Origin: Eledone cirrhosa | Taxonomy: Eukaryota | Length of the DNA stretch: 64,000 nucleotides | Assembly (NCBI GenBank): GCA_964016885.1 | Contig: CAXHJY010000651.1 | Span: forward strand, 1 to 64,000 | Direction: 5' to 3' | Shown here: piece after piece, positions 1 through 64,000 of the stretch | How the letters are laid out: each line of letters starts with the position of its first letter | Numbering within the stretch: the stretch's first letter is position 1 | Made by a program: the position numbers and the translations under genes | Notes under the pieces: model-generated | Seen by the model: only the letters and a program-made list of their open reading frames with translations | What the model was told of the DNA's origin: nothing | The model's database searches: none

Positions 1-118
1 TGGCTAAATGTTTATGGTATTGCGTTTACGATCGCATGATCGTGTATTCGATTTCGGGACCAAGTGACGCTTTATATATATGAGTAAAATATGTTATTCA
101 ACGTTGAACCAGTTCCTT
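1..118 (+). mobile_element. Degraded tRNA-head/CORE-type SINE 5' part
   Basis: tggctaaatgttt...ttcgatttcgggacc...gagtaaaatatgttattcaacgttg resembles the better copies at 1455 and 62589. Confidence 0.5.
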
Positions 119-582
119 TAGCTAATGAAAATGAGTTTTAACGACAAAGGTGTCGAAAAGTAACGGCGTTTTCCTTTCCCTCGGACAACATCGTATCGGG
201 TGTACATAGTGTATATATAGTGTATATATAATGTATATATAATGTATATATAGTGTATATATGGGTTGCGACGACAATGGCGCAACCTGTGTCGGCTTTT
301 GCCTTTTCCTTATACAAAATTGGTGGCGTGAAGAAGGAATAATTGCATGTATGGGCAACTGATAGTGTTCTCCAAAACACTTTGGCCAGGTTTGTGTCTT
401 GGAGTAGAATTTTCCAGATACAAACCCATGGCCAGTCATGACTGTAGGAGACATTTAAAATAACATTCACTATAAACATTTTCTCCAAACGATAAAAGGT
501 AGAATGTAATAGAACATGAAAGAATTTCCGAAATATATTGTTCAAACAGAAAATTCAAAATAATACGGAAACCAATGTCTAA

Positions 583-753
583 CTAAATACTAGAAGTGGG
601 GCATAATTCTGTTTTCCATAATGTTTGTTTTAAAAGGAAGCAATTTCCCCCTCGCACACATAAATATATATCTAGTAGTTCCACAACAGTTAGTTCACCA
701 TACTGAGAACAAATGTTTAAATGTTTCACCTTATTCGGATCCTCAGCTCGGTC

Positions 754-755
<2 letters not shown>
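583..755 (-). mobile_element. Possible Penelope-like element GIY-YIG C-terminal coding remnant
   Basis: Minus frame reads DPNKVKHLNICSQYGELTVVELLDIY...LLKQ, resembling the 'D..N.KILH....G..L..LE.LEI.....LLNEQ' tail of PLE ORFs; abuts (TA)n and an HHR-bearing palindrome. Confidence 0.4.
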
Positions 756-794
<39 letters not shown>

Positions 795-798
<4 letters not shown>

Positions 799-1133
799 GA
801 AAATCCAAAGGCAAGGTAAAATTCCAATCATTTAATCACGACACATGTTTCAATAAGAGATAGATCGATTGTGAAGCCATGATCGATTATCGCCGATCTC
901 ATCAGGTGAAAATGAATTGTCTTCAAATTCTTGATATGAGGGAGAAAAAATAACGATTCTGTGAGAGAACATCGTTATTTTTTCTCCCTCATATCAAGAA
1001 TTTGTAGACAATTCATTTTCACCTGATGAGATCGGTGATAATCGATCATGGCTTCACAATCGATCTATCTCTTATTGAAACATGTGTCGTGATTAAATGA
1101 TTGGAATTTTACCTTGCCTTCGGATTTTCATTT
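795..1133. repeat. Fold-back inverted repeat (163 bp arms, 13 nt loop), PLE pLTR-like, adjacent to (TA)n
   Basis: 795-957 is the reverse complement of 971-1133 with 3 mismatches seen. Confidence 0.95.
1018..1092 (+). ncRNA. Minimal type I hammerhead ribozyme-like motif (mirror copy on - strand in left arm)
   Basis: tcac-CTGATGA-(long stem II region)-GAAA-C-atgt-GTC-gtga; stem I tcac/gtga; closure of stem II is imperfect. Confidence 0.6.
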
Positions 1134-1277
1134 TGATACTTATACTCCGTTTTACATCATCTAGCTGTTCCCTTGAATGGAATTGGAGATATACAAAAGC
1201 GTGGAGAACTTAATATTGCTAACATAAAGTTATTGGACCTTTTTACACAACCAATAATACACCTTACTATATAACAA

Positions 1278-1379
<102 letters not shown>

Positions 1380-1454
1380 ATACATATGAACACATACTCT
1401 TTGCATGAGAAGAGATGCATGTATGCATGCACATATGTATATACGGATCTGTGA

Positions 1455-1768
1455 AGGTGCGAGGCTTAGTGGTTAGGGTGTTCGGCTCTTGATTGTAATT
1501 TCGTGAGTTCGATTTCGGGCGGTGTGCTGTGTCCTTTAATAAGACACTTTATTTCATGTTGTTCCGGTCCACTCAACTGGCCCGAATGCCTTTAATCCGA
1601 AAGACCAGCCCTGCCCTGTTCTGTGTCACACCGGATCTCCCCGAGAACTACATTAAGGGCAAGCGTGTCTGTGGAATACTCAGCCACTTTCACATTAATT
1701 TCACGAGTGGGCTGCTCCGTTGATCGTTTCAACTGGAAAATTCAGCGTCGTAACCAACGGAGTGCAAT
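1455..1768 (+). mobile_element. tRNA-derived CORE-type SINE
   Basis: A box ggcttagtgg, B box gagttcgattt, CORE-like gtgtcctttaataagacactttatttcatgttg; the 3' part recurs inverted at ~52025-52190. Confidence 0.7.
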
Positions 1769-1802
1769 TTTTTTATATACGAATGTACACACACACATAC
1801 TC

Positions 1803-1834
<32 letters not shown>

Positions 1835-1859
1835 TAATGTATATATATATGTGTATATA

Positions 1860-1920
<61 letters not shown>

Positions 1921-1932
1921 ATATATATATAT

Positions 1933-2002
<70 letters not shown>

Positions 2003-3566
2003 ATATGTATAATATATATATATGATATATGTATATATATATATGTATATATATATGTGTATATATATATATATATATATACATATATATACATATATAT
2101 ATACATATATATACATATATATATATTAAAAATACAATATCAATATTGCAAGCCAATTCTTTGATGGATAGTTCTAATAATATAACACCGATGTCTTTGT
2201 CCCAAATATAACATAAAAACAACACCAACGACAGCAACAAAAACACAAGAACAACAACAGGAAAATAACACATATATATATATATACATACATAAATATA
2301 AAGAAAAAAAAACAGCAGAGAAGATTGATTGTATGGCTATATAAAGAACTGTAAGATTGAATAATTAAAAACAAAAACAAATGGTACAAATATATGAATA
2401 AATGAACAGACAATATGTTGAGCGAAAGAACAGCGACAAAATTATTGAAAAAACAACGGCACCAGGAAGAGTGCCAACGAGAGAGCCTGCCGATTGATCT
2501 GTTGAAAATAGCAGCTAAATATTTATCTCATATTAACCATAGTCGTCTTAAAATAAGTACTTATTAGATAATATAGTCCCAGGCTTACTACATCTGAATA
2601 AAAAGATGGGATGATCATGGCTGGAACAGCTTTTTTTTTTTTTTTACTATTTAGTCTGAGAGAAAAGGGGAGTGTGACCATGGAATTTTACAGGACAGTT
2701 ATGTCTCATGGGAGAGGTGAAAAAAGGAGAAATGTATCCACTAATTTAGGGCCTTGCCACAAAATAAACTCCGCTCCAGGTCCATGTATTGGTGCAAACA
2801 GGGCGACGAAATATGTCACCCAGCCAAATAGGCCACAGCAGAATTTTAACTGAAAACGCAATAATCCAGAATATATACCAAAATTCATCTCACCCAATGC
2901 TCTGATAATTCCCTAATCCACCATTCTAGACTGGCACTTTTGTCGTCACCTAAATGATGAAAAGCAATAATTGACCTCAGTAGAATTCGAATTCAGAACG
3001 CAGAGAGCCGGAAGAAAGCATTTTCTCATTTGCTATAGCAGTTCTTGCAATTAGCCTCAAATTAGAATTCCGCTAAATCAGGGTTTTCCCGGTCCTAAAA
3101 AAGAACTATTCGTCCTTTTAACAATTGTGTCCCTTCCTAATTAAAAACGGTAGGTGAGATTTGAGAGGGAATTGGCTGCTATTTCTAACAAATCAGAGGA
3201 CCGCACGGAGGCCTTCATTCGTTAGTTCGAAGTAAATTTTGTTGTTGTTCGTTAACCCCAAGTTAAGCAGATTAATATACCTACTATGAAGAGTGATCCA
3301 GTTTTTGTGTATATCAAGAACTCAATTGTCTCATACATCCTCATTGGAGGGAGATTTAGCTACCATTTCAAGCAGGTTATGAGATCATGCAGAAACCTTT
3401 TTGTTGCTGAACACATTATCTGACTGACATACACTGATGCCAAATTAAATGAGAAACATACTTATAGGCTTGTGAAGCAGAAAGCAAATCTAAATTCATC
3501 TCCCTCTGTATTTATGTGTGCCTGTGTGTGTACGCGTGTGTGTATGTGTAAGAGAGATAGATAGAG

Positions 3567-3630
<64 letters not shown>

Positions 3631-3864
3631 GTCTAAGTGTGTGTGAATAAAACGGTTCTTTTGAGAGTAAGAACGTGAACGACAAAGGTGAAATCATGTA
3701 ATCGCCACGTTTGGTTGCGGATCAAGATCTGACTGTGATAGCAGAAAAAAAAACTGATCGTGAGATAATAACAAATAACTTTAAATATATACATATCTAT
3801 GCATATATTCATATGAAGCAGACACACACATATGCGTATGTATATATCTAAGTCTCTCTCTCTC

Positions 3865-3901
<37 letters not shown>

Positions 3902-3928
3902 GTATATATATATATATATATAAATATT

Positions 3929-3971
<43 letters not shown>

Positions 3972-4247
3972 GGGGGGGGCGGTGTGTGTGTGTGTATGTG
4001 TGTGTGTGTGTGTGCATATATTTGTGCATATATACGTGTGGGGCGTGCATGTGTGTGAAATTTGCTGAAGTATGTGAAATCATAATACTTTTGTACTTTT
4101 TGTCGAAATATTTCTCCTTTCGTCACACCATTCATCATATTTTAGATAATCATTTATTTTACACACATACACACCACATACACCAGGCATGTAGTATATA
4201 TACATATATACACACATATATATATATATACATACATATATATATAT

Positions 4248-4450
4248 ATGTAGAAGTTCTATTTAAATTGTTGGGATACAACAAGCAAATATTTTTATAA
4301 CTGATATAAAGCACTCAACAAATTATTGGAGTAAAAATACGATATATTAACAAATGGAAACTATATTTATAAAACCATATTTATTTCATTATACATATTT
4401 CAAGGACACCAAGCTAAATTATGGTGTGCTTTCATCAGATAAAATATAAT
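4248..4450 (-). mobile_element. PLE pLTR-like element with HHR motif (family A)
   Basis: Reverse complement of 4382-4447: ttttat-CTGATGA-aagcacacca...tggtgtcctt-GAAA-tatgt-ATA-atgaaa; flanks match 18232-18480 and 32865-32980. Confidence 0.7.
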
Positions 4451-4884
4451 ATAGAGCAGTTTTATAAATAAATATTGACATACCCTTAAAGAATGCGACC
4501 ATTTCTGTTGGAAGCTCCCGGATAGTGGGGTTATACTTACATACAAGCAAGTGCTCTGGCAACGTGTACATTTGCCTGTTACCTGATAAACCGTCTATAT
4601 TTTTCCTTAGCTACCGACATTGCCAAAAACTAAAGAAGAATATGTAAAATATAATATTTGAAATAAAAAAAACATCATCGACACAAAACATGCAGTTATT
4701 TTTAGAGTAGTGTGATATCCGTTATCTGAACACCGTTCTGTACAGTCTGCGTTGTCACTTACCTATATTATGTTATACAAGTCGAGCCAGCTCAAATTTA
4801 TATAACCTTCAGTGAAATTAAAAGCGACATTTATACATGTACATACTCGAATTATACGTACACACGCGAATATAGTAACACACA

Positions 4885-5207
4885 TATATAGTAATAGACT
4901 CTGCCAAACGTATATTGGTATATTAATGCATGCAATCACACATATACACACATACACACACATACATACACACATACACACACATACATACATACACACA
5001 CATATACATATTAACACACACATATACACATACACACACATACATAGATGCATACATAGACGCACACACACACACACACACATACATACATACACACATA
5101 CACACGCACACACACATACATACACGTACGCGCGCGCACGAATATAGTAAGGCTCTGGTAAACGTATATTAATGCATGCAGTCACACACACACAAATACA
5201 CACAAAT

Positions 5208-5264
<57 letters not shown>

Positions 5265-5451
5265 CGCACACTCAAACACACACATGTAATTACAGACTCT
5301 GGCAAACGTATATTAATGCGTGCAATCACACATACATACACACTCACATACACACATACATACACACAAACACAAATACACTAACAGACTAATAAACGTA
5401 TATTAATGCATGCAGTCACACATACATGCACACACACATACATAAACACAT

Positions 5452-5484
<33 letters not shown>

Positions 5485-5530
5485 CATACATACACACACA
5501 AGAATACTGTAACAGACGCTGCCAAACGCA
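4885..5530 (+). repeat. Compound satellite: ~40 bp motif repeated between (CA)n/(TA)n tracts
   Basis: gtaa.agactctgccaaacgtatattaatgcatgca.tcacac at ~4890, 5146, 5286, 5382, 5508. Confidence 0.85.
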
Positions 5531-5859
5531 CACACACACACACACACACACACAGACATACACATACACACATACCTAGATACACACATATACAGATACA
5601 TGAACACATATGCATACACACATGCATACACACACACACAAACACACAAACAGATATACACAGTCACACACTTATGTAAATGCTTATAAATATATATTGT
5701 CACATACACACATGCAAATGCATACTAATACACACACACACTTGCAAATATACACAAATAAACACATACACACACATATTCACACAAAAAACACGCATGC
5801 GCATGCGCACAAACAAGCAGGCCTTTCTCTCCTCTCACATACGAATATTATATTTTATT

Positions 5860-6048
5860 CGAACGCCATGCTTTGGCGCATTGAGTTACGGCCCTTGCCA
5901 TTCTGAGTTCAAATCCCGCCGAGGTTAACTTTGCCTTTTATCGTTACGGGGTCGATAAAATAAAGTACCAGTCACGCACTGGGGTCGATTTAATCGACTT
6001 TCCCCTCCACCGAAATTGCTGGCCTTGTGCCTATATAAGAAACCATTA
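5860..6048 (+). mobile_element. tRNA-head SINE (dominant family)
   Basis: B box gagttcaaatcc, body gaggttaactttgcc...gtcgataaaataaagtaccagt, tail gctggccttgtgcc...agaaaccatt. Confidence 0.85.
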
Positions 6049-6060
6049 TATTGTACTCTT

Positions 6061-6240
6061 TGGCAGTATCGGTAGAGGGTCGGACGCCATGCTTTGCAGC
6101 AGAGTTACCACCCTTTATGATCTGAGTTCAAATCCCGCCGAGGTTAACTTTGCCTTCCATCCTTACGGGGTCGATAACATAAAGTACCAGTAATACACTG
6201 GGATAATTGCTGGCCTTGTGCCAAAAGTAGAAACAATTAT
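6061..6240 (+). mobile_element. tRNA-head SINE (dominant family)
   Basis: A box tggcagtatcgg, B box gagttcaaatcc, same body and tail. Confidence 0.9.
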
Positions 6241-6351
6241 ATTTTACTATTTCTTATTTTTTCAGTCTCTTTCTCACTCTAATATATTCTTTCTTTCTCT
6301 CTCAATATTCTCTATTTCTCTTTCTTTACAAATCATGTTGTTGTTGTTGTT

Positions 6352-6434
<83 letters not shown>

Positions 6435-6711
6435 TGTGTGTGTGTGTGTGCGTGTGTGTGATTGCATACCTTAATATACGTTTGCCAGACTTTGTTACTG
6501 TATTCGTGTATGTATGTGTGTATGTATGTGTGTGTGTGTGTGTCTGTGTATCTGTGTGTGTGTGTGTGTACGTGTGTCTGTGTGTGTGTGTGTACGTGTG
6601 TCTGTGTGTGTGTGAGTGACTGCATGCATTTATATAGGTTTGCCAGAGTTTGTTACTGTATTCGTGTATGTGTGTGTATGTATATGTATGTGTGTATGTA
6701 TATGTATGTGT

Positions 6712-6751
<40 letters not shown>

Positions 6752-6946
6752 GTGTGTGTGTGTTAATGAGTTAGAGTTCCAACATTGATGTCGTTTTCAG
6801 CTTATAACCTCTCCAAACTTTTCAGCTTGAACCACCCAATCTGACAGTCGGACTTTCACCTCATTAATATATCCACCCACCATCTCACCACCTACCGAGT
6901 ACTACTCTGATTTACAGTCAACCCGTTTTTCACGCTACAGATACTC

Positions 6947-7032
6947 CATATCTGAAGAAGTGTCGATTAAGAGTCGGAATCCGATCGCCTGATCAAACCC
7001 GAGCTGATCGATATCGAAACAATTATAATACG
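6947..7032 (+). ncRNA. Degenerate HHR-like motif in probable PLE pLTR
   Basis: CTGAAGA-agtgtcgat...atcgatatc-GAAA-c-aatt-ata followed by aataaa. Confidence 0.45.
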
Positions 7033-7430
7033 AAATAAAGTTTCACAAAAATCTGCAATTCTTATTGTCACTCTTTATGCACACTGCAAACTAGAGCCGC
7101 CTTAAACCTGGAGCACAACCTAACGAGAGACGGACACAGTAACAGCATCGAGTGCTTCGACCTGCGTCGCCGCTATTACACACAAGTTACTCATATAATA
7201 ACCAATTAAATATATATATATATATAGAGAGAGAGAGATATATATATATATATATATATATAGTAATAATAATAATATTTATACTTATATATGTTTAATA
7301 TACAATTATAAATATGGAGGCTATTACCAAGTACTAGCCAGTTACAGTGTCTATGACACTGGAAACAGTTAAGTATCTACCTAAATGTTCGGTAGACTAG
7401 GATTTTAATCACCTATTTAAAGATCTTCTA

Positions 7431-7477
7431 TGCTCCGATGAATCCAGACATCACTCTGGAAGAAACAATTGTCAGCA
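7431..7477 (+). ncRNA. Minimal type I HHR motif (CCGATGA core variant)
   Basis: tgct-CCGATGA-a-tccaga-catcac-tctgga-a-GAAA-C-aatt-GTC-agca; stems I and II pair. Confidence 0.65.
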
Positions 7478-7538
7478 AATAAATGTGTTAAACTAAGATT
7501 TGATTGCTTTAATATTTTGTTTGTATATATATATAAGG

Positions 7539-7593
<55 letters not shown>

Positions 7594-7598
<5 letters not shown>

Positions 7599-7730
7599 TT
7601 TGGTTGGATTTCAATGAATGAGTTGTTTCATAATCTTTGCTGAAAAAGGTATATATCCTCCTTTATGAGAAGCTACATGTGCGAACAACAAAACCAATTT
7701 TCGGCCTTGAAATTCAACTAAAACCATGTA

Positions 7731-7732
<2 letters not shown>
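7594..7732 (+). mobile_element. Possible PLE GIY-YIG C-terminal remnant between (TA)n tracts
   Basis: ILLYEKLHVRTTKPIF resembles the 'L.I.ES..I....P.LN' end of PLE ORFs. Confidence 0.35.
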
Positions 7733-7795
<63 letters not shown>

Positions 7796-7799
<4 letters not shown>

Positions 7800-8249
7800 T
7801 AATAAAAATAATGAATAAACAAAGAAACAGTTCCTTATATTAAAAAATTCATCATTTTACGATCGTTTCTAGGATATATATGTTAGTGTTGGTATTCAGA
7901 AGGAAAATACATACCTACACATATATATGCTGTCTTCATTCTGAAGACAGCATATATATGTGTAGATATGTATATTCCTTCTGATAGTTTGTAAAAATTT
8001 TACATAGATCTATATGATATGCATACCAACACTAACATATATATCCTAGAAACGATCGTAAAATGATGAATTTTTTAATATAAGGAACTGTTTCTTTGTT
8101 TATTCATTATTTTTATTGATTTATCTTGACTCTGTTTTCCTGTATTTTTCATCGAAAACAATTTTTGAATACATCTTCTCTTTTCATGATATTCGGATTA
8201 CATTGAGTTCTTCATACGGATTGGAAAGTAGCGTATATTTTGGTAGATT

Positions 8250-8256
<7 letters not shown>
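7796..8256 (+). mobile_element. PLE-like fold-back element with HHR motif; its tail recurs at 18655-18848
   Basis: 7796-7938 is inverted relative to 7942-8122 (left arm has an internal deletion); tcatt-CTGAAGA...GAAA-C-gatc-GTA-aaatga. Confidence 0.75.
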
Positions 8257-8331
<75 letters not shown>

Positions 8332-8499
8332 ATAAAAGTAAGCAAGGACGCAGTCAATGTGTCACCATAAATGAACTTTATTGCTGATGACAATTGTTTC
8401 GCAACAGTATTTAATACGATAACCGACAAACCGCCTGTAACCATAGTTACACACATATGTATGTATATATATATATATATATATATGTTTATGTTTATG

Positions 8500-9104
8500 T
8501 CAGGTCACCAGTTGGTGCTACTGGTAACATGTATCCCAGTACAACCTGACCCATGGTCGGGTCGTTGGCGACTAAACTGGCAACCCCACCAAGGTTTCTT
8601 GGTGAGGAGGGTGACTTTGGACATCCTGCAGGACTAAAAACAAAACCTGTCAGAGGGCAAAGGAGCTCTTAAGAGTCAATGGCCATCCAAAATCACCGGG
8701 AGAGATGACCCCTTAGCCTTTGTCAAGGCAGAATTCTAGGAGAAGGAAAACTCTGATATAACACCTGCAACCCTGATGGTATCCAATGATGTTGACTTGT
8801 TCTTCTTTTTGGTAAATATCATCTTGGTTAAGAGAGTGGGACTGGCTTTGTGCAGTGCCTTTGCTCACTATAAAAGCTTCACGGCACAGGCATTGCTTTA
8901 TATCTGGAGATCTCTCTGCACTTGTCGTCACAGGGTACCATGGGCCCAGCACTATGTGTCAATATTTGTCACAAGTGTAGTGTTTGTACCAGAGTTTTCA
9001 AGTCGCTGGCTGGACTAAAAAGTCACTCGTTCAGCGCATCGGTAGGGGTTCTCCTATATGGATATAAAGTAGTGGCCGTACTCGAAAACGAGTTGGCAGC
9101 CACC
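8500..9104 (+). mobile_element. RTE-derived short element (5' UTR-like part joined to 3' terminal zinc-finger remnant)
   Basis: ctaggagaaggaaaactctgat is an RTE/BovB-type 5' UTR motif; 3' part encodes CSVCTRVFKSLAGLKSH, the C2H2-like end of RTE ORFs. Confidence 0.6.
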
Positions 9105-9305
9105 ATATATATATGTGTGTGTGTGTGAGTGTGTGTGTATTAGCTTTCACAGTATTTTTTAACTGGTCAATACTCATCTTTTTCCATTTCTCAGAGGGTT
9201 TTAAACTCTACTATCAGGCTAAAATTTCTTTAGTCAAAAAATACGGCGAAAGCTTCTATTTCTAATTTCAAACTCGCTCGCTGTTTCAAAACATACTTAC
9301 TTGTC

Positions 9306-9404
<99 letters not shown>

Positions 9405-9734
9405 GTGTGTGTGTGTGTGTGTGTGTGTGTCTGTGTGTGTGTTTACATATGGATAGCTCTTTCTTTCGTTATATGAAATTATACTGAATTTACTATATTT
9501 AGCTTCTAATTTTGACTCAATGGTTAGAGCACTTAGCTGATATCTGAAAGATATGGAGTACGATTCTTTAGAAAATCCGTTGACCCCTTATTTTCCCGTC
9601 AATAAGGGGTATTTTCTCCATCTTCTAAGCTATTTATAGCAACAACTGTATTTAGAGTTATTTTTCTCCGTCTTAGTTTCCTATATGAATTTCCTAGAAT
9701 TTCTATGGACCACATAATCTCCCAGCATTTCGAA

Positions 9735-10040
9735 AGTTGGCATTTGTACCAAGAAGTTTCCGCTCCGAAGCACAAGGAGATGGAAGGTGTTTTCGTGGAA
9801 GATCAGCAAGTGCTCACGCATGCCAGTCTCCTTTCTCCATACCACCGTTGTTGTCCAAGGGAAAGGCAAGAGCCGATACAGCTTGGCACCAGTCAAATCG
9901 CAAATCATTTCTTTAGTTGAGTGAACTAAAGCAACGTGAAATAAAGTCTTACTCAAGGACGCAGTGCACCGCCAGCTTCGGGAATCGAACTCACAGCCTC
10001 ATGATTATGAATCCAATGCTCTAACTACTAAGCTACGAAC
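9735..10040 (-). mobile_element. CORE-type SINE with a distinct 3' tail
   Basis: Reverse strand has tagcttagtagttagagc, gagttcgattccc, gtccttgagtaagactttatttcacgttgc; tail-like pieces recur at ~255-400 and ~50075-50180. Confidence 0.7.
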
Positions 10041-10919
10041 CTATAAATACATACACACTCACTCATACACAAGCACACACTCACGCACACCCACTCACAA
10101 AACAAACAAACATACACTCATATATATTCGACGGGCTTCTGTACAATTTCTGTCTACTAAACTTCATTCACAAAGCATAGGTCAATCCATTAAAAAAGAA
10201 TGGTTTGGCCCTTTTGAGGGTTTTCAATGTCAGCTATTTCCTTTAACTCAATTCTGTTGTTCTTGTTTTGTTGTTGTTTTTATCACGCACATACATACAC
10301 AGTCATATGTAGAGGTGGGAAGGAAAGAGAAAGAAGGGAAGGAATGAAAGAGAGAGACACAGAGAGAAATAGAGGGCTTGTGTGAGAGAGAGAAAGTAAG
10401 TGAGAGAGAGTGAGTGAGAAAGAGAGTGAGAGAGAGAAAGGGAGAAAGAGAGAGAAAGAGAGAAAGAGAGAGTGGGAGAGAGAGAGAGAGAGTGTGTGTG
10501 TGAGAGAGAATCATATACTGTAGTTTTTTTTAAAGCACACGCTAGGAGGTTGTGATCGCATCAAATTCTAATTGTAGCGAAGTTACTGTCAACACAGAGT
10601 TCCTTTGTCACGTTGTTGTCATTGTTGTTGTTATTGCCATTTTTTTTTTTCATTTGTGCTTTTGTTTTTGTTGTTGTTGTTGTTGTTTGAAGGGAGTTTA
10701 CTTGCTTCTTTACTTTTTTCTTTTTCCTTTTTATTATTTATTTTTATTTATTTATTTGTTTGTTTGTTTGTTTATTGTTCTCTGGTTGTTCTAATATTTA
10801 AAAGTGACTTGTGTGAAATGGAGATGGATGGATTACTGAAACGGAACACTGACTTTTCAACAACATTAAGAAGACTAACACTAATAAAACAACACAAACA
10901 ACACAAACACTGAGACACA

Positions 10920-11620
10920 AACACCAGTAACAACCACCGCAACCGCTAAAAATACCACCACCACCACCACCACCACCACTACTACCACCGCCACCATCAT
11001 CATTATGACCGCCACCACCAATACAACCGCCATCTTCACCACCACCACCACCACTACCACCACCACCATTATCATTATCACCGCCACCACCACCACCACC
11101 ACCACTACCACCACCACCATTATCATTATGACCGCCACCACCACCACACCACCACCACTACCACTACCACCACCATTATCATTATGACCGCCACCACCAA
11201 TACAACCGCCATCTTCAACACCACCGCCGCCACAACCACTACTACAACTCCCACCACCACCACCACTATCATTATCACCACCACCACCACCACCACCACC
11301 ACCACCACCACCACCACCACCACCAATACAACCACCATCTTCAACACCACCGCCGCCACAACCACCACCACAACCACCACCACCACTACCATTATCACCA
11401 CATCCACCGCCACCACCAATAGAACCGCCATCTTCAACACCACCACTGCAACCAACACCACCACCAACCCCTACCACAACCAATACCACCGACAGTTCTA
11501 CTTCAACCAATCACCGTCACCGCCATGGCAGCCATCACTACCACCTCCATCATCACAACCAACCAGCCACTACCAGTACTCCAACAACCACCACAAGCCA
11601 ATAACAACCATCGCCACCAT
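10920..11620. repeat. (ACC)n-rich low-complexity/minisatellite block
   Basis: Repeated attatgaccgccaccaccaatacaaccgccatcttc motifs among ACC triplets. Confidence 0.9.
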
Positions 11621-11639
11621 CATTAGCTTCAATAACCAT

Positions 11640-11860
11640 TCAACGGGAGTAACCGCTACATGGTCTCTCGGCCTGCTAGAAATAGTTGCTAAATTTACTT
11701 CGTATGGTACCCTACCGTTTTAAATAAGAAGAGGACACATTGCATAATGTACTCCTAGGTATAGTATACCCCTTTAAAAGACGGGATAGTCACGGCTGGA
11801 ATACTTTTGGTCATAGGTCTGCTTAATCAGGCTCGACTATTTGCTGAAACAACAACATAA
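11640..11860 (+). mobile_element. Interspersed repeat (third family, SINE-tail-like)
   Basis: cctgctagaaatag..gctaaat...aaaagacgggat.gtca.ggctggaa...tcataggtctgct; related pieces at ~2490-2630, 3150-3400(-), 13575-13635(-), 53855-53915, 58625-58850. Confidence 0.6.
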
Positions 11861-11909
11861 AAGCAGTAACAACAGTAGAAATAACATAAGGGTAGCCATT
11901 ACTACGATT

Positions 11910-12060
11910 ATAATGACCCCCAGTACTTGCATGATACTTTATTTATCGACACCGGAAGTATAAGAGGCAAAGGTGACCTCAGCGGGATTTGAGCACCGTA
12001 ACTAAATACAGCAAGATATTTTGTCCGATGCTCTACCGATTCTACCAATCCACCGCCCTT
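11910..12060 (-). mobile_element. tRNA-head SINE (dominant family), diverged
   Basis: actttatttatcgac...ggcaaaggtgacctcagcgggatttga...ctaccgattctaccaatccaccgccc. Confidence 0.8.
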
Positions 12061-12124
12061 AGCCAGTAATAAAGTGAAGAACAACATCAGCAACAACAAC
12101 ATTAACAAGTAAAGATAATAAGAA

Positions 12125-12310
12125 CAACAGCAACAATAGCAGTAGCAATAATAACAACAACAATAGCAGCAGCAACAACAGTAACAATAGCAGTAGCAAT
12201 AATAACAACAAAAATAGCAGCAGCAACAACAGTAACAATAGCAGTAACAATAATAACAACAACAATAGCAGCAGCAACAACAGTAACAATAGCAGTAGCA
12301 ATAATAACAA
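12125..12310. repeat. 51 bp minisatellite built from AAC/AGC/AGT triplets
   Basis: gtaacaatagcag recurs at 12181, 12232, 12283. Confidence 0.85.
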
Positions 12311-12482
12311 CAACAACAACACTAATAGCAGCGATGATAATAATAACACTAGCAATAACAATTACCAAAAATGGCGTTTGTCTCCATCGAAAGCAGTTAA
12401 CGACAAGTCAAATAAGACGTGGTTGACTGAAGAAATAAATGAATTGTGACTAGACACACACACACGTATATATATATATATG

Positions 12483-12561
<79 letters not shown>

Positions 12562-12702
12562 CTTTAATAGTATGACATACATAGACAAAAATTTATGTAT
12601 GCGACCGCATACATGAGTGTATTTCTCACCCTCCATCTTCACTCTCTCTTTCTCTCTGTACATACACACACATATACATATATATTATGTGTGGGAGTGT
12701 GA

Positions 12703-12785
<83 letters not shown>

Positions 12786-12862
12786 ATATATAGAAATGGC
12801 TTCTGCAGGACTAGAACTGTTTCATTCGGGAGAAATCATCCCGAATGAACCCGGGATAAACT

Positions 12863-12908
<46 letters not shown>

Positions 12909-12944
12909 GGACACTAACACAGTGTACTTCAGTCTAAATTTCTA

Positions 12945-13362
12945 AACAGTTTTAGATATATTTCATCCTAGCTTAATAACAATAATAACAAAACAGAAAT
13001 GGAAAGAAGAATATCTCTCGGAAATGCTGCCATGATAAGAGTACAGAAAATTATGAAAGATAAAGGAGTGTCAAAGAGAACAAAAGAAAGATTGTTTAAA
13101 CTCAATGGTTATATCCAGTAATGATGTATGGATGAGAAAGCTGGACAATTAATATACAATAACAATATAGAAGGAAACATTAATGCTTTCGAAATATGGT
13201 ATTGGAGAAGTTTATGAAGGGAAGAAAAAACAAAATAGATCAACATTTCAATAAGTAGAACCTAAGAGTACTTAGGAAATATTGATTGCTAAGCAAAAAT
13301 AAAAATACTTTGGTCACTTTCTGATGGAGGGTGTCATGGGAAAGAGCATTATGTTAAGAAAA
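12945..13362 (+). mobile_element. Decayed RTE-clade LINE ORF fragment
   Basis: EMERRISLGNAAM..VQKIMKDKGVSKRTKERL / PVMMYG*ESWTI / INAFEIWYWR with frameshifts and stops; typical RTE post-RT region. Confidence 0.8.
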
Positions 13363-13363
13363 A

Positions 13364-13550
13364 CGGTGGATTGGCAGTATCGGTAGAGGGTCGGACGCCA
13401 TGCTTTCCAGCATAGTTACGTCCCTTTACGATCTGAGTTCAAATCCCGCCGAGGTTGACTTTGCCTTTCATCCTTACGGGGTCGATAAAATAAAGTACCA
13501 GTAATGAACTGGGTAATTGCTGGCCTTGTGCCTAAAGTAGAAACAATTAT
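13364..13550 (+). mobile_element. tRNA-head SINE (dominant family), inserted next to the RTE fragment
   Basis: Full A/B boxes, body and tail. Confidence 0.9.
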
Positions 13551-14182
13551 GTTAAGAAAAAACTATTTTTGTCGTTGTTATTTAACACCAGGTCAACCCA
13601 AATCGAGTAAACCTATGATCAAAGGCGTTCCAGCCAACCCATCTAACCCCTGTGTGAAAGAAATCCAGAAATCGCGTTATGTGAAGTGCCGTATATTTAA
13701 GACGCCAGTGTGTCGTTTGAGATATATTTACATGATATTTCAAGATATGTTCGATCGTAACTCAAGAGATGGAAAGATGAGACGAAAGAAGAAAGTGTGA
13801 TGACATCTGTGAATTTACAGCAGACGTTGTCTGAACAATGAAAACGCTATAGGTATAAAATCATCAGAATTAGAACAACGAACTGAGGATACAAAGAGAA
13901 AAAGATAGACCCCTGTATTTAAAGCACGGACTCTAGGCCAGCCGGATGAAAGATAGATCAGGTCGAGTAGTTTCAGTGTTCATTAAAACTTCACTAGTAT
14001 TTTCTAATAATCTCCATGTAGTATTTATAAATGAAAAAGTGAACCGTGTATATTAATTAAATGAGATATTCATTAAACATGTAACGTTGTAGCACTGTCT
14101 AGTTCTTTTTTAAATAATACACACACACGCACACACGCACGTAAATACACACACACACACTCAACCCCCCCCCCCCCCCCCC

Positions 14183-14244
<62 letters not shown>

Positions 14245-14247
<3 letters not shown>

Positions 14248-14685
14248 CGGCGATGAATTAGTTTTGCGAGGTTTTTTACATGAAATCGTGTGTCGAAACA
14301 AATATTGTTATACTTGGGGAGGGTCATGTTTGTGTAATAATATTGCCAGAATTAATAAGGCACTCACTGTTTGGTTGGTTTTCGCTTCTGTGTCTTTTCA
14401 GACTAAATAAAGATGGCGTAGGCATACAATACAACAGGAGGAAACATAATAGCACCACTGACGATGTTGCAGATGTGCAACGAAAGAACTTTGTTAGACT
14501 ATATATATGTGTTTGTGTCTATATTATATCTGTATTTTTACCGTTGGTCAGTCAATGGTAACATTGAGGACCGAATAAATTAAATTAACTGATATAAAAG
14601 ACACAGAAGCGAAAACCAACCAAACAGTGAGTGTGTTCTGTTATTAATTCTGGCTATATTATTACACAAATATGACCCTCCCCAT
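14245..14685. mobile_element. PLE-like element with inverted arms and internal HHR-like core, flanked by (TA)n
   Basis: 14316-14399 inverted against 14595-14683; CTGACGA-t-gttgca-gatg-tgcaac-GAAA at 14458-14485. Confidence 0.6.
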
Positions 14686-14711
14686 ATATATATATATATA
14701 TACATACAATG

Positions 14712-14865
14712 AGATCCTCTTCAGAAATTCTCTCCCCAGTATTGAGGCTAAAATACTTCACTATTAATTGCGTTGAGCAAGATATACTGCCAGAATGGAG
14801 CCTACTCTATTGTCATATATAATCCTCTTTGGAGAACTTACTAATTACAAAAGACCTCGTGGTGC
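14712..14865 (+). mobile_element. Decayed RTE LINE 3' ORF fragment
   Basis: LPSIEAKILHY*LR*ARYTARMEPTLLSYIILFGELTNYKRPRG matches the RTE pattern 'LPSIEA....QLRWAGHV.RM...RLPK..L.GEL..GKR.RG'. Confidence 0.75.
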
Positions 14866-15494
14866 AAATGTCATTTTTGATCGAAACAGAAACCAGCCTT
14901 TATATTTGAAAGGAAACAGCTGAGCTGAAAATCATAAAACCTGATAGAGGCAAACTGTCTTTAAGGGTTCAAATACTTTTGAAAACCATCGAAGACTCCA
15001 CAATCATAAATGCTGTACCGAAGAGAAGGTGAAGATGAACAGGCCATGTATTCTTCCTAGACTCTTGGGCAACATATGGTAAAGTTTATTTCATAGTAAA
15101 CTGGTACTGTTTAGCCATGTTTGTCATAGCATCATGGCAGCAATATTTAGCTGAATCTAGAAAAAGAAAAACTATGTTCTGAAACAAGATGGCGCCGATA
15201 ATGACAATATATTGTATTTACAGTTTGTTACTATATACTAGTAAAGTACACAGATGCATCAACAGTCAGTTTACGGATATGGATATCGAAGAAATATAAA
15301 ATAATAAATATTTTAAGTTGTCTCTGTATAAACATAACAGAGCCCCTTTCTTCACTTGGTTTCATCTTTTGTACACACAGTTATTATAAGAAAAACAAAT
15401 TAAGAATTTTAATATCATAAAGCTGACTGACAAGGGTAACAATGCGGTGAGGGCATTTGAAATAAAAACACACAAGGGCAGAACTAAGTCTCAT

Positions 15495-15735
15495 CTCATC
15501 TGTCCTGTAGCCTGGTGGACCGTTGAGGCGCCACGGATGACCTGGCAACCAGCTCCTTCAATTCCCCTCGCCTCTCCACCTTCCTCAAGGTTGCACTCAA
15601 CCTTATACCTGTCCATTCCGGGATGTTGTCCTCCCATCTCTTTCTCTGTCTACCTCTTTTCTTCCCTGCTTGCATTGTTTTCTGCAGGACAGTCTAGGCA
15701 AGCCCTGAACATCTTGTCACAAAACTAAGTACCAA
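15495..15735 (-). mobile_element. RTE-type LINE 3' end
   Basis: Minus frame SGLA*TVLQKTMQAGKKRGRQRKRWEDNIPEWTG...ELVARSSVAPQRSTRLQDR*. Confidence 0.85.
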
Positions 15736-16204
15736 ATGGGAATTTGTCTGGCTCGCTACCACCGTCATTGCAAGTTTCTCTTCCTTGCTGCCAGGTCTCA
15801 CAATAACAACAACAATAGAAACGACAGAAATTAGAGTTATTCGTAGCATAACTGAGTCTGAGAAAGCAACACCAACAACTACAACAGCAATAATAAGACA
15901 GATTATGTATATTGACAATCACAGCTACATGAACAATGACGAAGGTAGATAGGCGTTGCTAGTAAACGAACGGTAATAAAGTACAAACAGAAATCAATGA
16001 CCCTTCGTGTGAAAACCAGTAGACCAATAAGATGTGAAATGGTTAAAATGAGAGATCACATGGATGTCATTAGAATTGCTTCTGTTGTGGAATAATAAGT
16101 GGGGAGAGAAAGGGAAGTGACAGGCAGGAGAGGACTAGAGAAACAGGCAGACAAATACAGAATGTGGTTTACTTGTCTAGTTGTCCGGTTGAATGTTTGT
16201 CCGA

Positions 16205-17150
16205 TTAGCTGGTTGGCTGGTTGCTTGGCTAGTTGGCAGGCTGCCTGGCAGGATGGCTGGTTGGCTAGTTGGCAGGCTAGTTGGCAGGCCGGGTGGCGGG
16301 ATGGCTGGATGATTGGCTAGTTGGCAGGCTGGATGGATGGCTGATTGGCTGGCTGGATGTTTGGTTGTTTGGCTGGTTGGCAGGCTGGCTGGCTGGTTGT
16401 TTGATTGGTTGGCTAGTTGGCAGGCTGGTTGGCTGGTTGTTTGGTTGGTTGGCTAGTTGGCAGGCTGGTTGGCTGGTTGTTTGGTTGGTTGGCTAGTTGG
16501 CTGGCTGACTGGCTGGTTGGTTGGTTGGATGGTTGGTTGGTTGGTTGGCAGGCTGGCTAGCTGGCTGGTTATTTTGGTTGGCTAGTTGGCAGGCTGGCTG
16601 GTTGTTTGGTTGTTTGGCTAGTTGGCAGGGTGGTTGGCTGGTTGTTTGGTTGGTTGGCAGGTTGGTTGGGTGGTTGGTTGGTTGGTTGGTTGGTTGGTTG
16701 GTTGGTTGGTTGGTTGGTTGGTTGGTTGGTTGGTTGGTTGGTTGGTTGGTTGGTTGGTTGGTTGGTTGGTTGGTTGGTTGGTTGGTTGGTTGGCTAGTTA
16801 GTTGGTTGGTTGGTTGGTTGGTTGGTTGGTTGGTTGGTTGGTTGGTTGGTTGGTTGGTTGGTTGGTTGGTTGGTTGGTTGGCAGGCTGGCTGGCTGGCTA
16901 GTTATTTGGTTGGTTGGCTAGTTGGCAGGCTGGTTATTTGGTTGGTTGGCTAGTTGGCAGGCTGGTTGGCTGGTTGTTTGGTTGGTTGGCAGGCTGGCTG
17001 GCAGGCTGTTTGGTTGGTTGGTTGGCAGGTGTCCTGGCTGGCTGGTTGATTGGTTGGTTAGCTAGTTGACTGGCTGGCTTGCTGGCTGGCTGGTTCTTTG
17101 ATTGGTTGGCTAGTACGGTGGTTGGCTGACTGGTTGGCTGGCTGGCTAGT
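16205..17150. repeat. (GGTT)n/(GGCT)n tetranucleotide satellite
   Basis: Pure ggtt core at ~16670-16880 with degenerate flanks; related (CCAG)n tract at ~61575-61985. Confidence 0.95.
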
Positions 17151-17410
17151 CATCATTATCATTATCAAAATCACTATAGTCATCATCATCATCATCATCA
17201 TCATCCTCATCATATCACTATCACCACCAAGGTGAATACCACCGCTATTACAGACGCCCAATAGTCTATTCCCAGTGACCACGACCAATTTACGAGACAT
17301 ATAAAGGCCGCCTATCGTCTTATGACGTCATAACGACATATTTATCGCAAATACATTGAATGTGTGAACTGTGACATGTTGATATGTACACAGATATATC
17401 ATTGTAGATT

Positions 17411-17459
<49 letters not shown>

Positions 17460-17514
17460 ATATACTTGATATATATATATATAATATATATATATAATAT
17501 ATAAATATATATAA

Positions 17515-17545
<31 letters not shown>

Positions 17546-17569
17546 ATATATTATATACATATATATATA

Positions 17570-17654
<85 letters not shown>

Positions 17655-17806
17655 TTATATATACTTACATACATATATATATTTATATATATATATATAT
17701 ACATATTTATATATACATACATACATACATATATATATACATATATATATATATACACACACACACACAGTCACTCACGCACACTCACACAATATATATT
17801 ATATAA

Positions 17807-17856
<50 letters not shown>

Positions 17857-18164
17857 GTAGTAGTAGTAGTAATAATAATGTGTGTGCTGGTTGTAAATCG
17901 AATCGATGATGACGTTGCTTATTTTCAACAGATACGATGACCTCGCCTGTGATGAGCACGTAGATGCTACAGATCTGAACACAAGTTGAGCATACATGAA
18001 ATATATAGAGACATGTGTATTTAATTATAGCAGTTTAGTCAGTGACTCAAGTGTCAAAGCTCTCGTACTTAAGTGCACTTTTTTTCAAAATTGATTCAGT
18101 ACCAGTCTTGAAGATTGTATTTTAGTACAAGATACCAGGTTCCTCGTGTTTTTGGTATAGCATC

Positions 18165-18231
<67 letters not shown>

Positions 18232-18235
<4 letters not shown>

Positions 18236-18482
18236 ATGCAAAAGTTTTATTTAAAATTGTTGGGTTACAACAAGTAAATATTTTATAACCGATATAAAGC
18301 ACTCGACAAGTTTTGGAGTAGATATACGATATTATTACGTCAAAATTATTTATAAAACTGTTTATATATTGTATTTTATCTGAAGAAGGCATACCATATT
18401 TTTAATATGGTATCCCCGAAATATGTATAATGAAATAAATATGGTTTTATAAATATAGTTTCCATTTGTTTAATATCGTATA
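18232..18482. mobile_element. Family A pLTR-like pieces in opposite orientations, with HHR on + strand
   Basis: 18232-18335 matches 4250-4345 directly; 18372-18440 is tttat-CTGAAGA-agg.ataccatat...atatggtat.cc-GAAA-tatgt-ATA-atgaa. Confidence 0.7.
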
Positions 18483-18527
18483 TATTTGTATATATTTATA
18501 TACAGACACAAACACACGCACGCACGC

Positions 18528-18582
<55 letters not shown>

Positions 18583-18609
18583 TACACACACACACACACA
18601 CACATACAC

Positions 18610-18657
<48 letters not shown>

Positions 18658-18968
18658 TAATTTTTTAATATAAGGAACTGTTTCTTTGTTTTTATTCATT
18701 GTTTTTATTAATTTATCTTGACTCTGTTTTCCTGTGGTTTTCATCGAAAAAAATGTTTGAATACATCTTTTCTTTTCATGATATTTGGATTACATTGAGT
18801 TCTTCTTACGGATTGGACACTACCGTATATTTTGGTAGATTTATCTACATATATATATGCAGTTCTGTTTACATGCCAACACAAGAGCAAGAATGAGGGG
18901 CTCATTCTACTGACATGGCTTAAAAGAGGCTGTGTGCATACTTGCAAACGATTCGACTATTATTATTA

Positions 18969-19147
18969 ATTGGCAGTATCGGTAGAGGGTTGGACGCCAT
19001 GCTTTCTAGCATAGTTACGTCCCTTTACAGTCTGAGTTCAAATCCCGCCGAGGTTAACTTTGCCTTTCATCCTTACGGGGTCGATAAAATAAAGTACCTG
19101 TAATGTACTGGGTAATTGCTGGCCTTGTGCCTAAAGTAGAAACAATT
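18969..19147 (+). mobile_element. tRNA-head SINE (dominant family)
   Basis: Full A/B boxes, body and tail. Confidence 0.9.
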
Positions 19148-19211
19148 ACTAATATTCGAAAAACTCAGATTACATTTATTGTATTCAGCCATGCAGAGCG
19201 ATAACTTTTTG

Positions 19212-19283
<72 letters not shown>

Positions 19284-19299
19284 GTATATATATATATTA

Positions 19300-19462
19300 A
19301 TTCAAAATATTAACAAAATAGATATTCTTGCGATCAAGTATATTTTATTATACAAATATTTCAGAGGTACTGAGTTAAGTTCAACAGTACGTCCTCATCA
19401 GATAGAATAAGATGATGCATGACATACCCTGACATAGTAGATGTTTAAGATTCAGTCATGGT
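19300..19462 (-). mobile_element. PLE pLTR-like element with HHR motif, related to 39914-40148
   Basis: Reverse strand ttctat-CTGATGA-gg.cgtactg...cagtacctct-GAAA-tatttgtataataaaa. Confidence 0.6.
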
Positions 19463-19510
19463 ATATATATATATATATATGGTCCACCTGGTTCTTTACC
19501 ACACTTCCAT

Positions 19511-19551
<41 letters not shown>

Positions 19552-19640
19552 AAAGGTAAGCAGAAATAACAACACAATCAGTACAGTATATGGAAGGTAT
19601 ATATTAGGTTAACGCATGATATATATATATATATATATAT

Positions 19641-19833
19641 AAGGAAGGAAGTGTGGTAAGGAACCAGATGGACCATAACGCACCAGAGTCCTCAACACTT
19701 AGGGTAGTAGAGTGGGTAATAGGAAAGTGCTCAAGACCCCGACGGCAGAGCTCAAGCCGTTTCGAGGGCTATTTCTGCCAGAAATAGCCGTCGAAACGGC
19801 TTGAGCTCTGCCGCCGGGGTCTTGAACATTTTC
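19641..19833 (-). mobile_element. ~195 bp hairpin-tail element (half-HHR fold-back family), copy 1
   Basis: Tail ggtaaggaaccag.tggaccataacgcacc..agt.ctcaa.acttagggtagtagagtgggtaata plus palindrome gaccccgacggc...gaaacggc...ggggtc; in (TA)n. Confidence 0.9.
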
Positions 19834-19877
19834 ATATATACTCCCCTACGCACCCTTTGAACTCTGTTCCCACACAC

Positions 19878-20006
19878 TTCTCACCTGAGGAAGGGCTTAT
19901 GCCCGAAACGTCGTTCCCCACCACCACGCCACTCTCCAGAACGTGAAATTAATAAACATTCGTTGTACTGCCTCTCTGTTTTGTTCCTGTTCAAATTTTT
20001 CCATTA
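19878..20006 (+). ncRNA. HHR core plus pLTR-like tail (tail recurs at ~22610-22683)
   Basis: CTGAGGA-a-gggc-ttat-gccc-GAAA-cgtcg; the stem I partner is not evident. Confidence 0.5.
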
Positions 20007-20222
20007 TATATATATATATATTTGTATTTATCGTTGTTGTGGTATAAGTATGGCCACTGGTCGTTTTTCTTTGTGTCACACTTTATTAACTGCTGTGTTT
20101 ACTCTGGACAATATTGTTTAACTTCTCGCTCCATTGAGTGCTTTGTGATTGCCTTGCCTCAAACAACTCGATTAGTACCTGCTATGATTCACAACTTTGA
20201 TTCATCACCAGTATTATGTATA

Positions 20223-20265
<43 letters not shown>

Positions 20266-20771
20266 GGTGTGTATATAAAGGTAGTAAAATTCAGGTAAAC
20301 AAGTATTGTGCCAATAAAGTTTCAAGCTGAATGTAGTTCAACGATTTACAAGATAAGTCGTAGCTACTCATCAGGGGGATAATCAGTAAAAGTATTTAGA
20401 AACTAAACTTCGCGTAAATACATCCGACGAGTCGCATGAATGCGGATGTACAGAGCACAGAGATAATAATGCCTGAATAGCCAAGATAAAAAAAAAATTA
20501 TGACATTTCATTCTTCTTACTCATATTTCTACAATTATGAGCAGAAAATATATAAAGGAAAAATAAAAATCGTGAAAAACTTTCCCCGAGCTCTATTATT
20601 CGTATGTAGGTGTATCTAAAGATGTATCTATATATTAGAATATGAGCATTAACTCAAGGAACTAAATATAAAACATTAACTATGTTCATTCTTTTGTAAT
20701 CAAAGAATTTATAAAATGTTTAAAGAAGCAAGGGCAGTGGGAAATGGAAAACGCTCGTATGTATGTGCGCG

Positions 20772-20837
<66 letters not shown>

Positions 20838-20841
<4 letters not shown>

Positions 20842-21030
20842 AGAAAAGAGTCATGACCCCGACGGCTGTGCTCCGGTCGTTTCGACATCTACATCCGGAT
20901 CTAGCTGTCGAAACCGCCGGAGCTCAGCCGTCGGCGTCCAGGCTCTTTTCTTATTAATCACTCTACTACAATAAGTATCGAGTACTCTGGTGCGTTTTGG
21001 TCCACCTGGTTTCTTATCACACTTTCGTTG

Positions 21031-21033
<3 letters not shown>
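20838..21033 (+). mobile_element. Hairpin-tail element copy 2 (partial copy also at 21917-21977; tail-only at 19479-19514)
   Basis: Same palindrome and tail in opposite orientation, flanked by (TA)n. Confidence 0.85.
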
Positions 21034-21102
<69 letters not shown>

Positions 21103-21105
<3 letters not shown>

Positions 21106-21668
21106 CAAGGGAGTGTAAATACAGAAAATATAGTAAAAATTAATAATAAATAATTAAATTCCAAAAAATTCACTGTACTTACTATATGTGCCCTTACCGC
21201 GGTTTCAGATCCCAAATAAAAAGACAATCCAAGTGGATTTCCATTAAGAAAGAGATCATCGTCAGAAGGCTTTTCTCTCTCGGAGAATATAAAATTGCCG
21301 AGTTCAAATTACAAACTAGCGCCATACCAAACTGCCTCAGAATGAATCAGTTATGGTTAGGAACGCGTGCAAAGGCGAAAGCATGTTGAAAAGGTCAATC
21401 TAATGCTACTAAAAATAGCAGCTATACGAACGACCAAAGGTGTCTCTACCATTGGGGAGAAGAAGAATAAAAGTATGTGTTCTATATGTAAGTAATACAT
21501 ACAGGGATACAAGTATAGTTCGTAGGCTAGTGAGGTTCAATAGCAAGTTAATAAATTAACAAGCCAGAAAATATAAAATCAAGGGAGTGTAAACACAGAA
21601 AATATCTTAAAAAATAATAATAAATAATTAAATTCAAAAAATTCACTGTACTTACTATATGTGCCCTT
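21103..21668 (-). mobile_element. Retrozyme/PLE-like partial tandem element, 473 bp period, with intact HHR at 21190-21270
   Basis: 21103-21195 is directly repeated at 21577-21668; minus strand gcctt-CTGACGA-tgatc...gatct-GAAA-C-cgcg-GTA-agggc; (TA)n on both sides. Confidence 0.8.
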
Positions 21669-21815
21669 TATTATATATATATATATATATATATAAGATA
21701 CTTCACGGTGCTCATTCTACCTGGAGTTGCGACCGATAGATAGTATTAGCAATTGGAAAGACCAATGGAAACATTGTTTCCTCGGTCCGATTTGACGAAA
21801 GTCGATCGACTGTCG

Positions 21816-21901
<86 letters not shown>

Positions 21902-21977
21902 ATGTATGTATATATATAGGAAAAGAGTCAGGACCCCGACGGCTGAGCTCCGGCCGTTTCGACAGCTAGATCCGAAC

Positions 21978-22011
<34 letters not shown>

Positions 22012-23310
22012 ATATATATATATCTTACATACTAACGCTATTACAAAATATAAGCGGTTGCAGTTTGTTTATCTACAATGACAGGTAAATTTATATGAAG
22101 CAATTTGTCCATAACCTGTGATCATTCATTAGACACAATGTAAACGTGTGTGGCAGGTGGACCCCTTCAGTAGGCCGCACTTTCTATTGAAACTTATGAA
22201 ACTATACTCCGCCTCAAATAAGTAGAGAATTGTAACTATTCACCTTCACACTTAACTTACTTCGTTATCCTACGTAAATGAACACATCCATAGGTATATA
22301 GATATATTCACACATATACACTATACTGAAACTTGTTGACGTATGTATATAAATATAACTCACAAAGATATGTGCAGGATTAAAGCTGCACATATGCATA
22401 TATAGTGTGAGGGCGTGTGTGCATGTATATGTATATATATATATATATATTATATACACACACACATATTTATATATATGTATATACACACATATATATA
22501 TATGTGTGTGTGTGTAAGTATATATATATATATATATATTGTATACACACAAACATATTCATATATATATGTGTGTTTGGGTGTATATACCCCCCACCCA
22601 CACCCACCCACTCTCAAGAGCGTGAAACTAATAAACCTTTGTTCGTACTGCCTCTCTGTTTGTTCCCGTTCCATTTTTCACTATATATATATATATATAT
22701 ATATACAAAGAGAGACGTGCGCGCACACACATATACATACGTTCATATATACATACTTATATAACCACTTACCCAACTCCACTTATATTCAGATAGACAA
22801 GAATTGCATTTTAAACATAATATACACCCATACAAAACAAATACAATACAAATATTGCAAAGAAAGAAAGAGTTAGAAAAATAAAGGATAGGGAAATAAA
22901 TTCTGAGTATAAGAGAGATAAAGTATTCTGAGTATAGACAAATAAAGAGCGCGGTGTAGATAGCTAGCTAGGTAGATAGATATATTTTCTTTATTTGCCA
23001 CAGGGGCGTACAAAAATGGGACATTACAAGACGTGACGGCGGGACTTTTACATAAAATCTTTAACAATGATAAATAACAATGAACTATATAAAAATAAAA
23101 CAATTGAAATCCTTATTAAGGGGGGGGGGGGGTAACGCTACTGCGGGGTTGTTTTACACCCCGTGGATAGAACAACCCTCAACACCAGGAACACGTTTTG
23201 TAGGTGTTACCGTCTTCCCTCTGTTTATCTTCCTCAAGAGGAAAGACGGGAACATAGATAGGGAAGATAGATAGATAGATAGATATATAGATAGATAGAT
23301 ATAGTGTGTG

Positions 23311-23342
<32 letters not shown>

Positions 23343-23432
23343 TAAAGAGACAAGGATAATCTAGTATATCTATTCATATCCATATCCATATCTGCACTTA
23401 CATACATACAAAGATAAATATGAGATAGAGGT

Positions 23433-23503
<71 letters not shown>

Positions 23504-23672
23504 AGAGCGAAAGAGAAGGAGTGTGACCGAGAGAGTAAGAGAGAGAGAGAGAGAAAGAGAGAGAGATTGAGAGATTGGAAAAGCGAGGGGGAGGGAAGCA
23601 ATGGAGAATAACAGAGAAAAAACATAAGGGAAAAAAGCTATACACATATATAGCAATATAGTTATATATACA

Positions 23673-23758
<86 letters not shown>

Positions 23759-23928
23759 CGTGTTTATATCGATATATGTATATTATGTATATACATGCAT
23801 ATAAAAACATATATATCATTATAAATAAATATATATATATATATCGATATATATATATATATATCGATATATATATATATATCGATATAAACATATATAT
23901 CGATATAAACATATATATCGATATAAAT

Positions 23929-24050
<122 letters not shown>

Positions 24051-24092
24051 ATATATATGTCTGCTGAGCACACAAGCTATATCGATATACAA

Positions 24093-24124
<32 letters not shown>

Positions 24125-24182
24125 ATATATTTGTATATCGATATATATATATATATTTATATATATATATATTTGTATATCG

Positions 24183-24262
<80 letters not shown>

Positions 24263-24589
24263 GGGGGGTTGTATGGGTGTGTCGAGAGTTAGTAGAGAGG
24301 CAATAAGAAAAAGAAAAAGAAAAAGAAAAAGAAAAAGAAAAAGAAAAAGAAAAAGAAAAAGAAAAAGAAAAAGAAAAAGAAAAAACACGCAATGGTGGAC
24401 ATAATGACATTATCACATTTATCATACATGAATAGGTTTATTTAGAGCTGAGTAAGAGAGGGAAGCAAGATTAGATCAGTAATAATCTGTATATATAACG
24501 AGTTTAGGGTCACTTAACCCGTGCTTTCGACGTTTTAAGATTTTACTGTGTGTTGTGTTGTTCATCACTGTCACTACCATTGCCACTAC

Positions 24590-25175
24590 CACCACTACTA
24601 CTACAGCCAGCACTAGCACCATCACTACCACCCACACTAGTTCCATTACTGACACCAACGCCACCACCACCACTGCCACAGCCAACACTAGTTCCATCAC
24701 TGCCACCACCACTACCACCACTACAACGAACACTAACACCATCACTACCACGAACACTAGTTCCATTACTGACACCAACACCACCACCACTACAACCAAC
24801 ACTAGTTCCATCACTGACACCAACACCACCACCACTACAACCAACACTAGTTCCATCACTGACACCAACACCACCACCACTACAACCAACACTAGTTCCA
24901 TCACTGACACCAACACCACCACCACTACAACCAACACTAGTTCCATCACTGACACCAACACCACCACCACTACAACCAACACTAGTTCCATCACTGACAC
25001 CAACACCACCACCACTACAACCAACACTAGTTCCATCACTGACACCAACACCACCACCACTACAACCAACACTAGTTCCATCACTGACACCAACACCACC
25101 ACCACTACAACCAACACTAGTTCCATCACTGACACCAACACCACCAACACCACCACCACTACAACCAACACCACC
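24590..25175. repeat. 45 bp minisatellite
   Basis: accaacactagttccatcactgacaccaacaccaccaccactaca; actagttcc at 24801, 24846, ...; about 8 near-perfect units plus degenerate ones. Confidence 0.95.
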
Positions 25176-26149
25176 GCTGCACCAAAACTAACACTACCTC
25201 CATCACCACCACCAACACCACCAGTCCACTACAGCCAACACTACCTCCAATTCCGCTACCAACACCACCGCTGCACCAAAACCAACACTACCTCCATCAC
25301 CAGCACCAACACCACCACTCCACTACAGCCAACACTACCTCCAATTCCGCTACCAACACCACCGCTGCACAAAAACCAACACTACCTCCATCACCACCAC
25401 CAACACCACCACCACCACCAACACTACCAGCATTAGCCAATACTCCTCCACAACCACCACACTACCAAAACCGACAATACTAACACTAAAACTGCCAACG
25501 CTACAACCAAAACTACCACTATCACTACCACTATCACAACCACTATCACTACCACTATCACCACCACTACCAGCACAACCAACACTACCACCACCACTAA
25601 CAAGACAACCAACATTATCACTACACTACAACCCACACTACCACCACAACCAACACTACAACAAAAACAACACTACCACCACAACCAACACTACAACAAA
25701 AACAACACTACCACCACAACCAACACTACAACAAAAAACAACACTACCACAACAACCCACACAACCACCACAACCAACATTATCCCTACACTACAACCCA
25801 CACTACCACCACAACCAACACTACAACAAAAAACAACGCTACCACCACAAACAACACTACTACCACAACCAACACTACCACCACAACCAACACTACCACC
25901 ACAACCAACACTACTACTACAACCAACACTACCACCACAACCAACACTACCACTACAACCAACACTACCACCACAACCAACACTACCACCACAACCAACT
26001 CTACCACCACAACCAACTCTACTCCATCCCTGACTCCAACACCATCACCACAACTGACTCTACCACCACCAAGACTAACATCAAAACCACCACCACAATC
26101 GCCACTACCACCGACACACACACACACACCACCACTACCAACAATACTA

Positions 26150-29100
26150 CTACAACCACTACCATCACCAATACCACCACAACCGCCACTACCACCAACA
26201 CCCACACCACTACCATCACCAATATCCACCACAACCGCCACTACCACCAACACCCGCACCACTACCATCACCAATACCACCACAACCGCCACTACCACCA
26301 ACACCCACAACCACTACCATCACCAATACCACCACAACAACCACTACCACCAACACCCACACCACTACCATCACCAATACCACCACAACCGCCACTACCA
26401 CCAACACCCACAACCACTACCATCACCACTACCACCACAACCGCCACTACCACCAACACCCACAACCACTACCAGCACCAATACCACCACAAACGCCACT
26501 ACCACCAACACGCACAACCACTACCATCACCAATACCACCACAACCGCCACTACCACCAACACCCACACCACTACCATCACCAATACCACCACAACCGCC
26601 ACTACCACCAACACCCACACCACTACCAACACCAATACCACCACAACCGCCACTACCACCAACACGCACAACCACTACCATCACCAATACCAGCACAACC
26701 GCCACTACCACCAACACCCACACCACTACCATCACCAATACCACCACAACCGCCACTACCACCAACACCCACACCACTACCAACACCAATACCACCACAA
26801 CCGCCACTACCACCAACACGCACAACCACTACCATCACCAATACCACCACAACCGCCACTACCACCAACACCCACAACCACTACCATCACCAATACCACC
26901 ACAACCGCCACTACCACCAGCACCCACAACCACTACCATCACCAATACCACCACAACCGCCACTACCACCAACACCCACAACCACTACCATCACCAATAC
27001 CACCACAACTGCCACTACCACCAACACCCACAACCACTACCATCACCAATACCACCACAACCGCCACTACCACCAACACCCACAACCACTACCATCACCA
27101 ATACCACCACAACCGCCACTACCACCAACACCCACAACCACTACCATCACCAATACCACCACAACTGCCACTACCACCAACACCCACAACCACTACCATC
27201 ACCAATACCACCACAACCGCCACTACCACCAACACCCACACCACTACCAACACCAATACCACCACAACCGCCACTACCACCAACACGCACAACCACTACC
27301 ATCACCAATACCAGCACAACCGCCACTACCACCAACACCCACAACCACTACCAGCACCAATACCACCACAACCGCCACTACCACCAACACCCAGAACCAC
27401 TACCATCACCAATACCACCACAACCGCCACTACCACCAACACCCACAACCACTACCATCACCAATACCACCACAACAACCACTACCACCAACACCCACAC
27501 CACTACCATCACCAATACCACCACAACCGCCACTACCACCAACACCCACAACCACTACCATCACCAATACCACCACAACCGCCACTACCACCAACACCCA
27601 CAACCACTACCATCACCAATACCACCACAACCGCCACTACCACCAACACCCACACCACTACCATCACCAATACCACCACAACCGCCACTACCACCAACAC
27701 CCACAACCACTACCATCACCAATACCACCACAACCGCCACTACCACCAACACCCACAACCACTACCATCACCAATACCACCACAACCGCCACTACCACCA
27801 ACACCCACACCACTACCATCACCAATACCACCACAACCGCCACTACCACCAACACCCACAACCACTACCATCACCAATACCACCACAACCGCCACTACCA
27901 CCAACACCCACAACCACTACCATCACCAATACCACCACAACTGCCACTACCACCAACACCCACAACCACTACCATCACCAATACCACCACAACCGCCACT
28001 ACCACCAACACCCACAGCCACTACCATCACCAATACCACCACAACCGCCACTACCACCAACACCCACAACCACTACCATCACCAATACCACCACAACTGC
28101 CACTACCACCAACACGCACAACCACTACCATCACCAATACCACCACAACCGCCACTACCACCAACACCCACACCACTACCATCACCAATACCACCACAAC
28201 CGCCACTACCACCAACACCCACAACTACTACCATCACCAATACCACCACAACCGCCACTACCACCAACACCCACAACCACTACCATCACCAATACCACCA
28301 CAACCGCCACTACCACCAACACCCACAACCACTACCATCACCAATACCAGCACAACCGCCACTACCACCAACACCCACAACCACTACCAGCACCAATACC
28401 ACCACAACCGCCACTACCACCAACACCCAGAACCACTACCATCACCAATACCACCACAACCGCCACTACCACCAACACCCACAACCACTACCATCACCAA
28501 TACCACCACAACAACCACTACCACCAACACCCACACCACTACCATCACCAATACCACCACAACCGCCACTACCACCAACACCCACAACCACTACCATCAC
28601 CAATACCACCACAACCGCCACTACCACCAACACCCACACCACTACCATCACCAATACCACCACAACCGCCACTACCACCAACACCCACAACCACTACCAT
28701 CACCAATACCACCACAACCGCCACTACCACCAACACCCACAACTACTACCATCACCAATACCACCACAACCGCCACTACCACCAACACGCACAACCACTA
28801 CCATCACCAATACCACCACAACCGCCACTACCACCAGCACCCACAACCACTACCATCACCAATACCACCACAACCGCCACTACCACCAACACCCACAACC
28901 ACTACCATCACCAATACCACCACAACTGCCACTACCACCAACACCCACAACCACTACCATCACCACTACCCACCACAACCGCCACTACCACCAACACCCA
29001 CAACCACTACCATCACCAATACCACCACAACTGCCACTACCACCCAACACCCACAACCACTACCATCACCACTACCACCACAACCGCCACTACCACCAAC

Positions 29101-30842
29101 ACCCACAACCACTACCATCACCAATACCACCACAACTGCCACTACCACCAACACCCACAACCACTACCATCACCACTACCACCACAACCGCCACTACCAC
29201 CAACACCCACACCACTACCATCACCAATACCACCACAACCGCCTCTACCACCAACACCCACAACCACTACCATCACCACTACCACCACAACCGCCACTAC
29301 CACCAACACCCACACCACTACCATCACCATACCACCACAACCGCCACTACCACCAACACCCACAACCACTACCATCACCAATACCACCACAACCGCCACT
29401 ACCACAACACCCACAACCACTACCATCACCAATACCACCACAACCGCCACTACCACCAACACCCACAACCACTACCATCACCAATACCACCACAACCGCC
29501 ACTACCACCAACACCCACAACCACTACCATCACCAATACCACCACAACCGCCACTACCACCAACACCCACAACCACTACCATCACCAATACCACCACAAC
29601 TGCCACTACCACCAACACCCACAACCACTACCATCACCACTACCACCACGACCGCCACTAACCACCAACACCCACAACCACTACCATCACCAATACCACC
29701 ACAACTGCCACTACCACCAACACCCACAACCACTACCATCACCACTACCACCACAACCGCCACTACCACCAACACCCACAACCACTACCATCACCAATAC
29801 CACCACAACTGCCACTACCACCAACACCCACAACCACTACCATCACCACTACCACCACAACCGCCACTACCACCAACACCCACAACCACTACCATCACCA
29901 ATACCACCACAACCGCCACTACCACCAGCACCCACAACCACTACCATCACCACTACCACCACAACCGCCACTACCACCAACACCCACACCACTACCATCA
30001 CCAATACCACCACAACAACCACTACCACCAACACCCACACCACTACCATCACCAATACCACCACAACCGCCACTACCACCAACACGCACAACCACTACCA
30101 TCACCAATACCACCACAACCGCCACTACCACCAACACCCACAACCACTACCATCACCAATACCACCACAACCGCCACTACCACCAACACCCACAACCACT
30201 ACCATCACCACTACCACCACAACCGCCACTACCACCAACACCCACACCACTACCATCACCAATACCACCACAACCGCCACTACCACCAAACACCCACAAC
30301 CACTACCATCACCAATACCACCACAAACCGCCACTACCACCAACACCCACAACTACTACCATCACCAATACCACCACAACCGCCACTACCACCAACACGC
30401 ACAACCACTACCATCACCAATACCACCACAACCGCCACTACCACCAGCACCCACAACCACTACCATCACCAATACCACCACAACCGCCACTACCACCCAA
30501 CACCCACAACCACTACCATCACCAATACCACCACAACTGCCACTACCACCAACACCCACAACCACTACCATCACCACTACCACCACAACCGCCACTACCA
30601 CCAACACCCACAACCACTACCATCACCAATACCACCACAACTGCCACTACCACCAACACGCACAACCACTACCATCACCAATACCACCACAACCGCCACT
30701 ACCACCAACACGCACAACCACTTACCATCACCAATACCACCACAACCGCCACTACCACCAGCACCCACAACCACTACCATCACCACTACCACCACAACCG
30801 CCACTACCACCAACACCCACACCACTACCATCACCAATATCC
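26150..30842. repeat. ~4.7 kb minisatellite, 52/51 bp unit, ~90 copies
   Basis: accactaccatcaccaataccaccacaaccgccactaccaccaacacccaca with recurrent single-base variants. Confidence 0.97.
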
Positions 30843-31243
30843 ATGCTCTCGGTGAGTCATTCGATATTATAAGGACCAATATAAATGGGTAGGTACAATA
30901 TGTTTACAATATCTAATAGAACAACAACAAAAACATATACATAAATAAATACAAGAATAAATGAAGACCCCTACCTCATATTCTACGCTTCTTCCTCCAC
31001 CTCCACCTCTACCGCCACCCGTTCTTTCCCTTCAAAACATTAATATAAAACATATAATACGTATAGATATATATATTGAGTTAAGGGTGTGGATAGTAGG
31101 GTGGGTACTACATAGCAGAGAATCTGATAATATAGATTGTTGTCTGTTTATATGACATCATAGCGAACCTTAACTAATGTGATATAATAGTTTGAGGCAG
31201 TTAGAACGAATGAGAGGGGTGGGGAAATACTGTAAATATATAA

Positions 31244-31287
<44 letters not shown>

Positions 31288-31492
31288 TCTATGTGTGTTT
31301 GTGTGTTTGTGTGTGTATGGGGGGGGGCGTGTGTGTGTGTACAGTTGCATGGCTAGATATATGATAAATGTATAAGAATATATGTGTATAGGGTATCTAT
31401 GGGCGTCTGGATTATACGTTTATATATCTATGTGTGTGTGTGTGTAGGTGTAGGTGTGTGCGTGTGCCTGCCTACGTGAGTGTATGTATAGA

Positions 31493-31539
<47 letters not shown>

Positions 31540-31551
31540 ATATGCACACAT

Positions 31552-31588
<37 letters not shown>

Positions 31589-31618
31589 GTATATTATATA
31601 ATATACACATATATAAAT

Positions 31619-31693
<75 letters not shown>

Positions 31694-31702
31694 ATATACA
31701 TA

Positions 31703-31895
31703 TAACGAAGGAGTTGTGGTAAGGAACCAGAATGGATAACGCACCAGAGTACTCAATACTTAGGGTAGTAGAGTGGGTAATAGGAAAATGTATGACCCTG
31801 ACGGCAGAGCTCAAGCCGTTTCGACGGCTATTTCTTGGCTGAAACAGCCGTCGAAACGGCTTGAGCTCTGCCGTCGGGGTCTTACATTTTCCTAT
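31703..31895 (-). mobile_element. Hairpin-tail element copy 3
   Basis: Same tail and palindrome, within (TA)n. Confidence 0.9.
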
Positions 31896-31957
31896 ATATA
31901 TATATATATATATTATATAATATATATAATATATAGGTGTGTGTGTGTGTATATATT

Positions 31958-32010
<53 letters not shown>

Positions 32011-32452
32011 CATACACACACCTATATATATATATATATATATATGAATAATCAAAATGTATTTCATGTATTTACAAAGTTTCTACCTATAAAATATAAT
32101 CAGACAAATTGTAAAAAAACACAATACCTGTCTACAGTAAAATGTATTGTGTGTATTAGTTAAAACCTACTTCACATCTCATTTTACTGTTTTCTGTTCA
32201 GAGCAAACCTCAAATGAAACGTGTTGTGATGAGAGCTCTGATAAGGTCAGGCAGTACAACAGGGATAGAATGTAATTTGTGGGAATTTTGTAAGGCTTAC
32301 TCTATGGTCTTGTAGTAGTTGGTGAAATATCAGATTAAAGTTTAAGCTAAGAATCGCTGATATATATATATATATATATATACGACATATATATACATAT
32401 ATAAGTATATGTACGTATGAGTTATATAAATAACATTATATATATGTATATG

Positions 32453-32535
<83 letters not shown>

Positions 32536-32537
<2 letters not shown>

Positions 32538-32730
32538 ACGAAGGAAAAGTGGTAAGGAACCAGGTGGACCATAACGCACCAAAGTACTCAATACTTAGGG
32601 TAGTAGAGTGGGTAATAGGAACGAGTAGGACCCCGATGGCTGAGCTCAACCCGTTTCGACGGCTATTTCTGGACTGAATTAGCCGTCGAAACGGCTTGAG
32701 CTCAGCCGTCGGGGTCCTACTCGTTCCTAT
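32536..32730 (-). mobile_element. Hairpin-tail element copy 4
   Basis: Same tail and palindrome, within (TA)n. Confidence 0.9.
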
Positions 32731-32864
32731 ATATAAATATATATATATAAGTAGAATGGTATTTAATTTGTTTGAAGTCCGACAAACATAAATGATAGAC
32801 TATCCAGTGAATTTCCAACCGATAAGGTATGATTTTCATGGGTATGTCTCTATTTATAAAACAA

Positions 32865-32980
32865 ACTTTGTATTTTATCTGATGAAAGCGTACCAATGAT
32901 GTCTTGGTTACCCTTGAAATATATATAATAAAATAAATATGGTTTTATAAATATAGTTTCCATTTATTTAATATCATTGT
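32865..32980 (+). ncRNA. Family A HHR motif with pLTR-like tail
   Basis: ttttat-CTGATGA-aag...ctt-GAAA-tatat-ATA-ataaaa. Confidence 0.65.
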
Positions 32981-33091
32981 ATATATGTATATATATATAT
33001 ATAGTATATATGTGTGTGTGTGTGTGTGTGCGTGTGTGTGTGTGTGTATGCGTGTGTGTGTGTGTATACGTAGATATGTATATATATATAC

Positions 33092-33400
33092 ACAGGGTGG
33101 ATAGAAGGAAACTCCCTATTTATAATTGTTAATAGCTATATTGATTTTCATAAAACATGTTTTAATTTGTACAATGTAATGCTACAGTATAATTGTTTCT
33201 ACTTTAGGCACAAGGCCAGCAATTACCAGTGCATTACTGGTACTTTATTTTATCGACCCCGTAAGGATGAAAGGCTATAATGATAGTATAGTATAGTGTT
33301 AAAATTCAACATAGACACTGGCGTTGTCCGCGAGTGTTTGTAATCGTCTGGGTATATCCTCGACTGACTTCATCAGAACTCAGACAGAATGTTGTGAACC
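33092..33400 (-). mobile_element. Tc1/mariner-superfamily transposon 3' end, interrupted by a SINE fragment (~33190-33275, -)
   Basis: Minus frame VLMKSVEDIPRRLQTLADNASVYVEF* resembles the transposase C-terminus; terminal cagggtgg. Confidence 0.6.
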
Positions 33401-33469
33401 GAAACATTCGGAAAAATTGTTAGTGAACCGGATTGTGTGTGATGAGAGGCGTTCGTGAACCGGTTCTCC

Positions 33470-33525
<56 letters not shown>

Positions 33526-33529
<4 letters not shown>

Positions 33530-33744
33530 GGTCGGCTGAAAGGTTCATGGGCTGACAATGAATGAAAAATCGGCGCTAGAGCTGTGAAATCTTGCATGCA
33601 TTAATTTCAACTCTTCTTATCAATAACTGCATTGTCCCTTTCCCAATATCTATGTTGAAAAATAAACCTCATTTGGTAATTCCATGAAAGTATCTTGGTC
33701 AGCCAATAATCTTTTCATTCTAAGAACTTTTCTGCCGATCCTCA
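33526..33744. mobile_element. Mariner-type MITE (second, left-truncated copy at ~41965-42144)
   Basis: TIRs tgagggtcggctgaaaggttc / gaacttttctgccgatcctca flanked by TA. Confidence 0.8.
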
Positions 33745-34219
33745 TATATGCAGGGGTAGGGGGGGGGGGGGGGGGGAGCATTTCCGAATTAAGAGGGGGG
33801 CGGCAAATTTGGACAATTTAGTTGTAAGGATTAGTTTAGCTCTTTGCACTCTAAAATGGTCAGAAAACTTAAGCGCATATACGAATAGATGTGTGTGTTT
33901 TGGTAGTTTGGGGAGAAAATATAATTATTGGAGTGGGGGCATGTCTCCCCACCAGTTCCACCGCCACTGTATATATATAATTAAAAAAGAATTATGCTCT
34001 GTGTCCTTCTAGGGGCTTAATATATCTAGGTTCTCGCATTTGGTAAGAATCTGGTATTATACCCAATTTATTCATCTCCTATATATATATATATATACAT
34101 ATATATATTTATATATATATATACATACATATATATACATATATATATATATACATTGATATATATATACATATATATATATACATATATATACATATAT
34201 ATATATACATATATATATA

Positions 34220-34317
34220 TAAATTGAGGTGAAAAATTGCAGGTGCGTGTGTTTTTATTGCCAACATGACCCTCCCAAAGTATAACAATCTATCTATCTA
34301 TCTATCTAATCGATCGA

Positions 34318-34400
<83 letters not shown>

Positions 34401-34530
34401 ATATATATATATAGATCGATCGATCGATAGATAGATAGATAAATAGATAGATAGATAGATAGTTATACTTTTGGAGGGTCATGTTGGCAATAAAAACACA
34501 CGCACCTGCAATTTTTCACCTCAATTTATT
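34220..34530. repeat. Palindrome centred on a (TA)n tract
   Basis: 34220-34320 is the reverse complement of 34412-34530, including mirrored (ATCT)/(AGAT) and atcg repeats. Confidence 0.9.
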
Positions 34531-34646
34531 ATAAATTTCCGATTAGTTGGTTGGTTGGTTCGATAACCGGATGGCAGCATGACCCCCCTCCCTCCAAAGT
34601 ATAATAATATCTGTCATATAAGAAATCTTTGTTCCAAATTCAAAAA

Positions 34647-34689
<43 letters not shown>

Positions 34690-34692
<3 letters not shown>

Positions 34693-34886
34693 CAAAGGAA
34701 ATGTGGTAAGGAACCAGATGGACCATAACGCACCCAAAGTACTCAATACTTAGGGTAGTAGAGTGGGTAATAGGAACGAGTAGGACCCCGACGGCTGAGC
34801 ACAAGCCGTTTCGACGCCTAATTCTGGACAGTCCAGAATTAGCCGTCGAAACGGCCTGAGCTCAGCCGTCGATGTCCTATTCGTTC

Positions 34887-34890
<4 letters not shown>
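34690..34890 (-). mobile_element. Hairpin-tail element copy 5
   Basis: Same tail and palindrome, within (TA)n. Confidence 0.9.
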
Positions 34891-34920
<30 letters not shown>

Positions 34921-35123
34921 CTTCACCACAGTTAAAACCATCACAATAACATACAAAGACTACGAGAAAAGCTAACAAGTGTCAATGGAAAGGAAAAATA
35001 GAGACCAGGTATTATTACATATGATATTAGTTCATGAATAATGTATAGCTTTTGCTTAGGATAGGTATTTTGTGTGTTAAGTATTCTGTGGTGTATGTAT
35101 GTAGGGTGGGGTATATATGTATG

Positions 35124-35156
<33 letters not shown>

Positions 35157-35252
35157 GTGTATGTGTGAATGAAGATGCGTATATATATATATATACGTAT
35201 ATATATATATATACATATATATGTGCATATATATACATATATATATATATGT

Positions 35253-35307
<55 letters not shown>

Positions 35308-35350
35308 GTAATAATAATATTATTTGCTTAAACTTTAATCTGTTATTTTA

Positions 35351-35429
<79 letters not shown>

Positions 35430-35884
35430 TATTATTACTTTATAACTCTAAGAAGATATTCACCTCTCGATGAAGGAATTTTATTATTGGTTATTCCAAT
35501 GTCTTGGAATTCCTAATGTTGTATCTTGAGTTCCAGAAAGCATGGTCTGAGTATTATATAACTTAAAACCAACTTTTTTTAGTCGATTTGAACCGTGTGG
35601 CACGTTGTGGTTTTGAACAAAACATTTTATTTCACGTTGCTTTTCGTGATAAGACTCGGATTCTCTGTAAATAAAACATCCGAGAATCCTCCGAGTATGA
35701 GGTTAGCTAGGCAAGTAAATGTTAAAACTGCACATTTCTATTTCTTTATTCTAACACACTAACCACTGGATCACATATCTATTAATTTATATATGTGTGT
35801 TGAACAGGCTTACTCATATTCCGTTGATCTAACAGATATGCCCGTTAAATATTTTGGGCTAAGAACCATTTGAGGAATTTGGAT

Positions 35885-36375
35885 TCTGCTGCGCCAGCTT
35901 CACCATTCAGTAATCGGAAGGGAGTTAAGTGTAAAAGCCAAACATGCTAACTTCAATTCCGTATTCGTGCCATCCCTTACTTATGGTCATGAATATTTGG
36001 TAATGACCGAAAGAATACGAGCGCAAATACAAACGGCCGAAATGGGATTCCTCCGAAGGTTCTTTGGATAACATTATTCGATAAAATGCTTAGCTCGGAG
36101 ATCAGAGATCACTCCAAGTAGAGGCGCTACGTCTCCGAATGGAGAGATCATAGCTCCGATACTACAGCTATGTGGTTAGAATGTCTTCTCAGCAAAGAAT
36201 AGAATTGTTCGACATATTTTACGGGCAAAAGGATACCCAGGGGTAGACTCCGAGTAAGATGTTTGGATAACATTTATGAGCTTGGCTGGTCACACTTGGG
36301 GATCGAGGCAGATCAGTTGGAGACGATTCCTTTCAGCACCCGCTGGAAGGAATAGGTGGGCGAAGAAGAATTCTA
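35885..36375 (+). mobile_element. Decayed RTE LINE (Expander/Rex3-like) 3' fragment
   Basis: RELSVKAKHANFNSVFVPSLTYGHEYLVMTERIRAQIQTAEMGFLRR. Confidence 0.85.
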
Positions 36376-36464
36376 CTGTCCAATGACAGCCTATTGCATA
36401 TTGGCACATATAGATATTAGACCACGGCTTCTTATTTTCATATCGTTTGTATTTTCATCAATGT

Positions 36465-36551
<87 letters not shown>

Positions 36552-36669
36552 TGTGCACGTGTATGTTTATATTTGTGTGTCTGGGTGCGTGTATATACTA
36601 GATATGTGTATACAAATATATTTAAGTAAATATAGATACATGCATATATATGTATAAAAATGTACACAT

Positions 36670-36706
<37 letters not shown>

Positions 36707-36707
36707 C

Positions 36708-36760
<53 letters not shown>

Positions 36761-36786
36761 CATATATAAATATATAATTATACATA

Positions 36787-36820
<34 letters not shown>

Positions 36821-36835
36821 TATATACACACACAC

Positions 36836-36867
<32 letters not shown>

Positions 36868-37224
36868 GCATATATATATATATATAGACATATATATATA
36901 TCTTTCCAAAAGCAGGACATGTCAGCTATTTTTAATTTCCCTAACTCCCCCTCCTGTCCTACACCACTTCTTCATCCTTCTCTGTTTACTTCTCCCTTCC
37001 TTTATGTCGTGTAGGCCCACTCAGCGCCCCCTTCTCCCCTTCACAAACACACAATCAATATCTAAACTCGTAAACACAATGCTATTAAATATGGCAATCG
37101 ATAAACATTTGATATATTGTCTAGATTCGAAGTGGTATTGGAGTGGGTAGGTAAAGGCATTGATGGCGACGGCAGAGGTGGGAGATATGAAATAGCTTTT
37201 ACATACATATATATAATATTATAT

Positions 37225-37287
<63 letters not shown>

Positions 37288-37290
37288 TAT

Positions 37291-37344
<54 letters not shown>

Positions 37345-37424
37345 GTGTGTGTACGCATCTACATATGTAACTAATGTGTTTGCATATATTTCTATTTCTC
37401 CAAAATAGTCATATATATATATGC

Positions 37425-37456
<32 letters not shown>

Positions 37457-37500
37457 ATGTATGTATATTTATATACAGATAGATAAAGAGAGAGAGCGGA

Positions 37501-37615
<115 letters not shown>

Positions 37616-37829
37616 TTCATATATGTATTCATGTATGTATGAATTAGTTCTGTTTGAAAAGAGAAGCATTTCAGATGTTACCCAGCAATAGGCAGGAAGT
37701 ACTTTCTAATTTGGACTTTGCTTACATACGACACACGCCACCACCACCACCACCTCCACCTCTCACCCCTTCTCTTTCTCTCACTCATTCTCCCCTCTCT
37801 CTTTATCTCTCTCTTTCTCTCTCTGTATA

Positions 37830-37864
<35 letters not shown>

Positions 37865-37983
37865 TTTCATTACAATTGTTTCTTCACTGCTTGACTCTTA
37901 CTCCATCTCTCTCAATATCTCCCTTTCTGTCTTTGTCACACACACTCTATCTCTTTATACATATATATATATATTATATATAT

Positions 37984-38072
<89 letters not shown>

Positions 38073-38084
38073 TATATAATATTT

Positions 38085-38165
<81 letters not shown>

Positions 38166-38481
38166 TATATAATATTATATATATATATACATATATATAT
38201 ATATGCATATATGTATATATATATATACACACATATATATACATATATGAATTTTTCTGTCTATCTCACTGACTCTCTTTCTCTTTCTCTATCTCTTTTC
38301 CTCTTCTTACTCTCTTTCTTTTCCTTCCTCCACTTCCCTCCTCTCTTCCTCTCTGCCATCAAGAGATTCCTCCACTACACATTATAATATCAATCCATTT
38401 TAAAAACTATAATAATGCTTATATTATTGTGCCTCCTACAATAGAATGTATATTTATTTATTCTCTCCCTTTCCCTCCCTT

Positions 38482-38521
<40 letters not shown>

Positions 38522-38548
38522 TATACATGTATAAATGTATATATATAG

Positions 38549-38580
<32 letters not shown>

Positions 38581-38583
38581 GTA

Positions 38584-38674
<91 letters not shown>

Positions 38675-38725
38675 ATGTAAAAGGTAAACAGAAATAACAA
38701 CACAATCGGTACAGTATATGGAAGG

Positions 38726-38756
<31 letters not shown>

Positions 38757-38786
38757 TCACACACACACAGACACACATATATATAC

Positions 38787-38852
<66 letters not shown>

Positions 38853-38886
38853 TCACACACACACTCACTCACACACATATATACAC

Positions 38887-38961
<75 letters not shown>

Positions 38962-39076
38962 TATATATATATATATGTAAACGTAGATACTTACATACAT
39001 AGATCCACAGACATACGTATATGTATCATGTGTGTTTATGAGTGATGTGTATGTCTGTATGTGTGCGTGTGTATGC

Positions 39077-39170
<94 letters not shown>

Positions 39171-39572
39171 ATGTGTGTGTGTATGTCTGTATGTATGCAT
39201 GAGTGTGGTGTGTCAATGACTTCTTTTACATTTGAACTTGTATGTATAGAGTGTTACTCACTTCTAATTTACTACAACACATCAGTCTATTCAGACGGCT
39301 TTACATGCATGTGTAAAACATTAAATGGCTGTGTATATATTCTTGACATGTGACCATGGCGCTTTCAATCTCTTCCTTCCTACCTACTTCTCTTTCCACC
39401 TTTCTTTTTTCTTTCTTTGTTTCTGTCTGTCTTTCTTTCTTTCTTTCCTTCTCACTTTTCTTTTTGTTCTTTGATTTTTGTTGTTTTAAACACATATACA
39501 GCGTTAAATAAATATTAATTCTATTTCTCTATTGAATCAACTAGATTGTTTCCAATACAGGTAGATGTGTTA

Positions 39573-39814
<242 letters not shown>

Positions 39815-39913
39815 TATTAAAGTGTTAAACAATATGCAATGAGTATGTCAAAGAATGAGTTTTACCGTAGATTGGAAGCACTCTACGAATATATAATTTT
39901 CCGGAGTTATTAA

Positions 39914-40140
39914 TATTAAAATATAAATATTAATAAAATAGATGTTCTTTTGATCAATTATATTTTATTATATATATTTCAGATGTACAACAGTACGTCC
40001 TCATCAGACAAAATATAATGATATATGACATACCCTGAGATGTTAAATGGTTGTCTGATGATGATGTACTGTTGTACATCAGAAATATGTATAATAAAAT
40101 GTAATTGATCAAAAGAACATCTATTTTATTAATATTTATA

Positions 40141-40148
<8 letters not shown>
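39914..40148. mobile_element. Inverted pair of HHR-bearing pLTR-like arms
   Basis: 39914-40011 inverted against 40051-40148; + strand ttgt-CTGATGA-tgatgtac-tgtt-gtacatca-GAAA-tatgt-ATA-ataa. Confidence 0.8.
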
Positions 40149-40199
<51 letters not shown>

Positions 40200-40703
40200 G
40201 TGTGTGTATGTGTGAGTGAGTGTATATGTATGTGTGTATATATATATATATATATGCGTGTGGGTTTCTATGTGAGTTTGAGTGTATTTGTGTGTGTGTT
40301 TGTATGTGTGCTTCTGTGTATTTGTGTGTTTTTGTATGTGTGGGTGTGGGTGTGTGTGTGTGTGTGTATGTGAGTGTGCGTGTGTTTGTGTGTGTGTGTG
40401 TGTCTATTTGTATCTGAAGAACAGGTTTTCTGCTAAACATATATTATCAAAACATAACTGCTCTCATGAGTTCTATATTTTCCTTTCCATTAAAGTTATT
40501 GTTTTGGTCTGTTTTTTTTTTTTAATCATTTTCTTATTACTTATTCCGGACTTTTGTCTGGAAGCATAAAGTCCCTTCCTTGATCCGCCGACAATAAGCG
40601 AAATTTTGAAAACCTCTATTAACTACTACTGAACACCACCTCTTAGAGGCCCGTCACTTTGGTTCTTATGAGGACGAGAACGCATTCATTAAATCTAACA
40701 TCA

Positions 40704-41655
40704 TGGCAGTATCGGTAGAGGGTCGGACGCCATGCTTTCTAGCATGGAGTTAAACCCCTTTACGGTCTGAGTTCAAATCCCGCCGAGTTTAACTTTGCCT
40801 TTCATTCTTACGGGGTCAATAAAATAAAGCACCAGTAATGTACTGGGGTAATTGCTGGCCTTGTGCCAGAAATAGAAACAATTATCAAACAGGTGTTCTA
40901 CTGAGCAAGAATATTTCACTTCTACTTTTTATTCTCTCGTTAAAATCATTACACCTGTTCCCAAAATATGTTTATAAAATCGATACCTTCAATCCGGAAA
41001 CATGTTTCACCTTTATTTTTATTATTATTGTGGATTGGCAGAATCGGTAGTGCGTCAGACGTCATGCTTTGCAGCATAGAGTTACGGCTCTTTATGATCT
41101 GAGTTCAAATCCCGCCGAGGTTCACTTTGACTTTAATTCTTACGGGGTCGATAAAATAATTTACCAGTCACGCTCTGGGGTCAATTTAATCGACTTTCCC
41201 CTCCCCCAAAATTGCTGTCCTTGTGCCTATTTAAGAAACCATTATTGTGGATTGGCAGTATCGGTAGAGGGTTGGAAGCCATGCTTAGCAGCATAGAGTT
41301 ACGACCCTTTATGATCTGAGTTCTAATCCCGTCGAGGTTAACTTTACCTTTTATCCTTATGGAGTCGATAAATTAAAGCACCAGTAATGCACTGGGGTAA
41401 TTGCTGGCCTTGTGCCAAAAGTAGAAACAATATTTAAATTATCTAGGGTGATGGGGGGATTTGCAAAATTGGTAGAGCGTCGGATAAAATGCCCTTACGA
41501 TATTTGTTCAGGTTCTTTTCGTTCTGTGTTGAAATCCCATTAAAGTTAATTTTTCTCATCATCTCCCGTGATCGAGAAACTAATGTATCAGTAAAGACTT
41601 TCCCTTAATACAGACACAAAATTGCTGACTTTGTGCCTATATTAGAAACAATTAT
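40704..41655 (+). mobile_element. Cluster of four same-orientation SINEs (40704-40885, 41029-41243, 41247-41430, diverged 41450-41655)
   Basis: Each has a tggca...ggtag A box, gttc/gttgaaatcc B box and the shared tail. Confidence 0.85.
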
Positions 41656-42153
41656 TTTTATAGTATTCATTTATTGGATGTGCAGGATTTGAGATTGTAT
41701 GAGTCAAATATTGACCATACGAACAAGTAATTTAATCTTATCAGCCAATCTTCATGGACATTGGAAAGAAACTTGATGTATTTGTATGATAGAAAGAAAA
41801 CAAGAAAGAAATGTTTCTTGCTGACTCACCAAAAACTAAACTTTCTTTTATTCTTTTACTGGATTCAGCCATTAGATGACTGCCCTGCATGAGTATCACC
41901 ACGAATTGACCGATTATATCGACCCCAATACATTGATTGATCACTTTTTCGTCTGAACATTAAGTGTACGGGACATAAATGAAAGAGTAATGTTAGAGCT
42001 GAGAAATCTTGCATGCATTTTTTTCAATTCTTATTATTAATAACTGCATTGTTTCTTTCCAGGGACTATGTTGAAAAATAAATCTCATTTGGTCATTCCA
42101 TGATTGTATCTTGGTCAACCTATGAACTTTTCAACCTATCCTCATATATATAC

Positions 42154-42224
<71 letters not shown>

Positions 42225-42228
<4 letters not shown>

Positions 42229-42433
42229 AACCAGTACGACCCCGACAGCTGAGCTCAAGCCGTTTCGACGGCTAATTCAGTTAGATTCCAGATCATTCAT
42301 GAGAATTAGCCGTCGAAACGGCTTGAGCTCAGCTGTCGGGGTCTTACTGGTTCTTATTACCCACTCTACTACCTCAAGTATTGAGTACTTTGGTGCGTTA
42401 TGGTCCACCTGGTTCCTTACCACATTTCCTTCG

Positions 42434-42437
<4 letters not shown>
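42225..42437 (+). mobile_element. Hairpin-tail element copy 6 (longest loop)
   Basis: Arms gaaccagta.gaccccgacagctgagctcaagccgtttcgacggctaattc / gaattagccgtcgaaacggcttgagctcagctgtcggggtc.tactggttc. Confidence 0.9.
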
Positions 42438-42485
<48 letters not shown>

Positions 42486-42490
<5 letters not shown>

Positions 42491-43343
42491 TGCATACCTA
42501 TGCTAGCAAATATATAGGTTTTGTCTTAGTAACTTTGTGGTTCAATGCAAGGGGATGCAGAACAATTATATGAAAGACGTAAAATAAGAAAATTATAAAA
42601 ATTAACTGACTAAAATTTCACTCCAACTAATTAGTTTCTGAAAGGGAATAAACATGGTTTTCCGAATGGAACATGGAGAATACCTTTCGTCATCAGGAAG
42701 TCAATTCTCAGATAAGTTCCCAGGCGATGCGTGGACACAGGGAACTTATACAAAACCTATATATTTGCTAGCATAGGTATGCATCTGTATATATATGTTG
42801 GTAGATATACTAATTCTTTATAATTACCTCCAAATTATTTTGTTGAGCAAAAATTTGCCAAAACTACTACTATAGTTCATAGTAATAGTCCGGCTACTGT
42901 CTTCTTAACACCCCACTCCTCACTGATTAACCTCGATGTCACGTGATTGATTCTTTTGAATTTGCCACCGACCAAGTAGGGAGTGATTTTTTCAATGTCT
43001 TGGAATTTAGTCCTCGCTTGCTTTTTTCCATCCACTGAATTATTTTTGTATAAGTTCCCTGTGTCCACGCATCGCCTGGGAACTTAGCTGAGAATTGACT
43101 TCCTGATGACGAAAGGTATTCTCCATGTTCCATTCGGAAATCATGTTTATTCCCTTTTAGAAACTAATTAGTTGGAGTGAAATTTTAGTAAGTAAGTTTA
43201 TTTTCATAATTTTCTTATTTTACGTCTTTCATATTATTGTTCTGCATCCCCTTGCATTGAACCACAAAGTTACTAAGACAAAACCTATATATTTGCTAGC
43301 ATAGGTATGCATCTGTATATATATGTTGGTAGATATACTAATT

Positions 43344-43348
<5 letters not shown>
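42486..43348 (+). mobile_element. PLE/retrozyme-like element: 5' inverted segment plus partial tandem (528 bp period), HHR at 43098-43178 and mirror at 42620-42701
   Basis: 42486-42755 is inverted against ~43045-43315; 42751-42820 is directly repeated at 43279-43348; acttc-CTGATGA-cgaaagg...cctttta-GAAA-ctaattag-TT-ggagt. Confidence 0.8.
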
Positions 43349-43386
<38 letters not shown>

Positions 43387-43400
43387 CACACACACATTAC

Positions 43401-43431
<31 letters not shown>

Positions 43432-43474
43432 CATACATACATACATATACATACATACACACACACACACACAT

Positions 43475-43505
<31 letters not shown>

Positions 43506-43519
43506 CAAATGTATGTATG

Positions 43520-43551
<32 letters not shown>

Positions 43552-43627
43552 TATATATATACATATATAAATAAATATATATATATATACATACGTATAC
43601 ACACACGCGCGCACACATACACACACG

Positions 43628-43786
<159 letters not shown>

Positions 43787-44959
43787 CGGTACATGCACAC
43801 TATATACACATGCCACCTAATAAATAATAGTAAACTAGATGAAACAGCCTCTCTTAATGAAAGCTTTCAGTCAAAACCTGTTTATCGATGAAAAGCTGTC
43901 ATTAAATCGGAAAATATGTCGAGTTGAGATTTAAAAGCTAAGAAACAATGGTTGTATTTATTTGTCAAGCTATCTGTTACAGACTTTTAAGAAAAGCTTT
44001 GCCAAAGTCAACCCCGTTATTATTGTAAGAAGGAGTTGTAAAGATGGTGGCATGCAAGAAGCTTAAGAGAGTTTTAACGAAAAGCTGATTAGAATCTTTG
44101 ATTAACTAGAATTAAATTCTTCCATTGCTTGTAATTATTCCCGGTGCATTCTTGAATTATTGACTGTTATTTCGTCTGTTTCTTAGCCATTCAGGGTGAA
44201 TGGGCGGGAAGTGATTAAACTGGGATCGGAGCAGGTGGAGAATGATCTGGAATCTAACTGAATATGTCAGTGGTAATGCTAGTGTTGTTGTTGTTGCTAG
44301 TGGTTGTGGTGGTGGTGGTGACTGTGGTTGTGTGTGGGGTGGTGGTGGTGGTGGGGGGGGGGGGGGTGACTGGGGGGGGGCTGTGGTTGTGTGTGGGGTG
44401 GTGATGATGATGTGGATATTCTTGGCGTTGATGGTAGTACTTGTGGTACTGCTGGTGTTCATCGTGGTGAAGGTGGTGGTGGTGGTGGCGGTGGCGTTGT
44501 TGTTGTTGTCGTTGTTGGTGGTGGTGGTGGTGGTGGAGGTGGTGGCGTTGTTGTTGTTGTTGGTGGTGGTGGTGGCGTTGTTGTTGTTGTTGTTGCTGGT
44601 GGTGTTGGTGATTATAGTGTATGGTCTGTTGTCGGTGGTTGTCTGGTCTTGGTGTTGGTATTGGGTCTATTGTTGGTGTTATTGTTGGTGCTGTTGTAGG
44701 TGTTGGTTAGTGTAGTGTGTGGTCTGTTGTTGGTGGTGGTGTTGGTGTTGGTGCTGGTGTTGGTAGTGGTGGTGTTGGTGTTGGTGCTAGTGTTGGTAGT
44801 GGTGTTGTTGGTGTTGGTGCTGTTGTAGGTGTTGGTTATTGTAGTGTATGGTCTGTTGTTGGTGGTGGTGTTGGTGTTAGTGCTGGTGTTGGTAGTGGTG
44901 TTGTTGGTGTTGGTGTTGGTGCTAGTTTTGGTAGTGGTGTTGTTGGTGTTGTTGCTGGT

Positions 44960-45700
44960 GTTGTTGGTGTTGGTGTTGTTAATTGTAGTGTATGGTGTGT
45001 TGTTGGTGTTGGTGTTGTTGATTGTAGTGTATGGTGTGTTGTCGGTGGTGGTGCTGGTGTTGTTGGTGTTGGTGTTGTTGATTGTAGTGTATGGTCTGTT
45101 GTCGGTGGTGGTGCTGGTGTTGTTGGTGTTGTTGATTGTAGTGTATGGTCTGTTGTCGGTGGTGGTGCCATTGTTGTTGGTGTTGGTGTTGTTAATTGTA
45201 GTGTATGGTGTGTTGTCGGTGGTGGTGCTGGTGTTGTTGGTGTTGGTGTTGTTGATTGTAGTGTATGGTGTGTTGTCGGTGGTGGTGCCATTGTTGTTGG
45301 TGTTGGTGTTGTTAATTGTAGTGTATGGTCTGTTGTCGGTGGTGGTGCTGGTGTTGTTGGTGTTGGTGTTGTTGATTGTAGTGTATGGTCTGTTGTCGGT
45401 GGTGGTGCTGGTGTTGTTAGTGTTGGTGTTGTTGATTGTAGTGTATGGTCTGTTGTCGGTGGTGGTGCCATTGTTGTTGGTGTTGGTGTTGTTAATTGTA
45501 GTGTATGGTGTGTTGTCGGTGGTGGTGCTGGTGTTGTTGGTGTTGGTGTTGTTGATTGTAGTGTATGGTGTGTTGTCGGTGGTGGTGCCATTGTTGTTGG
45601 TGTTGGTGTTGTTAATTGTAGTGTATGGTGTGTTGTCGGTGGTGGTGCTGGTGTTGTTGGTGTTGGTGTTGTTGATTGTAGTGTATGGTCTGTTGTCGGT
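44960..45700. repeat. 60 bp minisatellite with two alternating variants
   Basis: tgttggtgttgtt(g/a)attgtagtgtatggt(c/g)tgttgtcggtggtggtgc(tggtg/cattg)ttgttgg in exact 60 bp register from 45181. Confidence 0.95.
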
Positions 45701-45896
45701 GACAGTGGTAATGGAAAAGGAAAAGCTAAAAGACCATTCTCATTAATCGCAGAGTTTCCAGTATTAAGTAGTAGTAATTGGAAACGAATTTAGAAATAAG
45801 CCGTTAGCATTCATTATCTTCTTGTTTTTCACTTTTCTCTTTGCCGTATGGCTTATTACTTGAGTTTATTACCATTGTTCTTCGTCTTCTTATTAA

Positions 45897-45951
<55 letters not shown>

Positions 45952-45972
45952 GTTATTATTGTTATTATTATT

Positions 45973-46115
45973 GGTGGATTGGCAGTATCGGTAGAGGGTC
46001 GGATGCCATGCTTTGATGTATAGAGTTTGCCTTACATCCTAACGGGGTCGATAAAATAAAGTACCAGTAATGTACTGGGTAATTGCTGGCCTTGTGCCAA
46101 ACGTAGAAACAATTA
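45973..46115 (+). mobile_element. tRNA-head SINE with internal deletion (B box lost)
   Basis: A box and tail present; gagttcaaatcc segment missing. Confidence 0.8.
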
Positions 46116-46154
46116 TTATTATTATTACTATTATTATTATTATTATTATTATTT

Positions 46155-46206
<52 letters not shown>

Positions 46207-46377
46207 GAGGAGGAGGAGGAGGAGGAGGAGGAGGAGAAGGAGGAGGAGGAGAAGGGGGAGGAGGAGGAGGAGGAGGAGGAGCAGCAGCAGCAGCAGAGCA
46301 GCAGCAGTAGTAGTATCATCGTCATCATCAACCACATCATCATCAAATATTTTTATCATTGTTATTGTTGCTGATGA

Positions 46378-46432
<55 letters not shown>

Positions 46433-47345
46433 GATAGTGTTGTTATATCACTTATTAATTCTGTTGATGTTGTTGTTACCACAGTCGCCGTCACCGTTGT
46501 TGTCGTTGTTTTGGCCGGTGGCGATGGTGGCACCGTGGTATTGATTATATTTTCGGTGGTGATGGTGGTGGTGGTGGTGCTGGTGGTGGTGGTGAGAGTG
46601 TTGGTGGTGGTGGTGAGAGTGATGGTGGTGGTGGTGAGAGTGATAGTGGTGGTGGTGAGAGTGTTGGTGGTGGTGGTGAGAGTGATGGTGGTGGTGGTGG
46701 TGGTGAGGGGGATGGTGGTAGAGGTGATGGTGGTGGTGGTGGTAGTTGGGTGAGAGTAATGTTGTTGGTGCCGGTGCTTGTGCTGGTGCTGGTGGTTGGG
46801 TGAGGGTGATGGTGGTGGTGTTGGTGGTGGTTTTGGTGGTGGTTGTGGTGGTGGTGGTGCTGGTGCTGGTGCTGGTGCTGGTGCTGGTGATTGGGTGAGG
46901 GTGGTGGTGGTGGTGGTGGGGGTGGTTTTGGTGGTGGTTGTGGTGGTGTTGGTGCTGGTGCTGGTGCTGGTGCTGGTGCTGGTGCTGGTGATTGGGTGAG
47001 GGTGGTGGTGTTGGTGGTGGTTTTGGTGGTGGTTGTGGTGGTGTTGGTGCTGGTGCTGGTGCTGGTGCTGGTGCTGGTGCTGGTGATTGGGTGAGGGTGG
47101 TGGTGGTGGTGTTGGTGGTGGTTTTGGTGGTGGTTGTGGTGGTGTTGGTGCTGGTGCTGGTGGTTGGGTGAGGGTGGTGGTGGTGGTGGTGGTGGTGTTG
47201 GAGGGGGGGGTGATTATGTTTTCGTCAATGTCGGCATCGAGAATGAAGATGGTTTTGACACGGTGGTGGTGTTGGTGATACTGGTGATAATGCTGCTGAT
47301 GCTGCTGCTGTTGTTGTTGTTGTTGTTGTTGTTGTTGGTTGCCGC
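46115..47345. repeat. Compound trinucleotide microsatellite block (ATT, AGT, AGG, AGC, GTT, GGT)
   Basis: Seen directly; source of the spurious 466 aa ORF. Confidence 0.95.
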
Positions 47346-47639
47346 CATTGTTAACGACGATGAGGATTGAAGTATTAACCGACATACAACTTAATAATGC
47401 GCAATGATTCACCTTAAACACAACACCAATCCACCGCATTTCATTCTGATGAATGACGTTAGAGACTACACATACGTATCTATACTAGGTGTATAAACAT
47501 ATAGGCTAAACACAAACTGACACATAAAGAAGATGCACACCAACCCACATATATATTCACACACAAACACACATACAGAGAGACAGAGAATCCATTGTGG
47601 CAGGTTCTGCTGAAGTATAGTATCCATGTGAAGCTTCCT

Positions 47640-48312
47640 TTTGCCTTGAAGTCTCTATATCTAGTACAGGTGTTCGGGTAAATGGTACTAAGTTGAAACC
47701 AATCAATGTGGTTGTTGGAACCCCGCCAAGTGTGCGTACAGTCATTTCCTCTGTTCAAAATCTTCATCAATGGGATTGACATACGCAGCCGGGTTGGAAG
47801 TGGTATGGAGACTATTAGGTGTAGAATCAGACGGTTGGAATTTACATACGACATGGTACGACATAACACGTCGGAAGGTGTTCTCCGCTATTCCCTTGAT
47901 AGGTATGCTGCCACAAGCTGCAAGGCAGGAATGAAAACCAGTGTTGTGAAGATTGAGATACGCGTCCTCTCAAAAAAGCCGGTGCACAGCACTCTACATG
48001 TGAGTGGAGTTTCACTGAAGCATGTGCCGAATTATCACGGGGCCGTTTTCATAAGTGATGGAAAGCAAGAGACTGAATTCAGTGCAAGAATTGCAAGAGC
48101 TGGTGCAGTAATGCGCCAGCTTTAGCATTCAGCAATCAGAAGAAGGGGGGGGGGGGTGTAAAAGCCAAACTTGTGATTTTCAGTTCGGTATTCGTGCCCA
48201 CTCTTACCTATGGTCATGAATTTTGGATGATGACCGAAAGAATACGATCGTGAATACAAGCGGCCGAAATGAGGTTCCTCTGAAGGGTCTTTGGAATAAT
48301 GTTACTCGACAG
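47640..48312 (+). mobile_element. Decayed RTE LINE (Expander/Rex3-like), RT domain and downstream region
   Basis: VRVNG..; RQVCVQSFPLFKIFI (RQGC.LSP.LF); LEFTYDMV (LLFADDVV); LRYSLDRYAA...AGMK; VFVPTLTYGHEFWMMTER. Confidence 0.85.
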
Positions 48313-48429
48313 TTTCGGACGTCAGTTCTTCATCAGGAGTAGATAAATACAAATATATGGTTCAGAGAGTAGTAGTAACACAAAGATGGTGCCCACATAT
48401 TCCGGGAAGGTCGTGGAGGCAGAGTTCTG

Positions 48430-48612
48430 AAGCACACCTTCCAGAGGGTCCCGTCAGATGCAACTCTCTCTCTCCATTTGATCAGGCTGGATCCCCAAGC
48501 GCGAACATTTGAGCTCATAGATGTTATCCAACCATCTTGCTCGGGGTTTACTCCTGGGTCTTCTGTCGGTTGGTTTGACCCCTAAAATCTGTCCTGCGAT
48601 TCTTTCACACAT
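48430..48612 (-). mobile_element. 3' end of the same RTE family in opposite orientation
   Basis: ERIAGQILGVKPTDRRPRSKPRARWLDNIYELKCSRLGI. Confidence 0.8.
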
Positions 48613-49463
48613 ACATACATGTGAACTTGAGATCCCAGATTCGATGTAACTTTGTGTAACATTCATCCCCTGAGATTTGAAATTCCTTCCCGATTCAGAA
48701 TCACTGCTTAAACGTTTTTGGTAATTCTCCATCCCTTACATTCCTTTAAATATATTACCATCGTCTGTTCTGGGTTGTGGCCTCGCAGAATTGATAGAGC
48801 ATCAGTATTTATTCCGCATACTGAGTTCAAATCCCACCGAGATCGACTTTGCCTATTGTGATTCCAGGTTTGATAAAATAATGTCCCAGTCAAGTACTGG
48901 GGTTGAATTAATCAACTTTGCCTTTACCCCAAATTTGCTGGCCTTGTGTTTAGATTAGAAATATGTATAGTCTTTGGATAAGAATGGAGTTCACGTAATC
49001 TCAGTACCCCCCCCCCCCCCCCCTTCCCTACTCTGTACCCTCTCCTCCCCATTCACCACATCCTGCTTACGTACTTTATGTCTAATTAAGAAATCGTTGT
49101 TTCATTACAGACTTCACCACTCTTCCATATACGTGCAGGATGATAATAAATGACATCAAAGAAAACCGGCCATATGGAGCAGAGCCAGTCATCTGTCTTA
49201 TTTAATTCTCTCATTCCCATACATTTTCCAGAAACATATGTTCAAAATCCATTGTTTTTACCGTAATCCTTTTAGTCTAATGTATTCACATTGCACCGTT
49301 TCACCCTATGGATTACTATAATCCAGTCTGCAGGATTTAGACATTGTTACTGTTGTTGCTGTTGTTGTTGTTAAAGAAATCATTACTATTATTGTTAATG
49401 TTTTTTTGTTGTTTTTGTTATTTTTGATGTCGTTATTTATTATCGTTAATACTGTTCTTATGA

Positions 49464-49976
49464 ATTGACAGTATCGGTTAGGCATTGGACAACATGTTTT
49501 ACAGCATAGAGTTACAGCCTTTTACGTTCTGAGTTCAAATCTCGCCGAGGTTAGCTTTGCCTTTCATCCTTACGGGATCGATAAAATAAAGCACCAGTAA
49601 TGCACTGGGGTCGATTTAATCGATTTTCCCCTCCCCTATAATTGTGATAAGGTTACTTCTGTTGGCTATGGTGGTGGCTGCAATCGTAATTTTAGTAAAA
49701 TTCAACGACGTAATTGTGGTGATTTGGGAGTTAACAGTACACCAAAACTGTATATTTATGGTGCTGGTGTTGTATAGGCACAAGGCCAGTAATCGGGGAG
49801 GGGGGAGCCGATTAATTCGACCCCAGTGCGTGACTGGTACTTTATTTTATCGACCCTCGTAAGGATGAAAGGCAAAGTTAACCTCGGCGGGATTTGAACT
49901 CAGATCATAAAAGGCCGTAACTCTATGCTGCAAAGCATGGCGTCCCACTCTACCGATACTGCCAATCCATCGCCCT
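49464..49976. mobile_element. Convergent SINE pair (49464-49640 +, 49775-49976 -); diverged copies also at 48775-48960 (+) and 50250-50370 (-)
   Basis: Family motifs on both strands. Confidence 0.85.
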
Positions 49977-50705
49977 AGTGTTGTATATAATGAAAAAGGC
50001 CCACTTCAGTTATGGCTGACCATGGGTTTCCATCTGGAATGTTCCTCTCCAAAGTGTATTCATATATAAGATATTTTGTGGGAGACCAAACAGTTGCCCA
50101 TGAATGCCTGTCTCCCTTCTCTATGCCACGAATGTTGTCTAAGGGAAAGGAAAAAGTCGATAGAGCTTGACACCAGTGAGGTCACAGACGAACTAAGAAC
50201 ACACAGGGTAAAAAGAGACACCGCAATGTGTCAAGTCCGGTTATCTGCCGCCCTCGACTGGTACTTTATTTATCGACTCCGAAAGGATGACAGACAACTT
50301 TGGCTTCAACGAGTTTTCGAAGTCAGAGTGCAGAGAGCCGGGACAAATACTGCGAAGTATTTCAATCCAATCCTCCAACGAGTCTGTGTTGTTATTAATG
50401 TTATTGGAAGCTTTTATTACAACTGTAGTAGTTGTTGTTAGTGGTGGTGGTGGTGGTGGTGGTGGTGGTGGTATTGGTGTGGGTGTTGTTGTTAGTGGTG
50501 GTGGTGGTATTGGTGTTGGTGGTGTTGTTGTTAGTGGTGGTAGTGGTGGTATTGGTGTAGGTGTTGTTGTTAGTGGTGGTGGTGGTGTTGTTGTTAGTGG
50601 TGGTAGTGGTGGTATTGGTGTAGGTGTTGTTGTTAGTGGTGGTGGTGGTGTTGGTGTTGGTGGTGGTGATGGTGGTGGTGGTTGTGGAGGTGGTGTTGGT
50701 CTCGG

Positions 50706-50736
<31 letters not shown>

Positions 50737-53345
50737 GATGGTGGTGGCGGTGGCGTTAGTGTTGGTAATGGTTACGGTTGTTGTGACGGACGACAGAGTG
50801 GCAGCGGTGGCGGCGGTGGTGATGGTGTTGGTAGTGTGTGTGTGTGGGGGGGGGGGGGTGATAGTGATGGTGGTGGAGGTGTTGGTGGTGGTGGTGGTGG
50901 TGGTGGTGGCAAGTTAAAATCCCAAGTGATAGCGCTAAATTCACATACTTTTCTTTGAAATGTAATTTCGGAAATGTTTGGATCTCTCAATTGTCCTTCC
51001 TTAACATTTTAAAATCTTGGTAAGATTTTATCTGTAAACACAGAGGACCATTTAATTCTAAGAACATGAGAGCATTTCTAATTAATAAAGCAGTTTCTAT
51101 ATATTATTAAGTCTGTGAACAAGACTTTCTCCGTCATCGTAGACTATTAAGTATAAGCATCAGCAGCCTTTAATCATATTATAACACGGTTGCCATTAAG
51201 TCTGAGTAGATATCATATCTTTCACGCAGTTTGTTGTAAACGTTTGGCGCGAGTCCTTCTTGATTTATTTCAATTCCCACTTGTAGCCATTTTATTTCAT
51301 TTACTTCAATAATGTCATAGAGGAAGAGCATGGAAATTATTGCAGCAGCTAATTTTCTATAATATAATATAATATACTATAATATAATATACATTTTAAT
51401 CCACATACATGCCGATACAAATCGATACTAAGTGTTTTGAAGGCGGGTGGAAAGAGCCGATAGCATTAGAGTGTCAAATTGGAATACTTAATAGTAGCTT
51501 ATAACACGTAGACCATATCTCTCCAAGTTTTCAGTTCCAAATCCAGCGGGGTAAACTTAGTCATTAATTTATCCCATACCAATAAAATAATTACCAGTAA
51601 TATAGATGGGCCGATTATAACACCTAAATCTTAGTTTCTAACGTCTCACGTTGTACCGAATCAACGAAATTAGAATTTAGTATCCCAAAGTTAACTAGCT
51701 GACGGACATAGTAGAGTGCTTCACATAGTGCCTTGTGTTACTTATTTCCTTTTTTTAATGCTCTGGGTTCGAATCTTGCATAGATCAGCATTCGGTTGGA
51801 CTCATAAGTGGAAGGTGGTAGCAAAACATATATTATGTTAGACATGGCCTGGGCCAATACAGGCCGAAACCTATCAAACTTATATAGATAAACTATATGT
51901 AATATATAGGCAATAAATTCACCAATATGATATACCGGCACCATCCCTATAACCGCTACCATTGCCACAACTAATAAAATGCCACCTAATTGTAGCAATA
52001 AACACAAATGTAAATCTAAATGGATCTCCGTTGGTTTTTACAATGAGTTTTCCAATCTTTTCACCGATGGGATGGCTTGCTTATCGCATACACGTGTAAG
52101 TGGTTGAGTATTGAAAAGACACGTGTACCATTCAGCTATTTCACAGAGAAGAATTAATGTGACATAATAATGTAATAACACTGGACTCTTGAATAATGTA
52201 TTTTAAAATAGTTTATGTTTATCTAATTTCACCCACAAGTTTTTGGTTGATCCGAGGTTATGGTAAAATACACTTGGAAATCATCAATCGCTGTGAGATT
52301 AAACCAAAGACTTCGTGATTTTGAAGCGGAATTCTGAACTATTCGGCAGAATTTCTGCGTCTATATTCGTAAAGATATTCCAATCACATCCACTACACTA
52401 ATACTGTGGTCATCTTTACCTACTACCACTATACCATTTCTACTACTATCACAATACCATCAGTATAACACCACATTAATACTGCTTCTATCCCCACACG
52501 TTTAGTGTGAGTAAATCTATCTTAAGTTTTTCACAGTTCATCAGCGGATACATTCTTTAATGAAGCTGTTGTCTTATACTTAAACTGGTCTTCATCAGCG
52601 GATACATTATTCAATGTCTCCCATCTTTCTCATTGAATTCTCAGAAATCTCCCACATTTAGTTACTATTATCCTAGTCGTTTTTCTCGCATAGTTGTACA
52701 TAATATATTTCTGTCATTTCAGGGTACAAAACTTCTATACTGATCAATCCTATTAAGATACTCTACTGTGAATAGATGAGTCAACATCAGCCTCTTGATT
52801 TTGAATAGGTTTTTTAGCCATCCATTCAGAACAGCAGCAATGATGTTCCGTGAGCTAAGTTAAACATTACAAGCACTTTGATATAAATATAATATACACA
52901 CACTCTTAGGCATCTATTCTTCTATACGTATGAAAAAAAATTCTCTTTCTATTGTTATTCTTACCGTATAACAATCTGGGAGGAGAGAGTAATTGTAGCT
53001 CAGCGTCTATGAGAAAGTTTATTTAAATAAAAGGGTTCCCTGGGAATCACTGATTTAAAACATAGCGATCATTTTCTCATCTGTGAAGCTATCTTTTGAA
53101 CATGGATTTTTTTTCCTGAAGTAATTTCTTTACGTATCAGAAATGTATAAAATAGCTGAGAAACAGAGCATCACAATCCAATCAACGTTTACATATAGGT
53201 TAGACATGCTAAAAATAGCCGCCAAATCACCGCCAAATTACACTCTACTTACTATTTTTAAAAGTCTTTGACACGTTTTAACTATCTATATTTTATGAAT
53301 TTTTACCTACTTATTTAGACAAAACTTCATGCATTAAACCTCTCA

Positions 53346-53528
53346 GGTGAATTGGCAGTATCAGTAGAGGGTTGGACGCCATGCTTTCTAGCATAGTTAC
53401 GTCCTTCTACGGTCTGAGTTGAAATCCCATCGAGGTTAACTTTGCCTTTCATCCTTGCGAGGTCGATAAAATAAAGTACCAGTAATGTACTGGGTAATTG
53501 CTGGCCTTGTGCCAAAAGTAGAAACAAT
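53346..53528 (+). mobile_element. tRNA-head SINE (dominant family)
   Basis: A/B boxes, body and tail. Confidence 0.9.
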
Positions 53529-53605
53529 TAAATGTGTCAATAAAAAGATGTTTGTCCTACATTTTCCTATATCACGATTCTTTCTTTTGTTTTGTTTTTT
53601 TACAG

Positions 53606-53651
53606 ACTCAGCCCTTTAATTGAGGAAGATGAAGGTTACAATTATATATAG
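53606..53651 (+). CDS. Candidate short terminal coding exon (..LSPLIEEDEGYNYI*), unverified
   Basis: Strong acceptor tttcttttgttttgtttttttacag at 53581-53605, then an acidic open frame to TAG; no linked upstream exon identified. Confidence 0.3.
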
Positions 53652-54435
53652 AGAGAAAAGTGTAACACATCGTATGAATGGGTTGAACGCGTTACTGTTG
53701 AGCAAAATTAAAACAATTCCGATGGAAATTTGATAAAGTGCTTCCTGCCCGAAGCATAATTTTACATTATCACAAATGGGTAGCCAAAAACCTTTAAAAT
53801 TATAAATAATTAAAAAGTGTCAAAGATAAGAAAGAGAAGGGTGAGATAATTATTCCTGGGATGCCTTTGATCATACGTCTGCTCAGTCAGGTATGACCTA
53901 GGGCTAAACAACATCAGATAATCGCTTTAGAAAGTGCCGCTTTTTTTTATTCATTTTATTGGTAGTGATCACATCCTATATATGTTTACAGAACTTTTGT
54001 TCTTTTGTTTGGTGATGCGACTTGAAATGAATTGTCATATTTTAGGAAATATGTTGTACATGCCTAAAGTTTCTTTTCTTTCTTTTGTAATAAATATTAT
54101 GGTATCTCATTTATAATGATATATCTCCTAGCACTTCACTCTCTTGGAGGTAGAAGTTTCTTAGTAGCAACAAACGCAAATGAGATGTAGAAGAAAATCT
54201 ATCAATTATTCATTGATATAGCATTTATGAGGAATACTGTTCACGCTATGTGTTATATGATAGTCTATCTAGGTGGTTATAGAATTTCGTTTCCATTTTT
54301 CTAGATTCTAGTCTTGTTATGCCAATGAATAATTGATATCTGCATTCTGAAGGTCCACACTTACATCTTTTGGTCTTTTCTGCTACCAAGAGATTTGTAT
54401 CTACATGAGATTTAAATTTCAGACGTTGTATATTG

Positions 54436-54540
54436 CTATATCACAATATCCCCATATCTCTATATCTCTATATCACAATATCCCCATATCTCTATATCTC
54501 TATATCACAATATCCCCATATCTCTATATCTCTATATCAC
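54436..54540. repeat. 32 bp tandem repeat x3.3
   Basis: ctatatcacaatatccccatatctctatatct at 54436, 54468, 54500. Confidence 0.95.
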
Positions 54541-54659
54541 TAAGACATAATTAGCCAGGTTAAAGATAAAGATCAATGAAAGTCCACTTCAAAGACTCCA
54601 ACATTCAAGCATTGGCAACCAGGACAATTCATTATGAAAATAACAAAATGATAATAATA

Positions 54660-55110
54660 ATGGTTTCTTATATAGGCACAAGGCCAGCAATTTTGGGGGA
54701 GGGGAAAGACGATTAAATCGACCCCAGTGCGTGACTGGTACTTTATTTTATCGACCCTGTAAGGATGAAAGGCAAAGTTAGCCACGGCGGGATTTGAACT
54801 CAGATCATAAAGGGACGTAAGTCTATGCTGCAAAGCATGACGTCCGGCCCTTTACCGATACTGCCAATCCACCGCCCTCAAAATGATAATAATAATAATA
54901 ATAATGACAATAATAATAGTTTCTGATTTAGGCACAAGGCCAATTTTAGGGGATGGGAAAGTCGATTAAATCAACCCCAGTGCGTTACTGGTGCTTTATG
55001 AAAGGCAAAGCTAACCTTAGCGGGACTTGGACTCAGACCGTAAAGGGCCGTAACTCCATGCTGCAAAGCAAGGTGTCCGACGCTCTACTGACTCTGCCAA
55101 TCAACCGCCC
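54660..55110 (-). mobile_element. Two tandem SINEs (54660-54878, 54918-55110); diverged copy at ~55695-55820
   Basis: Reverse-complement family motifs. Confidence 0.85.
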
Positions 55111-55169
55111 TATTAATAGTAATAATGATAAAGGTTTCTTTATTGGCCACAAGGGCCGAAACATGAAGG

Positions 55170-55680
55170 GCAAACAAAAACAGGGACAGTGGGGGGTTAC
55201 ATAAAATCGTGTAAAATATATACCGTGTAGCAGCAATAAGCAACAAAATACGTAACAATAAAATTCCCTAATAGGGGGAGTACCACCCAAGGGTGACTTA
55301 GAAACCCCACCAATCCTAAACCACCCTACTCTCCAAGAGAACCCCAGGAAGGCGCCCTTTCCTCTCTATACTCGTCAGACTACAGGCGCATGGTTAGAGA
55401 AGGCCCATTCACATGGTCCACCCTTGCTACATTCATCCACTTCTAATGTACTGGAGATATCAACTCCCTCTCCACCCTCACTTTCCTTTCCAAGTGGAAC
55501 TTGAAAAAGTTACTGAGGGTTTGGCCGAAGTGGAAAGTGCCTGTCTTCAGTCTTTCAGCCGCGTCTACTTCACAATCTCTTTCACCATAGTCACCAGGCA
55601 GAGGAACACTGCCTGCCTTTCTGAGAGCAGGAAAGCGATGTCGTTCCATGGTCAGTCTAAGAGGAACGCAAAGGAAGACA
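55170..55680 (-). mobile_element. L1/Tx1-clade LINE ORF2 C-terminus and 3' UTR remnant
   Basis: AVFLCLVTMVKEIVK*TRLK / LKTGTFHFGQTLSNFFKFHLERKVRVERE...W resembles Tx1-type ORF2 ends. Confidence 0.55.
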
Positions 55681-56645
55681 AGTTGATCAAACAGCCACCA
55701 GTACTTGATTGGTACTTTGTTATATCAACCTCGGAAGAATGAAAAGCAAAGTTGACCGTGACGGGATTTGAACTCAGAACTTAAAGAGCCATAACAAATA
55801 TTGTCGCTTTAACGGTTCTGCAAATCCTCCAAACTTTATATATCTTTTCAGAGTTGTACATATCTGACAAGTGGCATGATCTGAGCTCTTGTGTTGAACC
55901 TAAAGCAATTACACCCTGTGTAAGAGTGATTATAGCCTTTTAAAAACAAAACAAAAAAAACATAAAATTGTTTCCCCTGCAATTCAGTGTTGCAGTGGAG
56001 CTGTGTCCAGGATGCTAACAGCGTGAAGAAAATGTTAACACTAAGAAATAAATGGTAAATGTAAAGTGAAGTTAACAGGTTTTATGTGTTTTGGAATATG
56101 TAAAATGATTCTTCCGCGATGTAATTGCTTTATATATAATAATGTGTGCAAAATGGCGATGTTTATCGTCAGCAGCTACTCATATCTTCTTTGGAAATCA
56201 ACCAAATGGACTTGTGCCAGAATGACCATCCATACAGCACCCTAATATACCAACCACTTCAGTAATACTTGAGTGGTTGACCGCCTCACAAGCAATTGAT
56301 GATCTCCAGGCTAATTCGCAGCAAAATGAGAATGGATATGATGTAGTCAAAGAAATATCTACACTTAAACAAGATTTTACATTACTAAATAGCTTTATAT
56401 CTACATACAGGCGCACGCAATACGCACACAACACCCACACAACACCCACACAACACCCACACAACACCCACACAACACCCACACAACACCCACACAACAC
56501 CCACGCAACACGCATTTTGTATGTATGTGCGCAGGCTTGATTATATTTTCAAGTATCTTCTCGCATTAGCGGTATTTATGTAACCTTATATAAGTGTGTG
56601 TGAATGTGTGTGTGCGAGCGCAAATCTACATTTGTATGAATATAA

Positions 56646-56710
<65 letters not shown>

Positions 56711-56715
56711 GTATT

Positions 56716-56821
<106 letters not shown>

Positions 56822-56839
56822 TGTATATGTATATATATA

Positions 56840-56875
<36 letters not shown>

Positions 56876-56880
56876 CATAC

Positions 56881-56929
<49 letters not shown>

Positions 56930-57045
56930 CACATATATATATTTACATATGTATGTATATATATACATATATATACACACACTGAGGATCCGCTAAGGTG
57001 AAACAATTGTTCTCGGTATGGTGAACTAACTGTTGTGTAACCACT

Positions 57046-57174
<129 letters not shown>

Positions 57175-57224
57175 ATTAAGTATAACAAGACAAAGTTTCA
57201 CATTAATGTCTTCGCTGATTATTG

Positions 57225-57465
57225 AGCTGTTACGTACATTTCATAGATGATTGGCTCAAGGTCAATATTTGTGCTAGAGACCCGACACCAGCATCAACCT
57301 GATCATCAGATTTGTCATTCAAACTAAAAACAAGGTTTCCCTCGGATTAAATGTTGTCTTTAACTTAATTAACATGCCCGATGAGCAGCTTAATGGTGGA
57401 GTTGGGTCTATAACACAAATATGAACCTTGGGCAAATCATCTGTGAAACATACGTAACAAGTCGA
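57225..57465. mobile_element. Diverged inverted pair of HHR-bearing arms
   Basis: + strand CCGATGA-gcag...ctgt-GAAA-C-atac-GTA at 57378-57456; - strand CTGATGA...GAAA-tgtac-GTA at ~57228-57310. Confidence 0.55.
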
Positions 57466-57582
57466 TAATACATTAAAACAGTATTGTGTTACGTCATCTT
57501 GTAGTTAATTCATATACTCTGCCTTAATATTGACTTCTGATATTGGTACCACATCCAGTTACATACAAAGTTATTGAAAACT

Positions 57583-57749
<167 letters not shown>

Positions 57750-57929
57750 CTTACATTCTTTACAAATTATTCCCTGTGATTGTTTCATATGTTTATTTTA
57801 TATATATATATGTCAGTCTATTTCTAGTTGATATGTAATGCTCGGATCTAATCATTGGAATCTTTGAGCTTATTCTACAGTGGATATGGCGCATGTCTCT
57901 CAGACATGACAACCCTTAACTTCAACTTT

Positions 57930-57966
<37 letters not shown>

Positions 57967-57969
<3 letters not shown>

Positions 57970-58141
57970 CAACGAGGTTGTGGTAAAGTACCAGGTGGAC
58001 CATAACTCACCAGAGTACTCGATACTTGGGGTATTAGAGATGGTAATATGAAAAGATTCAGGACCCCGACAGCTGAGCTCCGGCCGGATCTAGCTGTCGA
58101 AACGGCCGGAGCTCAGCCGTCGGGGTCCTGAATCTTTTCAT
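57967..58141 (-). mobile_element. Hairpin-tail element copy 7
   Basis: Same tail; arms tgaaaagattcaggacccc / ggggtcctgaatcttttca. Confidence 0.9.
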
Positions 58142-58365
58142 ATATATAGGGAGAGAGGGGAAAGAAAGAAAGAAAGAAATAGACATATGTGTATTTATGT
58201 ATTATGCTTTATACAGACAAATTTTATACAGAAGATCAATTGACATGCACTCTGTAGGCGGAACAGTAAACATATATAAGACTTTTCTAAAATTCACCAC
58301 GTAGCGTTATGAATTCGCCATTCCGATTACATGCACAGGACACCCACAACGTTACTACCATTATC

Positions 58366-58553
58366 TGGGGGATTGGCAGCATCGGTAGAAGGTCGGACGC
58401 CATGCTTTGCAGCATAGAGTTATGCCCCTTTATGGTCTGAGTTCAAATCCCGCCGAGGTTGACTCTGCCTTTCATCCTTACGGGGTCGATAAAATAAAGT
58501 ACCAGTAATGCACTGGTATAATTGCTGGCCTTGGGCCAAAAGTAGAAACAATT
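58366..58553 (+). mobile_element. tRNA-head SINE (dominant family)
   Basis: A/B boxes, body and tail. Confidence 0.9.
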
Positions 58554-60375
58554 ATCATTATCACCTTCAAACCAACACAATCAAGATTAATTCATTTGCT
58601 ACTCTTCGTCATAGTAGACTAACACTAGAGAAGACTGAGTGGTCATTTGACCTGCTAGACATAGCAGTCAAATGTGCCTCAAATCACACCTTTTGAAATA
58701 TAGAACACTTTGGTAGTTTGAGCTATTGGACTCTAATGTATTTTGAGATACACAGTTTGAATAAAAGATGGGATGGGATGGAATGGTCATGTCTTGAATA
58801 AAAGATGTTCTATCATAGCACACCCAGATTGGGGTGAGGGTAAATAACATTGAAATACTGCCACACTCACCCTATCTACACACTCATAACCCTCAATGCT
58901 CACACCCACCCACTAATATCACCACTCAAATGCTATCGAAATCATGTGGAGCATAACAACTCTCCAATCAGACAGACATACAGACAGTCCTACAACAACG
59001 ACACCAACATGGAAATATGACAAACAGACAAGCTGATAGACTGGCCGACAGGTAAGCAGGAGGGTCTACGCCTGCGCCATCGGCATATAAATATGTCAAG
59101 CAGACAGCCTACACCAGCGCCACCATCGTGTAAATATGTCAAATAATATATCAGAAGCATAACATGTCTACAACCACAGCGATCGTTCAAGATAAGATCC
59201 ATTTAATAGCGGAAACTAGCGAGATGGAGGCTGTCTCGTAGCTAGCTTATCTCAATAAAAATGGCGAAACTAGCGAAAGAATTATTCATTTATTTGTTTA
59301 TTATCACAGCCTGTTTGTCAGACTGTTCGACTGTCTACCTACACAGCTATCTCACACACACACGCGCACGCACACACACAAATACACACACACTCATAGA
59401 GACACTCTCAGACTTGTACACACAGAGACACAGTTATATACAGAAACACATACACATCACTCGCACATAATCACACACTCACATACATATAGTCACACAC
59501 TCTCAAACTGTCTAACACACACAATCACACATAGTCACACACTCCCCCACTTCTCTCTTCTTATATATTATATTATATTTCTTTTGCAATTCTATAAATT
59601 CTTCATAGAAAGAGTTTTTAAAACTTATTGTAGACTGACAGCAGACCAGTAAGATAACTCGGGTAATATATTCTATCCTATCAAGTCCTTGCAAAACATC
59701 GGATAGATATTGCATCATAACCTCCTCAGCGGACAAAATGGTGAATACGTTATTCCGAGTGATAGCAAGTGACTCAGTCGACCTCACGGAATTCGTACAT
59801 GCTGATGGCCATCGTCATCACGATTATATAAAAACACAATTCCATTGCTGGAATTTTCATAACAACAACCAATAAGTTTCATGCTAAACATTACAGATGC
59901 CTTATTTTGAAGGTTCCCCTTATAGATTGAATTTATCGATGGTCTTTTTCTTGGCCTGATCACCCCAGCATTACCGTTTGAGGAACTGTACCCGATTATT
60001 TTGTCACTTTCTACACAAATGTAGTTTTGGATGCTGATTACCATAACCACAACGATTTTTGGAAAATATAAAAATAAAGGTTGTTACGGTTTCTTAAAAA
60101 CTGATAACATTTTTATTTTTAGTTATATGGGCCAGTCAGGTATTTAGTATTTATCCTATACACCGCAGTTTACTTGGAACTAGTTCTTTATACATTCACG
60201 AATATATCCTGGAGTCACTAAATGTTTCGAGTCTTACAATATATATGCTCATATAGGTGACCCGCCTGGGGTTAATGTAGCTTTGGTCCGTGTCCAAGTA
60301 GATTACTTACATCCAGCCCCATCTATCACTTCTCTTCAGACATAACCATCTAGATTCTCTCTCTCTGTTTTTTCT

Positions 60376-60408
<33 letters not shown>

Positions 60409-61229
60409 GCGGCTATGTGATTCTTCATAGCTCTATTCCTGCTTGCTCCTGTAATACCAAGTGTTTCGGAATACACAGATACGGCGAACCTCCGAAATCG
60501 CGGAAACACGTGTCATTAGGAAGCGAAAACCTTCCCTAAAAAGTGGGAATGGTCCGGACTCGTGAAATCCCGTTTACTCATATTTTATTCGGAAACAGAT
60601 TTGCCAAGCAAGGAATGGAAACGCAGTACACACTTCTGAAGAAGGAAACTAAATCCAAAAGCGGTCACAACTCACTCATGACCCAGCAACAAATCTCTTT
60701 GTCTAATGCTACGTGACTGTTCATGGTACTTCAATTCACTTTGTTTATCTCACTCTATTGTTTATATTATTTTATCATACTTCTTTCCTTTTCCACTCCT
60801 CTCATTAAGCGGACTAAATCACACCCGATACCTCCACCTACAGACATCTCTATATTTCCAGATTCCCTGTCTAATCGAACAATAAAACGTAAAAAGTATA
60901 CGTTTTAAACATGTTTTATCTCGTTTTATTATATATATGCTAGTGATAACTAATCCCAACCACGAGAAGCACGTACTATATACAAATGAACTTCTCCAGC
61001 CGATGTTTTATACGCCAAACATATATAAGTTATAGGCTATTCTTGTTTCAATGCCGTGTGAGTAAACGTCACTGATGATAGATTAAAAAGTCCTGAAACA
61101 CTAGTATCTGGCGTTCTCACATGTCTACCGAGATAGCTGTGACATGATCCCATCTTATATATGAGACTTATATGTGTTTGACAGACATAAAAATTATCGT
61201 ATGTCTCTTCATCTTCTACAGATCCGTTA

Positions 61230-61540
61230 CCTGACGAAGTTCCTCTACAACCTGAACCTGTCTAACCTTGCCATCTGAAATTTCCTTGCTTCCAGCCCTG
61301 TGTCATCTTTAAGAACATCCGTCGGTGTGATACTTGGTATCCCCCAACTTGTCTGCAATCACCTCAATTCCAGAGAATTCTGCCAGCAGTTCCACATGTC
61401 CAGCTAATGCAAGCCTCCGCCGCTTTTAGTGTCAGAAAGCCGAGAGTGTTACCGTAGAGTGATTTATTTGTTACATGTGATTTCCAGAAGATGCTCTGGA
61501 ATTATTTCAGCATTCGCGTGTCTTCGCCTTTGTATACACC
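61230..61540 (-). mobile_element. Decayed RTE-like LINE 3' fragment
   Basis: TRMLK*FQSIFWKSHVTNKSLYGN / RRLALAGHVE / DVLKDDTGLE across frameshifts. Confidence 0.7.
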
Positions 61541-62588
61541 TCTATTATTAATCAACCAGTAAAACATTCGTCCTGCCAGGTAGCCAACCAGTTATTTAGC
61601 TAACAAGTCGGCCAGTCATCCAGACTCTTAGACAGCCATCCCTTCAACCTGTCCAGCATCCAGTCAGCCAGCCTACCAGCCAGCCTACCAGCCAGCCTAC
61701 CAGCCAGCCTACCAGTCAGCCTGCCAGCCAGTCAGCCAGCCTGGTATCCAATCAGCCAGCCTACCAAGGAGTCTGCCAGCCAGCCAGCCAGCCAGTCAGT
61801 CAACAATCTAGTAACCCACCCAATCAGCCAGAGAGTCGGGTCAGCCAGTCACGTAGCTATCAAGCCACCCAACTATCCAGTTATCCAGCCATCCACCTAG
61901 TCAGTTAGTTAGTTATCCAGCCAACATAACACTTTAAAACTCAACAGACCAGTCATCCGTTTCAGTAAGCCAGTGAACCACTCAACCAAAAATGAGTATT
62001 TGTGCGCCATCATGGCTCGATAAGCTCGAAAGGTTTTATTTTTCCGGTGTATCTCTCTAAAATTTGTTTCTTTTTAGTTTTAGTTTTATATTATTATATT
62101 TTTTTTCTGTGGGGGAGGGATGAGGCTTTATTTATTTGTTTATTTTCCTTTACTTATTTTATTCCTTTTGTTTTACGTTATTGTTTTTAACTTTTTTTTT
62201 TATTTTCATTTATATATTTTTTGAAGATGCAGTTGAGTGAACAAACAGGCAAAGATTTTAACGAAGCAGAAACAAGAAAATGTTTTATACATTCGAGGGT
62301 TACCGACCCACGTCTATCAAATCTCAACTATCAAATTTCAGCTGCCCCACCACCACCACCACCATCACCACCATCACCACCATCCTCTTCGCCTACTACT
62401 AATAAACTAATCATTTCTATCATTAGCATCAGCATCATCATTAACAACGAAAGCGAAAAAGCAATAAAACCTACAACACCCCCACAATAAGTAATAATAA
62501 TTGTTTCAATAATACCAACTCCACCGCCGCTAACGCTACAACTTTGTATTTGAATACAAGCCAACGTACACACATACATAATCATATA

Positions 62589-62706
62589 AGGCGCGTGGCT
62601 GAGTGCTTAGAGAATTGGATTCGCAATCGTGAGGTTGTGAGCTCGATTCCAGGACCGGGTGATACGTTATGTACTTGAGCAAGATATTTTATTTCACATT
62701 GCTCCT
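62589..62706 (+). mobile_element. CORE-type SINE head fused to a ~105 bp repeat also seen at ~21714-21818
   Basis: tggctgagtg, gagctcgattcc, tacttgagcaagatattttatttcacattgctcc then ttctacctggagtt..gtcgatcgactgtcgat. Confidence 0.7.
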
Positions 62707-62820
62707 TCTACCTGGAGTTTCCACCGATAGATAATATTAGCAATTGGAACGACCAACGGAAACATTTTTTCCTCGGTCCGATTTAACGAAAGTCGATCGA
62801 CTGTCGATTTACATATACTA

Positions 62821-62905
62821 AAAAAATCTATACACACTTTGATAACCTGTATAGGCAATATTTATTAGAATGCTGGTGAAGTGTGTATACATTTTTTAGG
62901 ACACC

Positions 62906-62946
<41 letters not shown>

Positions 62947-63037
62947 GTCCCAAAAGAATGTATACACACTTTGATTATCTGTATAGACAATATTTATTAG
63001 AATGATGTTGAAGTGTGTATATATTTTTACGGACACC

Positions 63038-63040
<3 letters not shown>
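62821..63040. mobile_element. Two tandem ~100 bp Tc1/mariner MITEs separated by (TA)n
   Basis: TIRs agggtgtcc.aaaa...tatacacactt / aagtgtgtata...ttttt..ggacaccctg with TA flanks; first copy lacks its left end. Confidence 0.8.
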
Positions 63041-63104
<64 letters not shown>

Positions 63105-63118
63105 CATAGGGTGGGGGC

Positions 63119-63166
63119 TAAGCTCTGAGGAATACCAACAGTATGAAACAGAGATCTGTCAGCTTA
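63119..63166 (+). ncRNA. Type I hammerhead ribozyme, copy 1
   Basis: taagct-CTGAGGA-atac-caaca-gtat-GAAA-cagagatctg-TC-agctta; three stems pair; GUC site at 63158-63160. Confidence 0.85.
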
Positions 63167-63239
63167 TCTCCCTTTGTTTGTTGAAAAAACAAGTAAGTGA
63201 CATAGTCACTACTTTAAAAATACATAGGGGGGGGGGGGC

Positions 63240-63287
63240 TAAGCTCTGAGGAATACCAACAGTATGAAACAGAGATCTGTCAGCTTA
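63240..63287 (+). ncRNA. Type I hammerhead ribozyme, copy 2 (121 bp downstream, identical)
   Basis: Identical sequence within a 121 bp direct repeat. Confidence 0.85.
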
Positions 63288-63410
63288 TCTCCCTTTGTTT
63301 GTTGAAAAAACAAGTAAGTGACATAGTCACTACTTTAAAACAATAGCGTAAGGTCATCAAAATGCTTTTAATTAAACATACAGTGTATTACCAAATACAC
63401 TATATATACA

Positions 63411-63447
<37 letters not shown>

Positions 63448-63811
63448 TTAAGGGTACTATTTATGGTTATGTATGCAGTAAAACCTTTAATGTTAATGGT
63501 AATATATTATATATACACAAACCCTAAATAATGAGAGATAGTCATTAATTACTATCCTATTACCAGTAAGATAAATAGCTCAATGTAATAACATCAGTTG
63601 TTTTACAGAGCAGTTATATAGAGATTACAGTAATCAAAGTTCAGTTTAAGTCATTTATTTGCTTACAATTGTTTCCTCTTCCTCCAAACCGAGGTTTGGA
63701 TTCTTCGGAGCAACTATTTATAACATACTTGACCTCCTTTTCAACCCAAGAGACACATAAAACATATGCGCATATTGATCAACAGTGGGGTTGATGAATG
63801 TCACCCCACTG

Positions 63812-63853
<42 letters not shown>

Positions 63854-63870
63854 CGGTAGAATATCCGATG

Positions 63871-64000
63871 AAATGGTCTAAGGGGTTTAGTTATGTTCCT
63901 TTACAGTCCCAGTTCAGACATCGGTTTATATATATATATATATAAACCGATGTCTGAACTGGGACTGTAAAGGAACATAACTAAACCCCTTAGACTATTT
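63871..64000. repeat. Near-perfect palindrome centred on (TA)8, running off the window end
   Basis: 63871-63927 is the reverse complement of 63944-64000 with one mismatch. Confidence 0.95.

What the first reader, a model, noticed from the sequence alone, without database searches (positions are those of the whole stretch)
21103..21668. 473-nt partial-tandem element whose end coincides with its own hammerhead cleavage site
Seen: on the minus strand the insert starts at ~21667 with agggcacatatag..., runs 473 nt, passes through a full HHR (gcctt-CTGACGA...GAAA-C-cgcg-GTA/agggc, 21270-21190) and repeats its first ~93 nt. The right-hand repeat stops at gtgccct(t), within 1 nt of the predicted GUA cut, then (TA)n begins. 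Inference: the copied RNA had a ribozyme-generated 5' end and was an oligomeric or circular template, a genomic fossil of in vivo self-cleavage in a non-coding mobile RNA.
Basis: partly seen in the sequence, partly recalled or inferred. Interest (0 to 1): 0.85.

Follow-up and report, generated by a model that had tools for sequence, protein, structure and literature searches.

The report
Hammerhead retrozyme riding Penelope-like transposons
This is one of hundreds of copies of a 473-base non-coding repeat carrying a predicted self-cutting hammerhead RNA motif, likely pasted into TA repeats by Penelope-like retrotransposons, and because copy ends across the genome scatter rather than pile up at the predicted cut, this copy's end there is likely coincidence rather than a record of cutting.

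Summary
In detail: minus-strand insert 21667-21103, 473-nt period, about 92-nt repeat at 94.6%, one complete type I hammerhead, 5' end within 1 nt of the predicted cut. It belongs to a family with 646 exact anchor matches in this 3.0-Gb genome, plus a sister family. Hammerhead helices covary, and two copies cofold as a double hammerhead. Copies bear Penelope-like (PLE) marks: two fixed 3' termini into microsatellites, scattered 5' truncation and inverted arms (48 of 100). So it is an animal non-LTR retrozyme / non-autonomous PLE, a known kind.

The 'cleavage fossil' reading largely fails its own test. Genome-wide, 12 other ends lie within +4..-3 of the cut against 24 in -4..-16 (flat). Only longer-than-unit copies show an excess (7 of 42, 2.8 expected, p about 0.02). 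A pre-specified replicate in the sister family did not confirm it (3 of 30, p=0.34). Seven of these 10 keep 2-3 bases upstream of the scissile bond. I give about 25% that this end was ribozyme-made. No RNA data were available. The scan noted similar hammerhead/PLE elements on other genomes, none with this sequence.

The parts
21103..21667 (-). Whole insertion: 1.2 units of a 473-nt non-coding hammerhead repeat (family A)
21195..21667 (-). One complete cut-to-cut unit, 473 nt, 35% GC, longest stop-free frame 77 aa, folds below shuffles as a circle (z=-3.9)
21190..21270 (-). Type I hammerhead: helix I GCCUU/AGGGC, core CUGACGA and GAAA, helix II GAUCUC/GGGAUC preceded by U.U with an inner hairpin, 2-bp helix III, GUA triplet; predicted cut between 21195 and 21194
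21196..21203 (-). Palindrome ACCGCGGU (helix III/loop 3), predicted to form the 8-bp intermolecular helix of a double hammerhead
   Evidence: cofold MFE is the double-hammerhead fold, -50.5 vs -41.0 kcal/mol
21103..21194 (-). 3' repeat, ending at the family's first fixed 3' terminus (tail 1; inferred reverse-transcription start)
21577..21667 (-). 5' repeat, starting at position 0/-1 of the predicted cut; holds only the 3' strand of helix I
21466..21477 (-). Second fixed 3'-terminus site of the family (tail 2), internal and unused in this copy
   Evidence: (other copies end at query position 203)
21032..21103 (.). (TA)n target, downstream side
21670..21697 (.). (TA)n target, upstream side, joined through a short ATA/ATAA filler

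Best explanation
This is a 1.2-unit copy of a non-coding hammerhead repeat family whose copies end at two fixed 3' sites in TA repeats and at scattered 5' sites, and it was likely pasted in by a Penelope-like retrotransposon's enzymes copying an RNA that was intact at its hammerhead sites, the end at the predicted cut likely being one of the scattered stops. Shown: family size, end distributions, inverted arms, microsatellite targets, helix covariation, and abundant RT plus GIY-YIG PLEs in the genome with a similar cut-to-terminus layout. Inferred: the PLE endonuclease nicks (TA)n; the RT starts internally at one of two sites about 80-95 or 190-205 nt downstream of the hammerhead; it reads through uncut or re-ligated hammerheads and stops stochastically, with sequence-dependent hot spots; often a second cDNA on the other strand gives an inverted arm. 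Predicted only: that the ribozyme cuts as a dimer in two-hammerhead transcripts.
For: 646 anchors; 2124 candidate loci in the first DNA search. Of 91 of 100 unbiased anchors with a nearby 3' end, 46 end at tail 1 and 27 at tail 2, and 64 of those 73 directly abut a microsatellite. This matches the two RT start sites and 'tail' of PLEs (PMC11167929, parts 1-2 read). The 5' junctions of the 100 anchors: 48 inverted, 22 microsatellite, 21 same-strand jump or deletion, 9 other, as described for PLEs (PMC8557442, passages). 5' ends spread over the unit at about 0.4%/nt, with no family-wide peak at the cut (12 vs 24). 35 of 42 family-A and 27 of 30 family-B longer-than-unit copies read through both hammerheads. 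The genome has 10596 GIY-YIG candidates. A PLE with an 844-938-aa RT plus GIY-YIG frame has a hammerhead-like GAAAC-CG-GUA/AAGG followed by termini at about +76 and +141, and one locus (L188) joins a sister-family arm directly to that PLE's tail sequence. In vitro, a PLE used unprocessed RNA and no RNA-seq reads began at its cut (PMC11167929).
Against: A nominal excess of ends near the second cut exists: family A 7 of 42 (p about 0.02), pooled 10 of 72 vs 4.8 expected (p about 0.02). Some ends are exactly cut-compatible (L119, L234/L337, L186, L122, L038). Seven small deletions have their downstream edge at -2..+2 (not tested against a formal null). No autonomous PLE with sequence homology to the unit was found among 40 GIY-YIG loci (alignment to the best candidate at shuffle level). 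There are no RNA data.
Confidence: 0.68

Rival explanations
1. First reader's model, refined. Transcripts with two hammerheads fold as a double hammerhead and are sometimes cut at the upstream site. The RT then runs off that 5'-OH end, and this copy is such a run-off. Single-hammerhead transcripts stay uncut, so the excess appears only in longer-than-unit copies.
For: The window end is at 0/-1. Truncation rate in +4..-3 is 2.2%/nt at the second hammerhead against 0.55%/nt at the first; 7 of 42. The double-hammerhead fold is the cofold minimum. Compatible junctions: L337 (0/+1), L317, L315, L371. PLE hammerheads are proposed to work as dimers (PMC4209133, passages).
Against: The pre-specified replicate in family B gave 3 of 30 vs 2.1 expected. 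Of 10 non-self near-cut ends in longer-than-unit copies, 7 keep TA or GTA from upstream of the scissile bond and only 1 is exactly at 0. In L346, L361 and L308 these bases are not supplied by the flank, so the RT most likely read past the site. A flat null is unfair because other 8-nt windows cluster more strongly (-190..-197: 5 of 12). Second-pass ends seen in other searches at -6, -10, -11, -12, -13, -15, -16 fill the gap next to the cut. Helix II opens with U.U, so activity is uncertain.
Confidence: 0.24
2. The template is the ligated monomer circle, copied by rolling-circle reverse transcription as proposed for animal retrozymes; ends fall wherever the RT drops off.
For: Read-through of intact hammerhead junctions is what a ligated circle would give. 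Units fold well as circles (z -2.3 to -5.7; linear folding was not compared). One array of about 20 units has a tail-1 terminus and (TA)n on both sides, with nearly uniform pairwise identity (mean 0.89). The model is published (PMC7229834, discussion read).
Against: Arms have a ceiling: of second-pass arms alive at -140, 23 of 25 end by -245 against 19 of 56 first-pass arms (Fisher p=7e-7; seen in both families). This fits a finite linear RNA or a processivity limit better than an endless template. In the array the last scored unit is the most divergent (0.85-0.88) and most inner units share private variants, which fits later local expansion. This model does not explain a stop at the cut. It is not exclusive of the best explanation.
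Confidence: 0.15
3. The partial tandem arose at DNA level (local duplication, then deletion in the TA tract), with no RNA step.
For: The two repeats differ at 5 of about 92 positions. (TA)n tracts are unstable.
Against: Hundreds of dispersed copies share the same 3' termini, inverted arms and conserved ribozyme helices. The 5% difference equals that between separate young copies (95%).
Confidence: 0.03

Closest known systems
Animal non-LTR retrozymes (Cervera and de la Pena 2020, PMC7229834; Li, Clavereau and Pollet 2026, bioRxiv 10.64898/2026.07.22.740005)
   Same: Non-coding, AT-rich (35% GC) repeat with one type I hammerhead per unit; found as partial units, dimers and one long array; unit length inside the 51-972 bp range of the preprint; proposed non-autonomous derivative of PLEs.
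   Different: Unit longer than the about 300-bp typical monomer. Mostly dispersed, truncated 0.3-1.7-unit arms, often inverted, rather than arrays. The window copy has only one complete hammerhead, so it fails the preprint's 'active' definition. Circular RNA and cleavage are not shown here.
Penelope-like elements with pLTR hammerheads (Cervera and de la Pena 2014, PMC4209133; Craig et al. 2021, PMC8557442; Frangieh et al. 2024, PMC11167929)
   Same: Partial tandems, inverted 5'-truncated arms, two alternative 3' termini, (TA)n targeting, hammerhead with a palindromic minimal helix III suited to dimers.
   Different: No RT or GIY-YIG frame. The two termini lie about 110 nt apart, not 30-40 bp. 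No autonomous parent with matching sequence was found among 40 loci. Helix II has an extra base on both sides (U.U before G-C), not only after position 9.

Membership tests
Type I hammerhead ribozyme | Conserved core C3-U4-G5-A6-N7-G8-A9, G12-A13-A14 and an NUH triplet | tested here: met
   CUGACGA, GAAA, GUA in the window; core columns invariant or at least 90% conserved, except variable N7, in 22 copies
Type I hammerhead ribozyme | Three helices, helix I open-ended, with compensatory changes | tested here: met
   90% of 418 cells paired, 7 of 19 pairs with changes on both sides, slid controls 21-57%. The 22 rows were hand-picked and related, and the structure was derived from the window copy
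Type I hammerhead ribozyme | Purine-pyrimidine pair 10.1-11.1 next to the core | tested here: inconclusive
   The window has U.U then G-C; U.U is the commonest state in family A (28 of 123 are U.U then G-C); family B has G-C
Type I hammerhead ribozyme | Self-cleavage | not testable with these tools
   Only a predicted dimer fold; Rfam gave no hammerhead hit
Animal non-LTR retrozyme | Short non-coding low-GC repeat unit with a type I hammerhead | tested here: met
   458-496-nt units, 35-37% GC, longest stop-free frames 67-116 aa in the 12 family-A units scanned
Animal non-LTR retrozyme | Tandem copies with at least two complete hammerheads | tested here: met
   Met for the family (47 two-anchor matches and an array of about 20 units); the window copy itself has one complete hammerhead
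Animal non-LTR retrozyme | Expression as linear and circular monomer RNA | not testable with these tools
   No RNA holder listed
Penelope-like element insertion signature | Partial tandem plus inverted 5'-truncated arm | tested here: met
   Window is a partial tandem; 48 of 100 anchors have an inverted junction
Penelope-like element insertion signature | Two alternative 3' termini ('tail') and an AT-rich or microsatellite target | tested here: met
   46 tail 1 and 27 tail 2 of 91; spacing about 110 nt rather than 30-40 bp
Autonomous Penelope-like element | RT plus GIY-YIG open reading frame | tested here: not met
   No such frame in the units
Non-autonomous derivative of a named PLE | Sequence homology to the pLTR of an autonomous element | tested here: inconclusive
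   None among 40 of 150 scored (10596 candidate) GIY-YIG loci; only the hammerhead core and layout are shared with the L277 family

The most novel reading that the evidence does not exclude
The ends of genomic copies record dimer-gated ribozyme cutting in the germ line: only RNAs carrying two hammerheads are cut, a Penelope-type RT runs off the cut 5' end, and this copy is one of those products. Copy-end censuses would then be a sequence-only readout of in vivo hammerhead activity and would tie animal retrozymes directly to PLE enzymes.
Probability: 0.2. Interest if true: 0.62.

Novelty: new member of a known kind. Interest (0 to 1): 0.3.

Why it matters
What mobilises animal retrozymes, and whether hammerhead cutting is part of the cycle, is still open. 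The papers read argue from co-occurrence, phylogeny and in vitro tests. This family adds genomic anatomy: its insertions carry PLE end signatures, and one is joined to a resident PLE's tail, which supports PLE mobilisation. The end census says most templates were intact at the hammerhead. A length ceiling near 1.6-1.7 units points to a finite linear RNA rather than routine rolling-circle copying. The striking single-copy coincidence is probably not informative by itself.

Tried and rejected
Rfam scans found no hammerhead, at gathering score over the window or at E up to 10 over 21050-21750. Monomer folding was uninformative (z=0.46). Two first versions of the end-mapping script over-extended and crashed and were replaced; there L038 was still over-extended and was set to 0 by eye. 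The search for an autonomous parent by BLASTN and TBLASTX against 40 GIY-YIG loci gave only low-complexity hits. A hand impression of a peak at the cut did not survive the local-background comparison.

Rows dropped before counts: one search listed 100 of 103 matches; 83 distinct rows were viewed in context, the unfetched ones showed an intact longer-loop variant in the printed match, and intact variants and 10 small-deletion rows were left out of the 12-vs-24 count, which was made by eye. One search gave 47 matches; 46 were analysed, and 3 array rows and the window copy were dropped. One search gave 31 matches, 30 analysed. The 100-anchor set is the first 100 of 299 matches (contigs C1-C3) and counts small internal deletions as ends.

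Paper searches 'octopus + retrozyme' and 'hammerhead ribozyme + Penelope + octopus' listed no description of this family. The host guess behind those terms is my recollection from genome size and repeat content and was not tested. Supplements were not read, and those of the bioRxiv preprint are closed; they may list related families.

Full report
Observation. The element lies on the minus strand from 21667 to 21103 between two (TA)n tracts. It has a 473-nt period; the first 92 nt recur at 94.6% identity. The hammerhead is as described: helix I GCCUU/AGGGC, CUGACGA, helix II GAUCUC/GGGAUC, GAAAC-CGCG-GUA, cut predicted between 21195 and 21194. At the 5' end position -1 matches the element and -2 does not, so the breakpoint is 0 or -1. 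Rfam does not recognise the motif.

Is the hammerhead real? In 22 hand-picked copies from several subfamilies and a sister family B (about 72% identical, 486-nt unit), the core is conserved, 90% of helix cells pair, and 7 of 19 pairs change on both sides; slid controls pair 21-57%. Helix III is the palindrome ACCGCGGU, and two window hammerheads cofold as a double hammerhead at -50.5 against -41.0 kcal/mol for two monomers. This matches the dimer-type hammerheads described for PLEs (PMC4209133, passages read). Helix II opens with U.U, a shared family state, so activity is unproven. The window copy has only one complete hammerhead.

The family. The window is contig C678 of a 3.0-Gb assembly. 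The element gave 2124 candidate loci, and a 22-nt anchor just downstream of the cut has 646 exact matches against 1 for the reversed control. I took the first 100 of 299 matches of a stricter anchor as a sample blind to what lies upstream. Nine read through downstream; of the other 91, 46 end at a site about 80-95 nt after the cut and 27 at a site about 190-205 nt after it, and 64 of these 73 abut a microsatellite. Their 5' junctions are 48 inverted arms, 22 microsatellite, 21 same-strand jumps or deletions and 9 other. Partial tandems, inverted truncated arms, a 'tail' and microsatellite bias are PLE marks (PMC8557442, passages), and the tail reflects two internal RT start sites (PMC11167929, parts 1-2). 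The units have no coding frame. The genome is rich in GIY-YIG elements. One PLE family (L276, L277 and relatives; RT plus C-terminal GIY-YIG with a CX4CxxC linker, which PMC8557442 gives for the Neptune and Nematis clades) has a hammerhead-like GAAAC-CG-GUA/AAGG and termini at about +76 and +141. It shares no sequence with family A beyond the core, but L188 joins a family-B arm directly to its tail. The carrier is therefore likely a PLE, not identified with certainty.

The key test: where do 5' ends fall? In the 100-anchor sample they spread over the whole unit at about 0.4%/nt; 4 of 91 first-pass arms end at 0..-3 against 2.4 expected. A genome-wide pattern built to list copies that break off near the cut gave 103 matches. 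After removing intact variants and 10 small deletions, 12 non-self ends lie in +4..-3 and 24 in -4..-16, which is flat (p=0.77). Two of them are exactly at 0 (L119, L234); L122 and L038 were seen outside that filter. Chance predicts 6-11 ends at 0/-1 among 646 anchors.

The window copy's own class, longer than one unit, was listed genome-wide (47 matches). Without the window copy and 3 array rows, 7 of 42 end within +4..-3 of the second cut against 2.8 expected (p about 0.02), and 35 read through. I fixed the window in advance (note) and repeated the test in family B: 3 of 30 against 2.1 (p=0.34); pooled 10 of 72 against 4.8 (p about 0.02). Three things weaken this. Other windows cluster more (5 of 12 at -190..-197), so a flat null is too lenient. 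Second-pass ends at -6 to -16 appear in other searches. And the 10 ends sit at +3, +2, 0, -2, -2, -2, -2, -3, -3, -3. A cut RNA cannot template bases upstream of the scissile bond. TA can come from a (TA)n flank, but in L346, L361 and L308 the flank does not supply those bases, which points to an RT that read past an intact site and stopped on entering the GC-rich helix III (inference). Seven small deletions with a downstream edge at -2..+2 (L038, L120, L123, L153, L178, L236, L237) could reflect jumps from a cut end or imprecise ligation, but were not tested against a null.

Template form. A circle explains read-through but not a stop at the second junction. This was found post hoc in family A and seen again in B. 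It fits a finite linear RNA starting 150-245 nt upstream of a hammerhead, as from an internal promoter (Penelope has one: PMC2377424, abstract only), or a processivity limit. One array of about 20 units (C1, L342-L343) could be a rolling-circle product, but its last scored unit is the most divergent and inner units share private variants, which fits later expansion.

Comparison with the literature. The family fits animal non-LTR retrozymes (PMC7229834: passages and discussion read), recently argued to be non-autonomous PLE derivatives (10.64898/2026.07.22.740005, parts 1-3 of 5 read; 1 of 9 tested dimers cleaved there). For an anole PLE, hammerhead cutting was not needed for insertion in vitro and no RNA-seq reads began at the cut (PMC11167929). 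My six answered paper searches listed no description of this family, and none of the parts I read gave a copy-end census for a retrozyme; subscription papers and supplements were not seen.

Verdict. A real, new member of a known kind. The best reading is PLE-driven insertion from RNA intact at the hammerhead, with this end a scattered stop (0.68). A ribozyme-made end for this copy remains possible (about 0.24). Interest 0.3.

Noticed in passing
G000 families A and B, longer-than-unit copies (L296-L341, L344-L373): Arms almost never extend more than about 245 nt upstream of the second hammerhead (23 of 25 stop), with a cluster at -190..-203 in A and -147..-213 in B; a candidate RNA 5' end or internal promoter, and a stronger signal than the cut site.
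   Followed up: partly
L342-L343 (G000:C1, about 176,443,900-176,453,350): Array of about 20 head-to-tail 486-nt units between (TA)n tracts, mean pairwise identity 0.89, ending at tail 1.
   Followed up: partly
L188:1339-1599: Family-B arm joined at its cut position (0/+1, with upstream look-alike bases) to the tail of the L277-type PLE: a possible template switch between the two RNAs.
   Followed up: partly
L277:1988-5800 (also L276, L281, L284, L285, L287): Young PLE family (94-97% identical 3' regions) with an RT plus GIY-YIG frame and a hammerhead-like motif whose core reads UUGAAAA, resembling the U3-A8 variant of PMC4209133.
   Followed up: partly
L277:about 6000-6501: A third hammerhead repeat (helix I GCUGU/ACAGC, CUGAAGA, GAAAC-CGUCG-GUA) in partial tandem, period roughly 470 nt.
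   Followed up: no
window 905/1023, 19885, 42696/43103, 48336, 56982, 61072: Other hammerhead-core-like motifs from a loose pattern; 905/1023 and 42696/43103 are inverted pairs, the latter with a clear inverted-arm structure at 42600-43350.
   Followed up: no
window 20840-21030 and 21918-21977: Another short repeated element with internal inversion between (TA)n tracts; related sequence flanks L188.
   Followed up: no
L024, L038, L067: The first 15 nt after the cut are duplicated in tandem through a GTA-A microhomology; L038 has two junctions at the cut position.
   Followed up: partly
window 9973-10042 (-): Weak tRNA match (32.2 bits) with a broken acceptor stem, possibly a tRNA-derived SINE head.
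   Followed up: no
window 26123-30839: 52-nt tandem array of about 91 copies at 95% identity.
   Followed up: no

Follow-up and report, generated by a model that had tools for sequence, protein, structure and literature searches.

An 860-base insertion in a TA microsatellite of Eledone cirrhosa carries a hammerhead motif and no detectable gene, and is a real, well-preserved structure of the Penelope-like element (PLE) type. It lies in a 64-kb stretch of one contig (64,000 nt, all of it analysed and referred to here as the window) and combines a partial tandem with a pLTR, an adjacent inverted and 5'-truncated copy, a one-ended tail and a sense type I hammerhead. The insertion probably arose as a single event, in which a non-coding RNA of 528 nt would have been copied into the microsatellite by a PLE's reverse transcriptase and endonuclease acting in trans. 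The initial annotation had likewise proposed a non-autonomous 528-nt RNA mobilised by PLE machinery; the inverted arm, partial tandem, tail, hammerhead and TA target bear out mobilisation of the PLE type, but not 528 nt as a propagating unit, of which the window holds no second copy. The parts of the insertion are as follows.

42435-42486, no strand: left (TA)n target tract (TRF, 26 copies, 100%)
42487-42755, minus: inverted 5'-truncated arm, a copy of 43044-43315, whose 3' end merges into the TA tract via TATATATAT
42750-42822, plus: upstream copy of the partial tandem, a truncated pLTR with the same sequence as 43278-43350
42751-42755, no strand: CAAAA microhomology where the inverted arm joins the forward cDNA (sequence match)
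42823-43043, plus: single-copy non-coding spacer of 221 nt, structured, with no ORF match
43044-43347, plus: pLTR-like forward arm (arm and repeat comparisons)
43316-43347, plus: PLE tail, at the right end only, between two inferred reverse-transcription starts (as defined in the accessible part of PMC11167929)
43347-43449, no strand: right (TA)n target tract (TRF)

The inverted arm of 269 bp (42487-42755) is the reverse complement of 43044-43315, with 95.6% identity over 273 aligned columns (BLAST E 2e-127), and corresponds to the inverted segment of about 270 bp noticed earlier. It is separated from the forward arm by seven substitutions and two indels, every one of them inside 43087-43235. 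The direct repeat, spaced at 528 nt, is exact over 73 nt (42750-42822 and 43278-43350), so that its two copies show no differences. At the junction, CAAAA (42751-42755) doubles as the reverse complement of TTTTG at 43044-43048 and as a copy of 43279-43283, which is where the switch had been placed initially (42751/43279); the microhomology is limited to these 5 nt, with no longer match. The two arms of the 42487-43347 insertion are 288 nt apart and hold the partial tandem between them. The spacer, first estimated at about 225 bp, measures 221 nt. What had been called a 70 bp tail is indeed a repeated segment, of exactly 73 nt, but it is the partial-tandem copy; the PLE tail is 43316-43347, nominally 32 nt long, or 23-35 nt allowing for TA ambiguity. 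Similarly, the tandem proposed earlier holds as a partial direct repeat and not as a tandem of ribozyme-bearing units, as the locus comprises 1.13 units with one hammerhead per strand and one sense hammerhead in all. An alternating TA run of 9 nt, which occurs once in the unit (1 of 528 positions), marks where the inverted arm terminates; the forward arm terminates at a 4-nt TA run, of a kind found at 16 of 528 positions. The GC content of the unit is 34.7%. A 25-nt probe had 2 matches, compared with 0 in 100 shuffles. No second copy of the 528-nt unit was found within the 64-kb window by BLAST, self-comparison or the 25-nt probe, and the 528-nt period therefore rests on a single junction.

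Each arm contains a type I hammerhead, with the core CTGATGA at 43103 on the plus strand and at 42696 on the minus strand.

42620-42701, minus: type I hammerhead motif, inverted copy, with core at 42696 and predicted cut site U17 at 42625
43098-43178, plus: type I hammerhead motif, forward copy, with predicted cut after U43173
43098-43102 with 43174-43178, plus: stem I of the forward hammerhead (this and the next four from descriptor and folding)
43103-43109, plus: core
43111-43158, plus: branched stem II
43160, plus: GAAA
43163-43172, plus: palindromic stem III
43188-43193, plus: splice-donor-like GTAAGT, a candidate, 14 nt past the cut site; the inverted copy has GTCAGT

The palindromic stem III and the GUU site described initially were located, together with an intact core, in both arms. 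Stem III of the forward hammerhead reads ACTAATTAGT and is followed by the GUU site with its predicted cut after 43173, and the palindrome ACUAAUUAGU precedes the GUU site in either arm; GUU is counted among the cleavable triplets in PMC3138052. Stem I has 5 bp and is lengthened by a distal helix. A C.A mismatch, placed where G10.1-C11.1 is usual (PMC4209133), is followed by the 6-bp branched stem II. The nine arm differences leave stem III, proximal stem I and the core untouched; a single one affects the basal stem II helix, where a G-C pair becomes G.U. Rfam gave the focal ribozyme no score at the gathering threshold or at E<=5, and TA-repeat noise was its only match at the locus. An alternative register with GAAA at 43137 leaves stem III with a single pair and was dropped. 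The stretch at 42923, considered as a degenerate second hammerhead, fits better as a partial complement of the actual ribozyme. PLE insertions can carry a retained intron in or beside the pLTR; for the GTAAGT at 43188 no clear splice acceptor was found in the element sequence, and a pairing of branch point and acceptor spanning the tandem junction was set aside, since the first AG there is an atypical GAG.

Folding predicts that a single ribozyme is mostly inactive. In the minimum free energy structure of the monomer the core pairs with stem III, and the active fold makes up about 0.3-0.6% of the predicted ensemble. Two copies are predicted to form a double hammerhead at -54.4 kcal/mol with an extra A14-U17 pair, so that the unconstrained dimer does not have the active geometry; with the core forced open the predicted energy is -51.8, against -45.8 for two monomers. 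Among 300 stem III shuffles, judged by a topology criterion relaxed at A14 and U17, the double hammerhead was kept in 16 of 17 palindromic sequences versus 5 of 283 non-palindromic ones. The dimeric cleavage suggested earlier is supported in silico by this dependence on the palindrome and by the misfolded monomer. Cleavage is predicted to be weak and to require two copies paired via ACUAAUUAGU; 8 of 9 predicted Xenopus retrozyme dimers failed to cleave in vitro (10.64898/2026.07.22.740005). A read-through transcript of the locus is predicted to form a long hairpin that buries the ribozyme. Since it has only one sense ribozyme, the focal copy cannot release a monomer, and on these models it is likely to be inert, a dead end.

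The longest sense frame inside the unit has 47 codons, and the absence of a recognisable ORF reported at the outset was upheld in Pfam, homologue, Atlas and seven-motif searches, which are weak on fragments of this length. An ORF with reverse transcriptase and GIY-YIG endonuclease was absent from the element as judged by Pfam, homologue and motif searches on short or stop-broken frames, one of the three sense frames being covered by Pfam and the motif scan only. Pfam returned no family below E 0.067 for 16 open frames of the element, two minus-strand matches at E 0.067 and 0.11 being judged chance, and none below E 1 for six read-through frames; nine read-through frames of the element and a sister element (below) were also negative. 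The 40-aa spacer frame had no homologue, one read-through sense frame had 0 matches in 1.84 billion proteins, and an Atlas search gave nothing usable. A scan for seven PLE motifs, run without a positive control, gave 0 matches. Prokaryote genomes contain no exact 25-nt match, as expected, which is uninformative. In these short-fragment searches the spacer did not appear as the 3' end of a GIY-YIG ORF, which, combined with an absence of tandem copies, had been named beforehand as refuting the initial reading. Counted by eye, the stop codon in five of the six Hydra consensi of PMC8557442 precedes the core by 52-177 nt, and here the 280 nt between the 42822/42823 junction and the core contain no ORF end. 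In the sixth, Ajap-1, the terminal motif is about 330 nt from the core (PMC8557442), a distance reaching past the spacer, which counts against the non-coding reading.

Folded as a circle, the 528-nt unit has a z of -5.1, and its minus strand folds as strongly. The spacer has a z of -3.3 on the plus strand and -3.7 on the minus strand, values as low as which occurred in 0 of 45 background windows. Because folding of the spacer and of the whole unit is equally strong on the minus strand, it is no proof of selection on the RNA. None of the predicted helices clearly crosses the 42822/42823 junction. Three predicted structures stand out.

42913-42930, plus: candidate anti-ribozyme stretch, pairing with stem III, the cut site and the 3' arm of stem I (-17.7 kcal/mol)
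42974-43023, plus: long hairpin in the spacer, predicted in the circular fold
43288-43337 and again 42760-42809, plus: predicted 22-bp G.U-rich terminal hairpin (z -4.15 on plus versus -0.26 on minus)

The pairing of 42913-42930 was equalled in 5 of 2000 shuffles nominally and in 13-41 of 200 once the choice of window was allowed for, and its role as an anti-ribozyme strand is suggestive only. The terminal 22-bp hairpin is the only strand-specific folding in the unit. At 43288-43337 it spans the first inferred 3' end and stops 10 nt before the second, and the two inferred 3' ends bracket it.

The focal architecture is common in the window, not rare. A strict hammerhead descriptor gave 12 matches, compared with 0 in each of 100 shuffles, and 14 further inverted-arm inserts were picked from a self-comparison. 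In 11 of these 14, one arm lies no more than 15 nt from a (TA)5+ tract and the other arm farther away, where 14% of random positions are that near; in several the arms are 0-6 nt apart. Besides the focal pair, opposite-strand hammerheads occur at 905/1023 and 40007/40055.

796-1270: inverted-arm insert with the opposite-strand hammerhead pair 905/1023
39820-40145: inverted-arm insert with the opposite-strand hammerhead pair 40007/40055
21101-21669, minus: sister element, a 473-nt partial tandem between TA tracts, with repeats about 94% identical
43188, 21184 (minus), 63193 and 63314: donor-like GT[A/C]AGT sites (positions approximate)

The sister ribozyme has the palindrome ACCGCGGU and a GUA site. 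It shares the focal helices with 3 of 5 stem I pairs and 4 of 6 stem II pairs (7/11) changed on both sides, and is likewise predicted to favour the dimer and to end in a strand-specific hairpin. The 5' end of the sister element is within 1-2 nt of its cut site, which suggests a linear, ribozyme-cut template for this copy; its 3' end has no TA microhomology. No ORF traces were found in the 473-nt sister unit by Pfam or in read-through frames. Donor-like GT[A/C]AGT sites occur 12-32 nt past the cut in three of seven hammerhead families (P about 3e-4, post hoc). The sister, the 63125 family and the inverted copy of the focal element each have an open frame in phase 0 from core to donor; a 1-nt indel interrupts this frame in the forward copy of the focal element. 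At 63109-63340 (plus), a 121-nt head-to-tail duplication, 99% identical and with a hammerhead per copy, may be a retrozyme, since on its face it fits the two-unit definition, or else a local duplication.

Other hammerhead-bearing or TA-associated sequences were recorded alongside these. Related hammerhead-bearing 3' ends whose stem III is A/T-only or near-palindromic lie at 4254-4620, 18242-18477, 32799-32975 and 19305-19446; the frame 4422-4610 (minus), upstream of the 4438 hammerhead, resembled an endonuclease end and had no homologue. TA-associated inverted-arm inserts at 7797-8254, 14316-14683, 34222-34526, 57185-57502 and 63871-64000 were unscored by the strict descriptor, and compact hammerheads at 19885 (plus) and 48336 (minus) were read by eye or in a looser scan. 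The decayed stretch around 48336, which has no Pfam match, we take to be LINE-like. A TA-flanked family of about 200 bp has eight copies (19644, 20842, 21911, 31705, 32538, 34692, 42228 and 57969), one of which adjoins the focal insertion; each full copy has a hairpin of about 50 bp with arms co-varying within the copy, a variable junction and a one-sided extension of about 80 nt, and the family shows a GAAAC half-core and no CUGANGA.

The remainder of the window includes a SINE-like family of about 190 bp with many copies (5859-6240, 13364, 18956, 40704-41431, 49451-49976, 53343, 54657-55135, 58357 and others), which presumably resembles octopus SINEs. A degenerate tRNA-like sequence at 9973-10042 (minus; 32 bits), the only Rfam match in the window besides the TA-repeat noise at the focal locus, is probably a SINE head. 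Long, strongly skewed triplet-rich tracts, partly with a 60-bp period, at 24000-32000 (plus) and 44250-47500 (minus) are possibly Thr/Pro-rich mucin-like exons. A possible host exon at 59515-59814 had no homologue. Pfam searches of 148 other window ORFs (of 155 listed; two of the rest were scanned among the element frames and five left out) gave three unrelated low-complexity matches, none of them to a PLE.

In the mechanism that we favour, the PLE endonuclease would nick both strands of the TA tract. The first nick would prime at the end of the tail (43347-50) and copy 528+70 nt, a 598-nt cDNA, from a template longer than one unit, that is, a tandem transcript or a circle. The second, about 32 nt upstream (43316-24), would prime where the terminal hairpin has its tip and copy about 270 nt, possibly from another, slightly different RNA, and the two cDNAs would then join head to head at CAAAA. 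Pairing of ribozymes in dimers would occur in tandem source transcripts. The arms differ at nine positions and the terminal repeats at none (P 0.046 and 0.030, with clustering statistics drawn from 9 events), a hint of two templates, although the case that the arms come from two RNAs is weak and gene conversion would give the same pattern. The purified anole PLE protein (PAc) provides a precedent in PMC11167929: in vitro it nicks and extends both strands of AT-rich DNA, its reverse transcription starts at two stem-loop sites whose spacing equals the tail, and its ribozyme cuts only with the protein present and is dispensable for insertion. By analogy, the helper is most likely a TA-targeting PLE of the Hydra type.

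The same layout could be left by a 5'-truncated autonomous PLE with a long 3' UTR, if reverse transcription broke off at 528 nt and then jumped to a different RNA, at its 3' end; the length would then be a one-off, with no short family behind it. Such a jump likewise predicts a repeat ending at the 3' terminus and fits the lack of a second unit copy in the 64-kb window. Truncation at the 5' end affects most PLE copies, and a lone hammerhead is usually the sign of such a remnant (PMC4209133); in one of the six Hydra consensi a long stretch follows the terminal motif (PMC8557442). We consider this origin improbable, because five of the six Hydra consensi have their ORF end 52-177 nt upstream of the core, where the focal element has none in 280 nt, because partial tandems in the literature have their full-length copy downstream (PMC8557442), and because a second short unit in the window, of 473 nt, is also without ORF traces. 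An even less probable history, and quite unlikely in our view, starts from a full-length autonomous PLE of standard layout that later lost its ORF by one internal deletion, the spacer being a fusion of 5' UTR and 3' UTR. Numerous Penelope copies have been inactivated through microhomology-mediated deletions (PMC3846280), the Hydra 5' and 3' UTRs total roughly 280 nt by eye (PMC8557442), and the tail-ATG frame ...LLSKNLP is loosely like the Hydra N-terminal YSFKNIP (PMC8557442), a weak, post hoc likeness. Yet the deletion must have excised the ORF almost exactly, with no remnant at either side, the absence of differences in the 73-bp repeat implies that little time has passed, and the same accident would be required in the sister.

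The inverted arm, for its part, might have come from fold-back self-priming on an antisense template, or from DNA repair, instead of second-strand priming. Self-priming was proposed for head-to-head PLE junctions (PMC3846280) and predicts closely spaced arms such as those of the several window inserts with 0-6 nt between them, but the focal arms lie 288 nt apart with the partial tandem between, the junction palindrome is no longer than 5 nt, and nine differences separate the arms where the tandem copies have none, all of which makes this route very unlikely. That the locus is an assembly artefact or a non-PLE inverted-repeat element resembling a MITE seems scarcely credible: TA-flanked inverted repeats are difficult to assemble (PMC8557442) and TA is the insertion site of MITEs, but the arms differ at nine positions, the tail makes the ends asymmetric, each arm holds a hammerhead, and 14 other inserts in the window follow the same logic.

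Copying of a short non-coding RNA by PLE enzymes in trans bears on the relation between retrozymes and PLEs, which so far consists of shared ribozymes, co-occurrence and pLTR homology (PMC7229834; 10.64898/2026.07.22.740005), and on the formation of tandem and inverted PLE structures, which is called unsettled in PMC8557442. Inversion, partial tandem, tail and ribozyme come together here in one short ORF-less locus, which makes it convenient for testing; in a genome rich in such inserts, junctions and start sites could be counted over many copies. The focal locus alone is one more example and no new kind of system, opposite-strand hammerhead pairs (PMC4209133), non-autonomous pLTR PLEs (PMC8557442) and PLE-derived retrozymes (10.64898/2026.07.22.740005) having already been published. 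A further-reaching and doubtful reading is that the locus is the footprint of a retrozyme-sized RNA integrated by PLE machinery, from two family RNAs at both nicked TA strands, one of them copied for more than one round of a 528-nt circle, and that with the sister it represents a class of long, donor-bearing, obligate-dimer retrozymes in which an anti-ribozyme spacer keeps the monomer uncut. If true, this would be direct structural evidence for a partnership of retrozymes and PLEs. No description of the focal family was found in the literature covered, outside which lay most subscription papers and the repeat databases.

Within the accessible parts of the cited papers, the hallmarks of PLEs are inverted 5' copies, partial tandems, tails of 30-40 bp, hammerheads and (TA)n targeting, and non-autonomous PLEs are known (PMC8557442); the focal layout matches the PLE layout of that paper and that of Pen2a_Av (PMC3846280). 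With Pen2a_Av and PAc (PMC11167929) it shares two direct pLTRs and an adjacent inverted one (with a 31-bp tail there), a TATATATA motif in the pLTR, an ATG in the ribozyme stem II region and, putatively here, two reverse-transcription starts in a stem-loop. Those elements have an 842-aa ORF in place of the 221-nt spacer, and PAc starts at RNA sites non-homologous to the cut DNA, whereas both focal ends coincide with runs of TA (9 and 4 nt). Short, non-coding, pLTR-forming head-to-tail insertions are also described for MRC1 of Chlamydomonas (PMC8557442) and short butterfly Penelopes (10.1101/596502), which are likened here by description only; Chlamys elements mostly lack canonical hammerheads, unlike the focal element (PMC8557442). 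The Schistosoma hammerhead pairs of PMC4209133 are similar in lying on opposite strands (100-700 bp apart there, 407 bp here) and in their small palindromic stem III and predicted dimers, but they were read as truncated PLEs, and no complete short unit was found described in the accessible text.

The closest ribozyme layout is that of the Hydra clade (Craig et al. 2021, PMC8557442; e.g. Hydra-1_Obim), which shares the (TA)n target, 5'-truncated inverted copies and a 3'-terminal hammerhead with a 4-bp AC..GT stem III, often with U as the cut-site base and a mismatch at the foot of stem II. The helper is assigned by resemblance only. In the Hydra table, counted by eye, AC...GT stem III of 3-4 bp occurs in 25 of 25 families, a mismatch at the base of stem II in 15 and U at the cut site in 10, and nearly all target (TA)n (PMC8557442). 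The focal element differs from Hydra PLEs in having no reverse transcriptase or GIY-YIG ORF, and from the table in its longer, branched stem II region of 51 nt. Neptune and Naiad also target microsatellites, and the octopus genus has TA-targeting families of both Hydra and Naiad on record (PMC8557442); O. vulgaris has 31 recently active PLE families (PMC13282606). Three element motifs of 12-16 nt were absent from the Naiad/Chlamys/Hydra supplement of PMC8557442, by exact matching, which misses diverged kin, in a file that omits most host families.

Animal non-LTR retrozymes, for which PLE mobilisation and a pLTR origin have been proposed, resemble the focal element in their type I hammerhead, lack of an ORF and low GC (34.7% here, <45% there) (PMC7229834; 10.64898/2026.07.22.740005). 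Strong self-pairing as a circle, another retrozyme trait, is predicted for the focal unit and equally for its minus strand. At 528 nt the element is larger than the 170-400 nt range of Cervera & de la Pena 2020 (PMC7229834), but Li et al. 2026 (10.64898/2026.07.22.740005) give a range of 51-972 bp, which includes it. It departs from retrozymes in having 1.13 units and one sense ribozyme where two units define them, in a PLE-like ribozyme with long stem II and basal mismatch, and in its inversion and tail, neither of which was found described for retrozymes in the accessible parts of these two papers. The element works like a retrozyme but has fewer than the two units of one at this locus, and it is not an autonomous PLE either.

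Follow-up and report, generated by a model that had tools for sequence, protein, structure and literature searches.

Two type I hammerhead motifs in a partial tandem duplication of a dispersed, (TA)n-flanked repeat in Eledone cirrhosa

The tandem and its hammerhead motifs

The window analyzed here, a stretch of 64,000 nucleotides (nt) of E. cirrhosa DNA, contains close to its end a direct repeat enclosed by two (TA)n runs (Table 1). The repeat had been described as one of 121 bp, and a period of 121 is indeed reported by TRF (1.9 copies, 99% match), though the first unit measures only 118 bp. Both units start at the same truncated point, 107 bp are identical between them (63113-63219 vs. 63234-63340) and their sole differences lie in a run of G residues, which differs in length and by one substitution, a T inside the run of unit 1. 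No further copy of the unit exists in the 64-kb window. The unit has a GC content of 40% and is overlapped only by short repeat-derived frames; directly upstream lie a MITE and the (TA)n run, and no frame of a Penelope-like element (PLE). A bacterial sigma-70 scan of the locus was set aside as irrelevant to animal DNA, apart from displaying a hairpin.

Table 1. Coordinates of the tandem locus and of the related AU-rich hammerhead motifs in the window.
Feature	Positions	Strand	Basis or remark
(TA)n run, left side	63041..63103	.	likely insertion target
Unit 1, 118 bp, extra copy	63102..63219	+	lacks the last 75 bp of the element
Putative remnant of the 5' arm of a longer helix I	63104..63118	+	opposite-strand joints 63238/63240-63289 and loose ends in X4 and X5
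Type I hammerhead 1, predicted cut after 63160	63119..63166	+	core pattern and pairing check
Cut-to-cut RNA, predicted, 121 nt, 40% GC	63161..63281	+	
6-bp hairpin, unit 1	63196..63210	+	
Unit 2, 121 bp	63220..63340	+	with a run of 12 G
Type I hammerhead 2, predicted cut after 63281	63240..63287	+	core pattern and pairing check
6-bp hairpin, unit 2	63317..63331	+	listed family variants 63321-63325 in or next to the loop
3' part of the same dispersed element, single here	63341..63415	+	depth table; deepest-covered part of the family
7-bp hairpin close to the 3' end of the element	63383..63400	+	fold
(TA)n run, right side	63415..63444	.	
AU-rich PLE-type type I motif	4380-4450	-	related to the five below
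AU-rich PLE-type type I motif	18368-18439	+	
AU-rich PLE-type type I motif	19339-19413	-	
AU-rich PLE-type type I motif	32867-32937	+	
AU-rich PLE-type type I motif	39959-40019	-	
AU-rich PLE-type type I motif	40043-40103	+	

As had been proposed, each unit carries a complete type I hammerhead ribozyme (HHR) motif. The core pattern matches at 63125-63160 and 63246-63281, i.e., twice against 0.04 matches expected, and none of 100 shuffles reaches two, the two matches being one duplicated sequence rather than independent hits. All 12 invariant core positions (CUGANGA, GAAA, and the NUH triplet) are present in both motifs, each of which combines a helix I of 6 bp, a helix II of 4 bp with a 5-nt loop, the triplet GUC, and a helix III that pairs by Watson-Crick rules, either as 4 bp with a 4-nt loop or as 5 bp around GA. 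The cut sites predicted from these structures, 121 nt apart, agree with those of the original prediction. The term “minimal,” which had been applied to the motifs, is not right by the definitions given in the accessible text of PMC4209133, as they are canonical-sized with a longer helix III. According to this source, canonical metazoan HHRs have 6 bp in helix I, 4 bp in helix II, and a helix III that is short and palindromic, whereas in the minimal HHRs of PLEs helix III is lost, helix II is lengthened, and a base is added at 9/10.1. The window motifs share with the latter the type I core, a palindromic helix III that allows a dimer, and the occurrence of mostly dispersed single copies, but differ in their helices of 6, 4, and 4-5 bp, in having no extra base at 9/10.1, and in an A-U pair at 10.1-11.1. 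In place of this A-U pair, found in both window copies, a G10.1-C11.1 pair is highly conserved in HHRs (PMC4209133, as far as accessible); G and C do occur at these positions in the wider family of the element, and in crickets the pair is reported to vary with compensation (PMC2837043, accessible part).

Folding predictions place the active structure of the isolated motif 2.1 kcal/mol behind a misfold with five pairs across the core, and in most contexts 2-4 kcal/mol above the ensemble. The active fold is predicted to make up at most 2% of the ensemble for the first motif and 0.2-5% for the second once the first has been cut, and the double-hammerhead fold of the uncut dimer lies 1.4 kcal/mol above the MFE (0.14% of the ensemble). 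The A-U pair and the competing misfold lower the expected activity of the motifs. Since such energies omit tertiary contacts, e.g., between loop 1 and loop 2, self-cleavage of either motif stays plausible. The Rfam hammerhead models, proposed earlier as a way to check the motifs, gave no match at gathering score nor among 124 matches up to E=10; this weighs little, because at gathering score Rfam also missed the other nine hammerhead-like motifs of the window.

A dispersed family and the origin of the duplication

Five public sequencing runs with three species labels contain part of 63102-63415, with a best share of 0.31-0.38 of 16 words, and four of the 10 listed runs, which probably do not derive from the source animal, were aligned to 63220-63415 at a likeness of at least 80%. 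At this threshold, 2350 contigs of run X1, 3063 RAD reads of X8, 17 contigs of X4, and seven of X5 align, mostly 90-95% alike. Under three species labels, the sequence occurs as a scattered repeat with many heterogeneous copies. Figures from the runs refer to the matches listed, next to which a further 203 loose ends, 11 variant rows, and 2369 pieces exist. The exact pattern of the HHR motif does not occur in metagenome or viral contigs, and that of the tail does not occur in metagenome, viral, or prokaryote contigs, collections in which animal repeats are not expected.

Beyond the unit, the family continues for 75 bp as far as a (TA)n run, and it also reaches upstream of the unit. Loose ends listed behind 63340/63341 (26 contigs in X1, 380 reads in X8) continue into the single-copy tail. 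The summed depth in X1 rises from 4.9 at 63220-26, where it stems from one contig, to about 40,000 at the cut site, 284,000 at 63332-38, and 531,000 at 63367-73; summed depth is not copy number, and its gradient mixes truncation, diverged subfamilies, and edge effects. In X4, X5, and X8 the unit start at 63220-26 has a depth of 0, X8 being a reduced-representation RAD-seq run whose 150-nt reads mostly stop at 63373 and barely reach this point. The ends of X8 reads at 63370/63373 and their starts at 63377 were considered as biology and rejected, as they are taken, from the sequence, to be restriction sites of the RAD library. Some loose ends before 63307 still contain a cut site and represent diverged subfamilies. 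Upstream, other family copies have an arm that is complementary to 63289-63310, as indicated by opposite-strand joints of X1 and X8 and, by eye, by loose ends of X4 and X5, so that helix I of the family appears to be much longer and both window copies to be cut inside it.

The variation among family copies bears on the function of the motif. Seven variants are listed within 63240-63287, all of them outside the 12 invariant core positions (P 0.11). Five are compatible with the structure (N7; A10.1 to G; U11.1 to C, unphased with respect to 10.1; C15.2 to U; and 63275, which turns helix III into a perfect palindrome), while the other two break a pair unless the partner changes too. In one X4 contig, a helix II pair has changed from U-A to C-G, with both changes phased. 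As the listed variants spare the core and mostly fit the structure, the family may represent a real, constrained ribozyme of which the window copy would be a somewhat drifted member. An AG insertion gained in helix III was also considered and dropped, variant 63275 already yielding the perfect palindrome. In the hairpin near the 3' end, the majority letters of the family at 63390 and 63392 (unphased) convert the loop into a GNRA tetraloop.

We propose that the motifs belong to this scattered family, which is likely the pseudo-LTR, i.e., the 3' end, of a Penelope-like retroelement that targets (TA)n, or a non-coding sequence derived from such an element. In a single 5'-shortened copy, about 120 of the roughly 200 bases were likely duplicated in place once it had inserted. 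We assign this reading a probability of about 0.6. A 5'-truncated PLE-type end would have entered the (TA)n tract by target-primed reverse transcription, followed later by partial duplication in place through slippage or unequal repair. A read-through transcript of the + strand, if formed, could be cut at both sites, either by each motif singly or by a double hammerhead with swapped helices III, and the freed 121-nt RNA, bearing 5'-OH and cyclic-phosphate ends, might be closed by an RtcB-type host ligase. Ligation of such ends by RtcB-type enzymes has been shown for the retrozymes of mussel and axolotl. The 121-nt RNA would then be a by-product of the locus and not the transposition unit of the family.

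A duplication after insertion is favored because the single-copy tail has drifted from the family, while the units show no difference outside the G-run and share both their start and a minority letter. In the tail, A at 63356 is nearly private (59 of 340,339 depth units) and A at 63390 is found in 6%; the letter common to both units is a C at 63190/63311, where 93% of the X1 depth has the family G. As a dating test this is weak (P about 0.07 from the two clearest sites). The competing account, in which the partial tandem arose during insertion through a reverse transcriptase that jumped back and copied the 3' region twice, agrees with the absence of the last 75 bp from unit 1 and with the partial tandems and one-ended tails typical of PLEs (accessible text of PMC8557442). 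It is nevertheless scarcely probable, given that both units share a truncated, apparently locus-specific start (depth 4.9) and that, on the same weak test, 107 bp stayed without difference while the tail drifted.

The junction of the tandem (63340 to 63220) is absent from the five joints listed for four runs, a result that comes without a positive control, as the junction of this very locus is unlisted too; the samples may lack the duplication, and the G-run may break contigs. The same absence could mean that the duplicate is an assembly error at the G-run between the two (TA)n tracts and that the animal has one unit. The copies are in fact identical except in the G homopolymer, and the adjacent MITE-like pair, only 92% alike, would be older. 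We regard an assembly error as very unlikely, since the difference in the G-run includes a substitution and not length alone, and since absence from runs that are probably not from the source animal proves nothing.

Relation to Penelope-like elements and retrozymes

In PLEs, 5' truncation, partial tandems, inverted copies, one-ended tails, and (TA)n targets are described; insertion into (TA)n is known for the Hydra and Naiad groups, and Hydra PLEs carry canonical HHRs (PMC8557442, accessible part). An HHR near the 3' end, 5' truncation, a (TA)n target, and inverted copies are likewise found here. The opposite-strand joints and a 38-bp go-back at the 3' end of one X1 contig would be consistent with the inverted copies and tails that PLE insertions show. 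A close match is with the pseudo-LTRs of EN+ PLEs, for example of the Hydra clade (Craig et al., 2021, PMC8557442), which, in the portions of that paper available, share the canonical HHR near the 3' end, the (TA)n target, 5' truncation, and inverted copies, and whose one-ended tail may have a counterpart here. Unlike in these elements, no reverse transcriptase (RT) or endonuclease frame was seen here, and the extension past the unit measures 75 bp compared with a usual PLE tail of 30-40 bp. A Pfam search of 25 of the 130 window ORFs of at least 100 aa, plus four short frames, gave no relevant hit for RT or GIY-YIG domains, the 25 ORFs yielding only a low-complexity PT repeat. As no RT or endonuclease frame is linked to the family, its putative assignment to PLEs is based on layout. 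A short frame upstream of the motif at 4438, which by eye we took to resemble an endonuclease end, was dropped, there being no Pfam or homolog support for it.

The dimensions of canonical HHRs are tied to retrozymes more than to PLEs (accessible text of PMC7229834 and PMC7761336) and, by analogy, would count against a PLE identity of the family. The metazoan non-LTR retrozymes described by Cervera and de la Peña (2020, PMC7229834, accessible part) resemble the locus in their non-coding tandem units of less than 50% GC, their canonical-sized type I HHR, and a well-folded predicted circle. Here, by comparison, only a dimer exists, with units of 118/121 bp vs. 150-450 bp; the unit lies within a longer element, and it is known from DNA alone. 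A further comparison is offered by retrozyme dimers derived from PLE pseudo-LTRs, for which Li, Clavereau and Pollet (2026, bioRxiv 10.64898/2026.07.22.740005) report genomic units of 51-972 bp and propose that local tandems arise from PLE ends. The locus fits their dimer rule, size range, and local-tandem-birth model. By their operational rule, i.e., two tandem units with a complete HHR and an MFE below -5 kcal/mol, it would count as a retrozyme dimer (MFE here -7.9 kcal/mol, though that fold is the misfold). Their link to PLEs consists of homology to Repbase pseudo-LTRs in Xenopus, while here it is one of layout, and the accessible text names no mollusc among the groups of its 35 genomes. 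The 121 nt of the predicted RNA, called short for a retrozyme at first, thus lie inside the reported genomic range and below the 170-400 nt of animal retrozyme circles shown by experiment (PMC7229834, as far as accessible).

The original prediction took the 121-bp unit for a retrozyme monomer that might represent a circRNA-forming family. The link to Penelope-like and retrozyme biology has held, but 121 nt as the monomer of the family has not, the family being 75 bp longer, the unit start nearly uncovered, and the junction unlisted. In the public runs, in a test lacking a positive control, the unit appears as a single-locus duplication with no other tandem copies, which is the second half of the outcome that the prediction itself had named as contrary to it, beside a lack of cleavage. 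That the unit forms arrays elsewhere and is expressed as a 121-nt circle would agree with the two intact motifs 121 nt apart, the double-hammerhead fold only slightly above the MFE of the dimer, the operational rule above, and the predicted fold of the circular monomer, which is better than that of shuffles (z -3.2; two of 500 equally good). The composition, non-coding and below 50% GC, is also that of a retrozyme. The window holds no other copy, however, the active folds are sparsely populated, and eight of nine predicted Xenopus dimers did not cleave, i.e., only one did (Li et al., 2026, accessible text). Nor was a Pol III A or B box found in the element, and four T-runs separate the upstream tRNA-like SINE from the HHR; promoters are thought to be absent from retrozymes generally (PMC7761336, accessible part). 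We consider this account improbable and a 121-nt circRNA family unlikely.

The parent family might instead be a non-autonomous retrozyme whose monomer measures about 200 nt and closes from the tail onto the helix I arm, the locus then being a nearly full monomer with a partial local duplication. Both the canonical-sized HHR with its stable helix III, as found in invertebrate retrozymes (PMC7761336, in the text available), and the dispersed monomers common in retrozyme families (Li et al., 2026, in part) are compatible with it. In one X4 loose end, the helix I arm is closely preceded by a 9-letter word identical to 63409-63417, where the tail ends (chance about 0.005 in a single post-hoc comparison); if this 9-mer is real, the family would close from tail to arm at about 200 nt and be a true retrozyme whose monomer differs from the one first proposed. 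The letters before the word differ from the tail, though, and it occurs in one contig only; no tail-to-HHR joint is among those listed in the four runs, and depth is strongly weighted to the 3' side, which leaves this version unlikely.

In our preferred reading, that of a duplicated Penelope-like end, the locus is an ordinary product of a known system, namely hammerhead-bearing Penelope-like ends, which are common in animals. Its value is modest: it cleanly illustrates how, according to the proposal of Li et al., retrozymes would be born, and it points to a hammerhead family present in several species. A bolder version is doubtful. It would see a retrozyme caught at birth, in which the fresh duplication of a Penelope-like end yields two working hammerheads and a 121-nt circle below the known experimental sizes, in a genome that, if the window is typical, is far denser in hammerheads than the counts published for coral, frog, axolotl, and squid (from sources accessible in part). 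Should the dimer cut and circularize, it would set a new lower size for natural animal retrozyme circles, and the step from PLE to retrozyme would become testable at one locus.

In the literature, we found no report of cephalopod retrozymes and no description of this multi-species hammerhead family; the supplements of PMC7229834 and of Li et al. could list related elements. For the giant squid, 235 loci of the Rfam hammerhead-1 model are given (accessible text of PMC6962438). Octopus vulgaris has 31 recently active Penelope-like families, in a paper whose main text, as far as accessible, makes no mention of hammerheads or ribozymes (PMC13282606).

Hammerhead-like motifs and other repeats in the window

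A descriptor scan of the window gave six motifs, compared with none in 40 shuffles, and a second descriptor together with BLAST and a covariance model brought the total to 11 hammerhead-like motifs, the tandem pair included. Three of the 11 are weaker, two with E about 0.035 and one with a core change. This density, about 11 motifs of about four families per 64 kb or one per 6 kb in one window, is far above published genome-wide counts (sources accessible in part) if the window is typical. For all 11, a (TA)4+ run follows within 240 nt downstream, compared with a background median of 618, and two motif pairs sit in inverted foldbacks beside (TA)n. The six related AU-rich motifs (Table 1) show changes on both sides, i.e., compensatory ones, in six of eight helix II pairs, and a model built from them (R1) does not detect the tandem HHRs at E up to 1.

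The first of the foldbacks (39934-40149, 216 bp) lies between (TA)n runs and has an inverted hammerhead pair inside, and a similar inverted arrangement with one hammerhead occupies 18242-18481. The second, at about 796-1130 beside (TA)n, contains the inverted hammerhead-like pair 832-917 (-) and 1011-1096 (+), which has a long helix II region and weak model scores (E about 0.035). A hammerhead-like motif of another family is found 240 bp from the tandem (63654-63720, - strand), with strong helices (z -4.1) and a U4-to-C change in the core.

Several other repeats surround the locus. The two MITE-like copies upstream of the tandem (62820-62900 and 62942-63041; 92% alike, period 132, about 100 bp) have terminal inverted repeats flanked by TA and are presumably of the Tc1/mariner type. 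A loose end in X8 shows another truncated family copy adjoining the same MITE-like terminal word. At 63871-64000, a near-perfect 65-bp inverted repeat centered on (TA)n reaches the end of the window. tRNA-like SINE heads were found at 9973-10042 (-), the single Rfam hit at gathering score (tRNA, 32 bits), and at about 62585-62700 (+), with a B-box-like word at 62641; the 124 weak Rfam matches are mostly to miRNA models on TA-centered hairpins. A repeat of about 150 bp with internal inverted symmetry occupies 32600-32750 and at least seven other places in the window, and a 52-bp tandem array with 91 copies and 95% matches extends over 26123-30839, containing open frames of 1500-1700 codons.
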